A stretch of DNA of 64,000 nucleotides. It comes from Candidatus Polarisedimenticolia bacterium (lineage in GTDB: Bacteria > Acidobacteriota > Polarisedimenticolia > Gp22-AA2). This document shows, piece by piece, positions 1 through 64,000 of this stretch. Positions within the stretch are counted from its first letter, which is position 1. Each line of letters opens with the position of its first letter. The notes under the pieces were generated by a model. That model ran no database searches. It was not told where the DNA came from and saw only the letters and a program-made list of their open reading frames with translations. The translations under genes were made by a program, and so were the position numbers. The DNA lies in the NCBI GenBank assembly GCA_036005805.1, contig DASYQE010000210.1, forward strand, positions 17,061 through 81,060. The letters run 5' to 3'.

Positions 1-227
1 ATCACCGTCGCCATGCTCCCGGCGGCGATCGCCGCCGTGCACCCGAACGAACGGAAACGTGCTTCGATCACCTGATCCCCTTCGATCTTCATCCCGAACC
101 GCAGGACGTCGCCGTGCGCCGGGTCCCCCACCTGGGCCACGGCGGCGCTTCCTTCGACGTCCCCGACGTTGCGCGGGTGGCGGTAATGGTCCAGGAGCGT
201 CTCGCTGTACTCCCCGGGCCCGCTCAT
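1..227 (-). CDS. NifU/IscU-like Fe-S cluster scaffold; 5' end only, the 3' end runs off the window edge
   Basis: Reverse-strand translation from the ATG at 227 gives MSGPGEYSETLLDHYRHPRNVGDVEGSAAVAQVGDPAHGDVLRFGMKIEGDQVIEARFRSFGCTAAIAAGSMATV, which matches the IscU N-terminal domain. The ORF track does not list it because there is no stop codon in the window. Confidence 0.6.
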   Translation of the reverse strand, partial: MSGPGEYSETLLDHYRHPRNVGDVEGSAAVAQVGDPAHGDVLRFGMKIEGDQVIEARFRSFGCTAAIAAGSMATV

Positions 228-293
228 GCGCACCTCGAACGCTCCGATCCCACTCATGCTATTGCAGGCGCCACCACCGGGGCAACGGTGCTG

Positions 294-1361
294 TCAGCCG
301 CCGATCTGCCACATCTTGCGTGGCAGGCGCTCCCGGTACACCGCCGCCATGTCGAGGCTGCCCCCCGGCCCCTTGGCCTCGACCTCGGAGGACACGGCGC
401 GCACGAGATCCTCGTCGCTCCCTCCGCCGCGCAGGATGGGGCGCAGGTCGCGATCCCCCCGGGCGAACAGGCAGTTGCGGATCATCCCGTCCGCCGTCAG
501 GCGGATGCGATCGCAGCGCTCACAGAAAGGAGCGGTCACCGAGTTGATGAAGCCGATGTCGCCTTGGCCGTCGTCGAAGCGGTAGACCTCGGCCGGGGAC
601 GCGCCCCGCTCGCGTTCGACCCTCCGGAGCGGCCGGATCGCCTCGAGGCGCGCGCGCACCTCCGCCCCCGGGACGATGCGCTCGGCCTCGAACGCCTCCC
701 CCGCCCCGAGCGGCATCAGCTCGATGAAGCGGACCTGGCAACGCCTCGTGCGGGCGAGCTCGGCGAAGCGGGAGATCTCCTGGTCGTTGACCCCGCGGAT
801 CAGCACGACGTTCACCTTGATCGGCAGGGCGCCGAGCCGCTCCAGCTCGCCGAGCGCCGCGAGGACGCGGCCGAGGCCGTCACGGCGGCCGACCTTGACG
901 TAGGTCTCCGGATCGAGCGAGTCGATGTGCACGTTGAAGCGGCGCACGCCGGCACGGACCAGGCCTTCCGCCTGCTCCTCGAGCAGCAGGCCGTTGGTGG
1001 TCAACGCCAGGTCCTCGACGCCCGGAAGGGCCGACAGCATGCCGGCGAGGCGCGCGAGATCGCGCCGCACCAGCGGCTCGCCGCCGGTCAGGCGGATCTC
1101 GCGGACGCCGCGCGCCGCCAGCGGCCGCACCACGCGGACGATCTCCTCGAAGGTCAGCAGCTCGGATCGCTCGTACCAGGTGATCCCCGCCGCCGGCATG
1201 CAATACACGCAGCGCAGGTTGCAGCGGTCGGTCACCGAGACGCGCAGGCTGCGGACCGCCCGCCCGAAGCGATCGACGAGCGGCGCGCCCGGCGCGCAGG
1301 TCTTCCCCGCGGACAAGGCCGCCCGGGCGGCGCCGGAGACGGTGTGGGTCGGGGCGTTCAT
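294..1361 (-). CDS. moaA: GTP 3',8-cyclase MoaA (radical SAM, molybdenum cofactor biosynthesis)
   Basis: 355-aa ORF with the CNLRCVYC radical-SAM cysteine motif. The family-typical LRVSVTDRCN, TTNG and C-terminal GxxxxxCxxC motifs are present. Confidence 0.9.
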   Translation of the reverse strand: MNAPTHTVSGAARAALSAGKTCAPGAPLVDRFGRAVRSLRVSVTDRCNLRCVYCMPAAGITWYERSELLTFEEIVRVVRPLAARGVREIRLTGGEPLVRRDLARLAGMLSALPGVEDLALTTNGLLLEEQAEGLVRAGVRRFNVHIDSLDPETYVKVGRRDGLGRVLAALGELERLGALPIKVNVVLIRGVNDQEISRFAELARTRRCQVRFIELMPLGAGEAFEAERIVPGAEVRARLEAIRPLRRVERERGASPAEVYRFDDGQGDIGFINSVTAPFCERCDRIRLTADGMIRNCLFARGDRDLRPILRGGGSDEDLVRAVSSEVEAKGPGGSLDMAAVYRERLPRKMWQIGG

Positions 1362-1371
1362 GAACCGGATC

Positions 1372-1740
1372 TCAATCCTGCGGCGATGGCGGGTCGTCCG
1401 GGAAGGGGTCGAACTCCTCCTCGGCGGGAGCCACGGGCGCTTCCTTCTTCTTGAACAGCAGCCTCTCGACCGTCTGCCCCGCCTTCACGTGCCTCCGGAC
1501 GATCTCGGCGACATCACCGGGCTTCACGCCGCTGTAAACGACGCCTTCCGGATAGAGAATGACGTTCGGACCGTAGGTGCACAACCCGAAGCACAGGCAC
1601 TCGGTGTCCTTGACCGAGGTGCCGATCCCCTGGCGCACGAACTCCTTGCGGAATTCCTGCCGGATGCGCATCGAGCCGCGCTCGCCGCCGCAGCGGGGTC
1701 CGACGCAGATGAGGACGTGGCGGGAGTACGGAAGATTCAT
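1372..1740 (-). CDS. Thioredoxin-like (2Fe-2S) ferredoxin
   Basis: Cys pattern CVGPRC ... CLCFGLC typical of thioredoxin-like 2Fe-2S ferredoxins. Internal ATG (MNLPYSRH) chosen at 1740, which overlaps the upstream stop as ATGA. Confidence 0.7.
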   Translation of the reverse strand: MNLPYSRHVLICVGPRCGGERGSMRIRQEFRKEFVRQGIGTSVKDTECLCFGLCTYGPNVILYPEGVVYSGVKPGDVAEIVRRHVKAGQTVERLLFKKKEAPVAPAEEEFDPFPDDPPSPQD

Positions 1741-2201
1741 TCGACCTCGAGGACCGCCTGCAGCTGGAGGCACGCGTTCTGCGGCAGCTCGTCCACTCCG
1801 TGCGCCAGCCGCGTGTGCCTGCCGCGATCCCCGAAGACCTTGACGAACACCTCGGAGGCTCCTTCCATCACGCTGAACGCGTCGCTGAAACCGGGAGCGA
1901 CGGCGATGTGCCCGACCAGCTGCACGACCCGGCGGACGCGATCGAGATCGTCGATCGCCTGCTTGGCGGTCGCGAGGACGCTGAGGGCGGCGAGCCGCGC
2001 CGCCTCCGACCCCTGCTCGACCGTGACCTCGCGCCCGATGCGGCCGAGGTACTTGAGCTTGCCGCCTTCCTTGGGGAACTTTCCGGAGATGAAGAGGAGA
2101 TTCCCGGAGCGGACCGTCTGGACCCAGTTCCCCGTGGGCTTGCCGACCTCGGGAAGGCGCCAGCCGTTGGATTCGATCGTCTTCTCGATTTCACCAGGCA
2201 T
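1737..2201 (-). CDS. RidA/YjgF/TdcF family reactive-intermediate deaminase
   Basis: The C-terminal 154 aa of the long ORF match the RidA fold (GKFPKEGG...LPQNACLQLQAVLEVE). Start chosen at the ATG (MPGEIEK) preceded by a GGGAGGG Shine-Dalgarno. Confidence 0.7.
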   Translation of the reverse strand: MPGEIEKTIESNGWRLPEVGKPTGNWVQTVRSGNLLFISGKFPKEGGKLKYLGRIGREVTVEQGSEAARLAALSVLATAKQAIDDLDRVRRVVQLVGHIAVAPGFSDAFSVMEGASEVFVKVFGDRGRHTRLAHGVDELPQNACLQLQAVLEVE

Positions 2202-2354
2202 CGGATTCGTCCCTCCCGCGCCCCGGCAAACGGCTGCCGCGAGCGTCCCCGCGTTGTCGTTGCGTGTCATCTTAGCAGACTCCGCGAGGGGGAGAGGCGC
2301 AGGAAACGGCGCTGCGAGCCGTCTTGAGAGCCTCTCTCCCGAGGCGGAGCGGCG

Positions 2355-5653
<3,299 letters not shown>

Positions 5654-6610
5654 ATGCCGCGCGACATCGCCCGGCGCGTGCTCGAGCTCGAGGCCCGGGC
5701 GATCCTCGACCTCGTGCCGCGCCTCGACGCCTCCTTCGATCGCGCCGTGGAGATTCTCGCCGCCTGCCAGGGCCGCGTCGTGGTCACCGGCATGGGGAAG
5801 TCGGGTCTCATCGGCGCGAAGATCGCCGCGACGTTCTCGAGCACCGGGACGCCGTCGACCTTCCTCCATCCTGCCGAGGCGGTGCATGGCGACATCGGGA
5901 TGCTGGTCTCGGGAGACGTGGTCCTGGCGATCTCGTCGAGCGGCGAAACCGAAGAGCTGGTGCGGCTCCTCGAAATCCTCAAGCGCCTCGACGTGCGTCT
6001 CGTGGCGCTGACCGGCGGGCGCGACTCCACCCTGGCGCGGCACGCCCAGGCCGCCCTGGACGTGGGGATCGAGCGCGAGGCGTCGCCGCTCGGGCTCGTG
6101 CCGACGGCGAGCACCACGGCCGCGCTGGCCATGGGCGACGCACTGGCGATGGCGCTCGTGGAGCGCCGCGGGTTCACCCTGGACGACTTCGCGCGCAACC
6201 ATCCCGGGGGCCGTCTCGGCCGCAAGGTGCTGACGGTCGGGCACCTCATGCACGCCGGGGACGCGGCGCCGCGGGTGCGCCTGGGTGCGGCGCTGTCGGA
6301 GGCGCTGCGCGTCATGAGCGATGGCCGCCTGGGGATGGCGGTGGTGGTCTCCGAGTCGGGCGGCCTCGAGGGGGTGATCACCGACGGAGATCTGCGGCGC
6401 GCGCTCCTGCGCGGCGGCGAACCGCACCGCATGCGGGTGGACGACGCGATGGGCCGCAACCCCGTCACCATCGCCCGCGAGGATCTCGCGGCCGCGGCAC
6501 TCAGCCTCATGGAGTCGCGCAAGATCACCTCGCTCGTGGTCCTCGGGCCCGATCGCCGGGTCGAGGGGGTGCTGCACCTCCACGATCTGTGGCGCACGCA
6601 GCTGTTCTGA
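5654..6610 (+). CDS. kdsD: Arabinose-5-phosphate isomerase (SIS domain plus tandem CBS)
   Basis: VVVTGMGKSGLIGAKI SIS motif followed by two CBS domains. The ATG immediately follows the kdsA stop. Confidence 0.85.
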   Translation: MPRDIARRVLELEARAILDLVPRLDASFDRAVEILAACQGRVVVTGMGKSGLIGAKIAATFSSTGTPSTFLHPAEAVHGDIGMLVSGDVVLAISSSGETEELVRLLEILKRLDVRLVALTGGRDSTLARHAQAALDVGIEREASPLGLVPTASTTAALAMGDALAMALVERRGFTLDDFARNHPGGRLGRKVLTVGHLMHAGDAAPRVRLGAALSEALRVMSDGRLGMAVVVSESGGLEGVITDGDLRRALLRGGEPHRMRVDDAMGRNPVTIAREDLAAAALSLMESRKITSLVVLGPDRRVEGVLHLHDLWRTQLF

Positions 6611-6626
6611 TCTCGCGGGGGAATCC

Positions 6627-7166
6627 GTGACTTGCCGCAAGCCGTTCGGCGCGCGCGCGCGCCGCGTGACGCTTCTGCTGATGGACGTGGACGGCGTGCT
6701 CACCGACGGTCGCCTGGGTCTCGGCGATCACGGGCACGAGGTGCGCCGCTGGCACGTCCGCGACGGCTCGGGGATCGTGCTCGCCCGGCGCGCGGGGCTC
6801 CAGGTGGGATTCCTGTCGGGACGCGGCGACGCCGGAGTGCGCCGGCGCGCGCGCGAGCTGGGCGTGGACGAGGTCCACCTCCGCGCGCGCGACAAGGGCG
6901 CGGTCTACGAGGACATCCGCGGGCGGCTCGGCCTCGAGGACCGGGCCGTGTGCTACATCGGCGACGACCTGGTGGATCTGCCGGTGCTCCGGCGGGTGGG
7001 CGTCCCGGTGGCGGTCGCCGACGCCCACGCGGAGGTGCGGCGCCGTGTTCCCTTCGTCACGGCGGCCAGAGGCGGCGATGGAGCGGTGCGCGAGGTGATC
7101 GACGCGGTCCTGCAGGCGCAGGGACGCATGCCGGAAATCCTGGCCTGGTTCGAGGGGGAGCGATGA
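6627..7166 (+). CDS. kdsC: Kdo-8-phosphate phosphatase (HAD superfamily)
   Basis: LLMDVDGVLTDG HAD motif I and about 180 aa of KdsC-like sequence. Confidence 0.8.
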   Translation: MTCRKPFGARARRVTLLLMDVDGVLTDGRLGLGDHGHEVRRWHVRDGSGIVLARRAGLQVGFLSGRGDAGVRRRARELGVDEVHLRARDKGAVYEDIRGRLGLEDRAVCYIGDDLVDLPVLRRVGVPVAVADAHAEVRRRVPFVTAARGGDGAVREVIDAVLQAQGRMPEILAWFEGER

Positions 7167-7501
7167 ACATCCTCGTCTATCTTCTCGTCTGCCTGTTCTT
7201 CATCCTGCTGTTCGTCGTCGGCATCTACAACACCGAGGACGTCACGGTGAACCTGATCCTCTGGCACGCCGGCCCCGCGCCGATGGGGGCGGTCATCGCC
7301 ACGGCGGCCATCCTCGGGATCGCCTTCGCGTGCGCCATCGGGATCCTCGATGGCATCAAGATCCGCATCGCCAACCGGCAGCTGCGGCGCCAGCTGCAGC
7401 GGCTGGACGAGGAATGCGACGCGCTGCGGCTGCAGCTCGCGCGGCACCAGGGACCGACGGCGCCGGTTGCGGGAGAAAAGGAAAAGGCCCGGTCGTTCTG
7501 A
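7163..7501 (+). CDS. LapA/YciS-like LPS assembly protein (DUF1049, two transmembrane helices plus coiled coil)
   Basis: 112 aa with a TM helix, NTEDVTVNL, a second TM helix, then RQLRRQLQRLDEE. The ATG overlaps the kdsC stop as ATGA. Confidence 0.55.
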   Translation: MNILVYLLVCLFFILLFVVGIYNTEDVTVNLILWHAGPAPMGAVIATAAILGIAFACAIGILDGIKIRIANRQLRRQLQRLDEECDALRLQLARHQGPTAPVAGEKEKARSF

Positions 7502-7533
7502 CCGGGCCTTCGGATCCGCGAAACGGTTCGGGT

Positions 7534-8259
7534 CTACTTCCTGAAGACGTGCTGGTCTCCCGGCTCGTCGGAGGGGTTGCCCTTGGACGACGGCACCGCG
7601 ATGTAGCCCGGAGGAATCGGGCTGTCCATCAGGTTGACGGCGCTCTCCGCCAGGAAGGTCGTGGTCATCGTCCGGCTGACCGGTCCGTCGGGCGTCTGGT
7701 AGCTCACCGTGATGTCGTCCCCGTTGAGCAGCGCGAGCGGCGACCGGCTGTCGATGTTCTCCTCGCTCAGCCGCAGCGGCGCCGTCCAGACCCCGCGCGC
7801 CATGGTCACGAAGAGAACGCGCCGATCGCGCGCCCCCTCGGTGTAGAAAACGTAGGGCACGCCGGAGGCGTCGAACAGCAGCCGCGGCTCGATCTGGTCG
7901 TAACCCATCAGATCGCTCCGGGCGATGCGGGTCGCGTCGGTCCAGGCGAAGCCGTTCCACGCCGAGACGACCAGGCGCTTGCGGTTGCCGTCGTTCTGCG
8001 GCCAGATGGCCCAGGGCTGCCCGGTCCTGGGATTCGTCGCGATGACGGGGGCGAGGTCGCCGTAGGTGTCGCCGAGCGGATTGAGAAGCTGCGCCGCCGG
8101 AACATGGCCGCGCACCTGCCGCCAGATCCGCCCGCCTTTCGTGAGCGTGACGACCCGGACGACCTTGCCCTCGGCGTCGACCTGCACCGAAACTTCGGCG
8201 CGGGCGAGAGCCGGCGCCAGCAGTGCGATCGCGAAAACGGCCCCGACGAAGCGCTTCAT
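7534..8259 (-). CDS. Secreted hypothetical protein with a signal peptide
   Basis: MKRFVGAVFAIALLAPALARA signal peptide and no recognised domain. Its start overlaps the stop of the upstream regulator gene by 4 nt. Confidence 0.55.
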   Translation of the reverse strand: MKRFVGAVFAIALLAPALARAEVSVQVDAEGKVVRVVTLTKGGRIWRQVRGHVPAAQLLNPLGDTYGDLAPVIATNPRTGQPWAIWPQNDGNRKRLVVSAWNGFAWTDATRIARSDLMGYDQIEPRLLFDASGVPYVFYTEGARDRRVLFVTMARGVWTAPLRLSEENIDSRSPLALLNGDDITVSYQTPDGPVSRTMTTTFLAESAVNLMDSPIPPGYIAVPSSKGNPSDEPGDQHVFRK

Positions 8260-9449
8260 GCGTGCACCACACCCTTCCCGCCTTCGATGAAGCGATCGAA
8301 CTGCTCCACCTCGGCGAAGCGACGGTCCAACTGCGGCCGGAGGAACTTGAGCCGGCCGAAGTACACCTTCTCCTGCACCTGGTTGCCGGCCGAACGCGCC
8401 ATGTCCCAGAGGTGATAGGCGGTCTGGAAGAGGATGTCCACGTAGCGCTCTTCGCCACCGTGCGCCATCATCTCGGCCTGCTCGAACAGGTCGCGGGCCT
8501 TTCTCTCGTCGCGCCTCAGCTCGTGCACCTGCCCCATGTAGAGGAGCGCATAGGACGCGCAGCGCCGGTAGCCCTCACGCTGGGCGACCTGCAGCGCCTC
8601 CGACAACTCGCGCAGGCCCCGCTCCACCTTCCCGACGCGGGCGTGGCACAGGCCGATGTTGGTGCGGATGAGGGTGAGATCGTGTTTCGTGACCACCGGC
8701 TCGAGCCGGGTGCGGGCCTCGCGGAAGCTCTCGAGGGCCTTCTCGAACTCGCCCTGCTCGAACTGGATCCGGGCGACCCGGTGCAGCGCGTAACCCTCGT
8801 ACTCCAGGTTGCCGGCGGCGCGGGCGATGTCCAGGCTCTTTTCCGCCTCGAGCACCGCCAGGTAGGCGTCCCCCTTGTCGGCGTGGGCGTCCGCGAGGCA
8901 CAGGAGCACGAGCGCCGTCGTCTCCGGCTGGATCTCACGGTGACGCCGGAGAATGATGCGCAGCTCGGTCTCGGCCAGGCTGATCTTGCCCATCCTCAGG
9001 AGGGACCGGGCGAGGTTGAACCGGGCCCGCGCCAGGACGTCCGGCGCGACCGATTCCTCGACCCCCGATTCCAGCCGGGCGAGGGCCTTCTCGTAGACCG
9101 AGTAGGCGCGGGCGAAATTCCCCTGCTCCCACTCGCGGTTCCCCTCCGACCTCAGCGCCTCGTAGCTGGCGGCCTCGGCCGGCTCGAAAGGCTCGACCTT
9201 CTCGAGCTCCAGAAGGTCGGAGAAGTTCTGGATCGAGACGTTGAAGATGTTGGCCAGCAGGCACAGCTTGTCGAACGACGGGTAGCAGATCCCGCGTTCG
9301 TAGCGCGACAACTGGGAGTTGTCGATCTCCCCTCCCTCCTGCCGGGCTTTGTCCTCCACCCGCCGGAGAGAGAGTCCGTAGCCGGTGCGCAGCCTGCGCA
9401 GGTAGTTCCCCAGCCGTTGGCTGCCTCGAATTTCGCCTTCAAGTTCCAT
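8256..9449 (-). CDS. XRE-family helix-turn-helix transcriptional regulator with a C-terminal TPR domain
   Basis: N-terminal HTH (LGNYLRRLRTGYGLSLRRVEDK...LSRYERG) followed by repeated TPR-like helices. Confidence 0.75.
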   Translation of the reverse strand: MELEGEIRGSQRLGNYLRRLRTGYGLSLRRVEDKARQEGGEIDNSQLSRYERGICYPSFDKLCLLANIFNVSIQNFSDLLELEKVEPFEPAEAASYEALRSEGNREWEQGNFARAYSVYEKALARLESGVEESVAPDVLARARFNLARSLLRMGKISLAETELRIILRRHREIQPETTALVLLCLADAHADKGDAYLAVLEAEKSLDIARAAGNLEYEGYALHRVARIQFEQGEFEKALESFREARTRLEPVVTKHDLTLIRTNIGLCHARVGKVERGLRELSEALQVAQREGYRRCASYALLYMGQVHELRRDERKARDLFEQAEMMAHGGEERYVDILFQTAYHLWDMARSAGNQVQEKVYFGRLKFLRPQLDRRFAEVEQFDRFIEGGKGVVHA

Positions 9450-9468
9450 GGTTCTCGACCTCCGCTGC

Positions 9469-9535
9469 CCTCGGGCGAATTCCGGACCACCTGCCTCCGA
9501 CCCACCGGCCAGGGGATCGAGGCGAATTGCCCGAG
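9469..9535. promoter_or_regulatory. Repeated GGCGAATT half-sites forming an imperfect inverted repeat (CTCGGGCGAATT ... AATTGCCCGAG), a candidate operator for the adjacent XRE regulator
   Basis: Repeat seen directly in the sequence. It lies 20 to 85 nt upstream of the regulator's start codon, in the divergent intergenic region. Confidence 0.25.
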
Positions 9536-9688
9536 AGGGTGCGGTGATGGGCCCGCCCTGTCAAGAAAGGATTGTAACTCCATCGCGGGGCGGGTGCAGC
9601 ATCCTCCAATAGGTATCCTCAACCGCCGGGCTCAGGCTTGACTTCCCGCCCCGGGGGTCCCTACCTTCCCGCCTCGGGGGAAAGGCCC

Positions 9689-10423
9689 ATGCTCGCTGCC
9701 AAGTCCCACGTTCGGGAAGGGATCCTGTCGAGCGCCACGTTCCCAGCCCTCCTCTATTCCATCCTCAAAAGGGCCGACACCGGGGTCCTCACCCTGACCG
9801 GCGAGATCAGCGAAAAGACCATCTACGTCCAGGACGGGCGGCCCATCTTCGCCACCTCGAACGACCGGGACGACCGGCTCGGGCAGGTCCTCTTCAAGAC
9901 GGGGCAGGTCTCGCTCGACGGCCTGATGAACGCCGTCGAGGTGTCGGTCAAGTCCGGAAAGCGGCTGGGCACCGTGCTGGTCGAGCAGGGCCTGATCCAG
10001 CCGCACGAGCTCGTGGAAGGGGTGGGCGTCCAGGTCCGCTCCATCATCCACAGCCTCTTCCTCTGGACGCGCGGCAGCTACCGGTACGCGCCCGGGCCGC
10101 TTCCCACGGACGAGGTCATCACGCTGAAGCTCAGCCCGGGCGATCTCATTCTCGAGGGAATCCGCACCATCGACAGCTGGGGACGCATCTGGGAGGCGGT
10201 GGGCCCGCTCGAAGCGACCTACAAGACGACCGAGCGTCTCGAAACCCTGGTGAAGGACATGACCCTGTCGCTCGAGGAGTGGAACCTGCTGTCGCATTGC
10301 GAACAGCCGGTCCACCTGAAGGATCTCTGCCGGCTCTCTCCGGTCGCCGACTTCGAGATCTGCAGGTTCCTCTGGGCGGCGCAGACACTGGGCATCGTGC
10401 AGCGCGGCTCAGGTCGCGACTGA
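9689..10423 (+). CDS. DUF4388-like domain protein of unknown function
   Basis: The N-terminal roughly 100 aa (GVLTLTGE...TIYVQDGRPIFATSNDRDDRLGQVLFKTGQVSLDGL) resemble DUF4388; the family assignment is from memory. Start taken at the ATG preceded by GGGGGAAAGG. Confidence 0.5.
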   Translation: MLAAKSHVREGILSSATFPALLYSILKRADTGVLTLTGEISEKTIYVQDGRPIFATSNDRDDRLGQVLFKTGQVSLDGLMNAVEVSVKSGKRLGTVLVEQGLIQPHELVEGVGVQVRSIIHSLFLWTRGSYRYAPGPLPTDEVITLKLSPGDLILEGIRTIDSWGRIWEAVGPLEATYKTTERLETLVKDMTLSLEEWNLLSHCEQPVHLKDLCRLSPVADFEICRFLWAAQTLGIVQRGSGRD

Positions 10424-11575
10424 GTCGTCCTCGCCGACCGAGCCCAGAAGCTCTTCGCCGCTCAAGGCCGCCGTCCCCAGCTTCCCGACCACCACACCGG
10501 CAGCGTGATTCGCCAGGACGACCGCTTCGATCATCGAGGCGCCCGCGGCCAGGGCCAGCGCCAGGGTGGCGACCACGGTGTCCCCCGCCCCGCTGACGTC
10601 GAAGACCTCGCGCGCCCGAGCGTGAACCGCGACCGGCTTTCCTTCGCCGGGCAGGAGGAGCATGCCGCGCTCGCCTCGCGTGATCAGCAGCCAGGGCGAC
10701 TCCAGGCGCTTCTGCAGCGCCCGGCCGGCCGCCTCCAGATCCCCTTCGGTGCGGACCGGCTTCCCCCAGGCCTCGGCCGTCTCGCGCGCGTTCGGTGTGA
10801 CCACGGTCGCCGGACGGTAATGGTCCATGAGGCGCGTCTTGGGATCGACCACCACCGGGATGCGGCGGCGCGACGCCTCCTCGAGCAGCGGCTTCAGGAG
10901 CGCCGGCGCGATCGCCCCCTTGTCATAGTCGGACACGATCAGCGCCTGCGCCTCTTCCAGCATGGCCAGCGCCTTGCGCGCCAGCCCTGCCGTCACGGAA
11001 GCCTCGACCGGCGCGTCCTCCTCGCGATCGAAACGGACCACGTGCTGATGGTGCGCCACGATGCGGGTCTTCACCGTCGTCGGGCGTCCCGGCACGGCGA
11101 GGATTCCATCTGGCGACAGGCCCGCCCCGGCGCAGAGATCATGCAGGTCCCGTCCGTCCGCGTCCTCCCCCACCAGACCGGCGAGCATTGCCGCGCCGCC
11201 GAGGGCGACGGTGTTGCGCGCCACGTTGCCGGCGCCCCCGAGCGACGCGCTGCGGCGCTCCTCGCGCACGATGGGGACGGGCGCCTCCGGGGAGATGCGG
11301 GTGACGCTGCCCCAGATGAAGCGGTCGATCATGAGATCCCCCACCACGGCGACGCGCGCCTGTGCGAATCGGGTGACGAGATCCCGGGCTCGGGCGAGCG
11401 GCACCCGGACGCCGGACGGCGCCGGCCGGCTCAGGCGCCCCTCCGGCCCTCCGGCTCGATCGTGGCCTCTTCGACCAGCATCACCGGAATGTCGTCGATG
11501 ATCGGATAACGCCGGCCGCACGATGCACAGCGCAGAGCGGCGCCGTCGGGGGTCGGCGTCACCCCGGTCCGGCAC
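10409..11575 (-). CDS. D-glycero-beta-D-manno-heptose-7-phosphate kinase (RfaE domain I, PfkB carbohydrate kinase)
   Basis: VAVVGDLMIDRFIWG, GGAGNVA and DVSGAGDT motifs. The true start may be the GTG near 11410, because the first roughly 55 aa look like non-coding translation. Confidence 0.75.
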   Translation of the reverse strand: MPDRGDADPRRRRSALCIVRPALSDHRRHSGDAGRRGHDRAGGPEGRLSRPAPSGVRVPLARARDLVTRFAQARVAVVGDLMIDRFIWGSVTRISPEAPVPIVREERRSASLGGAGNVARNTVALGGAAMLAGLVGEDADGRDLHDLCAGAGLSPDGILAVPGRPTTVKTRIVAHHQHVVRFDREEDAPVEASVTAGLARKALAMLEEAQALIVSDYDKGAIAPALLKPLLEEASRRRIPVVVDPKTRLMDHYRPATVVTPNARETAEAWGKPVRTEGDLEAAGRALQKRLESPWLLITRGERGMLLLPGEGKPVAVHARAREVFDVSGAGDTVVATLALALAAGASMIEAVVLANHAAGVVVGKLGTAALSGEELLGSVGEDDSVAT

Positions 11576-11619
11576 GCGGGACAGGCGAGGATTTCGAGCA
11601 GTTTCGGGTCGATCGGCAA
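11431..11619 (-). CDS. Trm112/UPF0434 (YcaR-like) small protein
   Basis: IDPKLLEILACPACRTG...CASCGRRYPIIDDIPVMLVEEA matches the DUF343/Trm112 fold. The proposed start is a TTG after GGAGG, giving 63 aa. The 126-aa ORF in the track would overlap the divergent GT9 gene. Confidence 0.6.
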   Translation of the reverse strand: MPIDPKLLEILACPACRTGVTPTPDGAALRCASCGRRYPIIDDIPVMLVEEATIEPEGRRGA

Positions 11620-11640
11620 GGGGCCTCCGGAGCGACAGCG

Positions 11641-11670
11641 CTTATAGCACCCGCTGAAAAATCCTGTCAA
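11641..11670 (-). promoter_or_regulatory. Sigma-70-like promoter TTGACA-N18-TATAAG upstream of the Trm112-like gene
   Basis: Hexamers read from the reverse complement of 11641 to 11670. GGAGG and the TTG start follow about 20 nt downstream. Confidence 0.4.
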
Positions 11671-11789
11671 ACCGAGCGCCCGGGTGTCCCCCGGGATCGG
11701 AACGGAGCGGCGCCGGGAGCTGACCGGGGCCGCCGACGGATCGCCCGCGGCGAAGCGGAACGCAACAGGCCTGCTAACATCCCGCCGCC

Positions 11790-12827
11790 ATGGAGCGGCC
11801 CGTCGCCCCACTCCGGCCCCAGGATCGCATCGTCGTCGTGAGGCTGGGCGCCGTCGGAGACGTCATCCGCGCGCTGCCGGCCGTTCATCGTCTCCGGCTG
11901 GCCTATCCGCGCGCCCACGTCGCCTGGATCGTCGAGGATCTCGCGGCGCCGCTTCTCCAGGGGCACCCCGACCTCGACGATGTCATCGTGCTGTCGCGCC
12001 GCGAGCTGCGGGAGGCCGGCCGGCGCCCGGCTCGGCTCCTGACGCTGGCGACGACGCTCCGGCGACGCTTCGCGAAGGAGCGGTACGACGTGGCCGTCGA
12101 TCTCCAGGCCTCGTTCAAGAGCGCGATCATCGCCTGCCTCACCGGGGCCCGACGCCGCGTGGGCTTCGCTCCGACGCATGCCCGGGAAGGCAGCTTTCTC
12201 TTCGCCGGCGAGTGGGCGCGACCGAGCTCGTCCGACCTCAACCGGGTCGACCGCAATCTCGAGATGGCGGCCCTGCTCGGAGCACCGGACGGACCGGTGA
12301 CGGCCGCGTTTCGGGAACAGGAGGCCGAGGCGGAGGAAGCCGGTCGCATCCTCGCGGGCCTGGGGTCGACGCGCGGCGCGCCGATCCTGCTCTGCCCCGG
12401 AGCCAGCCGCCGACAGGCCTACAAGCGCTGGCCCGCGGACGCCTGGGGCCACCTGGCGATCCTGCTCGCCGACGCGGGCCGAACCCCGGTCGTCGTCTGG
12501 GGCCCGGGCGAAGAGGAACTGGCGGCCGGGATCGAACGGCGGAGCGACGGCCGTGCGCGCCTGGCCCCGCCGACGAGTCTTCCGGTCCTGGCTGCCCTCC
12601 TGCGCCGCTCGGCCCTGTTCGTCGGCGCCGATACCGGTCCGATGCATCTCGCCTGGGCTGTGGGTTGTCGCGTCGTGGCGTTGTTCGGCCCAACCGACCC
12701 GCGGCTGAATGCGCCGGTCGGCCCGGGACACGCGGTGCTGATCGCGCCGGAGAGAGAGCTCGCGCGGCTCGCCCCCGAGATGGTCTGCGCCGCCGCGCTG
12801 CGCGCACTGGAGGCGGCCCGTCGATGA
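11790..12827 (+). CDS. Glycosyltransferase family 9 (LPS heptosyltransferase, WaaC/WaaF-like)
   Basis: RLGAVGDVIRALP N-terminus and FVGADTGPMHLAWAVGCRVVALFGPTDP C-terminal GT9 signature. Confidence 0.8.
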   Translation: MERPVAPLRPQDRIVVVRLGAVGDVIRALPAVHRLRLAYPRAHVAWIVEDLAAPLLQGHPDLDDVIVLSRRELREAGRRPARLLTLATTLRRRFAKERYDVAVDLQASFKSAIIACLTGARRRVGFAPTHAREGSFLFAGEWARPSSSDLNRVDRNLEMAALLGAPDGPVTAAFREQEAEAEEAGRILAGLGSTRGAPILLCPGASRRQAYKRWPADAWGHLAILLADAGRTPVVVWGPGEEELAAGIERRSDGRARLAPPTSLPVLAALLRRSALFVGADTGPMHLAWAVGCRVVALFGPTDPRLNAPVGPGHAVLIAPERELARLAPEMVCAAALRALEAARR

Positions 12828-13900
12828 CGGTCCCGATCGATCCGGAGCGGACGCGCCGCGTCCTCGTCCGCGCCAACAACTGGATCGGCGATGTGGTCAT
12901 GATCTCCCCCGCCGTGCGCGCCCTGCGGCGCCGCTTCCCCGCCGCGTCGATCGCCATCGTCGCCAAGCCCTGGGTGCTCGAAGCCCTGGCCGGCAACCCC
13001 TTCTACGACGAGCTCATCGAATACGACCCCGACGGGGCGCATCGCGGCGCGGGCGGGCGGCTCGCCCTGGCGCGCCGCCTCCGCGCGGGGGGACCTCTGG
13101 ATCTGGCCGTCCTCTTCCAGAAGGCGTTCGACGCGGCGCTTCTGGCCTGGCTGGCGCGGGCACGCATCCGGGTGGGCTATGCGACCGACGCGCGCAGCCT
13201 GCTGCTGACGCACGCGCTCCCTCCGCCGCCGCGCGAGCGCCATCACCTCGACGCCTTTCTCGATCTCGCCCGCGCCGTCGGCTGCACGGAGATCGATCCC
13301 GTCCCGGTGTTCCATCTGGGTGCGGCCGAGCGCGCCTTTGCCGAGGAACTCCTGGACCGGCGCGGGTTCGCGGAGACCGACTCCGTGGTGGTGGCGCTCC
13401 ATCCGGGAGCCTCCAAGACGCCGCGCGCGTGGCACGCCGAACGCTTCGCCGAGCTGGCGCGACGCCTCAAGACGCGACTGGGCGCCCGCTTCGTCCTCCT
13501 CGGCGGGCCGGGCGAGGAGCCGGTCGTGCGGCAGGTCCACGCCCTCCTCGAGCCCGATGATTTCATCGCCCCCGCGGAAGCGCCGGGGTTGCGCCAGGCG
13601 GCCGCCCTCATGGCGCGCTGCCGGCTGTTCGTCGGCAACGACAGCGGACCGATGCACCTGGCGGCGGCGCTCGACGTGCCGACGATCGGGCTGTTCGGTC
13701 CGGGGCTGCCGCGCAACACCGGACCGCGGGGCCGCGCCGGCCGCGTCGTGACGATCGGCCGGGACTATCCCTGCGCGCCGTGCCGCCAGGATTTCTTCCA
13801 CGAGTGTCCGCCCGCTCCTTCGGGAAAACCGTTCTGCCTCGAGGAAATCGGAGTGGACGAAGTGGAGGCGGCGGCGCTGCGACTGCTGGGAACCGCCTAG
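12824..13900 (+). CDS. Glycosyltransferase family 9 (second LPS heptosyltransferase)
   Basis: ANNWIGDVVMISPAVRAL and FVGNDSGPMHLAAALDVPTIGLFGP motifs. ATGA overlap with the upstream GT9 gene. Confidence 0.8.
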   Translation: MTVPIDPERTRRVLVRANNWIGDVVMISPAVRALRRRFPAASIAIVAKPWVLEALAGNPFYDELIEYDPDGAHRGAGGRLALARRLRAGGPLDLAVLFQKAFDAALLAWLARARIRVGYATDARSLLLTHALPPPPRERHHLDAFLDLARAVGCTEIDPVPVFHLGAAERAFAEELLDRRGFAETDSVVVALHPGASKTPRAWHAERFAELARRLKTRLGARFVLLGGPGEEPVVRQVHALLEPDDFIAPAEAPGLRQAAALMARCRLFVGNDSGPMHLAAALDVPTIGLFGPGLPRNTGPRGRAGRVVTIGRDYPCAPCRQDFFHECPPAPSGKPFCLEEIGVDEVEAAALRLLGTA

Positions 13901-13904
13901 GCTC

Positions 13905-14600
13905 CTAGGAGCCCGCCATCGCCCGGCCGCGACGCCACGCCAGCCGGTGCAGGCGAAAGCGCGCGGCCGCACCGAGGTCGCTCAGCAGGCGCCGGTACAT
14001 CGCCTGATCGGTCCCGCAGTACGCCCGCAGGAAGGCGAACGCATCCCGGCGATCGAGCGGGCTCGCGGGGCCGATCCACTTCTCGTAGGAGCGCAGCAGG
14101 CGCCTCAGGTTCCGGCGCCGCGCGCCGAGGCTCACCGTTTTTCTGAAGTGGCCCCCGTCCAGGTCGATGACGTGCACCTCGCTCGCTCCCGCCGGAGACA
14201 CCCGTTCGCCGCCGTCCGCGACCACGAGGTTGCCGAGGTTGAGGTCGGCGTGCACGAAACCGGCGTCGTGCAGCGCTCGCACGCTCCGCCCGGCGCCGCG
14301 GGCCAGCCGGCGGCGCCGGCGCGCCAGCGGCTGCTCTCCGAGAAGGGCCTGCAGGCTGGCGCCCCGGGGGATGGCTTCCGTGACCAGGACGTAGGCCCAC
14401 AGGGGGCCGTGGACGACGCGGCAGCCGGCGGCGAGAACGTCCGGAGTGGCCACGCCCGCAGCGCGAAGACGCTCCGCCGCCTCGACGGCGCGACGGGCGC
14501 GGCCGTCGCGCCAGAACAAGCCACCCAGGAGCGAGCCGGCGAGGCCTCCGTGCAGCCCGCGCTTGGCATAGGCGGCGCGTCCGGCGAGCACGAGGGTCAT
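13905..14600 (-). CDS. Lipopolysaccharide kinase family protein (Kdo kinase or WaaP-like)
   Basis: GFVHADLNLGNLVV and IDLDGG motifs of the LPS kinase fold. Start taken at the internal ATG (MTLVLAG); the longer track ORF collides with tatC. Confidence 0.6.
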   Translation of the reverse strand: MTLVLAGRAAYAKRGLHGGLAGSLLGGLFWRDGRARRAVEAAERLRAAGVATPDVLAAGCRVVHGPLWAYVLVTEAIPRGASLQALLGEQPLARRRRRLARGAGRSVRALHDAGFVHADLNLGNLVVADGGERVSPAGASEVHVIDLDGGHFRKTVSLGARRRNLRRLLRSYEKWIGPASPLDRRDAFAFLRAYCGTDQAMYRRLLSDLGAAARFRLHRLAWRRGRAMAGS

Positions 14601-14761
14601 CACCGATCCCCGCCCGGTGCCGGGCGGGCCCTGCGGCGGGGGCTCCCCTTCGAGGAGCGCGGCGGCGGGCGAAGCCGCGAGCGACCCTGAGAGTCCGGGC
14701 CGCACGCGCCACAGACGTTGCGCCGATCGCAGCGTTTCGTAGCCGGGCAGATCGATGCCGG

Positions 14762-15553
14762 TCACGGCGCGGCAGCGGTCTCCGCCCGGCGCGGCGCTTC
14801 CGCGCGGCGCGGCCGGCCGAAGACGTGCGCGACCAGGATGCTGATCAGATAGAGCCCGATCATCGGAGCGGCGAACAGGCACTGCGTCACGACGTCCGGC
14901 GTCGGCGTGACCACCGCGGCGACGATGAAGATGATCAGGATGGCGTAGTTGAAACGGCGCCAGAGGAACCGCGGCGTCACCAGGCCCAGCCGCGCCAGGA
15001 AGTAGATGACCGTCGGCAGCTCGAACACCAGGCCCATGCCCAGGATGATGCGGCTCTCGAAGGTGAACAGGCTGCTGATGCGCAGGTTGGGCTGGAAATC
15101 CCCGGCGATCGAAAGCAGGAAGCGGGCCGCCGACGGGAAGCCGATGAAATAGCCGAACGCCCCGCCCAGCACGAAGAACACCGTCGCGAACAGAACGAAG
15201 GGGAAGGCCATGCGCCGCTCTCGCGGATACAGCCCCGGAGCGATGAAGGCCCACAACTGGTACAGAACGAACGGGGCCGACAGGAACATCGACGCGAGGA
15301 ATCCGACCTTCATGTAGAGGACGAAGGGCTCGGTGAGATCGAGGAAAACCGGCTTCTGCTCGCCGAGGAAGGGTCGGATCGGTCTCAGGCAGTACTCGAG
15401 GATGGCGCGCGCCTGGGTCAGCGCCAGCGCGAACGCGAGGGCGATGGCCGCGAGGCTGTAGAGCAGACGACGCCGCAGCTCGTCGAGGTGATCGAGGAAC
15501 CCCATGACCGGAAGGTCAGTGGGTTGGCTGGGGCTCTTCTGGCTCTCGGGCAT
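14762..15553 (-). CDS. tatC: Twin-arginine translocase subunit TatC
   Basis: FLDHLDELRRRL N-terminus and six transmembrane segments. An alternative start at 15505 (MGFLDHL) is possible. Confidence 0.85.
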   Translation of the reverse strand: MPESQKSPSQPTDLPVMGFLDHLDELRRRLLYSLAAIALAFALALTQARAILEYCLRPIRPFLGEQKPVFLDLTEPFVLYMKVGFLASMFLSAPFVLYQLWAFIAPGLYPRERRMAFPFVLFATVFFVLGGAFGYFIGFPSAARFLLSIAGDFQPNLRISSLFTFESRIILGMGLVFELPTVIYFLARLGLVTPRFLWRRFNYAILIIFIVAAVVTPTPDVVTQCLFAAPMIGLYLISILVAHVFGRPRRAEAPRRAETAAAP

Positions 15554-15887
15554 CGACGGCCGCCGGGACGGCGGCGGGGGCGAGGGCAGACGCGGAGTCG
15601 GAGGCGGCCGCGCTCGTGCCGGTCGATTCGAGCGTTCCGGGAGGGGCGGAGCCTGCGGCCGGCAGGGCCGCGGCCGGAAGCGAGGACGCCTGCGGGGCGG
15701 TTCCCTCGCGCGCCACCTCGGTCTCCAGCGAGTCGCGCAGATCGTTCGCAGCCCGACGGAATTCCGCCAGTCCCTTTCCCAGCGATTTCCCGAGCTCCGG
15801 AAGCTTGCGCGGCCCGAAGATGAGCAGGGCCACCACGAAGATGAGCAGGAGCTCCGGACCTCCAATCGACCCGAACATGCGACGCAT
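15516..15887 (-). CDS. tatA: Twin-arginine translocase subunit TatA/E
   Basis: MFGSIGGPELLLIFVVALLIFGPRKLPELGKSLGKGLAEFRRA, followed by a low-complexity tail. Confidence 0.8.
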   Translation of the reverse strand: MRRMFGSIGGPELLLIFVVALLIFGPRKLPELGKSLGKGLAEFRRAANDLRDSLETEVAREGTAPQASSLPAAALPAAGSAPPGTLESTGTSAAASDSASALAPAAVPAAVDAREPEEPQPTH

Positions 15888-15921
15888 CTTAGCACTGCCC
15901 GGAAAACCCCGATTTCCTTCC

Positions 15922-15950
15922 TTGTGCGGGGGCGATCGTCGCCCTATAAT
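15922..15950 (+). promoter_or_regulatory. Putative promoter TTGTGC-N17-TATAAT upstream of ctpA
   Basis: A perfect TATAAT at 15945 to 15950, then an AAGGAGG Shine-Dalgarno and the GTG start at 15973. Confidence 0.4.
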
Positions 15951-15972
15951 TCCGCGGAGCCAAGGAGGTCGA

Positions 15973-17541
15973 GTGAGCCGTCGTTCCATCCTGACCGGGG
16001 TCGTTTTTGTCCTTTCCGGAGGACTGGCAGGCGGACTCCTCGGCGGCCGATCCCTGGCCCTCCCGGAGCGGGGGGGGGATCCGGTCGGCACCTTCACCCA
16101 GCTCCTCTCGGTGGTCCAGTCCAGGGCCGCCGGCAACGTCGATTCCCAGGCTGTGATCGAGGGGGCCATCCGTGGGATGGTCCGAACCCTCGACCCGCAC
16201 ACGAACTACCTCGACGCCGAGGACTACAAGCACATGCTGGAGGAGCAGCAGGGCTCCTTCTCCGGGCTCGGCATCGTCATCTCCAAGCCGGGGCACGACA
16301 AGCCCCTCACGGTCATCTCCCCCCTCGACGGAACCCCGGCGTGGACCGCCGGGATCCGCGCCGGCGACGTCATCTCGCAGATCGAGGGGACCGACACGCT
16401 CGACATGGCGATCGATGAGGCGCTGCGGCGCCTGAAGGGACCGAAGGGGACGCAGGTCACCATCACGGTCACGCGCCCCGGGGACGAGGAGCCGCTCCAC
16501 TTCACGCTGACGCGCGACGACATCCCGACCTACAGCATCCGCTACGCCTTCATGGCGCGCCCGGGCGTCGGGTACATCAAGATCGAGAACTTCACCCGCA
16601 CCACCGAGCGCGAGATGGAGGAGAAGATCCAGGCGCTGCGTCGCGAGGGCATGACCCAGCTCGTGCTCGACCTGCGCCGCAACCCCGGCGGGCTTCTCGA
16701 GCAGGCGGTGCGCGTCGCCGATCAATTCCTGCGCAAGGGCCAGATGGTCGTCTACACGCAGGGACGCATCCGCGGTTCGGACATGGAATACCGGGCCTCC
16801 GGCGGCGGCCGCCATCCCGACCTGCCGATCGTCGTCCTGGTGGACAAGTTCAGCGCCAGCGCTTCGGAGATCGTCTCCGGCGCGCTGCAGGACCACGACC
16901 GCGCCCTCATCGTCGGCAAACCGACGTGGGGGAAGGGACTGGTGCAGACCGTTTACCCGCTGAGCCAGGGGACGGCCCTGGCGCTCACCACGGCGCGCTA
17001 CTACACGCCGAGCGGCCGGCTCATCCAGCGCGATTACAACTCCCTCGAGGATTACCTGTCCTACGAGGACAGCGACGCCACCGAGCCGCCGCATGGCGAG
17101 GTGCGGCAGACCGACGCCGGCCGCACGGTGTACGGCGGCGGAGGCATCCGGCCCGACGTCCTGGTGGACCGCGAGGCGACCTCCAAGTTCATCGACACGC
17201 TGCAGCGCAACCAGGCCTTCTTCAACTTCGCGGTGGACTACAACACCCACCACAAGGGGCTGGCCAAGGGCTTCGACGTCACGTCGGACATGGTGGACGA
17301 CTTCCTCTCGTTCCTCGACCGGCGCAAGGTGACCTGGACCAAGACGGAAGTCGACGCCGATCGGGACCGGCTGCGCTCGGAGATTCGCCAGGCGATCTCC
17401 TCCACGCTGTGGGGCATGGAAGAGGGCTACCGCGTGTCCATGGAGATCGACAAGCAGATGCAGCGCGCCCTCGAGCTGTTCCCCGAGGCGCAGCAGCTCG
17501 CCGCCCTGCCGCGGGCGCCGAAGCCGACCGTCTCGCAGTAG
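15973..17541 (+). CDS. ctpA: Carboxyl-terminal processing protease (S41 family, with PDZ domain)
   Basis: GTG start after AAGGAGG. S41 features include the PDZ region GLGIVIS... and LVLDLRRNPGGLLEQAV. Confidence 0.85.
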   Translation: MSRRSILTGVVFVLSGGLAGGLLGGRSLALPERGGDPVGTFTQLLSVVQSRAAGNVDSQAVIEGAIRGMVRTLDPHTNYLDAEDYKHMLEEQQGSFSGLGIVISKPGHDKPLTVISPLDGTPAWTAGIRAGDVISQIEGTDTLDMAIDEALRRLKGPKGTQVTITVTRPGDEEPLHFTLTRDDIPTYSIRYAFMARPGVGYIKIENFTRTTEREMEEKIQALRREGMTQLVLDLRRNPGGLLEQAVRVADQFLRKGQMVVYTQGRIRGSDMEYRASGGGRHPDLPIVVLVDKFSASASEIVSGALQDHDRALIVGKPTWGKGLVQTVYPLSQGTALALTTARYYTPSGRLIQRDYNSLEDYLSYEDSDATEPPHGEVRQTDAGRTVYGGGGIRPDVLVDREATSKFIDTLQRNQAFFNFAVDYNTHHKGLAKGFDVTSDMVDDFLSFLDRRKVTWTKTEVDADRDRLRSEIRQAISSTLWGMEEGYRVSMEIDKQMQRALELFPEAQQLAALPRAPKPTVSQ

Positions 17542-17626
17542 GACGCGCCGCCGCGCCGGCGGAGCGCTTCGATCCTCCCTGGCTCCCTTGTCATCTCGAG
17601 ACCGCGTGACGAGTCGTGAAGGCGCT

Positions 17627-18298
17627 TCAGCCGGCCAGCGCGATGTGCCGGGTCTGCTCGGCGAACGGCCGGGCGTGGAACCGCCGCAGCTCAGCGTGGC
17701 GCGCCACCGCCGTCAGCCGATCGAGCCAGCGGACATAGCGTGACGCCAGGCGCGCCGCCTCGAGGTAGCGGACCGATTCGGCGTCGCCGCCGTCCGCGTA
17801 CTTCTCGAACAGGTGGTGCCTGGTCCAGGCGCGGTGGAACTCCGAGATGCGCCGGCGCCCCGTCAGGCGCCCGAGCAGGTGCAGCACGACGAGGTACTTG
17901 GTGACCAGCGCGTGCATCTCCAGCTCCAGCAGGCGCAGCGGACGGCCCGAGGCAAGGCGGCTGGCCACGGTCAGGAGGTGATCGAGCTCCTCGACGAGCA
18001 TGGCGAAGGCGTCGATGTTCCGATCGTCGAGGCCGCGCCGCGGATCGTGCCGCTCCAGATGGGTGACCAGCGCGTCGGGATAGTAAATGACCGCCCGCAT
18101 GCCTTCTCCCTCCGGCCGCAGCAGGAGGCGCGGCCGGCCCGGCTCCCCCGCCGTCTCCGCTCCGGCGCGCGCCATCGCCCGGAGGCCGGCATCGCCGATG
18201 AGATATGGCGCCACATCGCCGACGAGCGGCTCCAGGCCGTAGGTGCGCTCGATGATCGACTGCAGGGCGGGAACGAGGGGGAGCTGGCGGGCCGTCAC
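17627..18298 (-). CDS. Hypothetical protein of about 223 aa with no recognised domain, translationally coupled to the upstream AAA+ ATPase
   Basis: Its GTG start at 18298 overlaps the AAA+ stop as GTGA. An internal ATG (MRAVIYY) at 18100 is an alternative. The longer 505-aa track ORF is out of frame with the AAA+ gene and is rejected. Confidence 0.45.
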   Translation of the reverse strand: MTARQLPLVPALQSIIERTYGLEPLVGDVAPYLIGDAGLRAMARAGAETAGEPGRPRLLLRPEGEGMRAVIYYPDALVTHLERHDPRRGLDDRNIDAFAMLVEELDHLLTVASRLASGRPLRLLELEMHALVTKYLVVLHLLGRLTGRRRISEFHRAWTRHHLFEKYADGGDAESVRYLEAARLASRYVRWLDRLTAVARHAELRRFHARPFAEQTRHIALAG

Positions 18299-20202
18299 GC
18301 CGGCCTTTCGCGATAGACGAACTGATCCCGCCGGTAATCGATGACGAGGCGGCGTCCGCTCCGTTCCGGGCGGAGTTCCGCCTCGACCATGCCGGACAAC
18401 GCTTCGAGATCGACCGCCCGCTCCCCGCGCCGCGCCTCGCGGATCAGCCGGATCAGCCGGCGGCGCGCGTCGGTCATCGACAGGCCGGCCGGTCGCAGGC
18501 GGATCTGCACCTCGACGTTGCACACGCGATCGACGCGACCCACCAGGTTGCGCGCTCCTTCCTCGGGCGTGAATCCCTGCGCGAGGAGCGCCTGCCGGGC
18601 CGCCGGGCGCACTTCCAGTCGGACGCCGTGACGCTTCTGGAACCGCTCGGCCAGCCGGCCGATCTCGAGATCGAGGATCCGTCCCGCCGAGGCGCGCCCG
18701 AGCGGGCGGAAGTGGATGACCTGGAGGCGGGCCAGGAACTCGGGCGCCAGGCCGCGCCGCAGGGCGCGCGCCGCGTCGCGGCGCCGTCCCGACCCGCCCG
18801 CCGCGTATCCGATCGGCGCCTGGCGCATCTCGATCTCGCTGTAGCCGGCGTTCGAGGTGAAGGCGAGGAGAGTCGCCGGGAACTTCAGGAGCCGCCCGCG
18901 ATTGTCCATGGTCGAGCCGCGATCCATGAGGGACAGGAAGAACCGCATCAACTGCGGATGAGCCTTCTCCGCCTCGTCCACCAGCAGCACCGACAGGGGC
19001 GCCCGCCGGGCGCGATCGTGGAACTCGGCGAGCAGACCCTCCTCGTCGCTGCGGATGAAGCCGCGCGTCGCTCCCTTGAGCTCGTTGACGTCGGAGGGAT
19101 AGGCGTACTGCGGCCCCTCGAGGAGCAGGGTGGGGACCTCGCACCCCCAGGCGGCTTCGAGACGCCGCGCCAGCGACTCCATGAGATGGTTCTTCCCCAC
19201 CCCGGTCGGCCCCACGAGGAAATAGCTGAGCGGGCGCTGGCGATCCCGCATGCCGGCGGCGAAGACGCTCAGGTCGTCGCAGAGACGGTGGACCGCTTCG
19301 TCCTGGTCGACGACGTCCTCGCCCAGGTCCTGCCGCAGCTTCTCGAGATCGAGCGTGCGCAGGAGCAGCGTGCGCTCGAAGCGGGCGAGGCGCATGTCCC
19401 GGTCGGTCTCCGGTCCTTCCTCCTCGGCCGCGACCGCGGGCCGGGGCTGAGGCTCAGGCGCCGGGCGGGGGCCGCCGCGTTCCGCTCCACGACCGGCGCG
19501 GGGACGGCGGGGTGCAACCGGCGCCAGAGCGGCGCCCGAGGCGACCGGAGGCTCCGTCGCGGGCGGCGGGGCGGCCCGACCGTCGCCGCCCGGAAGGGAG
19601 GGAGCGGCCTCGGACTCGCGCCACGCCTGCAGGATGCGCGCGTACAGATCGAACCGGCTGGCGCACTGCCGCAGGAACAGCACCTCCTCGTCGAGCGGAA
19701 GCTGTCCGATGCGGTTGCGCTCGAAGTGCTCGCGCAGCATGCGATCGTCGGCGAGCAGATTGAGCACCTGTCCCGCCAGGTCATAGGAGCGCGGGCCGAT
19801 CTCCTGGAGCGGCAAGCCGCGATAGGTCGTCCGTCCGGCCACGCCGACGTCGTAGAGACACTTGTCGCCGCAGGAACGGAGCGCCTCCGGGACGCTCCAG
19901 ACCCTCAGCGCCGCGGCGTTACGCGTCGCATCGCTGGATTGGCCTGCCGGCAGCAGCCAGGCGGCCGGACGGGGGTCCCCCGCGAGCACCCGGTCCAGGG
20001 TCCCCTGGTCGTATTCACGCCGCAACAGCGGAGTCCTGCGGGTCAGAAGGTCGAGAAGGTGGCGGACATCGAGGTCGTCGAATGCGGCGGACCCGGCCAG
20101 ACGCTCCGCGAGTTCCCTGAGCCTGGCCTCCAAGGCTCCGGGAGTCAGATCCTCGAACGAACCGCGGTGAACCGTCATAAGGATCGGGGTCCATGTCTGC
20201 AC
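18295..20202 (-). CDS. Single-domain AAA+ ATPase (AAA_2 / ClpX-HslU-ClpB-D2-like) with an unknown roughly 200-aa N-terminal domain and a Pro/Ala-rich linker
   Basis: Walker A (FLVGPTGVGKNH), Walker B (VLLVDEAEKAHP), sensor-1 (FTSN), sensor-2 (EEGARNL) and a ClpB_D2-small-like C-terminus are present. The N-terminal 200 aa match nothing I recognise. Confidence 0.8.
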   Translation of the reverse strand: MQTWTPILMTVHRGSFEDLTPGALEARLRELAERLAGSAAFDDLDVRHLLDLLTRRTPLLRREYDQGTLDRVLAGDPRPAAWLLPAGQSSDATRNAAALRVWSVPEALRSCGDKCLYDVGVAGRTTYRGLPLQEIGPRSYDLAGQVLNLLADDRMLREHFERNRIGQLPLDEEVLFLRQCASRFDLYARILQAWRESEAAPSLPGGDGRAAPPPATEPPVASGAALAPVAPRRPRAGRGAERGGPRPAPEPQPRPAVAAEEEGPETDRDMRLARFERTLLLRTLDLEKLRQDLGEDVVDQDEAVHRLCDDLSVFAAGMRDRQRPLSYFLVGPTGVGKNHLMESLARRLEAAWGCEVPTLLLEGPQYAYPSDVNELKGATRGFIRSDEEGLLAEFHDRARRAPLSVLLVDEAEKAHPQLMRFFLSLMDRGSTMDNRGRLLKFPATLLAFTSNAGYSEIEMRQAPIGYAAGGSGRRRDAARALRRGLAPEFLARLQVIHFRPLGRASAGRILDLEIGRLAERFQKRHGVRLEVRPAARQALLAQGFTPEEGARNLVGRVDRVCNVEVQIRLRPAGLSMTDARRRLIRLIREARRGERAVDLEALSGMVEAELRPERSGRRLVIDYRRDQFVYRERPA

Positions 20203-20256
20203 CCCGCCGAAATCATAGGTCCCCCGTGGGGTCCCGCAAGTCCAGCCAGGCCTGAC

Positions 20257-20285
20257 TTGACAGTCAGAATTGTCGTCGGTACTAT
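20257..20285 (+). promoter_or_regulatory. groES sigma-70-like promoter TTGACA-N17-TACTAT
   Basis: Lies immediately upstream of, and abuts, the CIRCE element. Confidence 0.45.
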
Positions 20286-20311
20286 TGGCACTCGTCGGGA
20301 GAGAGTGCTAA
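20285..20311 (+). promoter_or_regulatory. CIRCE operator (HrcA binding site): TTGGCACTC-N9-GAGTGCTAA
   Basis: Matches the consensus TTAGCACTC-N9-GAGTGCTAA with one mismatch, about 55 nt upstream of the groES start. Confidence 0.85.
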
Positions 20312-20365
20312 CAGCGCCTGCCCGACACCCCAAGAACCTTGAAAAGAAAGGAGGAGGTCATTCCG

Positions 20366-22301
<1,936 letters not shown>

Positions 22302-22347
22302 GGCCTCCCCGGCCGGCCATTCTCGGCCGACCACCGGTTCCAACCGA

Positions 22348-22383
22348 CCGCCCCGTGGCGCGCGCCGCGGGGCGGTTTTTTTT
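22348..22383 (+). terminator. Rho-independent terminator after groEL: GC-rich hairpin plus an 8-T run
   Basis: CCGCCCCGTGGCGCGCGCCGCGGGGCGG followed by TTTTTTTT. Confidence 0.8.
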
Positions 22384-22463
22384 GGCCCGGGGCGCGGACT
22401 CTTCGCGATCCGGGTGTTAAAATGAGGACTCATTCCGGGGGTTGATTTCGAGGAGGTGGCCTC

Positions 22464-23033
22464 ATGAGCGTGGCTTCGGCCGTCCGTCCCGTCCTGCTCG
22501 CAGGTTGTCTGGCGCTGGCGCTCGCCTGCAGTTCCGGCTCCGCCTCGGTCCATGCCGGCACCGGCACCATCCAGGTTCACATCACCGACGCGCCCATCGA
22601 CCTGTCCACGGTGGAGAAGGTGGAGGTGACGATCACCGACGTCATCGTCTACCCGGGCGACGACGATTCCGGCATGCCCTCGGTCGACCCGGCAGGTCCG
22701 ATCGTGCTGCTCACTCATCCGGAGACCTTCGACCTGCTCACGCTGACCGGAGGCGCCACCGATCTGCTCGCTTCGGGAGAAGTGCCCGCGGGCGACTACT
22801 CGCGCATCCGTCTGGAAGTCTCCGACGCCACGCTGACCTACAAGGACGGCACCACCGTGCCCCTCAAGATCGACTCCGGCAAGGTGGACGTGCCGATCCG
22901 CTTCCACGTCGCGCAGGACACCGTGAATCCCCTGACTCTGGATTTCGACGCCGGCGCCTCCGTGCAGGTCAACGAGACCGCCACCGACACGCTCATCCTC
23001 AGACCCGTGGTCACCCCGCTGCCGCATCCCTGA
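22464..23033 (+). CDS. Secreted lipoprotein, possibly DUF4382-like
   Basis: Signal peptide with a lipobox (LLAGC), then a beta-rich body (IQVHITDAP...VEKVEVTITDV). GAGGAGG Shine-Dalgarno upstream. Confidence 0.55.
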   Translation: MSVASAVRPVLLAGCLALALACSSGSASVHAGTGTIQVHITDAPIDLSTVEKVEVTITDVIVYPGDDDSGMPSVDPAGPIVLLTHPETFDLLTLTGGATDLLASGEVPAGDYSRIRLEVSDATLTYKDGTTVPLKIDSGKVDVPIRFHVAQDTVNPLTLDFDAGASVQVNETATDTLILRPVVTPLPHP

Positions 23034-23130
23034 GATCCCGCAGAACGGCGTCGGGGGCCGGACCTTTTGCTTCCGCGGTGCTACAGTGCTTTTTGTCCGC
23101 CGGGGTGGTGGGACGTGAAGGAGTGTTCGC

Positions 23131-23718
23131 ATGCTCCCGTCTCGCTCCGTCGGTCGGCTCCTTCCCGGCCTTCTCGCCATTGTGCCGCTCGCCTGCGGGC
23201 TTCACGGCGAAACGCAGAACGCTCCGACCACGGGAGGTGCACCCCCCGGAGTCGCCCAGGGTGCCGTGCAGGTGATGCTGAGCGGCACCGGCTTCGGGGG
23301 AGATGAGCTGGAGAACGTGGCCGCGCTCAACGTCACCGTCGCGGCGGTCACCGCCTTCCCCGACGAGGGGTCTGCGATACCCGGGGTGAGCGCACTCGGT
23401 CCCACCCCGCTGATCGGCGGACCCGTGACTTTCGATTTGTTCGCGCTGCAGGGGAACACGATGACGCTGGCCTCGGCGCCCGTGGCGGCCGCCGATTACA
23501 ACCGCGTCGAGCTGCAGTTCACCGGCGCCAGCGTCACCCTCCGGGACGGCGGGACCAACAACCTCGACATCGAGTCGGGGACGGTGGACGTGCCGCTCAA
23601 CGTCACGGTGAGTCCCGGAGAGACCGCCCCGGTCAGCCTGTCGATCAATGTGAGGGACTCGGTCCGCCTGAACCGGAACGACCAGGGCACCTTCCGGCCC
23701 ATCGTGCGCCTGCAGTGA
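23131..23718 (+). CDS. Secreted lipoprotein, paralog of the 22464..23033 gene
   Basis: Lipobox (VPLACG) and the same body architecture (VTFDLFAL...DYNRVELQF...DVPLNVTV). AAGGAG Shine-Dalgarno upstream. Confidence 0.55.
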   Translation: MLPSRSVGRLLPGLLAIVPLACGLHGETQNAPTTGGAPPGVAQGAVQVMLSGTGFGGDELENVAALNVTVAAVTAFPDEGSAIPGVSALGPTPLIGGPVTFDLFALQGNTMTLASAPVAAADYNRVELQFTGASVTLRDGGTNNLDIESGTVDVPLNVTVSPGETAPVSLSINVRDSVRLNRNDQGTFRPIVRLQ

Positions 23719-23748
23719 CGCCCACAGGCCGGTCCCCCAGGGAGGACG

Positions 23749-24519
23749 CTAGAAGCTCTGCTGCCCCAGCGCGAAGCCGTTGAAGGTCTGCGACACCGCC
23801 ACGTCACCCGGCAGGTCGACCTTGAACCGGCTCTCCGCCACGTCGACGTTGGACTGCATCCCCTCGAAGGTGAGCAGCGTCGTGTCGCCGTCGGATTCGA
23901 CATACTGCAGCTGCCGCGGGAGGAAGGTGATGTCGTCCACCCAGATCTTCATCTCCGAGACGCGATCGCGAACCGTCCGCTTGCGCGGCGTCAGCTGGAG
24001 CAGGTGCGTGCCCTTCACGTCGCTCTGCGGCGCCAGGCTGAAATCGTAGTACTGGGCCAGGTCGCCGATCTTCTGCCCCACGCCGAGGAAGCGGAACAGC
24101 CGCTTGCCGACGAACTTCTTGATCGGCACCTCCTCGGCGCGCTTGAGGGCCGGGTAATACGCGGTGTAGAGGTCCTCGGTGATGACGAAGACCTTGTGCT
24201 CCGGCTCGTTGTACTCCCAGCGCACCCGGTTCGGACGGGCGTAGAAGAACTCTCCCTTCGAGATCACCGGCTTGGCCAGGAGGTTCAGCTCCTTGCGCTC
24301 GGTGAAGGTGGCGACGAGCGTCGAAGCCTCCTGCTGCCGCTTGTCCCACTGCTCCAGGATGCGCGCCAGCATCGGATCCTTGACGGCGGCCGGCGGCGAC
24401 CCGGGGTCGGCGTCCCCGCCGGCTTGGGGCGGGGCGGCGCTCGGGGGCACGGCCGCGGCGCTCAGGAACAGCAGGACGGCGGCCATCGCCATCCGGAGCT
24501 TCTTCAGGGGCACGCGCAT
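23749..24519 (-). CDS. LolA-like outer-membrane lipoprotein carrier/sorting family protein
   Basis: Signal peptide plus LolA-like beta-barrel sequence (KGEFFYARPNRVRWEY...THLLQLTP...IWVD). Confidence 0.5.
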   Translation of the reverse strand: MRVPLKKLRMAMAAVLLFLSAAAVPPSAAPPQAGGDADPGSPPAAVKDPMLARILEQWDKRQQEASTLVATFTERKELNLLAKPVISKGEFFYARPNRVRWEYNEPEHKVFVITEDLYTAYYPALKRAEEVPIKKFVGKRLFRFLGVGQKIGDLAQYYDFSLAPQSDVKGTHLLQLTPRKRTVRDRVSEMKIWVDDITFLPRQLQYVESDGDTTLLTFEGMQSNVDVAESRFKVDLPGDVAVSQTFNGFALGQQSF

Positions 24520-24640
24520 CGGCAGGTTCTCTCCTCGGGGCCGGTGAATCTAACAGACGCGGATCGGACGGTCAAGGATTCGGGAACCGGGTCCGGGCGT
24601 CCGGTGGCGCCCCGTTTGACAGGGGCGCTCGGCTGCCTCG

Positions 24641-25216
24641 ATGATGAACGCTGCCATGCGCCTCGTCAAACGATTCGGTGATGTTGCGGAAGGGCGGCCC
24701 TTCGTCCGTCCCCGGGTGTTCTTCGCGCCGATCCTTTTGCTCCTGGCTCTGCCGGCGTCGTCCGCCTCCGAGGCCGCCGGCACGACCGGGGAGGTCCTGC
24801 TCGGCCGCACTGGCGCCGCCGAGGTCCTCGCCATCTCGCCCGAATGGCGGCGCGGTTACGACGAGTACCAGCCGGCCCCGGAGGACGTCGCCGTGGTGAG
24901 GCAGGCGCCCGCGGGTTCTCTCGTCATGGTGTACTTCGGATCCTGGTGCAGCGACAGCCGCCTCGGCGTGCCGCAATTCCTGAAAATCGTCGACGCGGCG
25001 CAGGCACCGAACCTGAAGGTGCGCTACCTGGCGGTGGACCGATCCAAGAAGGAGCCGGCCGGCCCCCTCGAGGGGGTCGGGCTGGAGCTCGTCCCGACGT
25101 TCGTCCTGTCGGTCCACGGGAAAGAGATCGGACGCATCGTCGAAACGCCGGCGACCACGATCGAGCACGACCTGGCCCTGCTGCTCCGGAAAGCGACCTC
25201 CAGCCCGGCCTCTTGA
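24641..25216 (+). CDS. Periplasmic thioredoxin-fold protein with a WCxxS motif
   Basis: Signal peptide, then VMVYFGSWCSDSR...LVPTFVL on a thioredoxin fold. An alternative start lies at 24656 (MRLVKRF). Confidence 0.55.
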   Translation: MMNAAMRLVKRFGDVAEGRPFVRPRVFFAPILLLLALPASSASEAAGTTGEVLLGRTGAAEVLAISPEWRRGYDEYQPAPEDVAVVRQAPAGSLVMVYFGSWCSDSRLGVPQFLKIVDAAQAPNLKVRYLAVDRSKKEPAGPLEGVGLELVPTFVLSVHGKEIGRIVETPATTIEHDLALLLRKATSSPAS

Positions 25217-26130
25217 TCGGCTATCTCCTGCGTCGCGCCCTGCTTGCGCTGCCGCTCGCCCTCGGCGCCGCCACGGTCGTCTTCCTGTTCCTGCATCTCG
25301 TTCCCGGCGACCCGGTGCAGGCGATGCTCGGACCGGCGGCGCGCGACAGCGATCTGGCGGCGCTGCGGACCCGCCTCGGGCTGGACCGCCCGCTCGGCCT
25401 GCAGTACGTCGATTACCTGCGCGGCATCGCCCACGGGGACCTGGGAACCTCGCTGCACTACGGCGATCCGGTCGGCGGCCTTCTGGCCGAGCGCCTGCCC
25501 CTGACCGCGGCGCTCGCCGGAGTCACCGTCCTGTTCGCGCTCCTGCTCAGCCTGCCGGCGGGGATCGCGGCCGGGCTTCGTCCCGGAAGCGGGCTCGATC
25601 GCCTGCTCGGCGCCGCGTCCTCGACCGCCATGGCCCTTCCCAGCTTCTGGCTGGGACCGACGCTGCTCCTGGTGTTCGCCGTCGGCCTGCGCTGGCTGCC
25701 GGTGTCCGGGGCGGACGTCCCCGAGTCGGTGCTCCTGCCCGCGATCACGCTCGCGCTGCCGATGGCGGCGCTGCTGTCGCGGCTGCTGGCGGTGGCGCTC
25801 CGGCAGGAGATCGGCCGGCCCTACGTCTCCTCGGCCCGGGCCCGCGGACGCGGGCGCGATGCGGCCGCGCTCGCGCACGCGCTGCGCAATGCGTCCGGGC
25901 CGATGCTCACGGCGCTCGGACTGCAGCTCGGGTCGCTGCTCACGGGCGCCGTGATCACCGAGACGATTTTCGCCTGGCCGGGGATCGGCCGTCTCCTGGT
26001 GCGGGGCATCTCCTATCGGGACTACCCGCTCGTGCAGGGGTGCATCCTCCTGTTCGCGGCCCTGTACCTCCTGGCCAACCTGGCGTGCGACCTGGGGCGG
26101 GCGGCGCTCGACCCGAGGCTGGCCGCCTGA
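25213..26130 (+). CDS. ABC transporter permease, DppB/OppB-like
   Basis: LIGYLLRRALLALPLALG N-terminus and a PGDPV motif. TTG start overlapping the upstream stop as TTGA. Confidence 0.8.
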   Translation: MIGYLLRRALLALPLALGAATVVFLFLHLVPGDPVQAMLGPAARDSDLAALRTRLGLDRPLGLQYVDYLRGIAHGDLGTSLHYGDPVGGLLAERLPLTAALAGVTVLFALLLSLPAGIAAGLRPGSGLDRLLGAASSTAMALPSFWLGPTLLLVFAVGLRWLPVSGADVPESVLLPAITLALPMAALLSRLLAVALRQEIGRPYVSSARARGRGRDAAALAHALRNASGPMLTALGLQLGSLLTGAVITETIFAWPGIGRLLVRGISYRDYPLVQGCILLFAALYLLANLACDLGRAALDPRLAA

Positions 26131-26945
26131 ACCGGAACGCCTGGCGCCGACCCGCGCTTGTGGCCGGGGTCTCGATGCTCCTGCTCCTGAGCCTCGCCGG
26201 GCTCGGGGCGCCGTGGATCGCGCCGCACTCCCCCGCCGCGCAGGACCTGACGCGGCGGATCGAGCGGCCGAGCGCGGAGCATCCCCTGGGACGCGACGAC
26301 CTGGGACGCGACGTGCTGTCACGCCTCCTGTACGGCGCCCGCACCTCGCTTCCGGTGGCGCTCACGGTCGTCGGGCTTTCGGCCGTCGCCGGGACGTTCG
26401 TCGGTGGTGTCGCCGGAGCAGCCGGCGGCGCGGTCGACGCGGCCCTGGTGGCTCTGATGGATCTGCTGCTGGCGTTCCCCGGGATGCTCCTGGCGATCGG
26501 ACTCATCGCCGTGCGTGGCCCGGGCCTCGGCAGCCTCGTCGCCGCGCTGACGCTGCTCGGCTGGGTCGGCTTCGCGCGGCTCGCCCGCGGCGAGACCCAG
26601 AGGCTCGTCCGCCGGCCCTTCGTGGCGGCGGCGCGGGCCGCGGGGGCCGGCCCCTGGCGCGTGCTGCGTCGTCACCTCCTGCCGCATCTCGTCGCTCCGG
26701 CGGCGGTGCAGGCGGCTTTCGCGCTCGGCGGCGTCATCGTCGCCGAAGCCGGGCTTTCCTTCCTCGGTCTCGGTATTCCTCCGCCGGCGGCGACCTGGGG
26801 CGGGATGCTGCGGGAAGGAACCCAGCACCTGCTCGACGCGCCGCGCCTGACGATCTGGCCGGGCTCCGTGCTGGCGCTCACGCTCCTGGCGGCGCAGTGG
26901 CTCGGCGAGGGACTCGGCGGCGACGAGACTCCGGCCCGGCCGTGA
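26127..26945 (+). CDS. ABC transporter permease, DppC/OppC-like
   Basis: LAFPGMLLAIGLIAV ... PFVAAARAAGAG EAA-loop-like region. The start is uncertain among CTG 26127, GTG 26160 and ATG 26175. Confidence 0.7.
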   Translation: MNRNAWRRPALVAGVSMLLLLSLAGLGAPWIAPHSPAAQDLTRRIERPSAEHPLGRDDLGRDVLSRLLYGARTSLPVALTVVGLSAVAGTFVGGVAGAAGGAVDAALVALMDLLLAFPGMLLAIGLIAVRGPGLGSLVAALTLLGWVGFARLARGETQRLVRRPFVAAARAAGAGPWRVLRRHLLPHLVAPAAVQAAFALGGVIVAEAGLSFLGLGIPPPAATWGGMLREGTQHLLDAPRLTIWPGSVLALTLLAAQWLGEGLGGDETPARP

Positions 26946-26966
26946 CAGGCGGGCGCGGGGCGCGGA

Positions 26967-28070
26967 TCAGGCGGCGCGTTCGCCGCGGGCGAGCAGATCC
27001 TCGAGCACGCGGTCGTGGATGCGCTCCCACTCTTCCGGGGGGATCTGCAGGAAGACCTTCACGACATTCGGGTCGAACTGCCGGCCGCTGAACTTCTCGA
27101 TCTCGGCGCGGGCCGCCGCATACGGCAGCGCCTTGCGGTACGGCCGGTCGGAGGTCATGGCGTCGAGGGTGTCCACCACGGCGAAGATGCGGGCGCCGAG
27201 CGGGATTTCCTCCCCCTGCAGCCGCGCCGGGTAGCCCTTCCCGTCCCAGCGCTCCTGGTGGCACAGGACGACCGGCACCGCCCCCTCGAGGAAGCCGATG
27301 CCCCGCAGCATGCGCGCGCCAATCTCGGGATGGCGCCGCATCTCCTTCCATTCCTCGGACGTGAGCTTCCCCGGCTTGCGCAGGATGGCGTCGGGGATGC
27401 CGATCTTGCCGACATCGTGCAGGAGCGCCCCCCGGTAGATGTGCGTCAGGTCGGGCTCGACGAGCCCCATCCGCCGCGCCACCGCCACGGTGTAGGCGCC
27501 GACGCGCGCCGAGTGACCCAGCGTCTCGGCGTCGCGCGCGTCGAGCGCGGTCGCCAGCGCCTCGAGCGTCACCTGGTACGACTCGTCGAGGCGGCGGAAC
27601 AGACCCTCGATCTCGCCGGTCTTGCGCCGCAGCTCCGCGGTGCGCTCCTCGACGCGCGCCTCGAGCCGCTCGTGGTGCTCGCGGTTCTCGCGCACGAGGC
27701 GCTGCTTCTCGAGCACCCGCTCGACGGTGAGCCGCACCTGCGCCAGCAGGAACGGCTTCGTCAGGTAGTCGCTCGCCCCGATGCGGATCACCTCGAGCGC
27801 GGTGTCGAGATCGTGCAGGCCGGTGAGCAGGATCACGCCGGTGTCGGGAGCGAACGTGCGCAGCTCGCGCAGGAGCCCGACGCCGTCGAGCCGCGGCATG
27901 TCCACGTCGCTGACCAGAAGGTCGAATGGCCGGGCTCTCAGGAGATCGAGGGCGGCGCGGCCGTCGCCGGCGGTCTCGCAGCGGTAACCCCACTCGGCGA
28001 GCCCCTCGGCGAGGACTTCGCGGACGGCCGGATCGTCGTCCACCACCAGGATGTCGATGGAACCGTCCAA
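26967..28070 (-). CDS. Response regulator receiver fused to an HD-GYP c-di-GMP phosphodiesterase domain
   Basis: REC domain (ILVVDDDPAV...SDVDMPRLDG...DYLTKP) plus HD-GYP (HSARVGAY...HDVGKIGIPD...GKGYP). TTG start after GGGGAG. Confidence 0.8.
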   Translation of the reverse strand: MDGSIDILVVDDDPAVREVLAEGLAEWGYRCETAGDGRAALDLLRARPFDLLVSDVDMPRLDGVGLLRELRTFAPDTGVILLTGLHDLDTALEVIRIGASDYLTKPFLLAQVRLTVERVLEKQRLVRENREHHERLEARVEERTAELRRKTGEIEGLFRRLDESYQVTLEALATALDARDAETLGHSARVGAYTVAVARRMGLVEPDLTHIYRGALLHDVGKIGIPDAILRKPGKLTSEEWKEMRRHPEIGARMLRGIGFLEGAVPVVLCHQERWDGKGYPARLQGEEIPLGARIFAVVDTLDAMTSDRPYRKALPYAAARAEIEKFSGRQFDPNVVKVFLQIPPEEWERIHDRVLEDLLARGERAA

Positions 28071-28209
28071 GCGCGCTCCCCGGGTCGCGGGTCGGTCTTC
28101 GCCGCGTCCACCGGGGATCAATCTACGTTCCGGGCGTGCCCTGTCAACGCTTCCGGACGACTCTCCGCGAGGAAGTGCGAACCGAGGAAAGCCGCGCCCC
28201 GCGCCGATT

Positions 28210-30924
28210 TCATTCCTTGGAGCGGCCCTCCGCATCCTTCAGATCGAGCCAGTTCCGACCGCGCCGCACCTCGGCCAGGAGCGGCACATCCAGCGGATGC
28301 GCGCCTTCCATCACCTCGCGGACCAGGGCGGACACGGCGTCCGCCTCCTGCTCCGGGGCCTCGAGCACCAGCTCGTCGTGGACCTGCAGGATCATCCGGG
28401 CGCGCCTGCCGTCCTCTCTCAGACGGCGGGCCAGCACGATCATCGCCTTCTTGATGAGATCGGCCGCCGTCCCCTGGATCGCCGTGTTGACCGCGGCGCG
28501 GATCGCCTGCTGCCTGGCGTTGCGGTCGGCGCCCCGGATTTCAGGGAAGTAACGGACCCGCCCGAGCAGCGTGCGCACCCTCCCCTCGCCTTCCGCCGAG
28601 GCGATGCTCGCATCGATGTACGCCTTCACCTTCGGGAAGCGGGCGAAGTACTCGGCGATGAACTGCTCCGCCTGCTTGACGGTCACCCCCTGGTCGCGCG
28701 CCAGCCGCTGCGGACCCATGCCGTAGATGATTCCGAAATTGACCGCCTTGGCGCGGTAGCGCATGTCCGGGGTCACGAGCCCGGGAAGCACGCCGAACAG
28801 GATGGCGGCCGTGCGGCGATGGACGTCCTCGCCCGACTGGAACGCCTGCAGCAGCCCCGGGTCCCCGCTGAGGTGCGCCAGGATGCGCAGCTCGATCTGC
28901 GAGTAGTCCGCGGACAGGAGCATCCATCCCGGGTCGGTGACGAAGGCCCGGCGGATCTGCCGCCCCAGCTCGGTCCGGATGGGGATGTTTTGCAGATTGG
29001 GATCGCTGCTGCTGAGCCGGCCGGTCGCCGCCACCGCCTGGTTGAAGGAGGTGTGCACCCGGCCGGTGCGCGGCAGGACGAGTGTCGGCAGCGCGTCCAC
29101 GTAGGTCGACTTCAGTTTCTGGATCCCGCGGTACTCGAGGAGCTTCTTCGGAAGCTCGTGGCGCTCCGCCAGCTCCTCGAGCACCTCGCTGTCGGTGGAC
29201 CAGGCGCCGGTCTTGCGCGTCTTGCGTCCCGGAGCGAGCTTGAGGGTCTCGAAGAGGATCTCACCGAGCTGGCGCGGCGAGTTGATGTTGAACTCCCGCC
29301 CGGCCAGTGCGTGGATCTCGGAGGTCAGGCGCCGCAGCGTCGCGTCCCAGGCCGTCGACAACGCCTGGAGGAACGGGACGTCGATGCGCACCCCGGTCAT
29401 CTCCATCTCCGCCAGCACCTCGAGGAGCGGCAGCTCGAGGTCCGTGAGCAGCGGCAGGAGTCCGTCCTCCTCGAGGGCGCGCTGCAGGGCCGGGACGAGC
29501 CGCGCGACCGCGGCCGCCCGCGCCCCTGCGGTGGTGGCGACCCGGCCGACGTCGGAGTCGGCCGCGGCGACGGCGCGCGCCCCCTCGCCGAGCAGGTGCG
29601 GCCACGTCGGGACCTCCATCCCGGCCAGCTCCCGGGCGACGATCTCGAGGTCGTGTCCGCGGCGCTCCGGATTGAGCAGATAGGAGGCGAGCATCGTGTC
29701 GAAGCCGAAGCGCGGCTTGTCGACACCGCAGCGCCGCATGAGGATGAGGTCCCCCTTCACGTCGTGCCCGGCGAGGCGCACGCCCGGCCGCACGAGGAGC
29801 GGCTCGAGCGCGTTCAGGACCCTTTCCGGCGGACACTCGGGCGGAGCCGCCAGGCCGCGGTGCGCCACCGGCAGGTAGGCCGCAGGCCCTGAGGGCGAGG
29901 CGACGGCGACCCCGACGGCATGGGCGCGCATCGGGTCCATGGCGTCCCGGACCATGCCGAAGCCGATCTCCGCCCCTTCGGCCAATGACCGCACCGCCGC
30001 GGCGATCTGCTCCGGAGTCACGGCGACGGCGGTCTCGGCTTCGACCACGGTGGACGCCTGCGGCAGCTCGCGCAGGAAGCCTCCGAATTCCAGCTCGGTG
30101 TACAGCTCGCGCGCCGCGCCGACGTCCGGCGGTCCCAGCGCCAGCGCCTCGATCGCGACCTGGAGCGGCGCATCGCAGCGGATGGTCGCCAGCTCCTTTC
30201 CCAGGCGCGCGCTCCCGGCATGGGCCATCAGCGGCTCGCGGTAGCGGCGGCTCTCCACCTGCTCCGCAGAGGCGAGCAGCGCTTCGAGGCTCCCGAAGCG
30301 GCGGATGAGGTCCTTCGCCCCCTTGTCACCGATGCCCGGAACGCCGGGGATGTTGTCGGTGGGGTCCCCCCAGAGCGCCAGCACATCGGGGACCTGGTCG
30401 GGCCGGACGCCGAACACCCGCTCGACGTCCGCCGCGTCGTAGAAGACGTCGCGCGCCGGGTGGTAGTAGGAGATCCTCTCGCCGACGAGCTGCAGGAGAT
30501 CCTTGTCGGACGACACGATGACGGCGTGCATCCCCGCGTCACGCGCCCGGCGCGCCAGCGTGCCGATGATGTCGTCCGCCTCCCAGCCCGGCAGCTCGAA
30601 GGTCGGCACCCGCAGCGCCTGCAGGACCCGCTTGACGTAGGGAATCTGCACCACGAGATCGTCGGGAGCCGGCGGCCGGTGGGACTTGTAGTCGGCGAAC
30701 TGCGCGTGGCGGAAGGTGGGGTCGGGCGTGTCGAACAGGACCGCGAGATGGCGCGGCTGGAAGTCGTTCAGGAGCTTCCGCAGCATCCCGGTGAAGCCGT
30801 AGGTGGCGTTGGTCGGCAGCCCGCGGCTGTTCCTCAGCTCGCGGATGGCGTGGAACGCCCGGTAGAGGTTGTTGCTGCCGTCGATGAGGTAGAGGGCGTT
30901 GGCCGGATCGGGTCTAACCGCCAT
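28210..30924 (-). CDS. polA: DNA polymerase I
   Basis: 904 aa with 5'-3' exonuclease, 3'-5' exonuclease and polymerase domains (RRxxKxxNFGxxYG-like and YGMGPQRLA motifs). Confidence 0.97.
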   Translation of the reverse strand: MAVRPDPANALYLIDGSNNLYRAFHAIRELRNSRGLPTNATYGFTGMLRKLLNDFQPRHLAVLFDTPDPTFRHAQFADYKSHRPPAPDDLVVQIPYVKRVLQALRVPTFELPGWEADDIIGTLARRARDAGMHAVIVSSDKDLLQLVGERISYYHPARDVFYDAADVERVFGVRPDQVPDVLALWGDPTDNIPGVPGIGDKGAKDLIRRFGSLEALLASAEQVESRRYREPLMAHAGSARLGKELATIRCDAPLQVAIEALALGPPDVGAARELYTELEFGGFLRELPQASTVVEAETAVAVTPEQIAAAVRSLAEGAEIGFGMVRDAMDPMRAHAVGVAVASPSGPAAYLPVAHRGLAAPPECPPERVLNALEPLLVRPGVRLAGHDVKGDLILMRRCGVDKPRFGFDTMLASYLLNPERRGHDLEIVARELAGMEVPTWPHLLGEGARAVAAADSDVGRVATTAGARAAAVARLVPALQRALEEDGLLPLLTDLELPLLEVLAEMEMTGVRIDVPFLQALSTAWDATLRRLTSEIHALAGREFNINSPRQLGEILFETLKLAPGRKTRKTGAWSTDSEVLEELAERHELPKKLLEYRGIQKLKSTYVDALPTLVLPRTGRVHTSFNQAVAATGRLSSSDPNLQNIPIRTELGRQIRRAFVTDPGWMLLSADYSQIELRILAHLSGDPGLLQAFQSGEDVHRRTAAILFGVLPGLVTPDMRYRAKAVNFGIIYGMGPQRLARDQGVTVKQAEQFIAEYFARFPKVKAYIDASIASAEGEGRVRTLLGRVRYFPEIRGADRNARQQAIRAAVNTAIQGTAADLIKKAMIVLARRLREDGRRARMILQVHDELVLEAPEQEADAVSALVREVMEGAHPLDVPLLAEVRRGRNWLDLKDAEGRSKE

Positions 30925-30968
30925 CCCGCGTCCTCAGCCCAGAGCCACGAGCGCGGCGCGGCGCGGGA

Positions 30969-32255
30969 TCAGGCGGTCCTCGGAGGCGCCGCGGGGCGCG
31001 CCCCCGGGCGGCGCAGCCAGGAGTAGAGCGGGAACGCCCGCACGAGCTCGCGCACCCGCACGCGGATCGAGTCGTCCTTCGACGCGTTCTCGTCGCCGTC
31101 GATCGCCTCGAGAATGAGCGCGGCGATGCGGCGCATCTCGTCGCCTCCCATGCCGCGCGTGGTCACGGCCGGCGTGCCGAGCCGGACTCCACTGGCGATC
31201 ATCGGCTTCTCCGGATCGAAGGGGATCGCGTTCTTGTTGAGGGAGATCCCCAGCCGCTCGAGCCGCTGCTCGACCCCTTTCCCCGTCAGGCGCCGGGCGC
31301 GCAGATCGACGAGGAAGAGATGGTTGTCGGTGCCGCCGGAGACGATCCGCAGCCCGCCTTCCTGCAGCGCGGCCGCAAGGATGGAAGCGTTCTCCACGGT
31401 GCGGCGCTGGTCACGGCGGAACGGCTCCTGCAGCGCCTCGTGAAGGGCGACCGCCTTGGCGGCGATGACGTTCATGAGCGGCCCCCCCTGCGTCCCGGGG
31501 AACACCGCGGAATCGATGGCCTTCGCGTACTGCCCGCGGCAGACGATGAGCGCGCCGCGCGGTCCGCGCAGCGTCTTGTGGGTCGTCGTGGTCATGACGT
31601 CGACGTGCGGAATCGGGCTCGGGTGACAGCCTGCGGCGACCAGGCCCGCCACGTGGGCGGCGTCGGCCATCAGCAGAGCGCCGACCTCGTCGGCGATCGC
31701 CCGGAAGCGCGCATAATCGATGATCCGCGAATAGGCGCTGGCGCCGGCGATGATCATCCGCGGCCGGTGCTCGCGCGCCAGCCGGGCCACCACGTCGTAG
31801 TCGATCCTCTCGGTCTCCCGATCCACCTGGTAACCGATGCAGTTGAAGTAGCGTCCCGAGAAGTTGAGCGGGTGGCCGTGGGTGAGATGACCTCCGTGCG
31901 CCAGGTCCATGCCCAGAACCGTGTCGCCCGGCTTGAGCAGCGCCACGTACACCGCCATGTTGGCCTGAGCACCCGAGTGCGCCTGCACGTTGGCGTGTTC
32001 GCCGCCGAACAGCTTCAGCGTCCGATCGATCGCCAGCCGCTCCACCGCGTCGGCGTACTCGCAGCCGCCGTAGTACCTGCGTCCCGGGTAGCCCTCGGCG
32101 TACTTGTTGGTGAGGACCGACGCCATCGCCTCGAGGACGGCGCGGGAGACGAAATTCTCGGAGGCGATCAGGACGAGTGTCTCGTCCTGGCGGGTGACCT
32201 CGGCGTCGAGGGCCGCGGCGATTTCGGGATCGGCTTCGTGCAGGGGAGCGAGCAA
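30969..32255 (-). CDS. glyA: Serine hydroxymethyltransferase
   Basis: 428 aa; SENFVS ... [15 protein letters not shown] motif with the pyridoxal-phosphate-binding lysine. Confidence 0.95.
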
Positions 32256-32455
32256 ATTGGTCTTCTCCAGGAAGGGCGCGATGATATGACAACGCGAGGA
32301 GACCGTCGCAAGGAAATGACCCCTCCACGGCCCGCCCGGAACCGGGCTCCGCCGGCCGTTTGGCCAAGTCGGCCAGCGCCAGCGGGTCGGGGCCGACGAT
32401 TCCCGGGTGGCCAGACCACCCGGAGAGCTAAGTCTTTATTTTCAGTAACTAAAAT

Positions 32456-32484
32456 TTGACATCATTGCACTCAACATTTATTAT
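32456..32484 (+). promoter_or_regulatory. clpB promoter TTGACA-N17-TATTAT inside an AT-rich island
   Basis: Near-consensus sigma-70 hexamers about 45 nt upstream of the clpB ATG. No CIRCE or HAIR motif is nearby. Confidence 0.5.
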
Positions 32485-32528
32485 CACTACAGCATCACAA
32501 CGAACCGTAACCCGAGGTTTGGAACCCG

Positions 32529-35176
<2,648 letters not shown>

Positions 35177-35180
<4 letters not shown>

Positions 35181-35623
35181 CGACGACGCGGTGGGACCCG
35201 TTCCGGGACCTGATGGCCATCCAGGAACGGATGAACCGACTGTTCCAGGAGACGCTGGCGCGACAGCAGGGTCAGGAGGACATCCAGGCCGGCCAGTGGA
35301 CCCCGGCGGTGGACATCCACGAGACCGGCGACCGGATCGTGGTGCGCGCCGACCTGCCGGGGCTGGAGCAGTCGCAGATCGAAGTCCGGGTGGACGACAA
35401 TACCCTCACCCTGCGCGGCGACCGGCGCCCGCCGGGAGACGTCCGACCCGAGGAATTCCACCGCACCGAGAGGCCGCACGGCGCTTTCATGCGATCCTTC
35501 AGTCTCCCTCAGGGGATCGACCAGGGAGGCATCAAGGCGTCGTACAGGAACGGCGTCCTCGAAGTGGCCCTGCCGAAGCAGCAGGAGGCGCGCGCCGCTT
35601 CGATCCGGGTGGACGTGAAGTGA
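35177..35623 (+). CDS. Hsp20/alpha-crystallin small heat-shock protein
   Basis: 148 aa; WDPFRDL...[10 protein letters not shown]...[13 protein letters not shown] overlap with the clpB stop. Confidence 0.9.
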
Positions 35624-35674
35624 AGCGCACGGACCTGACGTGAAGCGAAAGACGCGAAAGGAGCCTGTCCCGGA

Positions 35675-36526
35675 ATGAACGCCATCAAGACCGCCTTCTT
35701 CCTCGGCCTGCTGTCGGCGCTGCTTCTGGTCATCGGGGGCGCCATCGGAGGCCGCGGAGGCGTGATCATCGCGCTCGGCCTCGCCGCCGCCATGAACTTC
35801 TTCTCCTACTGGTTCTCGGACAAGATCGTCCTGGCGATGCACCGGGCGCAGCCGGTGACGCGCGAGCAGGCGCCGCAGCTCTACGCCGCGCTCGAACGGC
35901 TGACCGGCCGCACCGGAACCCCGATGCCGCGGGTCTACATCCTGCCCGAGGAGGCGCCGAACGCCTTCGCCACCGGACGCAACCCGGAGCACGCGGCGGT
36001 GGCGGTCACCGCCGGGCTGATGCGCCTGCTCGACGCCGAAGAGCTCGAGGGCGTGCTGGCGCACGAGCTGTCGCACGTGAAGAACCGCGACATCCTGATT
36101 GGCTCGGTGGCGGCGACCATCGCCTCGGCCGTCATGGTCCTCGCCAGCATGGCCCGCTTCGCCGCCATCTTCGGCAGCGGCCGCGGCGGCGACGACCGCG
36201 AGGGAGCGAGCCCATTCGCGCTCCTGGCCACGGCGCTGTTCGCCCCGATCGCCGCCACGCTCATCCAGATGGCCGTGTCGCGGTCGCGCGAGTACCAGGC
36301 GGATCAGAGCGGCGCCGGCATGACGCACAACCCGTACGCCCTCGCGCGGGCGCTGCAGAAGCTCGAGAACCAGAGCCGGCGGATCCCGATGCAGACCGCC
36401 GCCCCGGCCAGCAATCACCTGTTCATCGTGAAGCCGTTCACGGGCGCGAGCCTGATGAACCTGTTCAGCACCCACCCGCCGATCCAGGAGCGGATCAAGC
36501 GGCTCACCGGCCAGACGACGGCCTGA
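35675..36526 (+). CDS. htpX: Zinc metalloprotease HtpX (M48 family)
   Basis: Transmembrane N-terminus, HELSHVKNRD (HExxH motif) and a THPPIQERIKRL C-terminus. Confidence 0.9.
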   Translation: MNAIKTAFFLGLLSALLLVIGGAIGGRGGVIIALGLAAAMNFFSYWFSDKIVLAMHRAQPVTREQAPQLYAALERLTGRTGTPMPRVYILPEEAPNAFATGRNPEHAAVAVTAGLMRLLDAEELEGVLAHELSHVKNRDILIGSVAATIASAVMVLASMARFAAIFGSGRGGDDREGASPFALLATALFAPIAATLIQMAVSRSREYQADQSGAGMTHNPYALARALQKLENQSRRIPMQTAAPASNHLFIVKPFTGASLMNLFSTHPPIQERIKRLTGQTTA

Positions 36527-36537
36527 TCCCGATTCCA

Positions 36538-37197
36538 ATGACCGACGGCGGCGCGAAGCGCGGCAAGGGCAAGGGAAACGGCGAGGACGAGGACCAGGCC
36601 TTCACGGTGGTCGACCGGCGTCCGCGCTTGGGCGAGGACCCTGTGGACGACGACGTGGCGGCCGAGGCCGGGGATCCGGCGGTCCCCGCCCTCATCGAAG
36701 AGCTCAAGGCGCGCGCCGAGGAGGCGGAGCGCCGGACGCGCGAGATCTCGGCCGCCTATCGCCGGCTGGACCAGGAGCGTGACGCGCTGCGCGAGCGGCT
36801 GACGCGCGACCTCGAGCGCCGTCTGGATGTGGCGCGCGGCGACCTGATGCGACGCATGCTCCCGGTGCTCGACGATCTCGACCGCGCCCTGGCGGCGGCG
36901 CGCGCCGGCGCCGGCGGCAAGTCGCTCCTCGAAGGGGTGGCGCTGGTGCGCGAGCGGCTGATGCAGGCGCTCCAGGCCGAAGGGGTCGAGGCGGTGGAGA
37001 TCGAAGGCCTGCCTTTCGACCCTGCGGTGGCGGAAGCCGTGGCGACCGAGGAAACCGACGACCCGTCGCGCGACCAGACGGTTCTCCAGGAGATGGAGCG
37101 CGGCTTCCGGCTGCGCGGCACGCTGCTCCGACCCGCGCGCGTCAAGGTCGCGCGCCTGCGTGGCCCCGCCGGCCGCGGCGAGATCCCCACGGAGTAG
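36538..37197 (+). CDS. grpE: Nucleotide exchange factor GrpE
   Basis: Acidic N-terminus, a coiled coil and a beta-domain with GrpE-like RLRGTLLRPARV. Confidence 0.88.
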   Translation: MTDGGAKRGKGKGNGEDEDQAFTVVDRRPRLGEDPVDDDVAAEAGDPAVPALIEELKARAEEAERRTREISAAYRRLDQERDALRERLTRDLERRLDVARGDLMRRMLPVLDDLDRALAAARAGAGGKSLLEGVALVRERLMQALQAEGVEAVEIEGLPFDPAVAEAVATEETDDPSRDQTVLQEMERGFRLRGTLLRPARVKVARLRGPAGRGEIPTE

Positions 37198-37226
37198 CCG
37201 GCCGCATTGCTCGTGAGAGATGCGGG

Positions 37227-38144
37227 CTAGAGAATCCGCTGGCCCAGCGCCGACAGGACGAGCCCCGCCCCGATCTCCGCCGAGTGGTTGCGGACGTCGA
37301 GAATCGGGTTCAGCTCCACGAGATCGAGCGACACCAGCCGGCCCGATTCCGCCACCATCTCGCACAGCAAGTGCGCTTCGCGGTACGACAGGCCGCCGAG
37401 CACGGGCGTGCCCACGCCGGGGACGAGCTCCGGGTCGAGGCCGTCCATGTCGATGCTCAGGTGCAGCCCCTGCGTGCGGCGCGCGAAATCGGCGAGCACC
37501 TCGTCCAGGATCGGCCCCATGCCCCGGCGATCGATGTCGCTCATCGTGTAGGCGCGCACACCGCTGCGGCGCACCTGGTCCCCCTCGCGCGCATCCAGGT
37601 CGCGGATGCCGACGAGGGCGACGTTCTCGGGCTTCACGCTCGGACCGCCCGCGATTGCGACGAGATCGGCGGGCCCCCACCCCAGGCACGCGGCCAGGGG
37701 CATCCCGTGGACGTTCCCCGAGGGCGAGGTCTCGGGTGTGTTCATGTCGGCGTGCGCATCGACCCACAGGAGCCCGAGGCTCTCGCCGCGCTCGTGCAGG
37801 GCGCGTGCCGATCCGGCGACCGACCCGGCGGCCAGCGAGTGATCGCCTCCCAGGCTGACCGGGATGCGCCCCTCCGCGGCGGCGGCGTGCGTCAGCTGGG
37901 CAAGCGTCCGGCAGACGGCGCTGATCTCCGCGATGTAGCGCATCTTCTCGCCCGTGACCGGGATGGTCTCGGGGATCGGCACCCGCACGTCGCCGCGATC
38001 GACGACGGTGTGCCCGAGCTCGGTCAGGCGGGCCGTCAGGCCGGCGATGCGGATGGCCGAGGGGCCCATGTCCACGCCACGGCGCCCCGCGCCGAGATCG
38101 AGAGGCACGCCGATGAGATCGATGGGACGGGAGCCGGGCTGCAT
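37227..38144 (-). CDS. rocF: Arginase
   Basis: GGDHSLA, DAHADMNTP, SGNVHGMPL and SIDMDGLDP manganese-binding motifs. Confidence 0.85.
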   Translation of the reverse strand: MQPGSRPIDLIGVPLDLGAGRRGVDMGPSAIRIAGLTARLTELGHTVVDRGDVRVPIPETIPVTGEKMRYIAEISAVCRTLAQLTHAAAAEGRIPVSLGGDHSLAAGSVAGSARALHERGESLGLLWVDAHADMNTPETSPSGNVHGMPLAACLGWGPADLVAIAGGPSVKPENVALVGIRDLDAREGDQVRRSGVRAYTMSDIDRRGMGPILDEVLADFARRTQGLHLSIDMDGLDPELVPGVGTPVLGGLSYREAHLLCEMVAESGRLVSLDLVELNPILDVRNHSAEIGAGLVLSALGQRIL

Positions 38145-38150
38145 GGCCGG

Positions 38151-38158
38151 ATTATAAT
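38151..38158. promoter_or_regulatory. Palindromic ATTATAAT -10 element shared by the divergent arginase and hbd-like genes
   Basis: A perfect TATAAT readable on both strands. It ends 6 nt from the arginase ATG on the minus strand and 19 nt upstream of the plus-strand ATG. Confidence 0.3.
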
Positions 38159-38176
38159 TCGCCTCCCGAACGCGCC

Positions 38177-39040
38177 ATGTCGCTCACCCGCGTCGCCGTC
38201 ATCGGAGCCGGAACCATGGGGCACGGAATCGCCCAGGTGGCGATCCAGTCCGGCCTCGAAGTGCGCCTGTGCGATGCCCAGCCGCTGGTGCTCGACCGGG
38301 CCCTGCAGCAGATCCGCTCCGGGCTCGACCGGACGGTCGAGAAGGGGCGGCTCGACGCGGCCGGACGCGAGGCCGCCCTCGCCCGCCTCGCGACCGCCCG
38401 CGATCCGCGCGAGGCGTCGCACGACGCGGACCTCGTCATCGAAGCCATCCCCGAGCGGCTCGAGCTCAAGCAGGCGCTGTTCGCCTCCCTCGAGGAGATC
38501 GTCCCCGCCGGGTGCCTGCTCGCCAGCAACACCTCGTCGCTGCGGATCGCCTCCATCGCCGCAGGACGGCGCCGGCCGGAGCGCATCCTCGGGATGCACT
38601 TCTTCAACCCGGTGCCGGTGATGGCGCTCCTGGAGATCGTCGTGCACGCCGGGACCGCCCCCGGGTCTCTGGAGCAGGCGCGCGAGGCGGGAGCACGGCT
38701 CGGCAAGACCTGCATCGTCGTGCAGGACTCCCCCGGCTTCGCCAGCAGCCGGCTCGGGATCGCGCTCGGCCTCGAGGCGATCCGGATGGTCGAGCAGGGG
38801 GTCGCTTCCCCGCAGGACATCGACACCGCCATGGAGCTCGGGTACCGGCATCCGATGGGGCCGCTGCGCCTGACCGACGTCGTGGGGCTCGACGTGCGCC
38901 TCGCCATCGCCGAATCGCTGCACCGCGAGCTGGGAAGCGAAGCGTTCCGCCCGCCCCGGCTGCTGGTCGAGATGGTGCGCGAGGGACGCCTCGGCAAGAA
39001 GAGCGGCCGCGGCTTCTACGACTGGAGCGGGAGTTCCTAG
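38177..39040 (+). CDS. 3-hydroxyacyl-CoA / 3-hydroxybutyryl-CoA dehydrogenase (NAD-binding)
   Basis: VAVIGAGTMGHGIAQV Rossmann motif and a 3HCDH C-terminal domain. Confidence 0.85.
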   Translation: MSLTRVAVIGAGTMGHGIAQVAIQSGLEVRLCDAQPLVLDRALQQIRSGLDRTVEKGRLDAAGREAALARLATARDPREASHDADLVIEAIPERLELKQALFASLEEIVPAGCLLASNTSSLRIASIAAGRRRPERILGMHFFNPVPVMALLEIVVHAGTAPGSLEQAREAGARLGKTCIVVQDSPGFASSRLGIALGLEAIRMVEQGVASPQDIDTAMELGYRHPMGPLRLTDVVGLDVRLAIAESLHRELGSEAFRPPRLLVEMVREGRLGKKSGRGFYDWSGSS

Positions 39041-40059
39041 AACAGGTACGCGAGAGCGAAGCCGATCTGGGCGCACATCATCATCAGGTACATGTGCTTC
39101 CAGGAGGGATGGTTCTCGCTGCGCGCCAGCGACCCCGGGTCGCGCAGGATGAGCCGGGCGGTGAAGGCACCCCACACCGCGAGCCCGAGGCCCAGGATCG
39201 TCAGGAGCGCCGGCCGGCCGGTCAGGATCGGTCCCCCCTCGATGGGATCCGGGATCCACGCCCCCAGCGGGAGCAGCAGCCACGGCAGGACGAAGAACGG
39301 CGCGACGAAACGCGCCGCCCGCTCCACGCCCCAGCGGATCGGTAGGGTGAGGCAGCCGTGCGCCGCGTCGCCTTCCATGTCGGAGAAGTCCTTGCTCGTC
39401 GTCGCCCCGAGCAGGAACAGCAGGAAGACGCTGCCGATGTACCAGGGCTCGAGGTGCAGCACGCTCCCGACCATCGACCACCCGGCCACCTTCAGGAGAC
39501 AGCCACGCGGCACGGCGATGGTGACGTTGGCCCACAGCCCGAAGCGCTTCGTCCTCCCCCAGCGCGGATCCGAATACACCAGCGTCAGCACCATCCCCGC
39601 CAGGTAAATGAAGAAGCACTCGTGCGCCCGCAGCGGGGCCGTGAGGCGCGCCCCCCAGTCGGTGTACGGGAAAATGACGACCAGCCAGGTCGGCACGATG
39701 GCGAGCACGTAAAGGAGCAGCGCGAAGCGGTGCGACGCTTCGAGCGTGATGGCGCCGGACGGGAGCGGCCGCGACGGCTTGTTGCGCCGGTCGATCTCGA
39801 GGTCGTGGATCTGGTTCAACACATTGCTCGCCGCGTTGAGGAGCGCGGCGCACAGCGACCCCAGCGCGATGGTCAGCAGCACCGCCATCGTGAAGCGGCG
39901 CGCCGGGTCGGGATTGTGGGCGCTGCCGAAGGCGGTGAGCGCGCCCGACACCACGCCGAAGGTCGGCGGCAGGAGCGTGAAGGGTCGCGTGAAGGCGAAA
40001 TAGAGACGCGCGCGCCCCGCGAACGAGCGCGGCTCATCGAGTCGCAGTCCTTCGCTCAC
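39037..40059 (-). CDS. UbiA-family aromatic/lipid prenyltransferase
   Basis: NVLNQIHDLEIDRRNKPSRPLPSG, the first Asp-rich motif, and a DxxxD-like KDFSDMEGD. GTG start overlapping the upstream stop as GTGA. Confidence 0.75.
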   Translation of the reverse strand: MSEGLRLDEPRSFAGRARLYFAFTRPFTLLPPTFGVVSGALTAFGSAHNPDPARRFTMAVLLTIALGSLCAALLNAASNVLNQIHDLEIDRRNKPSRPLPSGAITLEASHRFALLLYVLAIVPTWLVVIFPYTDWGARLTAPLRAHECFFIYLAGMVLTLVYSDPRWGRTKRFGLWANVTIAVPRGCLLKVAGWSMVGSVLHLEPWYIGSVFLLFLLGATTSKDFSDMEGDAAHGCLTLPIRWGVERAARFVAPFFVLPWLLLPLGAWIPDPIEGGPILTGRPALLTILGLGLAVWGAFTARLILRDPGSLARSENHPSWKHMYLMMMCAQIGFALAYLF

Positions 40060-41387
40060 AGGCCGGCCGGGACGAGCGCCCCGACGACGCCCGCCAGGGC
40101 GCCGACCAGGGTGTTGGAGAAATTCACCGCCTCGTTGTCGAGGAGCCCGCGGCGCTCGAGCGTCGCCCCGAGGAACGAGTCGGCGCTCGATCCCAGGAAG
40201 GAGGCGAGAAGGACCACCCAGAGAAGCGACGCCGGGATCATCGCGGTCGCGATGGCCAGACCCGCGACCAGCGCCGCCGCCCCCAGGCCCGCGAGCGTGC
40301 CGAGGAGCGTGACGGCGCCGTCGGTGCCGATGGGAACGCGCTTGAGCGTGGTGATGAGCACGGGCTTCCCTCCCCACGCCTGCCCGACCTCGCTCGACAC
40401 GGTGTCGAACGCCGCGGTCGCGTAAGCGCAGACCAGCGCCAGGAGGAACAGGCCCGGAGCGGTCGCGGTCGCCGACAGGAGCGCCAGCATCGTCGCCACG
40501 CCGCAGTTGGCGAGGGCGTGCCGGGCCGACCGCGCTCCTTTTTTCTCCTGCGCCACACCGAGCCGCTCCTTGCGAAGCCTTCCGGCGCGCGTCGTCGCCG
40601 TGCCGAGCAGGAAGAAGGCCGTCAGGATCGCGAAGGCGCGCCACCCGCCGAAACCCCAGGTCACGGTGCCGACGGCCCAGCCGGCCACGGCCCCGGATCG
40701 ATCCACGGCGCGGATGCGCAGGAAGACGAACGCGAGGACCGCGTTGACCGCCGCCCCGATGGCGAGCTGCGGCGCGACCTCCGCGAAGACCTGCGGTAGC
40801 CGCAGGGCGTCCCCTTCGATGAGCGCGCAGAGGAAAAGCGCCGACAGAAGCGGCACCGACAGGTTGTCGTTGAGCCGCCACGGCAGCGACTCGACGAACG
40901 CGGCGAACAGCGCCGTCGGCGCCATCAGCCAGGCGGCCTCCCCCGCCGGCCGTCCCATGGAGACGAGGATGCCGAACCCGGCCAGCCCGGCCGCGACGAT
41001 GAAGGCCGCGCTGCCGGCCCAGGACTTGACGTGGTTCCACGGCAGGCGCGCGCGCCCCCAGCGTTCGCCGGCGGCGGAGGCGGCCGGGTCTCCCATCGCG
41101 AAGATCACCCAGGCGGCCGCCGCCACTTCCATCCGCCAGCCGAACAGGAGCACGAGCAGCAGCACCGCGACCGGGTACAGATGGATCCCCGACTCGAGGG
41201 GACGCCGCCTCTCGGCGCTGCGGAACAGCGACGCGCCGATCCGCGGCAGGACGAAGTAGTTGAAGAGGCACGCCACGGCGGCGACGAGCGCCGCCTGCGG
41301 GACGCTGAGCTTCTTGAGGAGAAGCGCCAGGAGCCCGGAACCGGCGTGAACGAGGCGGCGCGCCGCGGGGTCGTGCGCGCCGCTCAT
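40056..41387 (-). CDS. Fusion membrane protein: CTP-dependent polyprenol/phytol kinase-like N-terminal half (Sec59/DGK1/VTE5 family) plus a DUF92/VTE6-like C-terminal half
   Basis: The N-terminal half has the GDPAASAAGERWG motif typical of CTP-dependent prenol kinases. The C-terminal half matches DUF92 (FDTVSSEVGQ...PIGTDGAVTLLGTLAG). Both family assignments are from memory. Confidence 0.55.
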   Translation of the reverse strand: MSGAHDPAARRLVHAGSGLLALLLKKLSVPQAALVAAVACLFNYFVLPRIGASLFRSAERRRPLESGIHLYPVAVLLLVLLFGWRMEVAAAAWVIFAMGDPAASAAGERWGRARLPWNHVKSWAGSAAFIVAAGLAGFGILVSMGRPAGEAAWLMAPTALFAAFVESLPWRLNDNLSVPLLSALFLCALIEGDALRLPQVFAEVAPQLAIGAAVNAVLAFVFLRIRAVDRSGAVAGWAVGTVTWGFGGWRAFAILTAFFLLGTATTRAGRLRKERLGVAQEKKGARSARHALANCGVATMLALLSATATAPGLFLLALVCAYATAAFDTVSSEVGQAWGGKPVLITTLKRVPIGTDGAVTLLGTLAGLGAAALVAGLAIATAMIPASLLWVVLLASFLGSSADSFLGATLERRGLLDNEAVNFSNTLVGALAGVVGALVPAGL

Positions 41388-42292
41388 GCCTCCGCGTCCC
41401 CTGCCTCGCGCCCGAGGAAATCGTCGAGCGCCTCGGTCCAGGGACGCGGCGCCGCCCCCGTCAGCCGTGCGAAGAGCCGGGTGTCGAGCGGGGATGCCGC
41501 CGGGCGGGCGGTCCCGCCGGCCGGAACGACGGTGCGCACCGCCTCGAGCCGGACCCCGTCCAGGAGCCCGGTCGCCTCGAGCGCGCGGCGCGCCAGGTCG
41601 AAGCGCGACGCCACGCCGGTGTTGACCACGTGAACGATGCCCCGGTGCTCGACGCGCAGGAGCGACGCGATGCCGTCCGCCAGGTCGTCGGTGAGCGTCG
41701 GAGAGCCGCGCTGGTCATCCACCACCCGCAGCGGCTCCCCCGCCCGGGCGCGCGCCAGGATCCGCCCCACGAAGTGGTCTCCGTGCTCGCCGTAGAGCCA
41801 GGCGGTGCGCACGATGAGGTGGTCTTCGTTGGCGACGGCGACGCGGCGCTCGCCTTCCAGCTTGGAGAGCCCGTACGCCTGGATCGGCGCGGGCACGTCG
41901 GACTCGACGTACGGGCGTTCGAGCCGGCCGTCGAAGACGAAATCGGTGCTGACCTGCACGACGCGGCAGCCCGACCCCGCGGCGGCGCGCGCCACGTGCT
42001 CCGCCCCCTCGGCGTTGACCTCCAGCGCCTGCGCCGGGTCGCGGGTGCAGCCGTCCACGTCGGTCCAGGCGGCGCAGTTGATGATCACGGTCGGGTTGAG
42101 ACGGACGATCTCCGCCTCCATCCCGAAGCGGTCGAGGATGTCGATCTCCGCGCGCGTCGCCCCGATGGTCTCGGGATACTCCGGCTCGAGGCGGCGCACC
42201 AGTGCGCTCCCGAGCATGCCGCCGGCGCCGATCACCAGGGGCCGGATGTCGCCGCCGCGCTTCCGGCCGGCGCTGTCGTCTTCGAGGGTCAC
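41384..42292 (-). CDS. rfbD: dTDP-4-dehydrorhamnose reductase
   Basis: RmlD-like sequence (INCAAWTDVD, YGLSKLEGE, SPT). GTG start (VTLEDD) overlapping the lptD stop as GTGA; an internal ATG at 42217 is an alternative. Confidence 0.8.
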   Translation of the reverse strand: MTLEDDSAGRKRGGDIRPLVIGAGGMLGSALVRRLEPEYPETIGATRAEIDILDRFGMEAEIVRLNPTVIINCAAWTDVDGCTRDPAQALEVNAEGAEHVARAAAGSGCRVVQVSTDFVFDGRLERPYVESDVPAPIQAYGLSKLEGERRVAVANEDHLIVRTAWLYGEHGDHFVGRILARARAGEPLRVVDDQRGSPTLTDDLADGIASLLRVEHRGIVHVVNTGVASRFDLARRALEATGLLDGVRLEAVRTVVPAGGTARPAASPLDTRLFARLTGAAPRPWTEALDDFLGREAGDAEA

Positions 42293-44985
42293 AGGCCTCC
42301 GGCTCCGATGCTCTGATGCAGGTCCACGACGTTGCCGACGCCCTTGAGGTTGACCAGAAAGCGGATCTCCGTCAGGTCGGATCCGACGAAGTTGCGGTTG
42401 AGGTACTCGAACTGGAAGCCGCAGCACTGGGTGTTGTAGCCGGCGGTGTAGCGCTGGTCGCGGAAGCGCGGCTCCCCCGGCAGGACGTCCCCCAGCTCGT
42501 AGTTGGCCTGGAATCCGAGCAGCACCTTGCGCTCGAAGAGCGTGCCCTCGCCGTGCACGCCGAGCTGGCTGCGATTGAACGGGTTGGTGAAGGCCTGCCC
42601 CTGCTCCAGGAGCGCCTTGCCCTCGAGGTCGCGGCTGACGCTCCAGGTGAAGTCGAGGAAGCCCCGCCCCGGCGCGCGCAGGTTGGCGCTGAGCGAGGCA
42701 TCGCGGATCTCGCGGAACAGCACGTCGAACGAGGTGCGCAGGTCGACGCTCGTGTTGATCGTCGGGTTGACCCGCAAAACCCCCGTCACCGGCGAGACCT
42801 GCCGCTGCTCGTCGAGCGCGAACGACGCGCTGAGCGGCCCGAGGAAAGAGTAGTCCTGGGTGATCTCGAAGGAGGCGATCTCGACGGTCGAAAGCTGTTT
42901 CGGCTTCGCCGTGCCCCCGGGTCCCGGCACACCCGGCGCGCCCGGTTCCCCCTCGGCGCCCAGCGGCGCCGCCTCCGGGGTCGTCTCGGCGGTCGTCCCC
43001 GCCGCCGGCACGCGCACCGGCTGCACCTTCTGCAGGGCCCGCGCCAGCGCGTCCTGCGGATTGCCGTCTCCCGCCGCCGGACCGAACGGCATGCCGAGCG
43101 CCGCCATTCCTCCCGCCTCGCGCTTGGCGTAGAGCCGCGTCGTGAACCCGTACGTCAGCCGGTTGCTGTTGTAGGAGATCGTGTCGACGTCGTCGAAGAG
43201 GATGATGTCCCCCGGGTTGTCCACCTGCGACAGGTAGGTGTAGCGCAGCGTCGGCTCGATGGTGTTCTTGAACTGGGGGGAGAAGTCGCTGTCGGGCGTG
43301 TCGAAGATGCGCGACAGCTTCGGACCCACGAGGTTGAGCCCCGCCTGGTAGACGCGGCGGTCGAAGTTGTCGTCGACGATGAGCGTGCGCTCGAGGTTGC
43401 GGATGCCGTCGCCCTCCCCGAAATCCCCCGTGCCCGGGAGGTTGTCGCAGCCGAGATCGTCCTCGGGCCCGAACACACCCAGGGGCGGATTGTCGCGCTC
43501 GGCGTCGAGCACGCCGTTGCCCTCGCCGAAATCCCCCGTGTCCGGAACGTTGTCGCAGCCGAGATCGGTGCGCTGGCTCTTGCTGTAGACGGTGTCGCGC
43601 AACCCGGCATTCGCGTCGATGTCGAGCCACGGCACCGGCGACAGCTGCGACGAAATGACCGGGTTGACGTCGGCCCGCTGGTACACGGCCTCGCGGTCCC
43701 CCTTGTCGAAGGCGTCCACCGAGGAGTCGAGGGTGAAGAACAGGAGCGAGTCGCCGATGCGCCGGCGGCGGGTGCGGAACTCGATCTCCGGCTCCGTCCA
43801 GCGGACGAAGGTGCGGTTGGCGAAGGCCAGGGTCGGCTGGCCGTACGCGAACGGGACGATCGGGTCCTGCACCAGCTGCTCGCGCCGCTCGGCCCACATG
43901 TTGAGGGAGTTGAATCCCCAGTTGCGCGTCAGGTACGCCTTGCTCACCGCCTGCGGGTTGCTGCTCACCCGGATGTCGCGCTCGAAGTCGAGGAAGTAGT
44001 CGAAGTCCGAGACGAACGTCATGTTGGTGACGAAGCGCCATTCCGGGTCGAGCTGCTGCTGGTGGGTGTAGTCGATGAGCCAGCGATCGGTCGGCACCCC
44101 TGGCTGGTTCTCATCCGCGGCCACCTGGTCGCGGATGTAGTAGCCGGTGAACTGGCCGCGGCCGTTTTCCGAAGGGCGGTAGCGGAACTCGTTGCCGAAG
44201 CCGTAGCCCGACTTCGACATGTAGTCGAAGTAGAAGGTCGAATCGAGACTGCGGCCGATGGCCCAGTACCAGGCGTCGCTCAGGATCGTGCCGCTCCGCT
44301 GCGAGAAGCCGAACTCCGGGAAGAGGAGTCCCGAGGCGCGATCGGTCTTGATCGGCCAGACCAGGTAGGGGGAATAGAACACCGGCACCGCCCCGAGCTT
44401 GAACTGGATGTGGTGCAGGTAGGCATATTCCCCCAGCTCGAGCACGCCGCGCCCGAGCTTGAAGGACCAGTAGGGCGTCGGCTGGGTGCACGCGGTGAAG
44501 TTGGCGTCGTACAGGACCATCTGGTCCTTGGACGTCTGCTCGATCCGCGCCGCCTCGAACATGATGCTCGGCTCGGCGTAGCCGCGCGCGTTGAAGAACT
44601 GTCCGGTCGACGATTCCAGGTTGTAGTCAATGCTGTCGGCGGTGATCCGGGCGCGCGCCTGGTCGAGGACGACGTTGCCCTCGGCGTGCGCCTCGTGAGT
44701 CGACGGAGTGTAGCGCACCAGATCGGCCTGGAGCCTCAGGTCGCCGCACTTGATGTCGACGTAGTCCTTGAGGATCAGCTCGTCACGGTCGAGCACCGAG
44801 CCCGGTCCGGCGGCGATCTCGAGGGCGCAGCCGCCCGGTCCCTTGCCGAAGGACTGGCGCTGCGGGGCGCCGCCGGGCGGCTCCGGCCGCTGCTCCTTCG
44901 GCGCGGCATCGAGTCCGGCCGCCGCGAAGGCGGCCGCGCCGAGAACGAACAGGAGCGCGGCTCCGGCGGCGAGGGGCCTGGGCAT
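42289..44985 (-). CDS. lptD: LPS-assembly outer-membrane protein LptD (OstA)
   Basis: Signal peptide, an OstA/LptA-like N-terminal jellyroll and a large C-terminal beta-barrel. Start taken at the ATG (MPRPLAAG). Confidence 0.8.
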   Translation of the reverse strand: MPRPLAAGAALLFVLGAAAFAAAGLDAAPKEQRPEPPGGAPQRQSFGKGPGGCALEIAAGPGSVLDRDELILKDYVDIKCGDLRLQADLVRYTPSTHEAHAEGNVVLDQARARITADSIDYNLESSTGQFFNARGYAEPSIMFEAARIEQTSKDQMVLYDANFTACTQPTPYWSFKLGRGVLELGEYAYLHHIQFKLGAVPVFYSPYLVWPIKTDRASGLLFPEFGFSQRSGTILSDAWYWAIGRSLDSTFYFDYMSKSGYGFGNEFRYRPSENGRGQFTGYYIRDQVAADENQPGVPTDRWLIDYTHQQQLDPEWRFVTNMTFVSDFDYFLDFERDIRVSSNPQAVSKAYLTRNWGFNSLNMWAERREQLVQDPIVPFAYGQPTLAFANRTFVRWTEPEIEFRTRRRRIGDSLLFFTLDSSVDAFDKGDREAVYQRADVNPVISSQLSPVPWLDIDANAGLRDTVYSKSQRTDLGCDNVPDTGDFGEGNGVLDAERDNPPLGVFGPEDDLGCDNLPGTGDFGEGDGIRNLERTLIVDDNFDRRVYQAGLNLVGPKLSRIFDTPDSDFSPQFKNTIEPTLRYTYLSQVDNPGDIILFDDVDTISYNSNRLTYGFTTRLYAKREAGGMAALGMPFGPAAGDGNPQDALARALQKVQPVRVPAAGTTAETTPEAAPLGAEGEPGAPGVPGPGGTAKPKQLSTVEIASFEITQDYSFLGPLSASFALDEQRQVSPVTGVLRVNPTINTSVDLRTSFDVLFREIRDASLSANLRAPGRGFLDFTWSVSRDLEGKALLEQGQAFTNPFNRSQLGVHGEGTLFERKVLLGFQANYELGDVLPGEPRFRDQRYTAGYNTQCCGFQFEYLNRNFVGSDLTEIRFLVNLKGVGNVVDLHQSIGAGGL
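43411..43567. repeat. Two copies of a 49-bp direct repeat (45 of 49 identical, period 108 bp) inside lptD, encoding DLGCDN(V/L)P(D/G)TGDFGEG(N/D)G
   Basis: Copy 1 is at 43411..43459 and copy 2 at 43519..43567. It is an in-frame protein repeat with Asp/Gly-rich, calcium-binding-like character. Confidence 0.7.
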
Positions 44986-45794
44986 CAGGAGACGGTGACC
45001 CCGGAATAGGCGACGACCGAGGTCATGTCGCCGTTCGTCTGGCCGGAGTGACCGTAGGCGACCAGGGTCGCCGTTCCGGCGCCGAGCCGGCGCGCCGCCT
45101 CGAGCCCGGCGACCGCCGGGGCCACCCCGCACATGGTGATCCGGCCGTCACGCACGACCCGCCAGAGGCCTTCCGGATCGATCGCGAGAATGCGTTCGAG
45201 CGCCGGACGGTCGCGCCGTTCCACCTCGTCCGCCGGCTCGTAGTGCGTCATGTCGCTGCTGAGGACGAGGGTGACCGGATCCGCGCAAGCGCCGATCACG
45301 CGGGCGAGTCCGCGGCCGAGCTCGAGGAGCGCGTCGAGGCGGTGCGTCCCCACGCAGATCGGCACGAAACGACCCGCGGGAGCCAGGTGCTGCAGGAACG
45401 GGATCTGCACCTCGATGGAGTGCTCGCGACGGTGCGCCGCCACGTCGACGCGCGCGCGGCCGACCTCCGCCAGGACCGAGGCGGCCAGAGGCTGGTCGAT
45501 CGGCGCATCGCCGAGCGGCGTGCGCCACGCCCCTTCGGACTGCACGGCGATCGGCTCCCCCTCCCCCGTGTGGTTCGGTCCCAGCACGATGAATCGTTCC
45601 GGAAGCGGCCCGGACAGGTATGTCCGGGCGGCGATGCGGCCGGAATAGACGTAGCCGGCATGGGGCACGAGGAGTGCGCGCGGCGGCGGGCCATCCGGCA
45701 CCCGGCCTCCTGCGGTGAGCGCTTCGAGCTCGCTTCGAAGCGCACCTTCGCCGGCCGGATAGAAGGAACCGGCCACCGCCGGCCTGCGAATCAT
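44985..45794 (-). CDS. MEMO1 family protein (AmmeMemoRadiSam system protein B-like)
   Basis: MIRRPAVAGSFYP...VPHAGYVYSG...GPNH motifs. Its stop overlaps the lptD start by 1 nt (TGATG). Confidence 0.7.
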   Translation of the reverse strand: MIRRPAVAGSFYPAGEGALRSELEALTAGGRVPDGPPPRALLVPHAGYVYSGRIAARTYLSGPLPERFIVLGPNHTGEGEPIAVQSEGAWRTPLGDAPIDQPLAASVLAEVGRARVDVAAHRREHSIEVQIPFLQHLAPAGRFVPICVGTHRLDALLELGRGLARVIGACADPVTLVLSSDMTHYEPADEVERRDRPALERILAIDPEGLWRVVRDGRITMCGVAPAVAGLEAARRLGAGTATLVAYGHSGQTNGDMTSVVAYSGVTVS

Positions 45795-45934
45795 CGCCGT
45801 CCCCACCCGTCGTGCACGCGGCCCGGGGGCGTCCCGAGGCCGCGCGATGCTACCAGACGATCGTTCCAAAGTAAAGAAACACAATCACTTGCGTTGATGC
45901 GCCGGGTCGACGGCGTGCTACAATTCCCGGCTCC

Positions 45935-46804
45935 ATGCGCATCGCAATGGCCCAGATCGCGCCGCCCCTGGGCGACCCGGCGGCAAGCCTCAAGATCCAC
46001 CTCGCCGCCGCCCGCAAGGCGATCCGGGCGGGAGCGCGCCTCGTCGTGTTTCCCGAGCTCAGCCTGACGGGCTACCGCCTCCAGGACCTGGTGCCGGAGG
46101 TGGCGCGGCCGATCGATTCGAAGGGGCTGCTCGCGCCCCTCTTCGCCCTGAGCCGGCGCATCCCCATCGCGTTCGGCCTGGTGGAGGAATCGGAAGGACA
46201 TCGCTACTACAACAGCGCGGTCTTCCTGGAAGGGGGCCGTGTCCGGCACGTGCACCGCAAGGTCTATCTGCCGACCTACGGCATGTTCGAGGAGGGGCGC
46301 TACTTCTCGGCGGGCGATTCGTTCACCGCCTTCCGCACCCGGCTCGGCCGCATCGGCCTGCTCGTGTGCGAGGACCTCTGGCACCCGGCGAGCGCGCTGC
46401 TCCTGGCGCAGGATGGCGCCGACTACGTCCTCGTGCTCGCCAACAGCCCCGTGCAGTCGGGGGAAGGCGCCGGCGGACCGCGCAACCACGAGACCTGGCG
46501 CGATCTCATCCGGGTCACGGCGCAGCTGCAGACGGTGTTCGTCGTGCTCGTCAACCGCGGCGGCTGCGAGGACGGCATCTCCTTCTCGGGAGCGTCGGCG
46601 GCGGTCGATCCGCTCGGCCGCGTCATCGCGGAGGGACGGATGCTCGGCGACGACCTGGTCGTCTGCGACCTCGATCGGGCCGCGCTGCGGCGCGCGCGGA
46701 CCTTCTATCCGCTGCTGCGCGACGAGCGGCTCCCGGTGCTGCAGCGCGAGATCGGCAGGCTGCTCGCGGCGCCGGAGGCGGGGCGCGGGCCGGGGGGTTC
46801 GTGA
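45935..46804 (+). CDS. Carbon-nitrogen hydrolase (nitrilase superfamily)
   Basis: VVFPELSLTGY (catalytic Glu), HRKVYLP (Lys) and LLVCEDLWHP (Cys) catalytic triad context. Confidence 0.8.
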   Translation: MRIAMAQIAPPLGDPAASLKIHLAAARKAIRAGARLVVFPELSLTGYRLQDLVPEVARPIDSKGLLAPLFALSRRIPIAFGLVEESEGHRYYNSAVFLEGGRVRHVHRKVYLPTYGMFEEGRYFSAGDSFTAFRTRLGRIGLLVCEDLWHPASALLLAQDGADYVLVLANSPVQSGEGAGGPRNHETWRDLIRVTAQLQTVFVVLVNRGGCEDGISFSGASAAVDPLGRVIAEGRMLGDDLVVCDLDRAALRRARTFYPLLRDERLPVLQREIGRLLAAPEAGRGPGGS

Positions 46805-48609
46805 AGATTCACCTGGCCTACAAGTGCCACGACCTCGGGCGGATGGAGTTCTATTCGCGCTTCACGCCGCTCGGGCTGGGAACGATCACGGCGCTCCTGC
46901 GCCGCGAAGGCTTCGACGCCACCCTCGTCAACCTGAGCGCCTGGTCGTGGCCGAAGGTGAAGCGCTTCTTCGAAACCGAGCGGCCCGACATCGTCGGCGT
47001 GTCGGCCTTCACCTTCAACCGCCACGAGGCGATGCGTGTCGCCGCCCTGGCGCGCGCCGCCAACCCGCGGTGCCTCGTGGTGGCGGGAGGACCGCACGCC
47101 ACCCACCTGCCGCATCACCTGCTCGACCGTTATCCGCAGATCGATCTCGTCGCCCGCGGCGAGGGCGAGGAGACGATGCTCGAGATCGTCCGCGCGGCCG
47201 CCTCCGGGACGCTTCAGCGACCGGACCGCGGCGCAGGCGCCATGCTCGGCGCCGACCTCGCGGGAGCGGGGGCGGAGGGACCGCAGCCCATCGCCGGGCT
47301 CTCCTATCGCACGACCCAAGGCATCCGGGACACGCCCGAGCGGCCGGTGATCCGCGAGCTCGATCGGCTGCCGCATCCCGGCGCCGACCCGCACATCGTC
47401 GGCGTGGACGCGGAATCGCAGTTCGAGTTCGTCATCACCTCGCGCGGCTGCCCGGCCGCCTGCACCTTCTGCTCGTCGCCGGAATTCTGGGGGCGCGGCC
47501 TGCGGTTCCGCTCCGCCGCGCACATGATCGAGGAGGTGCGGATCCTGCGCGAACGGCACGGGGTCGTGTACCTGTCGATCCGCGACGACACCTTCACCGC
47601 GCATCGCCAGCGGGTGCTCGACTTCTGCCGCGGGCTCGAGGAGTCGGGGATCGACCTGCTCTGGGACTGCCAGTCGCGTGTCAACATCGTGGACGAGGAG
47701 CGCCTCGTCGCCATGCGGCGCGCCGGCTGCACGCACATCCAGTACGGCGTCGAATCGGGATCGCCGCGCATGATCGAGCGGCTGAACAAGGGGATCACCG
47801 TCGAGGAGATCCGCCGCGCCGCGGCGCTGACCCGCCGGGCCGGGCTCGGGCTGTCGATCTACCTCATCACCGGCATCGATGGCGAGACCGACGAGGACCT
47901 CGCGTCCACCGTGCGGCTCATCGAGGAGATCCGGCCGCACGACGGCCTGGTCTCGCCGCTCACGGTCTATCCGGGCACGGGGCTCGCCGACGAGGCGCGG
48001 CGCCGCCACGGCCTGACCGACGACTTCTGGATCCGAAGCACCGACGAGGCGTACTTCGTGCGCGACGACCCGTGGACCCGGCGCGCGGTGCGCACCCTCC
48101 GATCGACGCTGCGGCGCGTCGGCCGGGAGGCGGCGTATGGTCCGGAGGATTTCGACGCCCAGCGCCGTCTCGTGGGCGACTGCGCCACGCTGTGGCTGGC
48201 CCGGGGCGAATCCGCCGAGCGACGCGGCCGGCTGCTGCAGGCGCGCGACGAGTACGCGGCCCTCCTCTCGGCGCATCCGCGCAGCCTCTGGGCCCGGATG
48301 CGCCTGGGCCACATCGCGACGCGGCGGCGACGCTTCGCCGAGGCGGTGGAGCATTACGAGGCCGCCCTGGCCGTCGTCCCGGCCTTCCGGCACGCGGCCC
48401 GGCTGCTGGGCGCCGCGCGGCGTGACGCGAAACGGGCCGGTCAGGCCGGCGCGGCGGCGCCGGTCTCGGCCTCGACCCGGTTGACCAGGCGGCCGATGCC
48501 CTCGATCGACACGATCACCTCGTCCCCCGGCGCGAGCGGCCCGACCCCTTCCGGGGTGCCGGTCGCGACCACGTCCCCCGGCTCGAGGGTCATCACCCGG
48601 GAGATGTAG
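46801..48609 (+). CDS. B12-binding-domain radical SAM protein (class B) with a C-terminal TPR-like region
   Basis: GTG start overlapping the upstream stop as GTGA. N-terminal B12-binding Rossmann region, a CPAACTFCSS radical-SAM motif, and C-terminal helical repeats. The last roughly 170 nt overlap the convergent FAH-family gene. Confidence 0.75.
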   Translation: MKIHLAYKCHDLGRMEFYSRFTPLGLGTITALLRREGFDATLVNLSAWSWPKVKRFFETERPDIVGVSAFTFNRHEAMRVAALARAANPRCLVVAGGPHATHLPHHLLDRYPQIDLVARGEGEETMLEIVRAAASGTLQRPDRGAGAMLGADLAGAGAEGPQPIAGLSYRTTQGIRDTPERPVIRELDRLPHPGADPHIVGVDAESQFEFVITSRGCPAACTFCSSPEFWGRGLRFRSAAHMIEEVRILRERHGVVYLSIRDDTFTAHRQRVLDFCRGLEESGIDLLWDCQSRVNIVDEERLVAMRRAGCTHIQYGVESGSPRMIERLNKGITVEEIRRAAALTRRAGLGLSIYLITGIDGETDEDLASTVRLIEEIRPHDGLVSPLTVYPGTGLADEARRRHGLTDDFWIRSTDEAYFVRDDPWTRRAVRTLRSTLRRVGREAAYGPEDFDAQRRLVGDCATLWLARGESAERRGRLLQARDEYAALLSAHPRSLWARMRLGHIATRRRRFAEAVEHYEAALAVVPAFRHAARLLGAARRDAKRAGQAGAAAPVSASTRLTRRPMPSIDTITSSPGASGPTPSGVPVATTSPGSRVITREM

Positions 48610-49235
48610 GACAAGAGCACCCCGACGTCGAAGATCATCTGCTCCGTCGCGGCCGATTGGCGCCGCGTCCCGTTGACGAAGGTTTCGATGCACAGGCGCG
48701 CGGGATCGAGCCCGGGCACCACCACGGGCCCGAGCGGACAGAAGGTGTCGAATCCCTTGGCGCGCGTGAACTGCACGTCCTTCTTCTGCAGATCCCGGGC
48801 CGTCACGTCGTTGAGGCAGGCGTAGCCGAGGACAGAGGCCAGGGCACGCGCCGGATCGACCCGGCGCAGCGGCATCCCGATGACTGCCGCCAACTCCCCT
48901 TCGTGGTCGACCCGCGCACTCTCGGGAGGGAGCCGGATGACGCCCCGGTGCGGCAGGAGCGCCGTCGAGGGCTTGAGGAAGAGCAGCGGCTCCTCGGGCA
49001 CGTCGTGCCCGAGCTCTCTGGCGTGCGCCCGGTAATTGCGCCCGACGCAGACGATCTTGCGCGCGTCGACCGGGACGTCCCAGACCACACCGTCGAACGA
49101 ACGGACCGGACCGCGCGGCGTGAGGCCCGTGAACGGATCACCGTCCGTTTCGCGCCAGCCGTCTTTCTCGATGACGACGTGGAAGGGGCGCCCGTCCGGA
49201 TTCCGGAGGCGGGCGAACGGCAGGGCCGCGGGCAT
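48441..49235 (-). CDS. Fumarylacetoacetate hydrolase family protein
   Basis: FAH-fold motifs (KIVCVGRNY, DHEGELA, GTPEGVG). Confidence 0.8.
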   Translation of the reverse strand: MPAALPFARLRNPDGRPFHVVIEKDGWRETDGDPFTGLTPRGPVRSFDGVVWDVPVDARKIVCVGRNYRAHARELGHDVPEEPLLFLKPSTALLPHRGVIRLPPESARVDHEGELAAVIGMPLRRVDPARALASVLGYACLNDVTARDLQKKDVQFTRAKGFDTFCPLGPVVVPGLDPARLCIETFVNGTRRQSAATEQMIFDVGVLLSYISRVMTLEPGDVVATGTPEGVGPLAPGDEVIVSIEGIGRLVNRVEAETGAAAPA

Positions 49236-49245
49236 GGCGAACGGG

Positions 49246-49809
49246 CTACTTCGCCCGCTCGAGGTACTTCCCTTCGGTGGTGTCCACCCGGACCCTCTCG
49301 CCGATCTCGATGAACTGCGGCACCTGCACCTGGAGGCCGGTCTCGAGGGTGGCCGGCTTGCCGCTGTTGCTCGCGGTCACGCCCTTCATCCCCGGAGGCG
49401 TCTCGACCACCAGCAGATCGACCGTGGTCGGGAGATCGATGCCCACCGGACGCTGCTCGTAGAACTCCACCATGACCTTGGTGTTCGGCGTGATGTAGTT
49501 GACCGCGGGGCCGAGATCGTCGCGCTGGATGGCCACCTGGTCGAAGGTCTCGGTGTTCATGAAATGGAACTCGTCGCCGGAGGCGTACAGGAACTCCATT
49601 TCATGCTCCTCGAGGTCCGCCTTCTCGACCCGGTCCTCCGAACGGAAGCGGTGTTCGAAGCTGTTGCCGGTCTTGAGATTGCGCAGCTTGGCCTGGACCA
49701 TGCCGCGCCAGTTGCCGGGAGTCAGGTGGTAGACGCTGACGACGCGGCAGAGGTTGCCCTCGTGGAGGACCGCGTTCCCGGCGCGCAATTGTGTCGCTTG
49801 GATGTGCAC
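49246..49809 (-). CDS. efp: Elongation factor P
   Basis: GTG start after GGAGG. LRAGNAV...KPG...NLKTG has the conserved K of the KPGKG loop, and KOW and OB domains follow. Confidence 0.9.
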   Translation of the reverse strand: MHIQATQLRAGNAVLHEGNLCRVVSVYHLTPGNWRGMVQAKLRNLKTGNSFEHRFRSEDRVEKADLEEHEMEFLYASGDEFHFMNTETFDQVAIQRDDLGPAVNYITPNTKVMVEFYEQRPVGIDLPTTVDLLVVETPPGMKGVTASNSGKPATLETGLQVQVPQFIEIGERVRVDTTEGKYLERAK

Positions 49810-49938
49810 TTCCCCTCCGGTTTCTGGTCGAAGGCGGCAGTATAACCGCATTCGGAACCGCCTCGACCGCCCGTTGGGCTGCCCGCACCGGTTTGCGCTG
49901 GTTGCAATTCGGACTGGGGGTCTCTAGGCTTCGGGGCC

Positions 49939-50793
49939 ATGCCGCGGGTCCGGAGTCCTGATACGAGCCTCCCGGAAGAGCTGCGCATCGATGCGGAAGG
50001 GACGATCGACATCCTCGTCGAGGTGATCCGGGACGAGGTGCGCCGGGCGGGGTTCCGTCTCGCCGTGCTGGGCTTGTCGGGCGGGATCGATTCGGCGGTG
50101 AGCGCGGCACTGGCGGCCCGCGCGCTGGGGGCGAAAAACGTCCTGAGCGTGCTCCTCCCCTACCGCTCGTCCGATCCCCAAAGCGCGCGCGACGCGGCCG
50201 TCGTGGCGCGGCGGCTCGGGACGCCGACGGAGACCATCCCCATCACGCCGATGATCGATGCGTACTTCCGGCGCGACCGGCAGGCCACCCGGCTGCGGCG
50301 CGGCAACAAGATGGCGCGCGAGCGGATGGCGGTGCTCTACGACGTGTCGCTGCGCGACCGGCGGCTGGTGATCGGCACCAGCAACAAGACGGAGATCCTG
50401 ATCGGTTACGGCACCCTCTTCGGGGATCTCGCCTCCGGGGTGAACCCGCTCGGGGATCTCTACAAGACGCAGGTGCGGCAGGTGGCGCTGGCGCTGGGGC
50501 TGCCGGAGGAGCTCGTCTGGAAGACGGCGTCGGCCGACCTGTGGCAGGGGCAGTCGGACGAATCCGACATCGGCTACCGGTACCGCGACATCGACGCGGT
50601 CCTCCTGCGCCTGGTGGAGCGGCGCGATCGACCCGAGGACGTCGTGAAGGCGGGGTTCCCGAAGCGCATGGTGGCCGACCTGCACCGCCGCATGTCGCGG
50701 TCGCAGTTCAAGCGGCGTCCACCGATCATCGCCAAGCTGACGCGGCGCGCCGTCAACATCGACTTCCGTTACCCGCGCGACTGGGGATCGTGA
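49939..50793 (+). CDS. nadE: NH3-dependent NAD+ synthetase
   Basis: VLGLSGGIDSAV PP-loop and IGTSNKTE motif. Confidence 0.9.
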   Translation: MPRVRSPDTSLPEELRIDAEGTIDILVEVIRDEVRRAGFRLAVLGLSGGIDSAVSAALAARALGAKNVLSVLLPYRSSDPQSARDAAVVARRLGTPTETIPITPMIDAYFRRDRQATRLRRGNKMARERMAVLYDVSLRDRRLVIGTSNKTEILIGYGTLFGDLASGVNPLGDLYKTQVRQVALALGLPEELVWKTASADLWQGQSDESDIGYRYRDIDAVLLRLVERRDRPEDVVKAGFPKRMVADLHRRMSRSQFKRRPPIIAKLTRRAVNIDFRYPRDWGS

Positions 50794-51713
50794 GCCGGCG
50801 CGACGCGCCCGGTCCGGGTCCGGCCGCGGCGACCGGCGGATCGCGCGGCATCCTGCACGTCGTGGGGACGCCCCTCGGCCATCTCGAGGATCTCTCGCCG
50901 CGCGCGGTCGCGACCCTGCGAGCCTGCGCCCTGATCGCCTGCGAGGACACGCGCGTGACGCGCATCCTGCTCGACCGGCACGGCATCGACGTGCCGGTCG
51001 TCTCGTGCCACCGCTTCAACGAGCAGTCCCGCAGCGAGCGGATCCTGAGGACGCTCGCCGAAGGGCTCGACGTGGCCCTCACGACGGATGCCGGCACGCC
51101 GGGGATTTCCGACCCGGGGGCCGCGGTCGTGCGCGCGGCGCGGAGCGCCGGGTTCGCCGTGTCGCCCGTCCCCGGCCCCTCGGCGGTCGTGGCGCTCTGG
51201 TCGGTGAGCGGGCTCGAGGGTCCGTTCACCTTCATCGGCTTCCTGCCGCAGCGCGGCGGCGAGAGACGGCGCGCGCTGGAGGCGCTCGCCACCGAGCCGC
51301 GGCCGCTGGTCTTCTATGAGTCGCCGCACCGGATCCTGGCCATGCTGGAGGACGCGGAAGCGACACTCGGCGACCGGCCCGCGCTCCTCGGACGCGAACT
51401 GACGAAGCTCCACGAGGAGGTCCTGGCCGGACGCCTGTCGGAGATCCGCGCGCGATTGGCGCGCGGCCAGGTCCGCGGCGAGATCAGCCTGATCGTCGCC
51501 CCGGCGACGGCCGGAAGCTCCAAAACCGCCGACGCCGGCGGTGAAGCCGACGCCGAAACGCGGCTCGAGGCGGCGGCCGGAGAGGTGCTGCGCCTCGTCG
51601 AGAACGGGATCGACAAGGGGACGGCGCTGAAGCGCGTGGCGCGCGATCGCGGCGTGCCGCGGCGCGCCCTCTACGACCGCCTGGTCCGGATGAAGCGCCG
51701 CGACGACGACTGA
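50790..51713 (+). CDS. rsmI: 16S rRNA (cytidine1402-2'-O)-methyltransferase
   Basis: GILHVVGTPLGHLEDLSPRA...CEDTR tetrapyrrole-methylase-fold motifs. GTG start overlapping the nadE stop as GTGA. Confidence 0.85.
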   Translation: MSRRDAPGPGPAAATGGSRGILHVVGTPLGHLEDLSPRAVATLRACALIACEDTRVTRILLDRHGIDVPVVSCHRFNEQSRSERILRTLAEGLDVALTTDAGTPGISDPGAAVVRAARSAGFAVSPVPGPSAVVALWSVSGLEGPFTFIGFLPQRGGERRRALEALATEPRPLVFYESPHRILAMLEDAEATLGDRPALLGRELTKLHEEVLAGRLSEIRARLARGQVRGEISLIVAPATAGSSKTADAGGEADAETRLEAAAGEVLRLVENGIDKGTALKRVARDRGVPRRALYDRLVRMKRRDDD

Positions 51714-51742
51714 CCGGAAAGGTCGGCCGGGACGACCGGGGG

Positions 51743-52531
51743 TCAGGCCGGGAGCGGCTCGTCCTCGGGAGCGACCGTCTCGCCGCCCGGCGGCTCGTAC
51801 TCGTAGCGCAGGCAGCACTTGAGGCGGCCGCACATCCCCGAGAGCTTGCTCGGGTTGAGGCTCAGCTTCTGCGCCTTGGCCATCTTGATCGAGATCGGCG
51901 CGAAGCCCTTCAGGAAGGTGGAGCAGCAGAGGGTCCGGCCGCAGGGCCCGTACCCCCCGAGCGCCCCGGCCTCGTCGCGCACGCCGACCTGGCGCATCTC
52001 GATGCGGGTGCGGAAGTGAGCCGCCAGGTCGCGCACGAGATCCCGGAAGTCCACCCGGCCGTCGGCGGTGAACAGGAAGACCAGCTTCTTGGTCTCGGGC
52101 ACCTGCTCGACGCGCACCAGGCGCATGCCGAGGCTGCGCTCGCGCACGCGCTCGCGGCACCAGGCGAGGGCCGAGGTCTCCAGCGCGCGCTGCGCCAGGG
52201 ACTCGCGCAGGTCGTCCTCGCTGGCGCGGCGCAGGACCGACTTCATGCACGAGATGGAGCAGCCGCGCCGCGAGCGCGTCGTGGCCTGGGAGACCTCCCC
52301 CACCTCCCAGCCGCGATCGCTCTCGACGACGACGCGCTCGCCGAGGTCGAGGTCGAGCCCGCGCGCGTTGAACTGCACGACGCGCACCCGATCGCTGAGC
52401 CGCACGCCGACGACGGCGACGGTCCCGTCCGGGCTCTTGTCGGCGTCGTCACAGCCGCACCCGGCCGCGGTGGAAGCCGGCGGCGGGGCGGACGACGCGG
52501 CCGGATTGTCCGTCGTCGGGGGCGTTTCCAT
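51743..52531 (-). CDS. PSP1 C-terminal domain protein (RicT/YaaT-like)
   Basis: VVGVRLSDRVRVVQF...VESDRGWEVGEV and Cys-rich CGRTLCC...CGRLKCC motifs. The low-complexity N-terminal 35 aa suggest the true start may lie later. Confidence 0.7.
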   Translation of the reverse strand: METPPTTDNPAASSAPPPASTAAGCGCDDADKSPDGTVAVVGVRLSDRVRVVQFNARGLDLDLGERVVVESDRGWEVGEVSQATTRSRRGCSISCMKSVLRRASEDDLRESLAQRALETSALAWCRERVRERSLGMRLVRVEQVPETKKLVFLFTADGRVDFRDLVRDLAAHFRTRIEMRQVGVRDEAGALGGYGPCGRTLCCSTFLKGFAPISIKMAKAQKLSLNPSKLSGMCGRLKCCLRYEYEPPGGETVAPEDEPLPA

Positions 52532-52637
52532 GGCTGGGTGATCTCCTGCTCATGAGCCGGGCGAGTGCGCGCGCCCGGAAAGCGCGGAGGCCTATGCTAT
52601 GCTCGCGCTCCGAAACGCGTCAACCCGCGACGTGCGC

Positions 52638-53138
52638 ATGCCTCCCGAAAAAAAAGAAGAGCCGGGGCAGAAGAATCTCGTCTCCAACCGCCGCGCCTTC
52701 CACGATTTCCACATCGGCGAGCGGCACGAGGCGGGCATCGCCCTGCTCGGCACCGAGGTGAAGGCGCTGCGCGCCGGCCAGGCGAGCCTGCAGGACGCCT
52801 TCGCCCGCATCGATCGCGGGGAGATCTTCCTGCACCATCTCCACATCCCTCCCTACTCGCATCGCGGCTACGCCGAGCACGATCCGCTGCGCACCCGCAA
52901 GCTCCTGATGCACCGCGACGAGATCTTCAAGCTCGCCAGCCGCGCGCAGTCGGGCGGGACGACCCTGGTTCCGCTGCGTCTCTATCTCAAGGGAGGGCGG
53001 GTGAAGGTGGAGATCGCCGTCGCGCGCGGCAAGAAGGACTGGGACAAGCGCGAGTCGGAGCGCGAGCGCGAGCAGAAGCAGGAGGCGCGCGACGCGCGCG
53101 GCCGGGCCTCGCGCGGCATCGACCGCCGCGGCTCCTGA
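52638..53138 (+). CDS. smpB: SsrA-binding protein
   Basis: NRRAFHDFHIGERHEAGIALLGTEVKALRAG core. Start taken at the ATG (MPPEKKEE); an alternative ATG at 52599 has a GGAGG 9 nt upstream. Confidence 0.88.
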   Translation: MPPEKKEEPGQKNLVSNRRAFHDFHIGERHEAGIALLGTEVKALRAGQASLQDAFARIDRGEIFLHHLHIPPYSHRGYAEHDPLRTRKLLMHRDEIFKLASRAQSGGTTLVPLRLYLKGGRVKVEIAVARGKKDWDKRESEREREQKQEARDARGRASRGIDRRGS

Positions 53139-53168
53139 TCGCCTCTCGACGCCGGCGACGCCTCCGGC

Positions 53169-53960
53169 TCAGCGGTTCCCGCCGACGCGCCCGGTTTCGG
53201 GGCTGCTGGCGGTGGCGTAGGGCTTCTTCTCGATCCGCCCGGCTTCGTAAGCGAGCCGGCCCGCCTCGACGGCCAGGCGCATCGCCCTGGCCATCGCGAC
53301 AGGGTCGCGCGCGCCGGCGATGCCGGTGTTCATCAGGACGCCGTCCGCCCCCAGCTCCAGGGCGATGGCGGCGTCCGAGGCGGTGCCGACGCCCGCGTCC
53401 ACGATCACCGGGATCTCCGGAATCGCTTCGATGAGAAGCCGAAGATTCAGGGCGTTCTGGATGCCGAGCCCCGAGCCGATGGGCGCGCCGAGCGGCATCA
53501 CGGCGGCGGCGCCGGCGTCGCGCAGGCGCTTCGCCACCACCAGGTCGTCGTTGGTGTACGGCAGGACGACGAACCCGTCCTTCACGAGCGTCCGGGTCGC
53601 CTGAAGCAGCCCTTCGTTGTCGGGGAGCAGCGTCTTCTCGTCGCCGATCACCTCGACCTTGACGAGCTCCGAGAGCCCCGCCTCGCGCCCCAGGCGCGCC
53701 ACGCGCACGGCCTCGTCCGCCGTGTAGCAGCCGGCGGTGTTCGGCAGGACGGCGAGCCCGAGGTCGGCGAGGACGTCGAGGATGGACGGCTCGCCGCGCT
53801 TGCCGAGATCGACGCGCCGCACCGCGACCGTCACCATGGTCGCGCCGGACGCCTCGATGGCCTGGCGCGCCACCTCAAGGCTCGGGTACTTGCCGGTCCC
53901 GACGATGAGCCGCGATCCGAGCTCCCGTCCGCCGAACGTCAAGGATCCTTTGCGCGCCAC
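53169..53960 (-). CDS. thiG: Thiazole synthase
   Basis: LIVGTGKY...VLPYTNDD...[13 protein letters not shown] motifs. Confidence 0.92.
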
Positions 53961-53964
53961 GACC

Positions 53965-54165
53965 TCATCCTCCTCCGACCAGGGTCACGACTTCGATCAC
54001 GTCGCCTTCCGCGAGCACGACACCGGCGTACTGCCCGCGCGGCACGATTTCACCATTGCGCTCGACGGCGATGCGCGCCGCCGGCAGGCCCAGCCGCCCG
54101 ATGAGAGCCTCGAGGGTCGCCCCTTCCGGCGCCTCGGCCACCGAACCGTTCAGGCGCAGCTGCAC
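53965..54165 (-). CDS. thiS: Sulfur carrier protein ThiS
   Basis: 66 aa ending in GGG. Lies immediately upstream of thiG. Confidence 0.8.
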
Positions 54166-54171
54166 GGCGGC

Positions 54172-54843
54172 TCAGGTCGCGCTGGCGCGCGACGGGATCC
54201 GATCCACCGCCTGCTTGGTCTCGGCCACGTCCTTGCCCGCCTGCGCCTGGATCAGGAGCGCGGCCGTGCCGCGACCGATCTCCGGAATGGCGACGGTGAT
54301 CGCCGTGATGCCGTCGTCGCCGGTCTTCCCCTGGCCGATCTGCCGCGCCTTGCCGGCGCTCGACAGCAGCCGCACCCGCACGTCGGCCGAGTTCACGCCC
54401 TGCGTGCTGCGGGCCCGGGCGACCTGCACCACCAGGCGCACCGTCGAGCCCTCGGGGAGCACCGGCGGCTCCTTCACCGAGACGACGAGCGGATCCTCCC
54501 CCAGCTCCGAGCGGAGGAACTCGAGCACCACCTCGTCGAAGGAGCGCGAGGTGATGATCCCCTCGCCGAAGGGGCGCGGCTTGCGCACCTCGAACTTGCC
54601 GGCGCGCACGTCGAGCAGCACCTGGTTGTGCTGCGTCTCGATGCGGTTGCCGATCTCCGCCTCGGGGAAGCCCTTCGCCTTCAGGTCGGTGTACGAGGAA
54701 CGCAGGGCCGCGAGGATCTCCCCGCCGCGGTACACCAGGGTCTCGATGATGGGATTGTCGACCCCTTTGTCCTCGGTCTGGACGTGGTAGACGCGGCCGT
54801 CGTGCTCGACGTCGGTGTTGAAGCCGGTGACCATCGGGCGCAT
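54172..54843 (-). CDS. Hypothetical protein with no recognised domain
   Basis: Start taken at MRPMVTGFNTDVEHDGRVYHVQTEDKG, avoiding overlap with the divergent DUF1611 gene. The track ORF extends to 54906. Confidence 0.4.
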   Translation of the reverse strand: MRPMVTGFNTDVEHDGRVYHVQTEDKGVDNPIIETLVYRGGEILAALRSSYTDLKAKGFPEAEIGNRIETQHNQVLLDVRAGKFEVRKPRPFGEGIITSRSFDEVVLEFLRSELGEDPLVVSVKEPPVLPEGSTVRLVVQVARARSTQGVNSADVRVRLLSSAGKARQIGQGKTGDDGITAITVAIPEIGRGTAALLIQAQAGKDVAETKQAVDRIPSRASAT

Positions 54844-54881
54844 CTTAGGACGCGCTCCGGGGGGCGTCAACTTCGGATAGC

Positions 54882-55970
54882 ATGCGCCCCATGCCCCCGA
54901 CATCACAGGCCGCGCCGCCTCCCGAAGGATCCGCCGTCGTCCTGTGCGAGGGATCGTTCGGAGACACCTCCGGCAAGACCGCCCACGGCCTGGTGCGGAC
55001 CACGCGGCGCTACCGCGTCCGGGCGGTGATCGATTCGCTGCTCGCCGGGAAGGACGCGGGGACGGTCCTCGACGGCCGCGCCAACGGCATTCCGATCGTG
55101 CGCGACCTCGACGAAGCCATGCGCGTCGCCGGTCGCCCCGATTTCGTCGTCGTCGGCGTGGCGACGCACGGCGGCGTCCTGCCGCCCGAATGCCGTCCGG
55201 CGATCCGCCAGGCGCTCGAGCGGGGCCTCCACGTGGATTCGGGGCTGCACCAGTTCATCGGCGACGACGAGGAGTTCGCGGCGCTCGCGAAGAAGAGCGG
55301 CGCGCGCATCCGCGACGTCCGCAGAACGCCGCCGCGAAGCGCCATGCATGCCTTCACGGGGGAGGTCCTGCGCGCGCCCTCGCTGCGGGTGGCGGTCCTC
55401 GGCACCGACAGCGGCGTCGGCAAGCGGACGACCTCGCAGCTCCTGGTGGCGGGGCTCGAGGAGCGGGGCGTGCGCGCCGCCCTCGTCGGCACCGGCCAGA
55501 CCGCCTGGATGCAGGGCGCCCCTTACGGTCTCATCCTCGACAGTCTCGTGAACGACTTCGTCTCGGGAGAGATCGAGCACCAGGTCCTGCGGGCGACGCA
55601 CGACGGGAACCAGGTGGTCATCGTCGAAGGGCAGGGCTGCCTCACCCATCCGGCCTATCCGGGCGGATTCGAGATCCTCGCCGGGGCGCAGCCGCAGGCG
55701 GTCGTCCTGCAGCACGCGCCCGCCCGCGCCCACCACGACGGCTGGCCCGGTTTCCCCATCTCCGGACCGGAGCGTGAGCGCACGCTCATCGAGATGCTGG
55801 GACCCGCGAAGGTCGTGGCCGTGACGCTGAACCACGAGCAACTGACGCCCGACCAGGTGCGCCAGAGCGCCCGGGAGATCGAGGCGCGCCTCGGCCTCCC
55901 CTGCTGCGATCCGCTGGTGGACGGCGTCGGCCGCATCCTCGAGGCGCTCGAGCCCCTGCGGCGGTCATGA
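54882..55970 (+). CDS. DUF1611 domain protein (Rossmann-like N-terminus, P-loop C-terminus)
   Basis: AVVLCEGSFGDTSGKTAHGLVR and LGTDSGVGKRTTS P-loop. This family typically lies next to dipeptide epimerase genes. Confidence 0.7.
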   Translation: MRPMPPTSQAAPPPEGSAVVLCEGSFGDTSGKTAHGLVRTTRRYRVRAVIDSLLAGKDAGTVLDGRANGIPIVRDLDEAMRVAGRPDFVVVGVATHGGVLPPECRPAIRQALERGLHVDSGLHQFIGDDEEFAALAKKSGARIRDVRRTPPRSAMHAFTGEVLRAPSLRVAVLGTDSGVGKRTTSQLLVAGLEERGVRAALVGTGQTAWMQGAPYGLILDSLVNDFVSGEIEHQVLRATHDGNQVVIVEGQGCLTHPAYPGGFEILAGAQPQAVVLQHAPARAHHDGWPGFPISGPERERTLIEMLGPAKVVAVTLNHEQLTPDQVRQSAREIEARLGLPCCDPLVDGVGRILEALEPLRRS

Positions 55971-57040
55971 GCCGCATCGTCGCCGCCGAGGCGGTGCCCA
56001 TCACCTTCCGGCTGGTCGAGGGCTACCGCATCGCCGGCCGTCACTTCAAAAGCGCCGACAATGTGTTGCTGAAGCTGGTGGCCTCGGACGGCCGCACCGG
56101 CTACGGCTGCGGCGCCCCGATGGAGGAGGTCACCGGCGAGCACCCGCGCGAGACCCTGCGGGCGCTGAACGAGGCGCTCCTTCCGCTGGCGAAGGAGTGG
56201 AACGGCGACGATACCCGGGACCTCGTGGCGCGCGCCACGACCGCCGCCCCGCGGGCGCCCGCCGCCCGCGCGGCGCTCGACATGGCGCTGTGCGACATCG
56301 ACGCGCGCCGGGCGGGGGTGCCGCTCGCCCGGCTCCTCGGATCCGATCGCACCCGCATCGCCACCAGCTTCACGTTCGGCATCGAGGACGACATGACCTC
56401 CACGGTCGAGCGGGCGCGGCGGCGCGTCGCCGAAGGGTTCCACGTCCTCAAGATCAAGGTAGGGGAAGACTGGAAGCACGACCTGGAGCTGATTCGCGCG
56501 CTGCGCGCGGCCCTCGGCCCCGGCGTCGTCCTGCGCGCCGACGGGAACGAAGGCTACGACGAGGCCTCGGCCGCGGCCTTCCTGCGCGGCGCCATGGAGG
56601 CGGGCCTGGAGCTCCTGGAGCAGCCGGTTCCGAAGGAGGACCTCGGCGCCATGGCGCGCCTCGCGACTCTGACGCGCGTGCCGATCATGGCGGACGAGTC
56701 GGTGCAGAGCGAGGCCGACGCCGAGCGGCTCATCGAAGCGCGGGCGGCGAATCTCTTCAACATCAAGCTGATGAAATCAGGCGGGGTGCTGCCGGGTCTC
56801 GCCATCGCGCGGCGCGCCGCCGCGGCCGGCATCGGCATCATGGTCGGGTGCAACGACGAGTCGCGCATCTCCATCGCGGCCGGGCTGCACCTGGCGCTCG
56901 CGGCGGCCGCGGATTCGCGCGCCGACCTCGACGGGCACCTGGATCTTCAGGACGACGTGGCGACGGGCGGGTTCCGCCTGCGCGATGGCACGCTCGAGAT
57001 CACCGGCGAGCCGGGGCTCGGGGTCGAAGCCGACTTCTGA
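55967..57040 (+). CDS. Enolase-superfamily dipeptide (L-Ala-D/L-Glu-type) epimerase
   Basis: KIKVG...LRADGNEGY...LEQP...MADES metal-ligand pattern of the MR/MLE subgroup. ATGA overlap with the DUF1611 gene. Confidence 0.8.
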   Translation: MSRIVAAEAVPITFRLVEGYRIAGRHFKSADNVLLKLVASDGRTGYGCGAPMEEVTGEHPRETLRALNEALLPLAKEWNGDDTRDLVARATTAAPRAPAARAALDMALCDIDARRAGVPLARLLGSDRTRIATSFTFGIEDDMTSTVERARRRVAEGFHVLKIKVGEDWKHDLELIRALRAALGPGVVLRADGNEGYDEASAAAFLRGAMEAGLELLEQPVPKEDLGAMARLATLTRVPIMADESVQSEADAERLIEARAANLFNIKLMKSGGVLPGLAIARRAAAAGIGIMVGCNDESRISIAAGLHLALAAAADSRADLDGHLDLQDDVATGGFRLRDGTLEITGEPGLGVEADF

Positions 57041-58425
57041 GTCCGGCGCGGCCGGCCGCGCATCCCCTCGGGCCCGAGCCCGTACAGCCGCACCTTCCGC
57101 TGCAGCGTCCGGAGCCCGATCCCCAGCGCGCGCGCCGCGCGGGTGCGGTTGCCGCCGTGCCGCGACAGCGCCCGGCGGATCGCCTCCCGCTCCATCCCCC
57201 CGAGGCTCAGCTCAGCCGGGAGATCGACGTCGTCGTCCCCGGCCGGACCGCCGCGGAACCCTTCGGGGAGATCCTCCGCCTCGATGACGAGCCCCGGGCG
57301 GATGATGGCGGCGCTCTCGAGCACGTTCTTCAGCTCGCGCACGTTCCCCGGCCACGTGTGCCGCAGGAGCACGCGCACCGCGCTGTCCCCCAGGTGTTTC
57401 CCCGGCAGGCCGTTGTCGCGGCAGATCTGCTCGAGAAGCGAGCGGGCCAGCTCGGGGATGTCCTCCCGCCGCCCGCGCAGGGCCGGCACCCGGATGGTGA
57501 TGACGTTGAGCCGGAAGTAGAGATCCTCGCGGAAGCGATGCCGGGCGGTCAGCTCGCGCAGATCGCGGTTGCTCGCCGCCAGCACACGCACGTCCACCCG
57601 CACGGCGCGCGAGCCGCCGACGCGCATGAATTCCCGCTCCTCCAGCACGCGCAGGAGTTTCGCCTGCGTGCCGAGGTCCATCTCGCCGATCTCGTCAAGC
57701 AGCAGCGTGCCGCCGTGCGCCAGCTCGAACTTTCCGCGCTGGCGCTCGTGCGCCCCCGTGAAGGCTCCCTTCTCGTGGCCGAACAGCTCGCTCTCGATGA
57801 GCGTCCCGGGAATCGCCGAGCAGTTGAGCGCGATGAACGGCCCGGAGCGCCGCGGCGAGTTGTAGTGGATGGCCTTGGCGACCAGCTCCTTGCCGACGCC
57901 GCTCTCCCCGAGGATGAGGACGGTGCTGCGGGCCGGCGCGACCTGGACGATCTGGCCGCGGACGCGCTGCATCCCCGGGGAGCGGCTGACGACCCTCCCG
58001 ACGAGGTAGCGCTGCGACAGCTCGTCCTGCAGATGGCGGGCGCGCAGGTCGTGATCCTGCCAGCGGAGCAGCCGGCCGACGCGGGCCTCGACTTCGGCTG
58101 GGGCGACCGGCTTGAGCAGGTAATCGGCCGCCCCGCGGGCGAGGGCGGCGTGCGCCGCCTCGACCTCGTCCGGGCGGGCCAGCATCAGGATCGAGGGAAT
58201 CCGGCCCCCCTCGATCAGCCGGCGCAGCGCCTCGGCGGTCCCCTGCGGCCCGAGATCGCAGCCGATGAGGGCGAGATCGAATTCCTCCCGGCGGGTCTCC
58301 CGCGATGCCCGGCCGGCATCGGCCACAGTCACGACCAGGGCCCCCATCTTCCTGAAGACCCCCGCCGTGGCGGCGCTCTCCGCCTCCCGTTCGACGAGAA
58401 GGATGTGTTTGCCTTCGAATGACAT
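56947..58425 (-). CDS. Sigma-54-dependent transcriptional activator (REC + AAA+ with GAFTGA + Fis-type HTH), NtrC family
   Basis: ILGESGVGKELVA Walker A, GAFTGA, DEIGEM and a C-terminal RAARALGIGLRTLQRK helix-turn-helix. The receiver has the Asp in FDLALIGCDLG but an atypical E-R-E acidic pocket. Confidence 0.9.
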   Translation of the reverse strand: MSFEGKHILLVEREAESAATAGVFRKMGALVVTVADAGRASRETRREEFDLALIGCDLGPQGTAEALRRLIEGGRIPSILMLARPDEVEAAHAALARGAADYLLKPVAPAEVEARVGRLLRWQDHDLRARHLQDELSQRYLVGRVVSRSPGMQRVRGQIVQVAPARSTVLILGESGVGKELVAKAIHYNSPRRSGPFIALNCSAIPGTLIESELFGHEKGAFTGAHERQRGKFELAHGGTLLLDEIGEMDLGTQAKLLRVLEEREFMRVGGSRAVRVDVRVLAASNRDLRELTARHRFREDLYFRLNVITIRVPALRGRREDIPELARSLLEQICRDNGLPGKHLGDSAVRVLLRHTWPGNVRELKNVLESAAIIRPGLVIEAEDLPEGFRGGPAGDDDVDLPAELSLGGMEREAIRRALSRHGGNRTRAARALGIGLRTLQRKVRLYGLGPEGMRGRPRRTQKSASTPSPGSPVISSVPSRRRNPPVATSS

Positions 58426-58494
58426 CGCGGAGTCTCCAAAGAAGAAGCCCGCGGGGGCGTGACTGTCCTCCCCGACCGCGCAATACTGTCATAT

Positions 58495-58545
58495 TGACGT
58501 GTTTTTATCAATGCTTAAATTGCGCCACTTTGGCCGATCGACGCT
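58495..58545. promoter_or_regulatory. AT-rich island with a CAATA-N6-TATTG inverted repeat and an IHF-like TATCAATGCTTAA; candidate enhancer/bending region for the sigma-54 promoter
   Basis: CAATACTGTCATATTGACGTGTTTTTATCAATGCTTAAATTGCG, in sequence that is otherwise about 70% GC, located 120 to 170 nt upstream of the -24/-12 element. Confidence 0.3.
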
Positions 58546-58662
58546 CGGTGTCACTTAGAGGCCGGCTCAGCAGGACTCGCATCGTGGGACAAAGGTCGCG
58601 GAAGCCGCACCCTGCGGGCTGTTCGACACGACCGCCTGAGTCCGAGCGGCGTCTCGATGGGT

Positions 58663-58678
58663 TGGCAGCATTGTTGCT
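58663..58678 (+). promoter_or_regulatory. Sigma-54 (-24/-12) promoter TGGCAG-N5-TTGCT
   Basis: GG and GC dinucleotides at the canonical 10-nt spacing, about 37 nt upstream of the 58715 ATG, with a GGGGAGGG Shine-Dalgarno in between. Confidence 0.7.
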
Positions 58679-58714
58679 CCTGGGGATGTCCAACCTGGGG
58701 AGGGTCGGGAAGAC

Positions 58715-58915
58715 ATGGCCAAGACCAAGACGGCGAAAGCGGCTCGGAAACCCAAGAAGAATCCGTACGGGATGATCGATTTCAGCTTCGGGGACACCAA
58801 GTACCAGATCGACATGAACCGCCGGAAGGTCTACTACCGCTTCATCGAGGTGGAGACCTCCAAGACGTCGCTGATCATGGGCGCCTACAACGTGGCGCTC
58901 GCCCAGGCGAAGTAA
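58715..58915 (+). CDS. Small (66 aa) Lys-rich protein of unknown function
   Basis: MAKTKTAKAARKPKKNPYGMIDFSFGDTKYQIDMNRRKVYYRFIEVETSKTSLIMGAYNVALAQAK. It sits between the sigma-54 promoter and a strong terminator. Confidence 0.55.
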   Translation: MAKTKTAKAARKPKKNPYGMIDFSFGDTKYQIDMNRRKVYYRFIEVETSKTSLIMGAYNVALAQAK

Positions 58916-58999
58916 AGCAGCACCGAGAAGCCTTCACACCGCGTCACCCGGAGCCCGGGGGGCGTGGACGTTCCTACAGCTCAAGCACCAGCCAGACCC

Positions 59000-59036
59000 G
59001 AGCCGCTTCCGTCTTCATGAAGCGGCTCTCTTTTTT
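59000..59036 (+). terminator. Rho-independent terminator GAGCCGCTTC-loop-GAAGCGGCTC plus TCTTTTTT
   Basis: A perfect 10-bp stem followed by a U-run, about 85 nt after the small ORF stop. Confidence 0.7.
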
Positions 59037-59068
59037 GGGGAAGATACGGCGGGCGCGGCGCCCGTGGT

Positions 59069-60418
59069 CTACCCGAGGACGGAGAGGTCGGGTTGCGGCA
59101 GCGGCGGCCCGGGGCGCGCGAACAGGTAGCCCTGGGCGAAGCGCACGCCGATTCTCTGCAGGCAGCGCAGCTCCTCCACCGTCTCGACGCCCTCGGCGAT
59201 GAGGGTCGTGCCGCTGGACGAAGAGAAGCGGGCGATGGTCGCGGTCAGGTCCTGCTTGATCGGGTGCAGGTGGATGTCGCGGATCAGGGCCATGTCGATC
59301 TTGATGAAGTTCGGGCGCAGCTCGGCCACCGACTTGAGCCCGGAGTAGCCCGACCCGACGTCGTCCACGGCCAGCCGGAAGCCGTGGAACTGGAAGTAGT
59401 TCAGCATCTGCCGGAAGGCTTCGTATTCCTGCACCGCCGAGTGCTCGGTGATCTCCAGCACCACCTGGGAGGGCTTGAGGTCGGCCTCCCCGAGCAGGGT
59501 GAAGATCTCCTCCGAGCGCAGCGCCGGGTCGTAGATCGAATCGGGCTCCATGTTGAGGAACAGGAGCTGGTCGGCGCGGAAGCTCTTGAGCCCGCGGATG
59601 GCCCGCTCGCGGCAGAGGCGCTCGAGCTTCCAGACCGAGTCGTTCTCGTAGGCGGCCTTGAAGAGCTGGTCCGGTCCGGCGAACGCTCCCGTCGTGAGCC
59701 GGGTGAGAGCCTCGAAGCCGATCGCCCGGCGCTCGACCATGTCCACGACCGGCTGGTAGACCGCGTGCACGGCGCCGGTCCGCAACACCTCCTTGAACTG
59801 CATCGCGACCTTGCGCTGCTCCCGGTTGCGCTCCTGGATCGAGTCCGCGAACGCCTCCTCGAGCGCGGCGTAGACGCGCCGCTCGAAGCGCAGCGCCTGG
59901 TCGTTGCTGAGGACGGCGCAGCCGACGTAGACGCCGAAGCGCTCCTGCACGTTCGGGTTCAGCCGTTCCTTCACGAAACGGGCGAGGCTCAGGGCGACGC
60001 GGCGGCGCACCTTGTCGATGTTGGGATAGGAGATCTGGTCGCTGCCGCGCGGCGGCGCCAGCAGCACCACGAAGGCGTTGCCGCTGATCATCACCTCGGC
60101 GAGCTGGTCCTCGCGGCGCAGCGTCTCCTGCTTCACCTGCACCAGGAACGACGCGATGTCGCGCACCAGCGACTCGTACCCCTGGCGACCGAGCGTCTGC
60201 TCCACTTTCTCGTTCTGCAGGATGCTGATCGACAGGAGGCCCAGCTCCTTCGACTCCTTCAGCATGTTGCGGATGCGGCCGAGCAGGAGCGGAACGGTCG
60301 GCAGGTCGGTGACCCGGTCGTACAGCAGGTCGGTGAGCGCGCCGGCGTCCTGGGACTCCCCGCGCGCGCGGAGCTCCTCCAGGAACTTCTGCTTGCGTGA
60401 CGACGAGGCGGCGGCCAT
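59069..60418 (-). CDS. EAL-domain c-di-GMP phosphodiesterase with an N-terminal degenerate GGDEF-like region
   Basis: EAL motifs (EALTRL, DDVGSGYSGL, EGVET). The N-terminal half has no GG(D/E)EF signature. Confidence 0.85.
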   Translation of the reverse strand: MAAASSSRKQKFLEELRARGESQDAGALTDLLYDRVTDLPTVPLLLGRIRNMLKESKELGLLSISILQNEKVEQTLGRQGYESLVRDIASFLVQVKQETLRREDQLAEVMISGNAFVVLLAPPRGSDQISYPNIDKVRRRVALSLARFVKERLNPNVQERFGVYVGCAVLSNDQALRFERRVYAALEEAFADSIQERNREQRKVAMQFKEVLRTGAVHAVYQPVVDMVERRAIGFEALTRLTTGAFAGPDQLFKAAYENDSVWKLERLCRERAIRGLKSFRADQLLFLNMEPDSIYDPALRSEEIFTLLGEADLKPSQVVLEITEHSAVQEYEAFRQMLNYFQFHGFRLAVDDVGSGYSGLKSVAELRPNFIKIDMALIRDIHLHPIKQDLTATIARFSSSSGTTLIAEGVETVEELRCLQRIGVRFAQGYLFARPGPPLPQPDLSVLG

Positions 60419-60431
60419 GGCTCCGGTCCCC

Positions 60432-61778
60432 CTACCCGCTCTGCGGGTGGTAGACGACGTCGTCCGCGTCGTCGGAGAAGTACTTCGGTTCGCTCGCCAT
60501 GACCCGGTTCCGCCCCGCCTTCTTGGCCCGGTAGAGCGCGGCGTCGGCGGCGGCGATGAGGTCGGCGCTGGTCAGCCCGTCGTCCGGGAAGGTGGCGACG
60601 CCGCCCGACAGCGAGACGCACTTCAGCGGCTGCGATTCGCGCGCGGCGAACGGGTGCGCGGCGAGCTTCTCGCGGATGCGCTCGGCCGCCTGCATCGCCC
60701 CCTTCTTCGGCGCGTGCGCCAGCAGCACGATGAACTCCTCGCCGCCGAAGCGCGCCGCGACGTCGTCCGGGCGCACCGTGTCGCGCAGGATCTCGCCGGT
60801 GGACTTCAGCACCTCGTCCCCCGCCTGGTGCCCCTGCGTGTCGTTGTAGTGCTTGAAGTGATCGAGGTCGAAGATGAAGAGCGAGAAGGGATGGTGCCCC
60901 TTGCTCGCCTCGAGCAGGACGTTCGACAGGCGCTCCATGAAGAAGCGCTTGTTGAAGAGCTTGGTCAGCCCGTCGATGTTGGCCATCTCCTGCGTCTTGT
61001 TGAACAGGTCGTGGTTGTACAGGGCGATGCTGCCGAGGTCGGCGATGAGACTCAGGATCGACTTCTCGTGCTTGTAGTGCCGCTTGAGGCCGCCGGCGCT
61101 GATGACGCCGCGCACCTTTCCCTCGTGGATCATCGGGGCGCACAGCTCGACGTTGAACTGGAAGTGCCCCGGCGCGTCGATGTTGGCCCCGGTCAGTCGC
61201 TTCTCGCGGATGAAGTCGTCCACGTCCATCGCCAGGCCGTTCTGCGCCACGAGGCCCAGGCGTCCCTCGCCGAACTCGATCTGGAACTGCTTGGCGAAGT
61301 CGGCCGGCAGCCCCATCTGGCGCACCAGCGCCAGCTTGTTGATGCGCTCCTCGAGCAGGAAGATGAGGATCTGCGACGGCGCGAAGAGCTGCTCGATGAT
61401 GCGCATCACCTGCATGGGGATCTCGCGCCGGTCGATGCGCGAGTTCATCCGCCGGGTGAACTCGGGCAAAAGCTGCATGAAGTTGCTGAGCGCGGCGTTG
61501 TCGCTCTCGAGGCGGGCAATGGTCTTCTGCAGATCGCGGACCTGGGAGCCGCCCTGCTCGGCCGGCTCAGGACGCGGACGCGCGGCCGGGCGGCCCGGGC
61601 CCGCGGCCGCCTGCCGGCGCCACAGGTAGAGGAAGATTCCCGCCACCAGGAGACCGACGGCGGCTCCGCCCCAGGCTGTGTGTTCCTGCAGGTATGCGAT
61701 CGTCTCGTTCACACGTGTCCCGGCGGCTCGGAGCCCGCGGTCCCGCGTCAATGTGTGGCCCGGAGTGGCTCGATTCAA
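60432..61778 (-). CDS. Diguanylate cyclase: N-terminal TM segment, GAF domain and GGDEF domain with a GGEEF active site
   Basis: RFGGEEF motif, an upstream DxLT-like IDGLTKLFNKR, and a GAF-like middle region. Confidence 0.85.
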   Translation of the reverse strand: MNRATPGHTLTRDRGLRAAGTRVNETIAYLQEHTAWGGAAVGLLVAGIFLYLWRRQAAAGPGRPAARPRPEPAEQGGSQVRDLQKTIARLESDNAALSNFMQLLPEFTRRMNSRIDRREIPMQVMRIIEQLFAPSQILIFLLEERINKLALVRQMGLPADFAKQFQIEFGEGRLGLVAQNGLAMDVDDFIREKRLTGANIDAPGHFQFNVELCAPMIHEGKVRGVISAGGLKRHYKHEKSILSLIADLGSIALYNHDLFNKTQEMANIDGLTKLFNKRFFMERLSNVLLEASKGHHPFSLFIFDLDHFKHYNDTQGHQAGDEVLKSTGEILRDTVRPDDVAARFGGEEFIVLLAHAPKKGAMQAAERIREKLAAHPFAARESQPLKCVSLSGGVATFPDDGLTSADLIAAADAALYRAKKAGRNRVMASEPKYFSDDADDVVYHPQSG

Positions 61779-61870
61779 GGCGGGACAGGCGTTTTCGGCA
61801 GGGTCTCCAGGGGTGACAAATCTTGACGGTCCTCCCCTTGCGGACCTTTGGGCTCGCCCGTAGAGTCGCG

Positions 61871-62776
61871 GCCATGTCGAGACCCGTGGCCGTGGCGCTG
61901 GCCGTCGCCCTGGGTTGCGCGGCGCCGGCCTGCAGGAACGACGCGCACCGGGCGCCGGAACCTGAGCGCGGGGTGCATGACGGCCTGGGACGGCTCGTCG
62001 TGATCCCGGCGCCGCCGCGGCGCATCGTGACCCTCGCGCCGAACGCCACCGACACCATCGCGGCCCTCGGACTCGGCGACCGCCTGGTCGGGGTGAGCGA
62101 CTTCTGCCAGCCCCCTCCCGAGGCGAAGGAGGTGCGGCGGGTGGGCGGGCTCCTGACCCCCGACCTCGAGGTGATCCGGGCGCTGAAGCCCGACCTGCTC
62201 GTCGGCTCGACGAGCGGCAACGACCCCGGCCTCGCCTCCGAGGCCCAGGCCCTCGGGATTCCCTTGTTCATCCTGAACGCCGAAACGGTCGAGCAGGTCC
62301 TCGAGGGAATCGGCGGGCTGGGCGTCGCCCTCGGCGAACAGGCGAAGGCGACGGCGCTCGTGCAGGGCCTGCGCGCGCGGCTCGACGCCGTCGACCGGCG
62401 CGTCGCCGGCCGGCCCCGGCCGCGGGTTCTCTACATCGTGTGGGGAGATCCGCTGGTGGTCCCCGGGGCGAAGGCATTTTTGACCGACGCCATCCGGCGG
62501 GCCGGCGGCGACTCGGTCACTGACGACGCGCCGGCCGCTCATCCGACCTACAGCATCGAGGCGGCGATCGCGCGCTCCCCCGAGGTCATCCTGACGAGCG
62601 AGTACAACCGCGCCGACGCCGAGAAGCTGAGGAAGGATCCGGCCTGGCAATCGGTTCCGGCCGTGGCGTCGGGAAGGGTCTACGTCGTGGGGGACGAGCT
62701 CGTCAGGCCGGGACCGGCGATCGTCGGCGGGATCGAGGAAATGGCCCGCCGGCTCCATCCCGAAACAGCCCCATAA
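61871..62776 (+). CDS. ABC transporter periplasmic substrate-binding protein (TroA/BtuF/FecB-like cluster A)
   Basis: Lipobox (ALGCAAPAC), RIVTLAPNATDTIAALGLGDRLVGVS and KPDLLVG motifs. Start taken at the internal ATG. Confidence 0.75.
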   Translation, partial: AMSRPVAVALAVALGCAAPACRNDAHRAPEPERGVHDGLGRLVVIPAPPRRIVTLAPNATDTIAALGLGDRLVGVSDFCQPPPEAKEVRRVGGLLTPDLEVIRALKPDLLVGSTSGNDPGLASEAQALGIPLFILNAETVEQVLEGIGGLGVALGEQAKATALVQGLRARLDAVDRRVAGRPRPRVLYIVWGDPLVVPGAKAFLTDAIRRAGGDSVTDDAPAAHPTYSIEAAIARSPEVILTSEYNRADAEKLRKDPAWQSVPAVASGRVYVVGDELVRPGPAIVGGIEEMARRLHPETAP

Positions 62777-62783
62777 AAATCAA

Positions 62784-62848
62784 GCCGTGCGGGCACGATG
62801 CCCGCACGGCCGGGGGATCGAGGAGGGGGCACCCGTCTGCCCCTCCTC
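62784..62848. terminator. Two adjacent strong hairpins in a convergent intergenic region: GCCGTGCGGGC-ACGAT-GCCCGCACGGC and GAGGAGGGGGCA-CCCGTC-TGCCCCTCCTC. The first is followed by a U-run only on the minus strand.
   Basis: Perfect 11-bp stems read from the sequence, 8 nt after the SBP stop. On the minus strand the first hairpin is followed by UUGAUUUUUAU. Confidence 0.4.
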
Positions 62849-63013
62849 CGGAACGCCTTGAATTGTGCCATCAAGACTTCGGAAGAGAAGGCGGCCGTGC
62901 GGCAGGTTGGTGCACGAACACCGCGCCCGACCGGCCGGAAACCGCCGACCGGCGCGGGGCGCCGGCGGGCTCATCATCTTTAGAGAGAGACGACGCAGGA
63001 GCGGGTCAGGAAA

Positions 63014-63604
63014 TCAGTAGGCGCCGCCGAGGACGATCGTCAGGCCGATGTTCGGCTCCAGATACGTGACGTCGTTGCCGCTGTCGCTGAAGCTGACGCG
63101 GCGCAGATCAAAGCGGAACCCGGTGCGCGCGCCGCCGAACAGACGGATGCCGCCGCCGATGTTCCACGAGGAGTGCACCTGGTCACCGATCGCATCGGGG
63201 TCGGCGACGAACCCGAAGCTGCTGGTGTTGATGACGCCGATGCCGCCCGCGGCGTACAGCACCACCTTGTCGCGGCGGTGCACGAAGAAGTTGTAGAGGT
63301 AGTCCACCTGGCCACCGAGCAGATCGACCGTCACGTCGATGTCCGGGCTGTCGGTCGATCCGCCGAAGAACCCGAACTCGACCATGTGGTGCTTGGTCCA
63401 GTGATAACCGAAGCGGAAGCCGATGTCCCAGGTGTCGTCGATGAGCGTGGCGCCATCGACCTTGTCGAACCTCATCTGGCCGAAGTAGGGATTGATCTCC
63501 CAGGCCTTCTCGCGATTCTGGGCCCACGCGGGAGCGGCAAGCGTGCACAACGACAGGAACGCCGCCAACGGCACCACTTTCCAGACACGGAACGCCGTCA
63601 TCAT
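63014..63604 (-). CDS. Outer-membrane beta-barrel protein (OmpW/OmpA-like small porin family)
   Basis: Signal peptide (AAPAWA), alternating beta-strand pattern and a C-terminal aromatic residue (GGAY). Confidence 0.6.
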   Translation of the reverse strand: MMTAFRVWKVVPLAAFLSLCTLAAPAWAQNREKAWEINPYFGQMRFDKVDGATLIDDTWDIGFRFGYHWTKHHMVEFGFFGGSTDSPDIDVTVDLLGGQVDYLYNFFVHRRDKVVLYAAGGIGVINTSSFGFVADPDAIGDQVHSSWNIGGGIRLFGGARTGFRFDLRRVSFSDSGNDVTYLEPNIGLTIVLGGAY

Positions 63605-63741
63605 CCCCCCGCGGATTGGTGGCAAAACGAGCGCATACCTTTGCAGAACCCCCCTGCCCTGTCAAGCCCGAGCCGCGCGCGGAACCGGTCGGAATGCGGG
63701 GAAGGCGCCGCGTCCGGGCGGCCATTGGCTACAATAGCGGT

Positions 63742-64000
63742 CATGAGCGCGTCCGCGGTCGAAACCCGCACCCTCCTCAAGCTCCGCGACGGCCGGAGCG
63801 AGGCGGCCGCCGAGGACTGGGTGGTGGTCGAAGAGCCCCTGGAGATCCGCGTCGGCGGGGAAACACTCGCCGTGGTCATGCGGACCCCCGGCGACGATCT
63901 GGAGCTCGCGGCCGGCTTCGCCCTGACCGAGGGGGTCGTCTCCGAGCCGCGCGGCCTCGGGACCATCCGCCGCTGTCCCGAGGCGAAGGACGGCGGCGAG
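63742..64000 (+). CDS. fdhD: Formate dehydrogenase accessory sulfurtransferase FdhD; 5' end only, truncated by the window end
   Basis: MSASAVETRTLLKLRDG...EEPLEIRVGGETLAVVMRTPGDDLELAAGFALTEGVV. A TACAAT lies 7 nt upstream of the ATG. Confidence 0.75.

Follow-up and report, generated by a model that had tools for sequence, protein, structure and literature searches.

A candidate proteolysis-linked unfoldase gene pair beside groES-groEL in the Polarisedimenticolia

The machines usually listed for bacterial AAA+ proteolysis are ClpXP, ClpAP/CP, HslUV, Lon, FtsH and the proteasome. In work by Weibezahn et al. in 2004, the IGL segment of ClpA grafted onto ClpB D2 reportedly sufficed for ClpP binding. 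Skd3 (human CLPB), a mitochondrial disaggregase, has a canonical Walker A and, to our knowledge, no tripeptide of the ClpP type; we likewise know of no aromatic pore loop in Torsins. The published consensus for ClpP docking is (L/I/V)-G-(F/L) (PMC8745299).

Here we describe a locus from a Candidatus Polarisedimenticolia MAG in which a gene for an AAA+ ATPase and a smaller partner gene adjoin groES and groEL (Table 1); the window is the whole stretch of DNA analysed, 64,000 nucleotides. We tentatively read the locus as a two-gene, proteolysis-linked unfoldase module of the Polarisedimenticolia, a reading to which we give slightly less than an even chance, and the module would, on present appearance, represent a new variant among the ATP-dependent systems of protein quality control. 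The two open reading frames and their GTGA stop/start overlap are those reported by a first-pass annotation of this DNA. Both genes are real; homologue searches recovered 738 proteins related to the ATPase (the best 120 of the 738 being full-length homologues or fragments thereof) and 359 homologues of the partner. The start of the ATPase is uncertain: the NCBI call gives 612 aa and homologues align from about residue 13-17, so that the real start may lie a few codons further downstream. Source annotations name the pair only as "AAA family ATPase", "MoxR-like ATPase" or "hypothetical protein", and the pair is undescribed to date, as had been claimed.

Table 1. Features of the locus and their coordinates in the window
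Feature	Position	Strand	Basis or remark
Partner gene, 223 aa, predicted zincin-like (thermolysin-type) fold	17627..18298	-	
Partner motif E125-L-E127-M-H129, start of helix 123-146	17912..17926	-	gluzincin third-ligand place
Partner motif E103-E104-L-D106-H107, on long helix 95-116	17978..17992	-	zincin HExxH helix (putative)
GTGA stop/start overlap, ATPase gene to partner gene	18295..18298	-	
ATPase gene, 635 aa, single-ring Clp/Hsp100-type AAA+	18295..20202	-	ORF, Pfam, PDB, homologues
Sensor-2 Arg551, G-A-R motif	18550..18552	-	117/118
Arg finger R492, equivalent of T. thermophilus ClpB R747	18727..18729	-	alignment; 117/118
P-I-G-Y, residues 463-466, candidate peptidase-docking tripeptide	18805..18816	-	between sensor-1 and Arg finger
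Walker B Asp409-Glu410	18973..18978	-	aligned to DE of ClpB
Pore-1 loop R-G-F-I-R, residues 380-384	19051..19065	-	aligns with GYVG of ClpB/ClpA D2
Walker A GPTGVGKN, residues 331-338, Asn for Thr/Ser	19189..19212	-	
Pro/Ala-rich linker, residues 196-272, variable length	19387..19617	-	
N-terminal domain, ~residues 1-200, all-alpha, lineage-restricted, no known family	19603..20202	-	
groES sigma-70-type promoter then CIRCE, shared intergenic region	20257..20311	+	
groES	20366..20653	+	divergent from ATPase gene; conserved neighbour of module
groEL	20670..22301	+	divergent from ATPase gene; conserved neighbour of module

The single AAA_2 module and the C-terminus resembling ClpB_D2-small that had been proposed for the ATPase both score above threshold in Pfam (AAA_2, residues 326-495, E 2.4e-24, 86.7 bits against a gathering cut-off of 27; ClpB_D2-small, residues 501-554, 36.1 bits against 21.9). 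NCBIfam models of ClpA, ClpV and ClpB D2 match partially and over residues 285-557 only; the best match is ClpA D2 (E 7e-44), with 150 bits for an equivalog cut-off of 993, and the ClpB equivalog gives 142 bits for a cut-off of 1232. Searches of PDB sequences retrieve ClpB D2 (E 4.8e-36) and ClpC and ClpE (about E 1e-35). Among these PDB matches is also 5ofo, the chimera of the ClpA IGL segment and ClpB D2. Assignment as ClpA, ClpB or ClpC proper was rejected, as the scores fall far below the equivalog cut-offs and neither Clp_N nor a first AAA domain is present. By its domain matches, the protein is a single-ring Clp/Hsp100 ATPase with probable descent from a D2-type module of the ClpA/B/C kind.

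The motor residues were compared in an alignment of 118 homologues. The Asn in Walker A is present as previously read and holds throughout the family, GKN being found in all 118 aligned sequences and in 120/120 of a motif search covering the best 120 of the 738 related proteins. The canonical GxxxxGK[T/S] is absent from the window ATPase and from all 118 aligned homologues; the canonical ClpB within the window carries GKT in both rings. The pore-1 loop is strongly conserved (F382 in 116/118, I383 in 117/118), and Walker B (D in 117/118, E in 118/118), sensor-1 (N451, aligned to ClpB/ClpA D2 and conserved in at least 116/118) and sensor-2 are intact, in agreement with the first reading. Judged by these residues and the Arg finger, the ATPase retains everything needed for polypeptide threading. 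Its motor may by analogy be slow, or require activation, because a T-to-N change in Walker A lowers the activity of ClpB, according to the part of PMC5628414 that cites Nagy et al.

Upstream of this module, the roughly 200 N-terminal residues described as devoid of recognisable motifs indeed belong to no known family, a Pfam search of residues 1-280 giving no match. When the N-domain was searched among 1.84 billion proteins, 38 representative clusters were recovered: the matches of 590-675 aa all carry the domain at their N-terminus, and the others are shorter proteins or fragments, together with two weak repeat matches. The Pro/Ala-rich linker of some 70 aa is also borne out (P 22%, A 21%, R 13%); its columns in the 118-sequence alignment are gap-rich and unconserved, and its length differs among homologues.

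The first-pass annotation had recognised no IGF-loop region, a claim contradicted by a conserved I-G-[Y/F] tripeptide that the alignment places in the same loop as the IGL of E. coli ClpA. The Ile is found in 117/118 homologues and the Gly in 118/118, followed by Tyr in 103/118 or Phe in 14/118, and the flanks are variable. No such motif was seen by alignment in that loop of E. coli ClpB or of the canonical ClpB of the window. The tripeptide agrees in loop and position with the published docking consensus (PMC8745299), but Tyr lies outside it and IGF occurs in only 14/118. As had been stated, no ClpP or HslV was detected in the window by tblastn with the E. coli proteins, and no ClpP was found in any fetched locus.

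The partner had been described as helical, and its model does contain helices; it is not purely helical, since a beta-hairpin occupies residues 57-72. The predicted fold matches zincin metallopeptidases, and the partner may by this prediction only be called zincin-like. Among the 121 sequences used for residue conservation, E103, E104, D106 and H107 are each invariant (121/121), forming the motif E-E-[LV]-D-H; all 121 carry this motif, and the zinc-binding and catalytic HExxH is absent from the partner. On the following helix, E125 is conserved in 119/121, E127 in 120/121 and H129 in 121/121. A third ligand of the gluzincin type would be a Glu some 18-25 residues past the motif on the next helix, and the partner fits this pattern, with E125 and E127 on helix 123-146 at +18 and +20 from H107; the corresponding spacing in E. 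coli PepN (H301-E320) is +19. From the order of the helices and the spacing of the motifs, EExDH would sit on the zincin active-site helix. Profile searches of the partner against Pfam, NCBIfam and PDB sequences gave no match of any kind and PADLOC yielded no meaningful one, and hhalign against the catalytic domain of E. coli PepN returned a probability of 0.1. Every sequence has a Glu for the first His of HExxH, so that catalysis may be lost in the partner or may rely on another metal.

The gap between the divergent ATPase gene and groES measures 163 bp and contains the groES promoter and CIRCE that had been announced there, namely TTGACA-17-TACTAT at 20257..20285 and TTGGCACTC-N9-GAGTGCTAA at 20285..20311. 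The CIRCE is placed 83 bp upstream of the start of the ATPase gene, yet it is part of the divergent groES promoter, and minus-strand promoter prediction yielded none in the intergenic region. The CIRCE core is found at the same position in loci L002, L003, L005-L008 and L011 and in most species-genome loci. In L009 and L010, which represent one lineage, the pair has been relocated away from groES and is still kept together; scanning these loci for the exact CIRCE core gave no hit. That the pair keeps its place back-to-back with the promoter and CIRCE of groES suggests, from context, a role in proteostasis or heat stress, and any heat-shock control of the pair, as first proposed, would follow from that adjacency.

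In a scan of species genomes the pair was present in only 55, essentially all of one class, and the module is restricted to the class Polarisedimenticolia (Acidobacteriota), which is essentially uncultured. "Acidobacteria bacterium Mor1" is among the listed genomes. The two genes are conserved neighbours, a point raised at the outset as a check: of about 51 species genomes that were informative, 43 have the ATPase gene directly upstream of the partner gene, and the pair almost always adjoins groES. Their translational coupling is conserved as well: among 48 related loci, 40 show a 4-bp NTGA overlap and another 4 an overlap of 14 nt. In 8 species genomes the partner stands beside groES with no ATPase at that locus; neither protein can thus be an obligate companion of the other, and the earlier idea of an obligate ATPase plus adaptor is weakened. 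The neighbourhood is a fixed housekeeping one across the class (groESL, ctpA, tatAC, LPS genes), the module phylogeny follows the lineage, and the GC content of the pair does not depart from that of the rest of the window.

A protease partnership had previously been set aside because there was no ClpP in the window and no IGF loop had been recognised. That conclusion is not supported: with an I-G-[Y/F] at the ClpA IGL position and a partner of zincin-like predicted fold, a link to proteolysis is no less likely than a purely chaperone function. All that goes beyond the sequence and the predicted fold we infer, as follows. The ATPase would form a hexamer, whose helical N-domain, on its flexible Pro/Ala linker, would recruit the substrate or the partner. 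ATP-driven translocation would then feed the chain to a peptidase docked by the I-G-[Y/F] loops, most likely a ClpP whose gene lies in another part of the genome, the partner itself being the alternative. The partner would process or select clients as a metal-dependent hydrolase or as a protein derived from such an enzyme, and it could also work alone, since there are genomes that have kept it but not the ATPase.

The view of the first-pass annotation, in which the single ring would act by itself as a chaperone or disaggregase like Skd3/CLPB, remodelling or unfolding clients with no peptidase and having the partner as adaptor, regulator or preferred client, seems to us unlikely. It would agree with the parallel between Skd3 and a helical N-domain, linker and single D2-type ring, with the adjoining groESL chaperonin genes, with the failure to find a peptidase gene nearby and with a partner devoid of canonical HExxH; however, it leaves unexplained why a peptidase-free machine should keep a strict I-G-[Y/F] while the rest of the loop varies, the invariant acidic and His residues of the partner and its predicted zincin-type fold suggest an enzyme more than an adaptor, and a dedicated adaptor should not outlast its ATPase, as the partner-only genomes would require. 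That ClpP was not found nearby also suits an AAA+ metalloprotease of two components that is complete in itself and works as a split FtsH would: the I-G-[Y/F] loops would dock on a ring of the partner, which would cleave unfolded chains at its EExxH metal site, with no ClpP. The 4-bp coupling, which implies co-production of both proteins, the predicted zincin-like fold with its metal-site-like motif and the maintenance of the pair on relocation argue for this arrangement, which we nevertheless find slightly less likely still: the partner ring is a supposition, the EExxH site is only putatively catalytic, and the partner persists where the ATPase is missing. In its most specific form, a new two-component ATP-dependent protease would couple a hexamer of the ClpA-D2 type, with a Torsin-like Lys-Asn P-loop, through I-G-[Y/F] to a minimal zincin-fold oligomer using a Glu-Glu-x-x-His...Glu metal site, as a split, Clp-derived FtsH analogue beside groESL, and this we regard as decidedly unlikely.

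The Lys-Asn P-loop, fixed in every family member, is the Walker A variant of Torsins (PMC5628414), and the ATPase gene is tightly coupled to one for a small protein, so that the ring could be thought a poor ATPase activated by the partner as LAP1/LULL1 activate Torsin. We judge such a Torsin-like regulated ATPase very improbable: the conserved Arg finger means that a trans-acting arginine is not needed, sensor-2 is an ordinary G-A-R, the pore loop is aromatic, TorsinA is not among the PDB sequence matches at E <= 0.01, and the predicted fold of the partner is zincin-like and not a degenerate AAA+. A mobile anti-phage or conflict module, with the ATPase accompanied by a peptidase-like effector, might be suggested by matches of the ATPase to PDC-M37B, a PADLOC candidate (E 1.3e-18), and, less strongly, to DolB. 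These matches are, however, limited to the generic AAA_2 region and the partner has no meaningful PADLOC match; a fixed housekeeping neighbourhood, a phylogeny that tracks the lineage and an unremarkable GC content make this origin scarcely credible.

Returning to the proteolysis-linked unfoldase, a machine conserved class-wide, in which a single ClpA/B-D2 ring bears a new recognition domain and a tripeptide of the docking type and is coupled to a protein of zincin fold, would extend AAA+ proteolysis by one member or by a new accessory logic. Its Lys-Asn P-loop, accompanied in 118/118 aligned sequences by an Arg finger and a pore loop that are intact, offers a natural test of a variant for which the Torsins, themselves poorly understood, have so far been the main example. 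The invariant EExxH in a predicted zincin-type fold would either give the enzymology of metalloproteases a new case or clearly exemplify a pseudo-protease that has become a cofactor.

Compared with the D2 ring of ClpA and ClpC, the ATPase shares AAA_2 and D2-small, the pore loop, Walker B, sensor-1, the Arg finger, sensor-2 and, in the loop that separates sensor-1 from the Arg finger, a hydrophobic X-G-aromatic tripeptide. It differs in having only one ring, no Clp_N, a new N-domain, a Pro/Ala-rich linker, GKN instead of GKT in Walker A and a tripeptide that is mostly IGY and not IGL or VGF. With ClpX it has in common a single AAA+ ring, an N-terminal recognition domain and an IGF-type loop, exact IGF being present in the 14 homologues noted above; unlike ClpX, it has no zinc-binding N-domain and its probable descent is from ClpA/B D2, the similarity to ClpX being marginal (NCBIfam E 2e-4). 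Skd3, which is among the PDB sequence matches (E 1e-20 to 1e-16), similarly joins a helical N-terminal domain to one nucleotide-binding domain of the ClpB-D2 type, but the N-domain of the ATPase is not made of ankyrin repeats, and Skd3 has no coupled partner gene.

Torsin resembles the ATPase in its single D2-like ring and non-canonical Walker A GxxxxGKN (PMC5628414), as well as in its dependence on, or association with, a small partner protein (LAP1/LULL1); no sequence relationship is detectable beyond the shared clade. In contrast to Torsin, the ATPase has its own Arg finger and an aromatic pore loop and is cytosolic and bacterial, and its partner is by prediction zincin-like, whereas LAP1 and LULL1 are AAA+-like and supply an arginine to Torsin. 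The partner itself recalls the gluzincins (M1, M4 thermolysin) in its two consecutive helices and a spacing resembling HExxH-x19-E, and it differs from them and from FtsH in having EExxH for HExxH and no sequence-level membership in any peptidase family. Finally, FtsH, an AAA+ fused to an M41 zincin peptidase, differs from the pair in that the latter consists of separate genes with an AAA+ of the HCLR/Clp clade and not of the classic AAA clade, and resembles it in associating an ATP-driven unfoldase with a zincin-fold domain, predicted in the case of the partner.

Both genes of the pair are clearly real, judging from the sequence: searches recovered 359 homologues of the 223-aa partner protein and 738 proteins related to the 635-aa ATPase, the best 120 of the 738 being full-length homologues or fragments thereof. 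The two reading frames, their GTGA overlap (the TGA stop of the ATPase gene and the GTG start of the partner gene) and the divergent groES promoter with its CIRCE element all lie where the first-pass annotation had put them (see table). The gap between the ATPase gene and groES is 163 bp and holds a sigma-70-type promoter that was the sole match in the scanned region (shuffles gave a mean of 0.1), directly followed by CIRCE; the same scan detected no minus-strand promoter for the ATPase-partner pair in the intergenic region. From this shared, very short intergenic region, heat-shock co-regulation of the pair with groES is plausible. The G + C content is about 70% across the whole window, and no RNA family of Rfam was found anywhere in it. 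ORF length alone is misleading in such DNA, since the mechanical ORF in the partner frame (17627..19144, minus strand) has 505 codons and reaches far inside the ATPase gene, while only the last 223 are conserved at the protein level. Where the ATPase begins is also ambiguous (20134..20202, minus strand): the mechanical ORF begins at the GTG at 20202 (635 aa) and the NCBI record has 612 aa, whereas homologues align from about residue 13-17, and a further candidate is the ATG at residue 9 (20176..20178). Two tandem DUF4382 paralogues (22464..23033 and 23131..23718, plus strand) lie immediately downstream of groEL, an arrangement kept in L002, one of the related loci.

Positions of the features of the locus and of the functional residues of the ATPase (conservation in 118 aligned sequences)
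Feature	Position	Strand	Basis, content or conservation
ATPase gene, 635-aa ORF	18295..20202	-	ORF call
Partner gene, 223-aa reading frame	17627..18298	-	ORF call
Sigma-70-type promoter TTGACA-17-TACTAT, in divergent gap	20257..20285	+	
CIRCE inverted repeat TTGGCACTC-N9-GAGTGCTAA	20285..20311		
groES	start 20366	+	
groEL	20670..22301	+	
Canonical two-ring ClpB-like gene, 883 aa	32529..35180	+	Clp_N, AAA, AAA_lid_9, AAA_2, D2-small
ATPase pore loop, aromatic	F382		116/118
ATPase pore loop, hydrophobic	I383		117/118
ATPase Walker B	D409 / E410		117/118 and 118/118
ATPase sensor-1	N451		118/118
ATPase Arg finger (= TtClpB R747)	R492		117/118
ATPase sensor-2, in G-A-R	R551		117/118

In the ATPase, Pfam recognises AAA_2 (residues 326-495) and ClpB_D2-small (501-554), and against PDB sequences phmmer places residues 286-559 on the D2 ring of ClpB, ClpC, ClpE, ClpA and Hsp104 (E 1e-36 to 1e-30), the match to single-ring Skd3/CLPB being weaker and that to ClpX marginal. 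Functional residues were assigned by T. thermophilus ClpB alignment numbering and by MAFFT alignment to the D2 rings of ClpA and ClpB from E. coli. Walker B, sensor-1 and sensor-2 had been described as intact, and each is indeed present in at least 117 of the 118 sequences. The unusual Lys-Asn Walker A is equally stable, reading GPTGVGKN[H/Y] in all homologues listed or aligned, down to 42% identity. The pore loop is R-G-F-I-R where ClpB has G-Y-V-G, so that the aromatic-hydrophobic pair is retained. The canonical ClpB of the window, encoded about 12 kb away, carries GKT in the Walker A motif of each ring, has GYVG as its pore loop and shares 34% identity with the orphan ATPase over D2. The orphan is accordingly a diverged paralogue in its own right rather than a fragment of a gene. 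After D2-small the chain continues for about 75 residues (560-635; 18295..18522, minus strand) in a C-terminal extension that is conserved in part, contains R-E-A-R-R-G and, close to its end, a conserved F-x-Y, and is missing from ClpA and ClpB of E. coli. An HbYX-type docking motif was considered here and rejected, as the F-x-Y lies at least 5 residues from the C-terminus, which is variable.

The N-terminal part is as unfamiliar as first thought. Pfam gives no match in residues 1-280, and the N-domain, run exhaustively by phmmer against 1.84 billion representative proteins, returned 38 clusters only. Family members share conserved sequence over residues 1-200, as in C-G-D-K-C-L-Y-D-V-G and E-E-V-L-F-L-R-Q-C, and the domain is N-terminal in every matched protein of 590-675 aa; the other matches are shorter proteins or fragments, apart from two weak ones to repetitive proteins some 1,000 aa long. 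A metal site in this domain was discarded because C111 and C115 vary among family members. The linker that follows, noted earlier as Pro/Ala-rich, spans residues 196-272, is rich in Pro, Ala, Arg, Glu and Gly, and varies in length.

The first-pass annotation had found no IGF loop region, thereby missing P-I-G-Y at residues 463-466, in which I is present in 117 and G in all of 118 sequences, followed by Y (103) or F (14). Little else is well conserved between sensor-1 and the Arg finger. In the MAFFT alignment the motif falls, offset by two columns, in the loop that bears IGL in E. coli ClpA, whereas E. coli ClpB has no such motif there. Weibezahn et al. (2004) reportedly found that this ClpA segment, once transplanted into ClpB D2, suffices for ClpP binding, and the chimera is among the PDB matches, as 5ofo. 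Clp ATPases insert the IGL, IGF or VGF of this flexible loop into hydrophobic pockets of ClpP, with the consensus (L/I/V)-G-(F/L) (PMC8745299). Given a conserved IG[Y/F] in the loop with which ClpA docks on ClpP, the ATPase family looks built for docking on a peptidase. Neither ClpP nor HslV is encoded in the window, as had been reported, or in any fetched locus. ClpP genes are normally unlinked to clpA or clpC.

The partner has no significant match in Pfam, NCBIfam or PADLOC, consistent with the earlier view that it lacks a recognisable sequence domain. A protein identical to it is recorded from a Candidatus Polarisedimenticolia MAG (Acidobacteriota). Marginal matches to DUF6221 (E 0.023) and AbiEi (E 0.045, 11.9 bits) were set aside, the former as due to chance since it occurs in one of 49 family members. 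The AlphaFold model, a confident one (pLDDT 90.5, pTM 0.88), starts with two short helices, a beta-hairpin (57-72) and a short helix, followed by helices 95-116 and 123-146 and four more; the description of the partner as helical thus holds for most of the chain, the hairpin excepted. Fold matches include M3 oligopeptidases, M30, M36, M32, thermolysin (7.6), pseudolysin, M13, M49, M60, M61 and M9, with alignments spanning 150-180 of the 223 residues, and their common element, as far as the model goes, is the zincin catalytic core. Foldseek of the partner against the PDB gave no match, and a sequence link to zincins was sought with negative results by hmmsearch of the family profile against PDB sequences, by Pfam scans of each member and by hhalign against the catalytic domain of E. 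coli PepN.

Residues invariant in 121 partner sequences include G35, R61, P74, L81, E82, P86, N94, F98, E103, E104, D106, H107, L108 and H129, while R114, R119, E127 and K134 are each conserved in 120. In the model, the first long helix bears E103-E104-x-D106-H107 midway along its length and the second has E125-x-E127-x-H129 at its start, the predicted layout being that of HExxH and the third-ligand Glu of gluzincins. The spacing from H107 to E127 is +20 residues, compared to +19 in E. coli PepN (H301 to E320) and +20 in thermolysin (H146 to E166). From helix placement and spacing, the motif reads EExxH-x19-E. The His-to-Glu replacement could mean another metal or an inactive derivative. EExxH was found in the literature for ZIP8/ZIP14 transporters only, where EEXXH stands in place of HEXXH and the change is thought to widen metal specificity (PMC5661630), a comparison that is an analogy and not evidence.

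When 185,579 species, each represented by one genome, were scanned with the partner profile, 55 loci came up, essentially all from Acidobacteriota or Polarisedimenticolia (gp22, Mor1), along with a few otherwise-labelled MAGs with near-identical sequences. Four loci with close or clear partner homologues carry the labels Verrucomicrobiia (L013, DASRAU010000004.1), Binatia (L017), Dongiaceae (L020) and Poribacteria (L054); the L013 partner is 91% identical to that of the window and its whole locus 90-100% identical, and the L054 partner only 35%. Erroneous binning or labelling is the probable cause, and not a genuine presence beyond the Acidobacteriota. The two genes are conserved neighbours: in 43 loci an ATPase gene encoding both the N-domain and the D2 part directly precedes the partner gene, and the overlap is NTGA in 40 of the 48 loci examined and 14 nt long in four more. 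Wherever the sequence of a locus extends far enough, divergent groES-groEL is found upstream almost without exception, mostly with the CIRCE core in between; often retained on the downstream side are a ctpA-type S41 peptidase gene, tatA/tatC and genes for a Kdo-type kinase and heptosyltransferases. In L011, the most divergent ATPase locus, the called gene (1466..3487) probably starts too early, as its start codon lies within the CIRCE repeat (1456..1476).

Two kinds of exception are informative. In a lineage labelled Terriglobia/Acidobacteriia (GCA_020073205.1), the pair lies away from groESL (L009, 6001..8588; L010, 5547..8134), divergent from genes for an ArsR-type HTH regulator and an SBF-family transporter, and the scan matched no exact CIRCE core there; since the 4-bp overlap is kept, the link between ATPase and partner is independent of groES. 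In eight species genomes (L016, L017, L019, L022, L023, L025, L028, L029), groES and CIRCE are the direct divergent neighbours of the partner and the ATPase gene is missing from between them, as confirmed by eye for L017; this suggests that the partner has a function not strictly needing this ATPase. These loci are scattered within one subclade of the partner tree, which tentatively suggests repeated loss of the ATPase at the locus, the tree being a neighbour-joining one of a short protein.

The reading that we favour, with a confidence approaching even, is a protease-linked unfoldase module. It draws on an ATPase that, by its sequence, has everything needed for a threading unfoldase together with a docking-type tripeptide, on a partner whose model looks like a zincin-derived enzyme or pseudo-enzyme, and on a locus that is part of a proteostasis neighbourhood. 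The ATPase ring would most probably dock on a ClpP encoded elsewhere, and the partner may be a co-produced hydrolase or client-processing factor that could also act alone. The first-pass annotation preferred a chaperone with an adaptor, free of any peptidase; the lack of clpP and hslV at these loci agrees with it, but the conserved docking-type tripeptide speaks against it, and we regard it as rather unlikely. The same IG[Y/F] loops might instead dock on the partner itself, in a self-contained, split-FtsH-like metalloprotease, for which the gene coupling and the predicted zincin fold would speak; with EExxH in the partner, and eight loci where it occurs without the ATPase, this is an unlikely arrangement.

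A Torsin-like activator pair is brought to mind by Walker A, since GxxxxGKN is the variant of Torsin (PMC5628414), and GKN introduced into ClpB reduced its activity (Nagy et al., as cited in PMC5628414). However, the ATPase keeps its own Arg finger, unlike Torsin; for this reason, and because of the pore loop and the absence of TorsinA from the phmmer PDB sequence matches at E <= 0.01, membership of the Torsin family was rejected, and such a pair is very improbable. A defence module, to which PADLOC matches might point, is the most improbable of all, these being confined to the generic AAA_2 region and the gene neighbourhood being a housekeeping one.

Existing annotations of the pair stop at “AAA family ATPase”, “MoxR-like ATPase” or “hypothetical protein”, and, judging by titles and abstracts, none of the papers found that mention the class Polarisedimenticolia deals with it. 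The anatomy of the module is verified and unusual, its function is what we infer from it, and the family does not extend beyond a single lineage that is largely uncultured. While the Clp/Hsp100 type of module is already known, the combination of a single D2 ring, GKN, IG[Y/F], a new N-domain and a coupled EExxH protein of predicted zincin fold is new.

Follow-up and report, generated by a model that had tools for sequence, protein, structure and literature searches.

What could a membrane protein that joins a Sec59/VTE5-like domain to DUF92 be doing directly behind lptD and rmlD, and does it supply the UbiA-superfamily prenyltransferase whose gene overlaps its own? The question is raised by five minus-strand genes at positions 39037-45794 of a 64,000-nucleotide stretch of DNA (the window), which encode, in order, a MEMO-family protein, LptD, RmlD, a 443-aa membrane protein (the fusion) and a UbiA prenyltransferase. 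The original prediction was that the fusion converts free prenol to prenyl diphosphate for the prenyltransferase, and that the unit makes an unusual prenylated or ether-linked envelope lipid.

Organisation of the gene cluster

Each of the five genes is a single open frame with a third-position GC of 0.85-0.94, and every stop codon overlaps the following start, the junctions reading TGATG (MEMO/lptD), GTGA (lptD/rmlD), ATGA (rmlD/fusion) and GTGA (fusion/UbiA). Coordinates, strand, family matches and junction sequences were all confirmed, and the five coupled genes stand with the identities first given to them (Table 1). The overlaps alone are unremarkable because compact high-GC operons commonly have such starts; the arrangement is best explained as a single transcription unit of five genes, carried by an acidobacterium of Polarisedimenticolia type. 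The divergent intergenic gap upstream of the MEMO gene is presumed to hold the promoter of the whole unit. A promoter scan found no sigma-70 consensus in this gap, and promoter and terminator scans of the unit were uninformative.

Table 1. Features of the five-gene cluster and its upstream gap.
Feature	Position	Strand	Remarks
Divergent intergenic gap	45795..45934	.	140 nt, between MEMO (-) and a CN-hydrolase gene (+)
MEMO-family protein, first gene	44985..45794	-	269 aa; PF01875 E=2.4e-63; TIGR04336 (AmmeMemoRadiSam protein B) 284 bits
LptD, outer-membrane LPS insertase	42289..44985	-	898 aa; PF19838 66.4 bits, PF04453 62.4 bits
RmlD (dTDP-4-dehydrorhamnose reductase)	41384..42292	-	302 aa from probable GTG start; TIGR01214, PF04321 E=1e-78
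Fusion protein	40056..41387	-	443 aa; one ORF, N-domain + DUF92
Fusion N-terminal domain, aa 1-205	40773..41387	-	Sec59/VTE5-like; COG0170-type putative CTP-dependent polyprenol kinase
Fusion C-terminal domain, aa 206-443	40056..40772	-	DUF92/COG1836; PF01940
UbiA-superfamily prenyltransferase	39037..40059	-	340 aa; PF01040; probable DGGGPS/ChlG/HPT-like branch

Both LptD and LptD_2 models exceed the Pfam gathering cutoff of about 22.5 bits. The N-terminal OstA domain of this LptD is marginal (19.3 against a cutoff of 20.4), NCBIfam LptD equivalogs match only in part with the proteobacterial equivalog cutoffs not reached, and the protein carries lineage-specific inserts. RmlD exceeds the TIGR01214 equivalog cutoff (259.1 versus 224.05 bits). 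The rmlD and UbiA genes probably both start at GTG. The rmlD GTG is preceded at short distance by a GGAGG, and the sole alternative in-frame start (V20) would cut the Rossmann motif; for UbiA, the next in-frame start is codon 36, use of which would drop N-terminal residues that align in homologues. On a contig 86% identical to this one, the gene caller chose a later rmlD start.

The fusion as one polypeptide

One possibility to consider is that a sequencing error joined two genes, in which case the fusion would be an artefact of assembly or annotation. Separate N-domain and DUF92 genes do occur elsewhere, lying adjacent to one another beside a polyprenyl synthase gene at one locus (L088), and in a related MAG (locus L087) the fusion is split or degraded. 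Against this, more than 100 clusters of 50-96% identity from independent assemblies (JGI, ENA, NCBI and Logan) contain it as one ORF of about 440 aa, with about 110 full-length homologues, and the fusion is present in 64 genome loci. Furthermore, the window frame contains no stop or frameshift, and AF2 models the whole fusion confidently as one chain (pTM 0.86) in which a continuous helix, residues 194-224, bridges the two halves. We therefore reject the artefact, to which we attach practically no credence, and take the fusion to be genuine.

Assignment of the two domains

The C-terminal half belongs to DUF92, the family of VTE6 and TMEM19, as had been proposed: PF01940 matches residues 215-430 of the fusion with 185 bits, far above the gathering score of 27.5 (E=2e-54). 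The hypothetical-equivalog cutoff of TIGR00297 was missed (168.4 versus 205.85 bits). VTE6 is, to our knowledge, the only DUF92 member with a characterised activity, and evidence that COG1836 clusters or is fused with phytol kinase was reportedly used both by Seaver 2014 (PlantSEED) and by vom Dorp 2015 (VTE6). Comparative genomics links the family, VTE6 included, to phytol-phosphate metabolism (PMC3223725, PMC9782597). Family membership thus suggests that the C-terminal half of the fusion may act as a prenyl-phosphate kinase. In hhalign comparisons DUF92 gave no significant match to E. coli CdsA (P=0.059) and a weak, motif-level match to the N-domain (P=1.4e-3), which agrees with, but is far weaker than, the HHpred result in PMC5898192.

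The N-terminal half was more difficult to place. In an hmmscan at E<=10, residues 1-214 matched neither PF01148 nor any NCBIfam model and hit only DUF7670, marginally, and Pfam and NCBIfam scans of ten stand-alone N-domain homologues gave no meaningful match. Nothing was found when the N-domain alignment was run as a profile against PDB sequences. Foldseek searches of the PDB returned nothing significant, either with the N-domain model (AF2 mean pLDDT of 93) or with the full-length model, for which T. maritima CdsA (4q2e) appeared at rank 33 with a probability of 0.51.

The assignment as Sec59/VTE5-like nevertheless stood in part, on motifs and profile alignment. A 123-sequence N-domain profile aligned by hhalign to E. 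coli CdsA, which uses CTP, with P=2.4e-5 and a probability of 75%, pairing D100, G107, G111, K121-S, G125 and E166-S with the CdsA pattern ADSGAY..G..GK...SPGKTWQG...TES. The cytidylyltransferase-superfamily core is present as D-x-x-A-x-x-x-G-x-x-x-G, followed by K-(S/T)-x-x-G-(S/T) and by E-S in the next helices. The GDxxASxxG motif reads G99-D100-P-A-A-S-A-A-G107, and none of 32 homologues departs from it at D100, A103 or G107; H14, G111, K121-S, G125, E166-S, D174 and N175 are likewise invariant in this set. The invariant charged residues sit in basic loops, which are presumably cytoplasmic. Close to the N-terminus lies R10-R11-L-V-H14, with H14 invariant and R10 at least 90% conserved. In PfPolK, R29, K30 and H33 make up an R-K-x-x-H 'charged clamp' proposed to orient the phosphates of CTP (PMC10849223); R10-R11-x-x-H14 appears to be its equivalent, as judged from the motif rather than by alignment to PfPolK. 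Stand-alone N-domain homologues also carry the IMG name 'dolichol kinase'. Collectively the CdsA core alignment, the clamp and these names lend indirect support to a putative membership of the polyprenol-kinase family (COG0170; Sec59/DOLK, VTE5, FOLK, PolK). A tblastn search of plasmids with the N-domain recovered one weak Brevibacillus homologue that has the same N-terminal motifs and an unrelated C-half.

Subgroup of the UbiA prenyltransferase

The last gene matches PF01040 with 108.5 bits (cutoff 34.2, E=4e-31) and retains both Asp-rich motifs, NxxxDxxxD as N-Q-I-H-D-L-E-I-D and DxxxD as D-M-E-G-D. In NCBIfam it comes closest to PRK12884, ChlG and DGGGPS, all under cutoff: the DGGGPS equivalogs PRK12882, PRK12883 and PRK12884 scored 74.5, 61 and 103 bits against cutoffs of 296, 353 and 269, and the chlorophyll/bacteriochlorophyll synthase models PRK07566, TIGR01476 and TIGR02056 scored 89.6, 72.8 and 55.1 bits against 313, 212 and 436. 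A quinone (UbiA/MenA) prenyltransferase was rejected on the scores of TIGR01474 (20.6 versus 275 bits), MenA (NF004749, 23.3 versus 277) and MqnP (18.5 versus 430), and an Rv3806c-type decaprenyl-phosphate phosphoribosyltransferase on that of NF008977 (17.3 versus 234 bits). Among solved structures, that of M. jannaschii DGGGPS (6m31, E=2.6e-17) is the nearest, with chlorophyll synthase also close. Profile scores and structure matches thus place the enzyme outside the ubiquinone and menaquinone groups, with DGGGP synthase, chlorophyll synthase and HPT as its probable nearest characterised relatives. It differs from them in scoring far under their equivalog cutoffs and in that no GGGPS or chlorophyll-pathway context was seen; it also has an N-terminal extension and is some 60 residues longer than MjDGGGPS (340 versus 283 aa).

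Gene order in related genomes

The order lptD-rmlD-(SDR)-fusion-UbiA is retained in both Polarisedimenticolia and Thermoanaerobaculia, two classes of Acidobacteriota, at about 60 loci in all. Counting only fusion loci with enough flank, lptD is linked in 44 of 46 and rmlD in 50 of 53, and the linkage to both genes is accordingly conserved. A same-strand UbiA gene lies downstream of the fusion in 49 of the 57 loci with enough flank, at a distance of at most 500 nt in 35, with a fusion identity of only 41-70% across the UbiA-linked loci of both classes. The most constant neighbour in related loci is an HpnA-like SDR (53/60, versus 49/57 for UbiA), which is missing from the window. Thermoanaerobaculia loci read lptD, rmlA(long), rmlD, a 4,6-dehydratase-like gene, a GalE-like gene, the HpnA-like SDR and the fusion. 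Several loci have sigma/anti-sigma or IS91 genes interposed between the fusion and UbiA. Fusions in other lineages have no UbiA partner and lie beside sugar-nucleotide SDRs, phosphodiesterase/sulfatase genes or a polyprenyl synthase, or stand alone. One such locus (L082) has an SDR, the fusion and phosphodiesterases followed by a Wza-type exporter, and another (L091) has RmlD, SDRs and the fusion followed by a sulfatase/phosphodiesterase.

Relation to known systems

In plants and cyanobacteria, the phytol kinase VTE5 and the phytyl-phosphate kinase VTE6 supply phytyl-PP to the UbiA-family enzymes HPT/VTE2 and chlorophyll synthase. The acidobacterial cluster would share the logic of this salvage route, namely a CTP-dependent prenol kinase, a DUF92 prenyl-phosphate kinase and a UbiA-superfamily consumer. 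VTE5 and VTE6 are, however, separate and unlinked, and work in phototrophs on phytol released from chlorophyll, whereas the acidobacterial domains are fused in a host not known to us as phototrophic. With Sec59/DOLK the N-domain shares the K-(S/T)-x-x-G-(S/T) CTP-type motif and the D-x-x-A-x-x-x-G core, and the sugar and envelope genes around it recall the way in which glycosylation is supplied with Dol-P; the eukaryotic proteins are about 500 aa long, begin with additional helices and lack a DUF92 domain.

The fusion itself is not new. Archaeal arCOG02245 proteins such as Methanosarcina barkeri Mbar_A3310 were reported in 2015 to combine Sec59-like and COG1836 domains, both placed in the PF01148-like cytidylyltransferase superfamily, and were predicted to provide isoprenoid metabolism with a kinase step (Makarova, Galperin and Koonin 2015, PMC5898192), so that both architecture and predicted role are already in the literature. 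Compared by description only, the two groups have in common an N-domain of about 210 aa (COG0170/Sec59-like) and a COG1836/PF01940 C-domain. The conserved neighbour of the archaeal proteins is uppS, whereas the acidobacterial fusion is coupled to UbiA and lies behind lptD and rmlD.

Discussion

The observed gene order, overlaps, single-ORF fusion, domain homologies and conserved synteny lead us to favour tentatively, at somewhat short of an even chance, a model where the fusion is a two-step CTP-dependent kinase that turns prenol into prenyl-PP and supplies the UbiA enzyme. The last two genes would then constitute a membrane isoprenoid-activation module. The N-terminal Sec59/VTE5-like domain would use CTP to convert a free isoprenoid alcohol to prenyl monophosphate, the fused VTE6-like DUF92 domain would add the second phosphate, and the translationally coupled UbiA enzyme would alkylate an acceptor with the resulting prenyl diphosphate. 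Both kinase steps, their use of CTP, the chain length and the acceptor, like any functional tie to LptD or rhamnose, we can only infer. The model is consistent with the overlap of the fusion stop with the UbiA start and with the persistence of UbiA downstream despite the divergence of the fusion. It also agrees with the CdsA-core alignment, clamp and 'dolichol kinase' homologues of the N-domain, with the C-half passing the DUF92 threshold, and with the split version beside a polyprenyl synthase. The plant and cyanobacterial route provides a precedent, and the closest characterised relatives of the UbiA enzyme (DGGGPS, ChlG and HPT) take C20 donors. Against it stand the failure of the N-half to match a curated model, a PDB profile or a Foldseek structure, the absence of UbiA beside the fusion in other lineages and the insertions between the two, and the fact that the HpnA-like SDR is the more constant partner. 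The organism is not known as a phototroph, which leaves the source of free prenol unclear, and no isoprenoid-synthesis or acceptor-forming gene was found among the window ORFs scanned.

The main rival, which we consider unlikely but deserving of serious attention, is that the Sec59-like domain acts as a dolichol-kinase-like enzyme making long-chain polyprenyl phosphate for LPS or envelope polysaccharide, and so maintains the carrier lipid. DUF92 would act on that lipid too, in a related phosphotransfer or cytidylyl step, the lptD/rml link would be functional, and UbiA would be a secondary, lineage-specific addition. The upstream neighbours kept across lineages are indeed sugar-nucleotide enzymes and LptD, and the loci with a Wza-type exporter or with RmlD, SDRs and sulfatase/phosphodiesterase genes point the same way, as do the IMG names. 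However, genes for a glycosyltransferase, a flippase and a polymerase are all missing from the unit, the carrier form would be lost again if a second kinase step made the diphosphate, and the tight coupling to a DGGGPS/ChlG-like UbiA is left without explanation. Bacteria, moreover, normally obtain Und-P by dephosphorylating Und-PP, for which a CTP-dependent kinase is not needed. In archaea COG1836 has uppS as its sole conserved context, and the closest similarity of the N-domain is to Sec59 (PMC5898192), which again favours a carrier-lipid role. A third reading, which we regard as very improbable, makes UbiA a true DGGGP synthase in an archaeal-type ether-lipid branch and the two fusion domains CarS/CdsA-like cytidylyltransferases, not kinases, acting on the lipid phosphate that results from DGGGP synthase. 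It would suit the closest solved structure, with near-identical Asp-rich motifs (NxxxDxEIDRxNKPxRPLPSG and KDFxDMEGD), and the placing of both fusion halves in the cytidylyltransferase superfamily (PMC5898192 and our hhalign comparisons). Yet UbiA fails every DGGGPS equivalog, and a CarS identity of the N-domain was rejected, as the Pfam search at E<=10 recovered no CarS-type model. Neither GGGPS, G1P dehydrogenase nor GGPP synthase was found within 10 kb on either side in a close relative or among the window ORFs scanned.

The original prediction went further, to a prenylated or ether-linked envelope lipid. This part proved to be speculation, given that the window ORFs scanned include no gene for an acceptor, for the two archaeal-type enzymes GGGPS and G1P dehydrogenase or for isoprenoid synthesis. 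In its boldest form, which we consider highly doubtful, the idea would be that in Polarisedimenticolia and Thermoanaerobaculia the fusion and the DGGGPS/ChlG-like UbiA make an envelope lipid or glycolipid carrying an isoprenoid in ether or ester linkage, its synthesis deliberately co-expressed with LptD and deoxyhexose synthesis. If true, it would mean that free prenols, once activated, are built into a lipid of the bacterial outer membrane.

Most organisms salvage farnesol and geranylgeraniol, from prenol through prenyl-P to prenyl-PP, by genes that still await identification (PMC9782597, PMC10849223). The cluster overturns nothing in current understanding. Under the favoured model of prenol activation, the natural fusion with its coupled consumer offers a compact construct with which to ask whether DUF92 proteins generally phosphorylate prenyl-P, and of what chain length. 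Its conserved site behind lptD and deoxyhexose genes provides a concrete locus at which to look for a part played by isoprenoids in the envelope of two poorly known acidobacterial classes.

Organisation of the gene cluster

Profile scans identified five minus-strand ORFs at 39037-45794, and their coordinates are collected with those of the comparison loci (L-numbers) in the table. In a window of ~70% GC they are free of internal stops, and GC at their third positions is 0.85-0.94. Successive ORFs overlap at TGATG, GTGA, ATGA and GTGA, matching the original prediction at all four junctions. For rmlD and ubiA we assign probable GTG starts, the sole ones that retain conserved N-terminal residues; a gene caller picked a later rmlD start on an 86%-identical contig. 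The unit is bordered upstream by a 140-nt divergent gap and downstream by a convergent 3-hydroxyacyl-CoA dehydrogenase gene whose 3' end overlaps the ubiA stop, and no terminator stood out within it on scanning. Its neighbours are housekeeping genes (CN-hydrolase, B12-binding radical SAM protein, FAA hydrolase, 3HCDH, arginase, GrpE, HtpX, ClpB, PolA), and LPS-core genes (kdsB, a kdsD-like gene, PfkB kinase, GT9 heptosyltransferase, LolA) also lie in the window. The window ORFs scanned included neither a gene for isoprenoid synthesis nor one for GGGPS or G1P dehydrogenase.

By profile score MEMO matches AmmeMemoRadiSam system protein B, yet its gene is the first of the lptD operon, and an AMMECR1 partner was not observed. 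Polarisedimenticolia-like loci retain the memo-lptD pair, and Thermoanaerobaculia do not. LptD matches the LptD models only over about aa 57-471, includes a Pro/Ala/Gly-rich low-complexity insert and carries two copies, ~35 aa apart, of the motif LGCDN[VL]P[DG]TGDFGEG[ND]G[VI].

Coordinates of the window cluster and of features at comparison loci
Locus	Feature	Coordinates	Strand	Match or content
Window	MEMO	44985-45794	-	PF01875; TIGR04336
Window	LptD	42289-44985	-	PF04453 + PF19838
Window	RmlD	41384-42292	-	TIGR01214, 259 bits, above cutoff
Window	Fusion, 443 aa	40056-41387	-	C-terminal half DUF92 (PF01940, aa 215-430)
Window	UbiA	39037-40059	-	PF01040
Window	Divergent neighbours of MEMO	45935-48609		CN-hydrolase; B12-binding radical SAM/TPR protein
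L002	HpnA-like SDR upstream of fusion	~8990-9974
L023	HpnA-like SDR upstream of fusion	~8830-9852
L082	HpnA-like SDR upstream of fusion	6929-7993
L089	HpnA-like SDR upstream of fusion	4803-5801
L091	HpnA-like SDR upstream of fusion	4976-5965
L082	Alkaline-phosphatase-superfamily genes	9368-15812
L091	Alkaline-phosphatase-superfamily genes	7360-8868
L088	Alkaline-phosphatase-superfamily genes	1-2168
L088	Split fusion	2186-6292		193-aa N-domain gene overlapping start of 240-aa DUF92 gene
L005	Insertion between fusion and UbiA	11343-13318		ECF-type sigma factor; putative anti-sigma gene
L087	Related MAG	912-3451		RmlD; truncated 123-aa SDR; stand-alone 201-aa N-domain; 203-aa protein without Pfam match
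L080	Unannotated 439-aa ORF	2614-3933		Brevibacillus laterosporus megaplasmid NZ_CP011076.1

The fusion is a single protein with two possibly related halves

Around 490 database relatives of the fusion were found, and the best 120 of these, from JGI, ENA, NCBI and Logan assemblies, are nearly all ~440 aa long and 50-96% identical; those with a name are annotated as 'DUF92 domain-containing protein' and assigned to Candidatus Polarisedimenticolia or Acidobacteriota. One MAG (L001) carries a 98%-identical locus. Furthermore, the AlphaFold2 model of the whole chain is confident (mean pLDDT 91, pTM 0.86), with a continuous helix (194-224) bridging both halves. Hence an assembly artefact can be ruled out.

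No Pfam or NCBIfam model matched residues 1-214 of the fusion or any of ten stand-alone N-domain homologues (~190 aa). A search with a 32-sequence N-domain profile retrieved 8141 relatives, fusions and stand-alone proteins alike, among 1.84 billion representative proteins, and IMG names all three of the stand-alone homologues that carry a source name 'dolichol kinase'. E. coli CdsA aligned with a 123-sequence N-domain profile at P=2.4e-5, its ADSGAY..G..GK, SPGKTWQG and TES falling on D100-x-x-A-x-x-x-G-x-x-x-G, K121-S-x-x-G125 and E166-S; these core positions, like H14, D174 and N175, do not vary across 32 homologues. R10-R11-x-x-H14 at the N-terminus is a basic clamp of the type found in Plasmodium prenol kinase, for which a role in holding the CTP phosphates has been proposed (PMC10849223). 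On this indirect but consistent evidence, we place the N-half in the Sec59/VTE5-type branch of the cytidylyltransferase superfamily. The Brevibacillus ORF at L080 has an N-terminal domain with RK..H, D..A...G and ES...DN motifs and an unrelated, multi-pass C-terminal half, so that the kinase-like domain is joined there to another partner.

The DUF92 half contains the motif AAFDTVSSEVGQAWGG...GTDGAVTLLGT (aa 320-370), which weakly matches the GD..A...G...G...K(S/T)..G(S/T) core of the N-domain (aa 97-135; hhalign P=1.4e-3) over the D..A/S..G motif, in agreement with PMC5898192. The match would fit a view of the two halves as divergent branches of a single cytidylyltransferase-like superfamily, as in that study, where Makarova, Galperin and Koonin (2015) reported homology between COG1836/PF01940 and the cytidylyltransferase family PF01148. 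Several archaeal COG1836 members, e.g. Mbar_A3310, have an extra N-terminal domain of ~210 aa matching COG0170/Sec59 (HHpred probability 99.85%), and the conserved archaeal context of uppS suggests a kinase step in isoprenoid metabolism (PMC5898192). Comparative genomics assigned COG1836 to phytol-phosphate metabolism in 2011 (PMC3223725), and VTE6 is its characterised member (PMC9782597). The architecture and its predicted role were therefore already known.

The UbiA gene lies outside the quinone enzymes

All five best NCBIfam matches of the UbiA gene fall far under their cutoffs: PRK12884 (103 bits vs 269), ChlG (PRK07566, 90 vs 313), DGGGPS (PRK12882, 74.5 vs 296), BchG (TIGR01476, 73 vs 212) and HPT (64 bits). 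The UbiA, MenA, MqnP, CyoE and decaprenyl-phosphate phosphoribosyltransferase models gave merely 17-27 bits. Of solved structures, the closest are M. jannaschii DGGGPS (E=2.6e-17), whose Asp-rich motifs are almost the same, and chlorophyll synthase (E=7.5e-11). These scores and structures place the gene outside the quinone enzymes, in keeping with the original prediction, and it cannot be assigned to DGGGPS or ChlG either.

The cluster is conserved in two acidobacterial classes

A scan of species-representative genomes gave 79 loci, 64 with the fusion, all on Polarisedimenticolia- or Thermoanaerobaculia-like contigs. Among fusion loci with enough flank, which are phylogenetically related best matches and so not independent observations, lptD (44/46) and rmlD (50/53) lie upstream, preserving the predicted linkage; UbiA follows on the same strand in 49 of 57, 35 of them within 500 nt, and an HpnA-like extended SDR immediately precedes the fusion in 53 of 60. 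The Thermoanaerobaculia array (lptD, rmlA(long), rmlD, 4,6-dehydratase-like, GalE-like, HpnA-like SDR, fusion, UbiA) is co-directional and tightly packed throughout. With LptD only ~30% identical between the classes, recency alone is an unlikely explanation of the common order.

The HpnA-like SDR (154-220 bits to TIGR03466) also resembles SdmB and OleD, and adjoins the fusion in other lineages as well. Neither the 64 kb of the window nor the closest relatives of this locus contain it. By analogy with farnesol dehydrogenase or DHRSX, it may act on a prenal/prenol substrate.

The taxon labels of MAGs L001, L008, L020, L021 and L037 (Verrucomicrobiia, Binatia, Cryosericum, Dongiaceae and Deltaproteobacteria) clash with the gene order that these loci have in common with Polarisedimenticolia/Thermoanaerobaculia loci, to which their proteins are 55-98% identical; they are likely mis-binned or mislabelled. 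The sigma/anti-sigma insertion between the fusion and UbiA in L005 recurs in the equivalent gaps of L003, L009, L012 and L019, all Polarisedimenticolia. L087, where GrpE, HtpX and ClpB come next as in the window, may be a degenerate or frameshifted version of the cluster.

Other arrangements fall outside this pattern. L089 reads memo, lptD, rmlD, SDR, fusion and UbiA, with an IS91 transposase in the fusion-UbiA gap; L082 has SDR, fusion, four tandem PF01663 phosphodiesterase paralogues and a Wza-type exporter; L091 has RmlD, three SDRs, fusion and a sulfatase/phosphodiesterase. The fusion stands alone in L090 and, near mreB and mla genes, in L083/L084. Upstream of the split pair in L088, a gene for a polyprenyl diphosphate synthase is accompanied by one for a 641-aa protein without Pfam match, and in Terriglobia-like loci DUF92 stands without either partner. 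Alkaline-phosphatase-superfamily genes (PF01663 Phosphodiest, PF00884 Sulfatase) recur beside the fusion or split pair in lineages without adjacent UbiA. Taken together, these arrangements show that the links of the fusion to isoprenoid metabolism and to sugar/envelope genes are recurrent, and that its link to UbiA is specific to the two acidobacterial classes.

A tentative model for the fusion and UbiA

We tentatively favour, as the best-supported model, a two-step phosphorylation at the cytoplasmic face of the inner membrane. The Sec59/VTE5-like domain would phosphorylate a free isoprenoid alcohol, the DUF92 domain would perform the second phosphorylation, and the translationally coupled UbiA enzyme would receive the prenyl diphosphate, mirroring the VTE5/VTE6 to HPT/ChlG logic of phototrophs. 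We infer both kinase activities, the use of CTP, the chain length and the acceptor. The main rival, in which the role of the fusion is maintenance of the long-chain polyprenyl phosphate that carries envelope glycans, would fit the sugar-nucleotide, LptD, Wza and uppS contexts but leaves both the second kinase domain and the UbiA coupling unexplained, and we regard it as unlikely.

Co-transcription with lptD and rmlD may mean that these genes act in one pathway, or simply that a mixed operon has been conserved. An isoprenoid-linked envelope lipid co-expressed with LptD seems quite improbable. An archaeal-type ether lipid, for which no partner gene was seen among the window ORFs scanned, is more improbable still. 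The genes and junctions of the original prediction stand, and its interpretation holds in part, the fusion architecture having been described before (PMC5898192). The novelty lies in the bacterial lineage and in the operon context: the window protein extends a known fusion family with a bacterial representative that sits in a conserved operon.

Follow-up and report, generated by a model that had tools for sequence, protein, structure and literature searches.

A putative sigma-54-controlled two-gene module of Acidobacteriota pairing an enhancer-binding protein with a small basic protein

A 64 kb stretch of DNA (the window) was analysed by comparison with 40 related loci containing an activator-small gene region. 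As judged from this comparison, a dedicated activator, acting at a sigma-54 promoter beside its own gene, probably switches on a 66-residue basic protein as a self-contained module. The two genes lie side by side in divergent orientation in 39 of the 40 loci; in the remaining one a contig end cuts the region. The pairing spans at least four unrelated gene neighbourhoods: that of the window's clade, that of L018 and P0078 (BON, DsbD), that of L019 and L020 (HU, tRNA methyltransferase) and that of L021. The proposal of a sequence-only reading that the adjacent gene encodes the natural activator gained support from this pattern, the same divergent partner being found even where all other neighbours differ. 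We infer that the pair is a two-gene module conserved across Acidobacteriota; the promoter element, the small ORF and its synteny with the activator are all conserved over the 40 loci.

The small protein and its divergent activator

The gene for the small basic protein (66 aa) was assigned to 58715-58915 on the plus strand from its conservation, its codon-position pattern and an AlphaFold2 (AF2) model. A disordered Lys-rich tail (residues 1-19; net charge +7) precedes a conserved core (residues 20-66) in which β strands lead into a C-terminal helix (β3-4/α), in agreement with the basic N-terminus and small beta/alpha C-terminus proposed earlier. The AF2 model has a pLDDT of 80 (~90 in the core); a family member with 33% identity was predicted to have the same topology, and the fold was reproduced in two independent models. 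The search gave 52 close homologues and 51 representatives at 50% identity, 49 of which are small (53-132 aa). Homologues ranging from 95% to ~27% identity keep both the length and the core. Third-codon-position changes prevail in the core (for example 16 versus 6-7), which points to clear purifying selection; together with a conserved Shine-Dalgarno sequence, these features establish the ORF as a gene. The sequence of the tail is not conserved. Its net charge has a median of +7 over the family and is at least +3 in 129 of 142 members, and long Lys/Ala/Pro-rich extensions are present in P0059, P0063 and P0120. Searches of Pfam, of the PDB and by fold returned no match, as the earlier failure to place the protein in a family had suggested. 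On its sequence and predicted fold it is assigned to a new, undescribed Acidobacteriota family.

The activator, a sigma-54 enhancer-binding protein (bEBP) of 492 aa, is encoded at 56947-58425 on the minus strand, and the last 94 nt of its gene overlap the 3' end of a convergent MR_MLE gene. The REC-AAA+(GAFTGA)-HTH architecture read earlier from the sequence was recovered by Pfam as Response_reg (weak, 32 bits), Sigma54_activat (233 bits), AAA_lid_14 and HTH_8, with Walker A, Walker B, the GAFTGA motif and the Sigma54_activat domain all intact. No NCBIfam equivalog model scores the protein above its cut-off, the best match being AtoC (399 bits; cut-off 714 bits). Orthologues with 45-67% identity adjoin every homologue of the small gene and have the HTH sequence GGNRTRAARxLGIGxRTLQRK in common; an unrelated bEBP in L021 is without it.

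The receiver domain is degenerate. Its acidic pocket reads E12-R13-E14, the unusual E-R-E arrangement already noticed, and there are two further losses: Gly55 occupies the phospho-acceptor position (aligned to the acceptor Asp of PhoP) and Ala83 replaces the conserved Thr. The acceptor Asp is present in 17 of the 40 activator orthologues and the conserved Thr/Ser in seven; none of the orthologues inspected has the full canonical set of receiver residues. Because the window's protein has no acceptor Asp, phosphorylation, one of the inputs suggested previously, is unlikely to control it. Its activity would then be set otherwise, by a ligand, a partner protein or plain abundance.

The small protein could itself be such a partner, binding the pseudo-receiver or the AAA+ domain and tuning the activator (compare PspA-PspF and FliX-FlbD), so that the module would be a self-limiting switch with its true output elsewhere. 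The strict one-to-one pairing in every lineage is consistent with this, as is a receiver without phosphorylation residues, which another protein could plausibly regulate. The 64 kb yielded no second target promoter, and the invariant charged, surface-type residues of the core (D22, D33, R36, R37, K38, E45, E47 and K50) would fit a protein interface. However, such feedback leaves the conserved, strongly basic tail unexplained, and PspA and FliX are unrelated to the small protein in both sequence and fold. We regard this explanation as rather unlikely.

The GGDEF and EAL neighbours

Downstream of the small gene and convergent with it lies a gene for an EAL phosphodiesterase (449 aa; 59069-60418, minus strand; Pfam EAL, 1.3e-48) with the EAL catalytic residues in place. 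The protein aligns over its full length with GGDEF-EAL proteins, which suggests that its N-terminal part is a degenerate GGDEF-like region. A gene for a membrane-anchored GAF-GGDEF cyclase (60432-61778, minus strand; Pfam GGDEF, 5.2e-48; weak GAF) lies 13 nt upstream on the same strand, as expected for the adjoining cyclase-phosphodiesterase pair described from the sequence. The cyclase contains GGEEF and an RxxD I-site; its start codon is uncertain, relatives having 415-428 aa.

It had been proposed that c-di-GMP converges on expression of the small gene. On such a model the two enzymes would set the level of the nucleotide, and either the pseudo-receiver activator (in the manner of FleQ or VpsR) or the small protein would sense it, so that the tiny effector would be under its control or serve as its readout. 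FleQ and VpsR are bEBPs with non-phosphorylated receivers and both bind c-di-GMP. A receiver that cannot be phosphorylated requires some other input. The cyclase appears active from its residues (GGEEF with I-site), and the phosphodiesterase has the EAL catalytic set. In 23 of the 40 loci the small gene is followed by GGDEF and/or EAL genes, a PilZ gene follows the cyclase gene in L004, L010 and L014, and L030 and L049 keep the enzymes (those of L049 are 43-49% identical to the window's) despite a different opposite flank.

Against this, no GGDEF or EAL gene was detected within ~4 kb (tblastn, E<=0.01) in 17 of the 40 loci (L018-L021, L034, L045-L048 and L050-L057), of which L034 says little, ending 105 nt past the small gene. 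Nineteen of the 40 loci have no EAL gene, and it is lost or fragmentary in L028, L037 and L038, where the module is still intact. Apart from L030 and L049, the adjacency is limited to the clade with the unrelated DUF1611/MR_MLE flank, which points to common ancestry of one clade. The enzyme genes are separated from the convergent small gene by a strong terminator, and a scan of the 64 kb gave no -24/-12 site before their operon. FleQ contacts c-di-GMP through Arg-Asn after Walker A, whereas the corresponding residues of the window's activator are Lys-Ala. Confinement to one clade and absence from 17 of the 40 loci make c-di-GMP convergence a weak proposal, and we consider it improbable. From its distribution the GGDEF-EAL operon appears to be a lineage-specific neighbour and no component of the module.

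Terminator, spacer and promoter

An intrinsic terminator follows the small gene at 59000-59036 on the plus strand, where a Rho-independent terminator had been predicted. It consists of a 10-bp stem (59000-59009/59019-59028) with a 9-nt loop, followed by the T-run TCTTTTTT (-21.3 kcal/mol), and was missed by a simple terminator scanner because the loop exceeds the 8-nt limit of that program. The inner stem is conserved to an unusual degree: its 8 bp are identical in 26 of 26 distinct sequences, while substitutions in the outer 3 bp are compensatory. The loop GGTnnTCATG is conserved as well, and each locus, like the window, has a single copy of the element. Further conserved elements of the 3'UTR span 58930-58959 (plus strand), comprising the motif GCCTTCAC (58930-58937) and hairpin 1 (58947-58959). 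Members of the window's clade retain the motif, GCC[CT]TTCA, and have a hairpin where hairpin 1 lies; the hairpin is CAGCCC-GNGA-GGGCTG in most loci and CCCGG-AGC-CCGGG, in the same place, in the window.

The 3'UTR (hairpin 1, a CA-rich linker and the terminator hairpin) might itself be a functional RNA, either a small RNA derived from the 3'UTR or an element bound by protein; the sigma-54 switch of the window's clade would then deliver an RNA regulator beside, or above, the peptide. The invariant and covarying stem pairs speak for such a role, as do a loop and a motif conserved amid unalignable DNA and the retention of this unique element where EAL is lost. However, distant lineages have the activator-small gene pair but not this element, which also has no Rfam match. 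Since the protein is under clear purifying selection, an RNA role could only be an added layer, and we judge a functional RNA to be quite improbable.

The spacer between the divergent genes contains an AT-rich island (58480-58535; 39% GC, against 70% GC for the window). The sequence-only reading had placed one inverted repeat in this island; the island is present, but it holds two. Palindrome 1, GTCATATTGAC (58488-58498), and palindrome 2, GCCACTTTGGC (58524-58534), begin 175 and 139 nt, respectively, before the -24 element and lie 36 bp apart; the 64 kb has no other pair of such palindromes at close spacing. Pairs of GYCA-N3-TGRC sites are present in 36 of the 40 spacers with a fixed mutual spacing (29-36 bp), in nearly all of these ~100-195 bp upstream of the -24 element. 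The sites are concentrated in the spacers (~76 in 15.7 kb, versus ~40 in ~330 kb of flanking DNA), and the palindrome halves covary between loci (GTCA..TGAC versus GCCA..TGGC). The two palindromes are therefore likely enhancer sites of the adjacent activator, palindrome 1 being also a putative auto-operator.

Conservation of the minus strand in the window's clade, where TTGAC(N) is kept at a distance of 8 nt from palindrome 1 and AGACT or AGTAT comes directly behind the palindrome, suggests a sigma-70-type promoter for the activator gene at 58483-58511 (minus strand). Its proposed parts are a -35 box TTGATA (58506-58511), a 17-nt spacer containing palindrome 1 and a -10-like CAGTAT (58483-58488). 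The -10 box is weak (CAGTAT or CAGACT), and a consensus promoter scanner made no call at this site. As palindrome 1 lies inside this promoter, the activator probably represses its own gene through it. The IHF-like site reported previously did not hold up: the sole candidate, TATCAATGCTTAA at 58506, has one mismatch, sits between the two palindromes and not between enhancer and promoter, and coincides with the TTGATA that is the likely -35 box. Of 13 relatives checked, 11 have no such match and two have one 1-mismatch match each.

The sigma-54 -24/-12 element proposed for the small gene was found as described, at 58663-58678 on the plus strand (TGGCAG-CATTG-TTGCT), 36 nt before the ATG at 58715. 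It is the sole match to TGGCAC-N5-TTGCW with at most one mismatch in the 64 kb. Taken alone, it is at chance level (expectation 0.71; at least one match in 49 of 100 shuffles), and the comparison of the 40 loci carries the case. Across the aligned spacers GGC and TTGCT of the element are invariant, with the remainder diverged or unalignable. Matches with at most one mismatch occur in 22 of the 40 spacers versus three in 667 262 background positions, and L019 has the perfect consensus TGGCAC-N5-TTGCT. The -12 box of the most distant lineages is TTGA, not TTGC, which is unusual for sigma-54 promoters and counts against the module model. That the string is no promoter, one match being expected in the window by chance, and that the ORF is transcribed from an ordinary sigma-70 promoter (a sigma-70-like TTGACG-16-TAAATT lies at 58494-58521, plus strand) or is not a gene, is very improbable, because element, spacing and position are conserved across 40 loci, relatives do not preserve the sigma-70-like string, which is just the right-hand half of palindrome 1, and the ORF is conserved as a protein. 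Transcription is predicted to start near 58689, ahead of a Shine-Dalgarno sequence GGGGAGGG (58697-58704, plus strand) whose GGAGG is invariant across the aligned spacers. No rpoN gene was found within the window.

Comparison with known systems and proposed mechanism

The arrangement resembles PspF-pspA of Escherichia coli, in which a bEBP gene is divergent from its main sigma-54 target with enhancer sites in the common spacer. The activator there is not controlled by phosphorylation, it is autoregulated through the same sites, as would be the case here, and the target promoter is tightly off until activated, as we propose from the sequence for the small gene. PspF has no N-terminal domain, whereas the window's activator retains a degenerate receiver; PspA, a coiled-coil membrane-stress protein of 222 aa, is not related to the small basic protein (66 aa); and psp uses IHF, unlike the module, which has no conserved IHF site. 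NtrC of enteric bacteria (glnAp2/glnAp1) has the same REC-AAA+-Fis-type HTH domain order and two dyad-symmetric sites ~100-200 bp upstream of a -24/-12 promoter, one of them overlapping an oppositely oriented or repressed sigma-70 promoter. However, NtrC needs phosphorylation of Asp54, where the window's protein has Gly, no acidic pair and Ala for Thr, and both recognition sequence (GYCA-N3-TGRC here) and target differ. A receiver-like domain without phospho-chemistry is also found in FlbD-FliX (Caulobacter), FleQ (Pseudomonas) and VpsR (Vibrio), and this loss implies that a partner protein or a small ligand exerts control; their targets are flagellar or biofilm genes, whereas that of the module is a single tiny gene.

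In the mechanism that we propose, the activity of the pseudo-receiver protein would be set by a ligand, a partner protein or abundance instead of phosphorylation. Activator dimers would bind the two GYCA-N3-TGRC palindromes in the common spacer, and DNA looping with ATP hydrolysis would open the sigma-54 holoenzyme, presumably containing RpoN, at TGGCAG-N5-TTGCT. The output would be a monocistronic mRNA for the 66-aa protein, ended by the strong terminator. The protein shows a local likeness to Lsr2, an actinobacterial nucleoid-associated protein with an N-terminal dimerization domain (PF11774), over one β-hairpin (ΦxFxΦxxxxYxIDΦ); in each of these small proteins a β/α oligomerization-type module is joined to a basic segment. 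We tentatively suggest that the protein produced by the module may bind nucleic acid, either DNA or RNA/ribosome.

Organization of the locus and the small-protein family

The activator gene (56947-58425, minus strand; 492 aa; Pfam Response_reg (weak), Sigma54_activat, AAA_lid_14 and HTH_8) is separated by a spacer of 289 nt from the divergent 66-aa small ORF (58715-58915, plus strand), which has no Pfam match. The ORF is followed by an 84 nt 3'UTR and then by a hairpin with a T-run (59000-59036, plus strand). Beyond these lie the gene for an EAL protein (59069-60418, minus strand; 449 aa; Pfam EAL), convergent with the small gene, and, 13 nt from it, that for a membrane-anchored GAF-GGDEF protein (60432-61778, minus strand; 448 aa; Pfam GAF and GGDEF). 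The arrangement of activator, small ORF, terminator and EAL/GGDEF pair described in an earlier sequence-only reading agrees with the sequence. At its 3' end the activator ORF overlaps a convergent MR_MLE (enolase-superfamily) gene by 94 nt (56947-57040), and the identical overlap is called in each of the 12 relatives from the window's clade that have complete calls for both genes. Because this overlap is kept in relatives, the conserved C-terminal tail of the activator (RGRPRR...PSRRRxPPxATSS) may be constrained partly by the gene on the opposite strand. Distant-lineage activator orthologues stop soon past the HTH.

The small ORF is a real gene, as had been proposed: homologues were found, the core is conserved and changes at third codon positions dominate (16 versus 6 and 7 at the other positions for core codons of the window and the relative L004). 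A word-indexed search returned 52 clusters that are 61-95% identical to the small protein, most of them 64-68 aa in length (two truncated calls of 47-48 aa and one protein of 76 aa), and their named sources are MAGs labelled Candidatus Polarisedimenticolia or similar. In the first alignment 20 core residues (positions 20-56) were invariant, including D22, F23, Y30, I32, D33, R36, R37, K38, V39, Y40, E45, V46, E47, K50 and G56, and most of the invariant residues were still so in a larger alignment. An exhaustive HMMER profile search of 1.84 billion representatives gave 51 clusters at 50% identity and no domain fusions of the small protein. Small proteins (53-132 aa) make up 49 of these clusters and have in common the core ΦVxFxΦxxxxYQIDxxxxKVYRRΦΦEVE followed by a helix; two longer profile matches (P0097 and P0103) were rejected as repeat artefacts.

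A species scan using one genome per GTDB species yielded 36 loci, nearly all titled Acidobacteriota (Polarisedimenticolia, gp22 and Terriglobia among the titles). Four near-identical, syntenic loci from 'SMAG' assemblies (L022-L025) are titled Verrucomicrobiia, Dongiaceae, Candidatus Cryosericum and Patescibacteria; these labels look unreliable, and every other relative is Acidobacteriota. Searches of phage and plasmid collections with tblastn found nothing. Gene callers misplaced the start of the small gene in two loci: the L014 call (6001-6144) is 47 aa, 19 residues short, so that the basic tail is missed, and the L018 call (5001-5291) is 96 aa, exceeding the gene by 27 codons and starting upstream of the predicted -24/-12 element. 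Since the promoter falls inside this over-long ORF, the true start in L018 was moved to the ATG at 5082, as placed by the conserved promoter and Shine-Dalgarno sequence.

The N-terminal tail (median 20 residues) consists of 34% Lys and Arg with zero acidic residues and has a median net charge of +7. Its sequence is variable, and its net charge is at least +3 in 129 of 142 members; a few, such as P0059, P0063 and P0120, carry long Lys/Ala/Pro-rich extensions. The core was modelled by AlphaFold2 with a pLDDT of about 90 (residues 20-60), with strands at 21-25, 28-33 and 38-41, a short strand at 44-45 and a helix at 48-65. In the tail, residues 1-6 have a pLDDT below 50 and the remainder shows no regular secondary structure. 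Identical topology was predicted from a separate alignment for a member of 33% identity.

The earlier statement that the protein matches no known family was borne out by searches of Pfam, NCBIfam, PADLOC and PHROGs, which gave nothing above threshold; an NCBIfam match to MobP1 (17.5 bits against a 200-bit cut-off) was noise. The best Foldseek match of the model in the PDB had an E value of 0.73, and the family profile found zero chains among PDB sequences, even at E<=10. Two Pfam families gave sub-threshold matches. Tis1_ImmP (PF24154) was matched at E<=0.1 by 17 of 45 members (best 3.9e-4), reaching at best 18.6 bits against a cut-off of 27 bits when 10 members were scored individually and covering profile positions 15-44 of 74. 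Tis1 is reported in the literature to neutralise the (p)ppApp synthetase toxin Tas1; the small protein was rejected as a Tis1 immunity protein on the score below the gathering threshold, the lack of a PDB match and a context without toxin or T6SS. The Lsr2 dimerisation domain (PF11774) was matched by nine of 45 members (best E 0.018, over 16-22 residues), with at most 13.8 bits against a threshold of 29.6 among 10 members scored individually. Alignment to M. tuberculosis Lsr2 with hhalign gave 40% probability over 23 columns, one hairpin alone, and membership of the Lsr2 family was likewise rejected. Both sets of matches are confined to the first β-hairpin and are treated as reflecting a common hairpin motif and not family membership. 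Literature searches on this module in Acidobacteria and on Polarisedimenticolia found nothing relevant.

The activator as partner of the small gene

In the window's clade the gene order runs SmpB, ThiG, ThiS, DUF1611, MR_MLE, activator, small gene, EAL, GGDEF, periplasmic binding protein, which on its own says little about the conserved unit. The distant members, 34-51% identical, lie in unrelated neighbourhoods: CarboxypepD_reg, BON and DsbD in L018 and P0078; HU, Rrf2, MoeA and a tRNA methyltransferase in L019 and L020; and PPIase, AhpC/thioredoxin and GlnA in L021. In L018-L021 the divergent partner of the small gene is a bEBP with 45-50% identity to the window's activator; in P0078 the gene upstream is cut by the contig end and unannotated. 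Over 40 related loci (L018-L057; 36 from the species scan and four from contig look-ups), tblastn placed the activator directly upstream of and divergent from the small gene in 39, unrelated neighbourhoods included; the exception ends 209 nt upstream of the small gene. The partner activators have the HTH sequence GGNRTRAARxLGIGxRTLQRK in common, which a second, unrelated bEBP in L021 lacks. The assignment of the adjacent bEBP as the activator of the small gene is thus supported across lineages, and by these sequence comparisons, in which the distant members are decisive, activator and small gene form a conserved unit.

The activator matches Sigma54_activat (PF00158) at 233 bits and a Fis-type HTH (PF02954) at 45.6 bits, the sequence of the latter being conserved among partner activators. 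GESGVGKE, GAFTGA and LLLDEIGE are invariant in orthologue alignments, and since these AAA+ motifs are intact the activator should be competent. The non-canonical acidic pocket reported for the receiver was found (E12-R13), and the divergence goes further: in the alignment to PhoP (1mvo), Gly55 stands at the acceptor Asp53 and Ala83 at the conserved Thr, and of the phosphorylation residues only Lys105 is kept. A relative of 96% identity has Ala in place of Asp57, which lies two residues past Gly55. When the window's protein was compared together with its counterparts from 39 loci (40 orthologues in all), 17 had Asp at the acceptor position, 13 had Gly, five had Ala and five had Ser, Phe or Pro; Thr/Ser is kept in seven, and the Lys position is Lys in 17 and Arg in 14. 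By residue alignment the receiver is not that of a phosphorylation-controlled response regulator. Judged from these residues, control by phosphorylation is excluded in this organism and cannot be what the lineage as a whole conserves.

Promoter, palindromes and 3'UTR

The sequence TGGCAG-N5-TTGCT at 58663-58678 has one mismatch to TGGCAC-N5-TTGCW, with GG and GC 10 bp apart. It is the sole match within one mismatch in 64 kb, where 0.71 are expected and 49 of 100 shuffles reach this number; the window alone therefore proves no promoter. No RpoN box was found within the 64-kb window. The comparison was extended to 40 spacers totalling 15.7 kb (the window and 39 of the 40 related loci). In 22 of these the best -24/-12 match differs from the consensus by one mismatch or none, against 3 such matches in the 667,262 positions of the rest of the same loci, and L019 has a perfect TGGCAC-N5-TTGCT. 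The spacers are otherwise about 50% identical, the invariant blocks being GGC, TTGCT, the Shine-Dalgarno sequence and the upstream island. The -24/-12 element recognized in the sequence-only reading is thus conserved in the relatives' spacers. A promoter of the form TGGYRY-N5-TTGA(A/C/G/T) was observed in L046, L048, L050-L053 and L055-L057, and one with TTGGA in L021. TTGA at -12 is a consistent lineage-specific variant of the most distant lineages, in which the normally near-invariant -12 C is replaced.

Two copies of the palindrome GYCA-N3-TGRC are present in 36 of the 40 spacers; the distance between them is 35-36 bp for the window's clade and 29-34 bp elsewhere. In nearly all spacers their starts fall about 100-195 nt upstream of -24, the exceptions (L046 and L047) both having poor -24/-12 calls. 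About 76 such sites were counted in the 15.7 kb of spacer, compared with about 40 in flanking DNA of about 330 kb. The halves change together (GTCA...TGAC versus GCCA...TGGC), as expected of a site read by a dimer. In the window the palindromes (58488-58498 and 58524-58534) start 175 and 139 nt upstream of -24 and are the only closely spaced pair in 64 kb; they lie in an island of 39% GC within a window of 70% GC, which accords with the AT-rich island and inverted repeat described previously. In position (roughly -80 to -200) and conservation these putative enhancer sites are as expected for sigma-54 regulation.

In the window's clade the minus strand carries a conserved TTGAC(N) at a distance of 8 nt from palindrome 1 (58488-58498), with AGACT or AGTAT following the palindrome. 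A candidate sigma-70-type promoter for the activator, TTGATA-17-CAGTAT (58483-58511, minus strand), was identified here. Because palindrome 1 falls inside its spacer, we infer that the activator is negatively autoregulated. The IHF-like site of the sequence-only reading did not survive the comparison: it has one mismatch to the consensus, is absent from 11 of the 13 relatives checked and corresponds to the -35 box on the opposite strand.

The Rho-independent terminator reported downstream of the small gene is present as a GC-rich hairpin and U-run (10-bp stem followed by TCTTTTTT; -21.3 kcal/mol), and was missed by a consensus scanner only owing to its 9-nt loop. A scan for a hairpin plus T-run found it in 17 loci (the window and 16 relatives), and the stem pattern is present in 30 loci. 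Four elements are conserved in the 110-130-nt 3'UTR of the enzyme-bearing clade (58916-59036 in the window, with equivalents in L001-L044): the motif GCC[CT]TTCA; a first hairpin, CAGCCC-GNGA-GGGCTG in most loci and still a hairpin, of different sequences, in the window, L006, L037 and L044; a CA-rich linker; and the terminator. All 26 distinct sequences have the same inner 8 bp in the terminator stem (GCCGCTTC/GAAGCGGC), and the outer pairs show compensatory changes. This constraint at the sequence level suggests recognition of the stem by a protein or an RNA. The 3'UTR element occurs once per locus, including the window, and persists where EAL is lost; for the terminator hairpin a dispersed repeat was rejected. 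Rfam gave no match on 58300-59200, and distant lineages lack the conserved 3'UTR. A small RNA derived from the 3'UTR, or a site recognised by the small protein, might account for it.

Proposed circuit and its c-di-GMP neighbours

In the proposed mechanism a dedicated, phosphorylation-independent bEBP would bind the two palindromes and activate sigma-54 holoenzyme at 58663-58678, giving a monocistronic mRNA for the small basic protein; the bEBP would also repress its own promoter. We consider this regulatory part, drawn from sequence, probably correct. For the small protein, nucleic-acid binding is the likeliest activity, proposed tentatively on account of the conserved basic tail, the compact charged core and the tight on/off control. 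The main rival is that the small protein would act back on its activator, much as PspA or FliX does, which we regard as rather unlikely.

A functional link between the module and c-di-GMP is more doubtful still. Both neighbouring enzymes look catalytically competent from their motifs: in the 448-aa cyclase GGEEF is preceded by RPDD (an RxxD I-site), and the 449-aa EAL protein has EALTR, LNMEP, EITE, DDVG, KID, EGVE and QG. Residues 1-200 of the latter have no Pfam match; its residues ~30-438 align with the GGDEF and EAL regions of PRK10060, GepA, DosP and LapD, which suggests a degenerate GGDEF-like domain at the N-terminus. The convergence of c-di-GMP on the small gene put forward in the sequence-only reading was not sustained. 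GGDEF/EAL adjoin the small gene in L022-L044 and L049 only, and these loci, bar L030 and L049, are the set having the unrelated DUF1611/MR_MLE flank; these two exceptions hint, modestly, at a link that is not random. In 17 loci neither enzyme is encoded within about 4 kb (one of these loci, L034, ends 105 nt past the small gene). The GGDEF-EAL operon is transcribed convergently to the small gene from beyond a strong terminator, and it lacks a -24/-12 site. FleQ contacts c-di-GMP through an Arg-Asn pair after Walker A (KExxxRN), whereas the activator has GKELVAKAIH, with Lys-Ala at these positions, invariant in orthologues. The c-di-GMP neighbourhood itself is variable. L028, L037 and L038 have lost the EAL gene or keep it only as fragments, with the cyclase, small gene, terminator hairpin and activator retained. 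A small PilZ-domain gene and an extra stand-alone GAF gene were observed beyond the cyclase in L004 (9170-9529), L010 (9294-9656) and L014 (9008-9328), and not in the window.

The most far-reaching reading, that the small protein founds a new Acidobacteriota-specific class of sigma-54-gated nucleic-acid-binding regulators (a nucleoid or ribosome/RNA factor recognising its own 3'UTR hairpin, with the activator sensing a ligand such as the c-di-GMP of its neighbours), is improbable; if true, it would link a second messenger to the global organisation of nucleic acids by a route not known before.

In its architecture the module follows textbook sigma-54 regulation, and nothing known about sigma-54 is overturned. 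The novelty lies in the target family and the recognition motif, in receivers that have lost their chemistry to graded extents, and in the conserved 3'UTR. The module is well defined and testable, belongs to a phylum that has been little studied, and is not a new principle. Acidobacteriota are abundant in soils and sediments and genetically hard to study, and to our knowledge almost none of their regulatory circuits have been defined. The analysis provides a complete, testable cis/trans map of one circuit, comprising an activator orthologue group, an 11-bp palindromic motif and a sigma-54 promoter. Its single nearby target, in dozens of species, is a strongly conserved small protein without known relatives or fold match, of a kind that annotation systematically misses. 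The receivers, in which phosphorylation chemistry is lost to varying degrees, form a natural series for the study of input switching in bEBPs.
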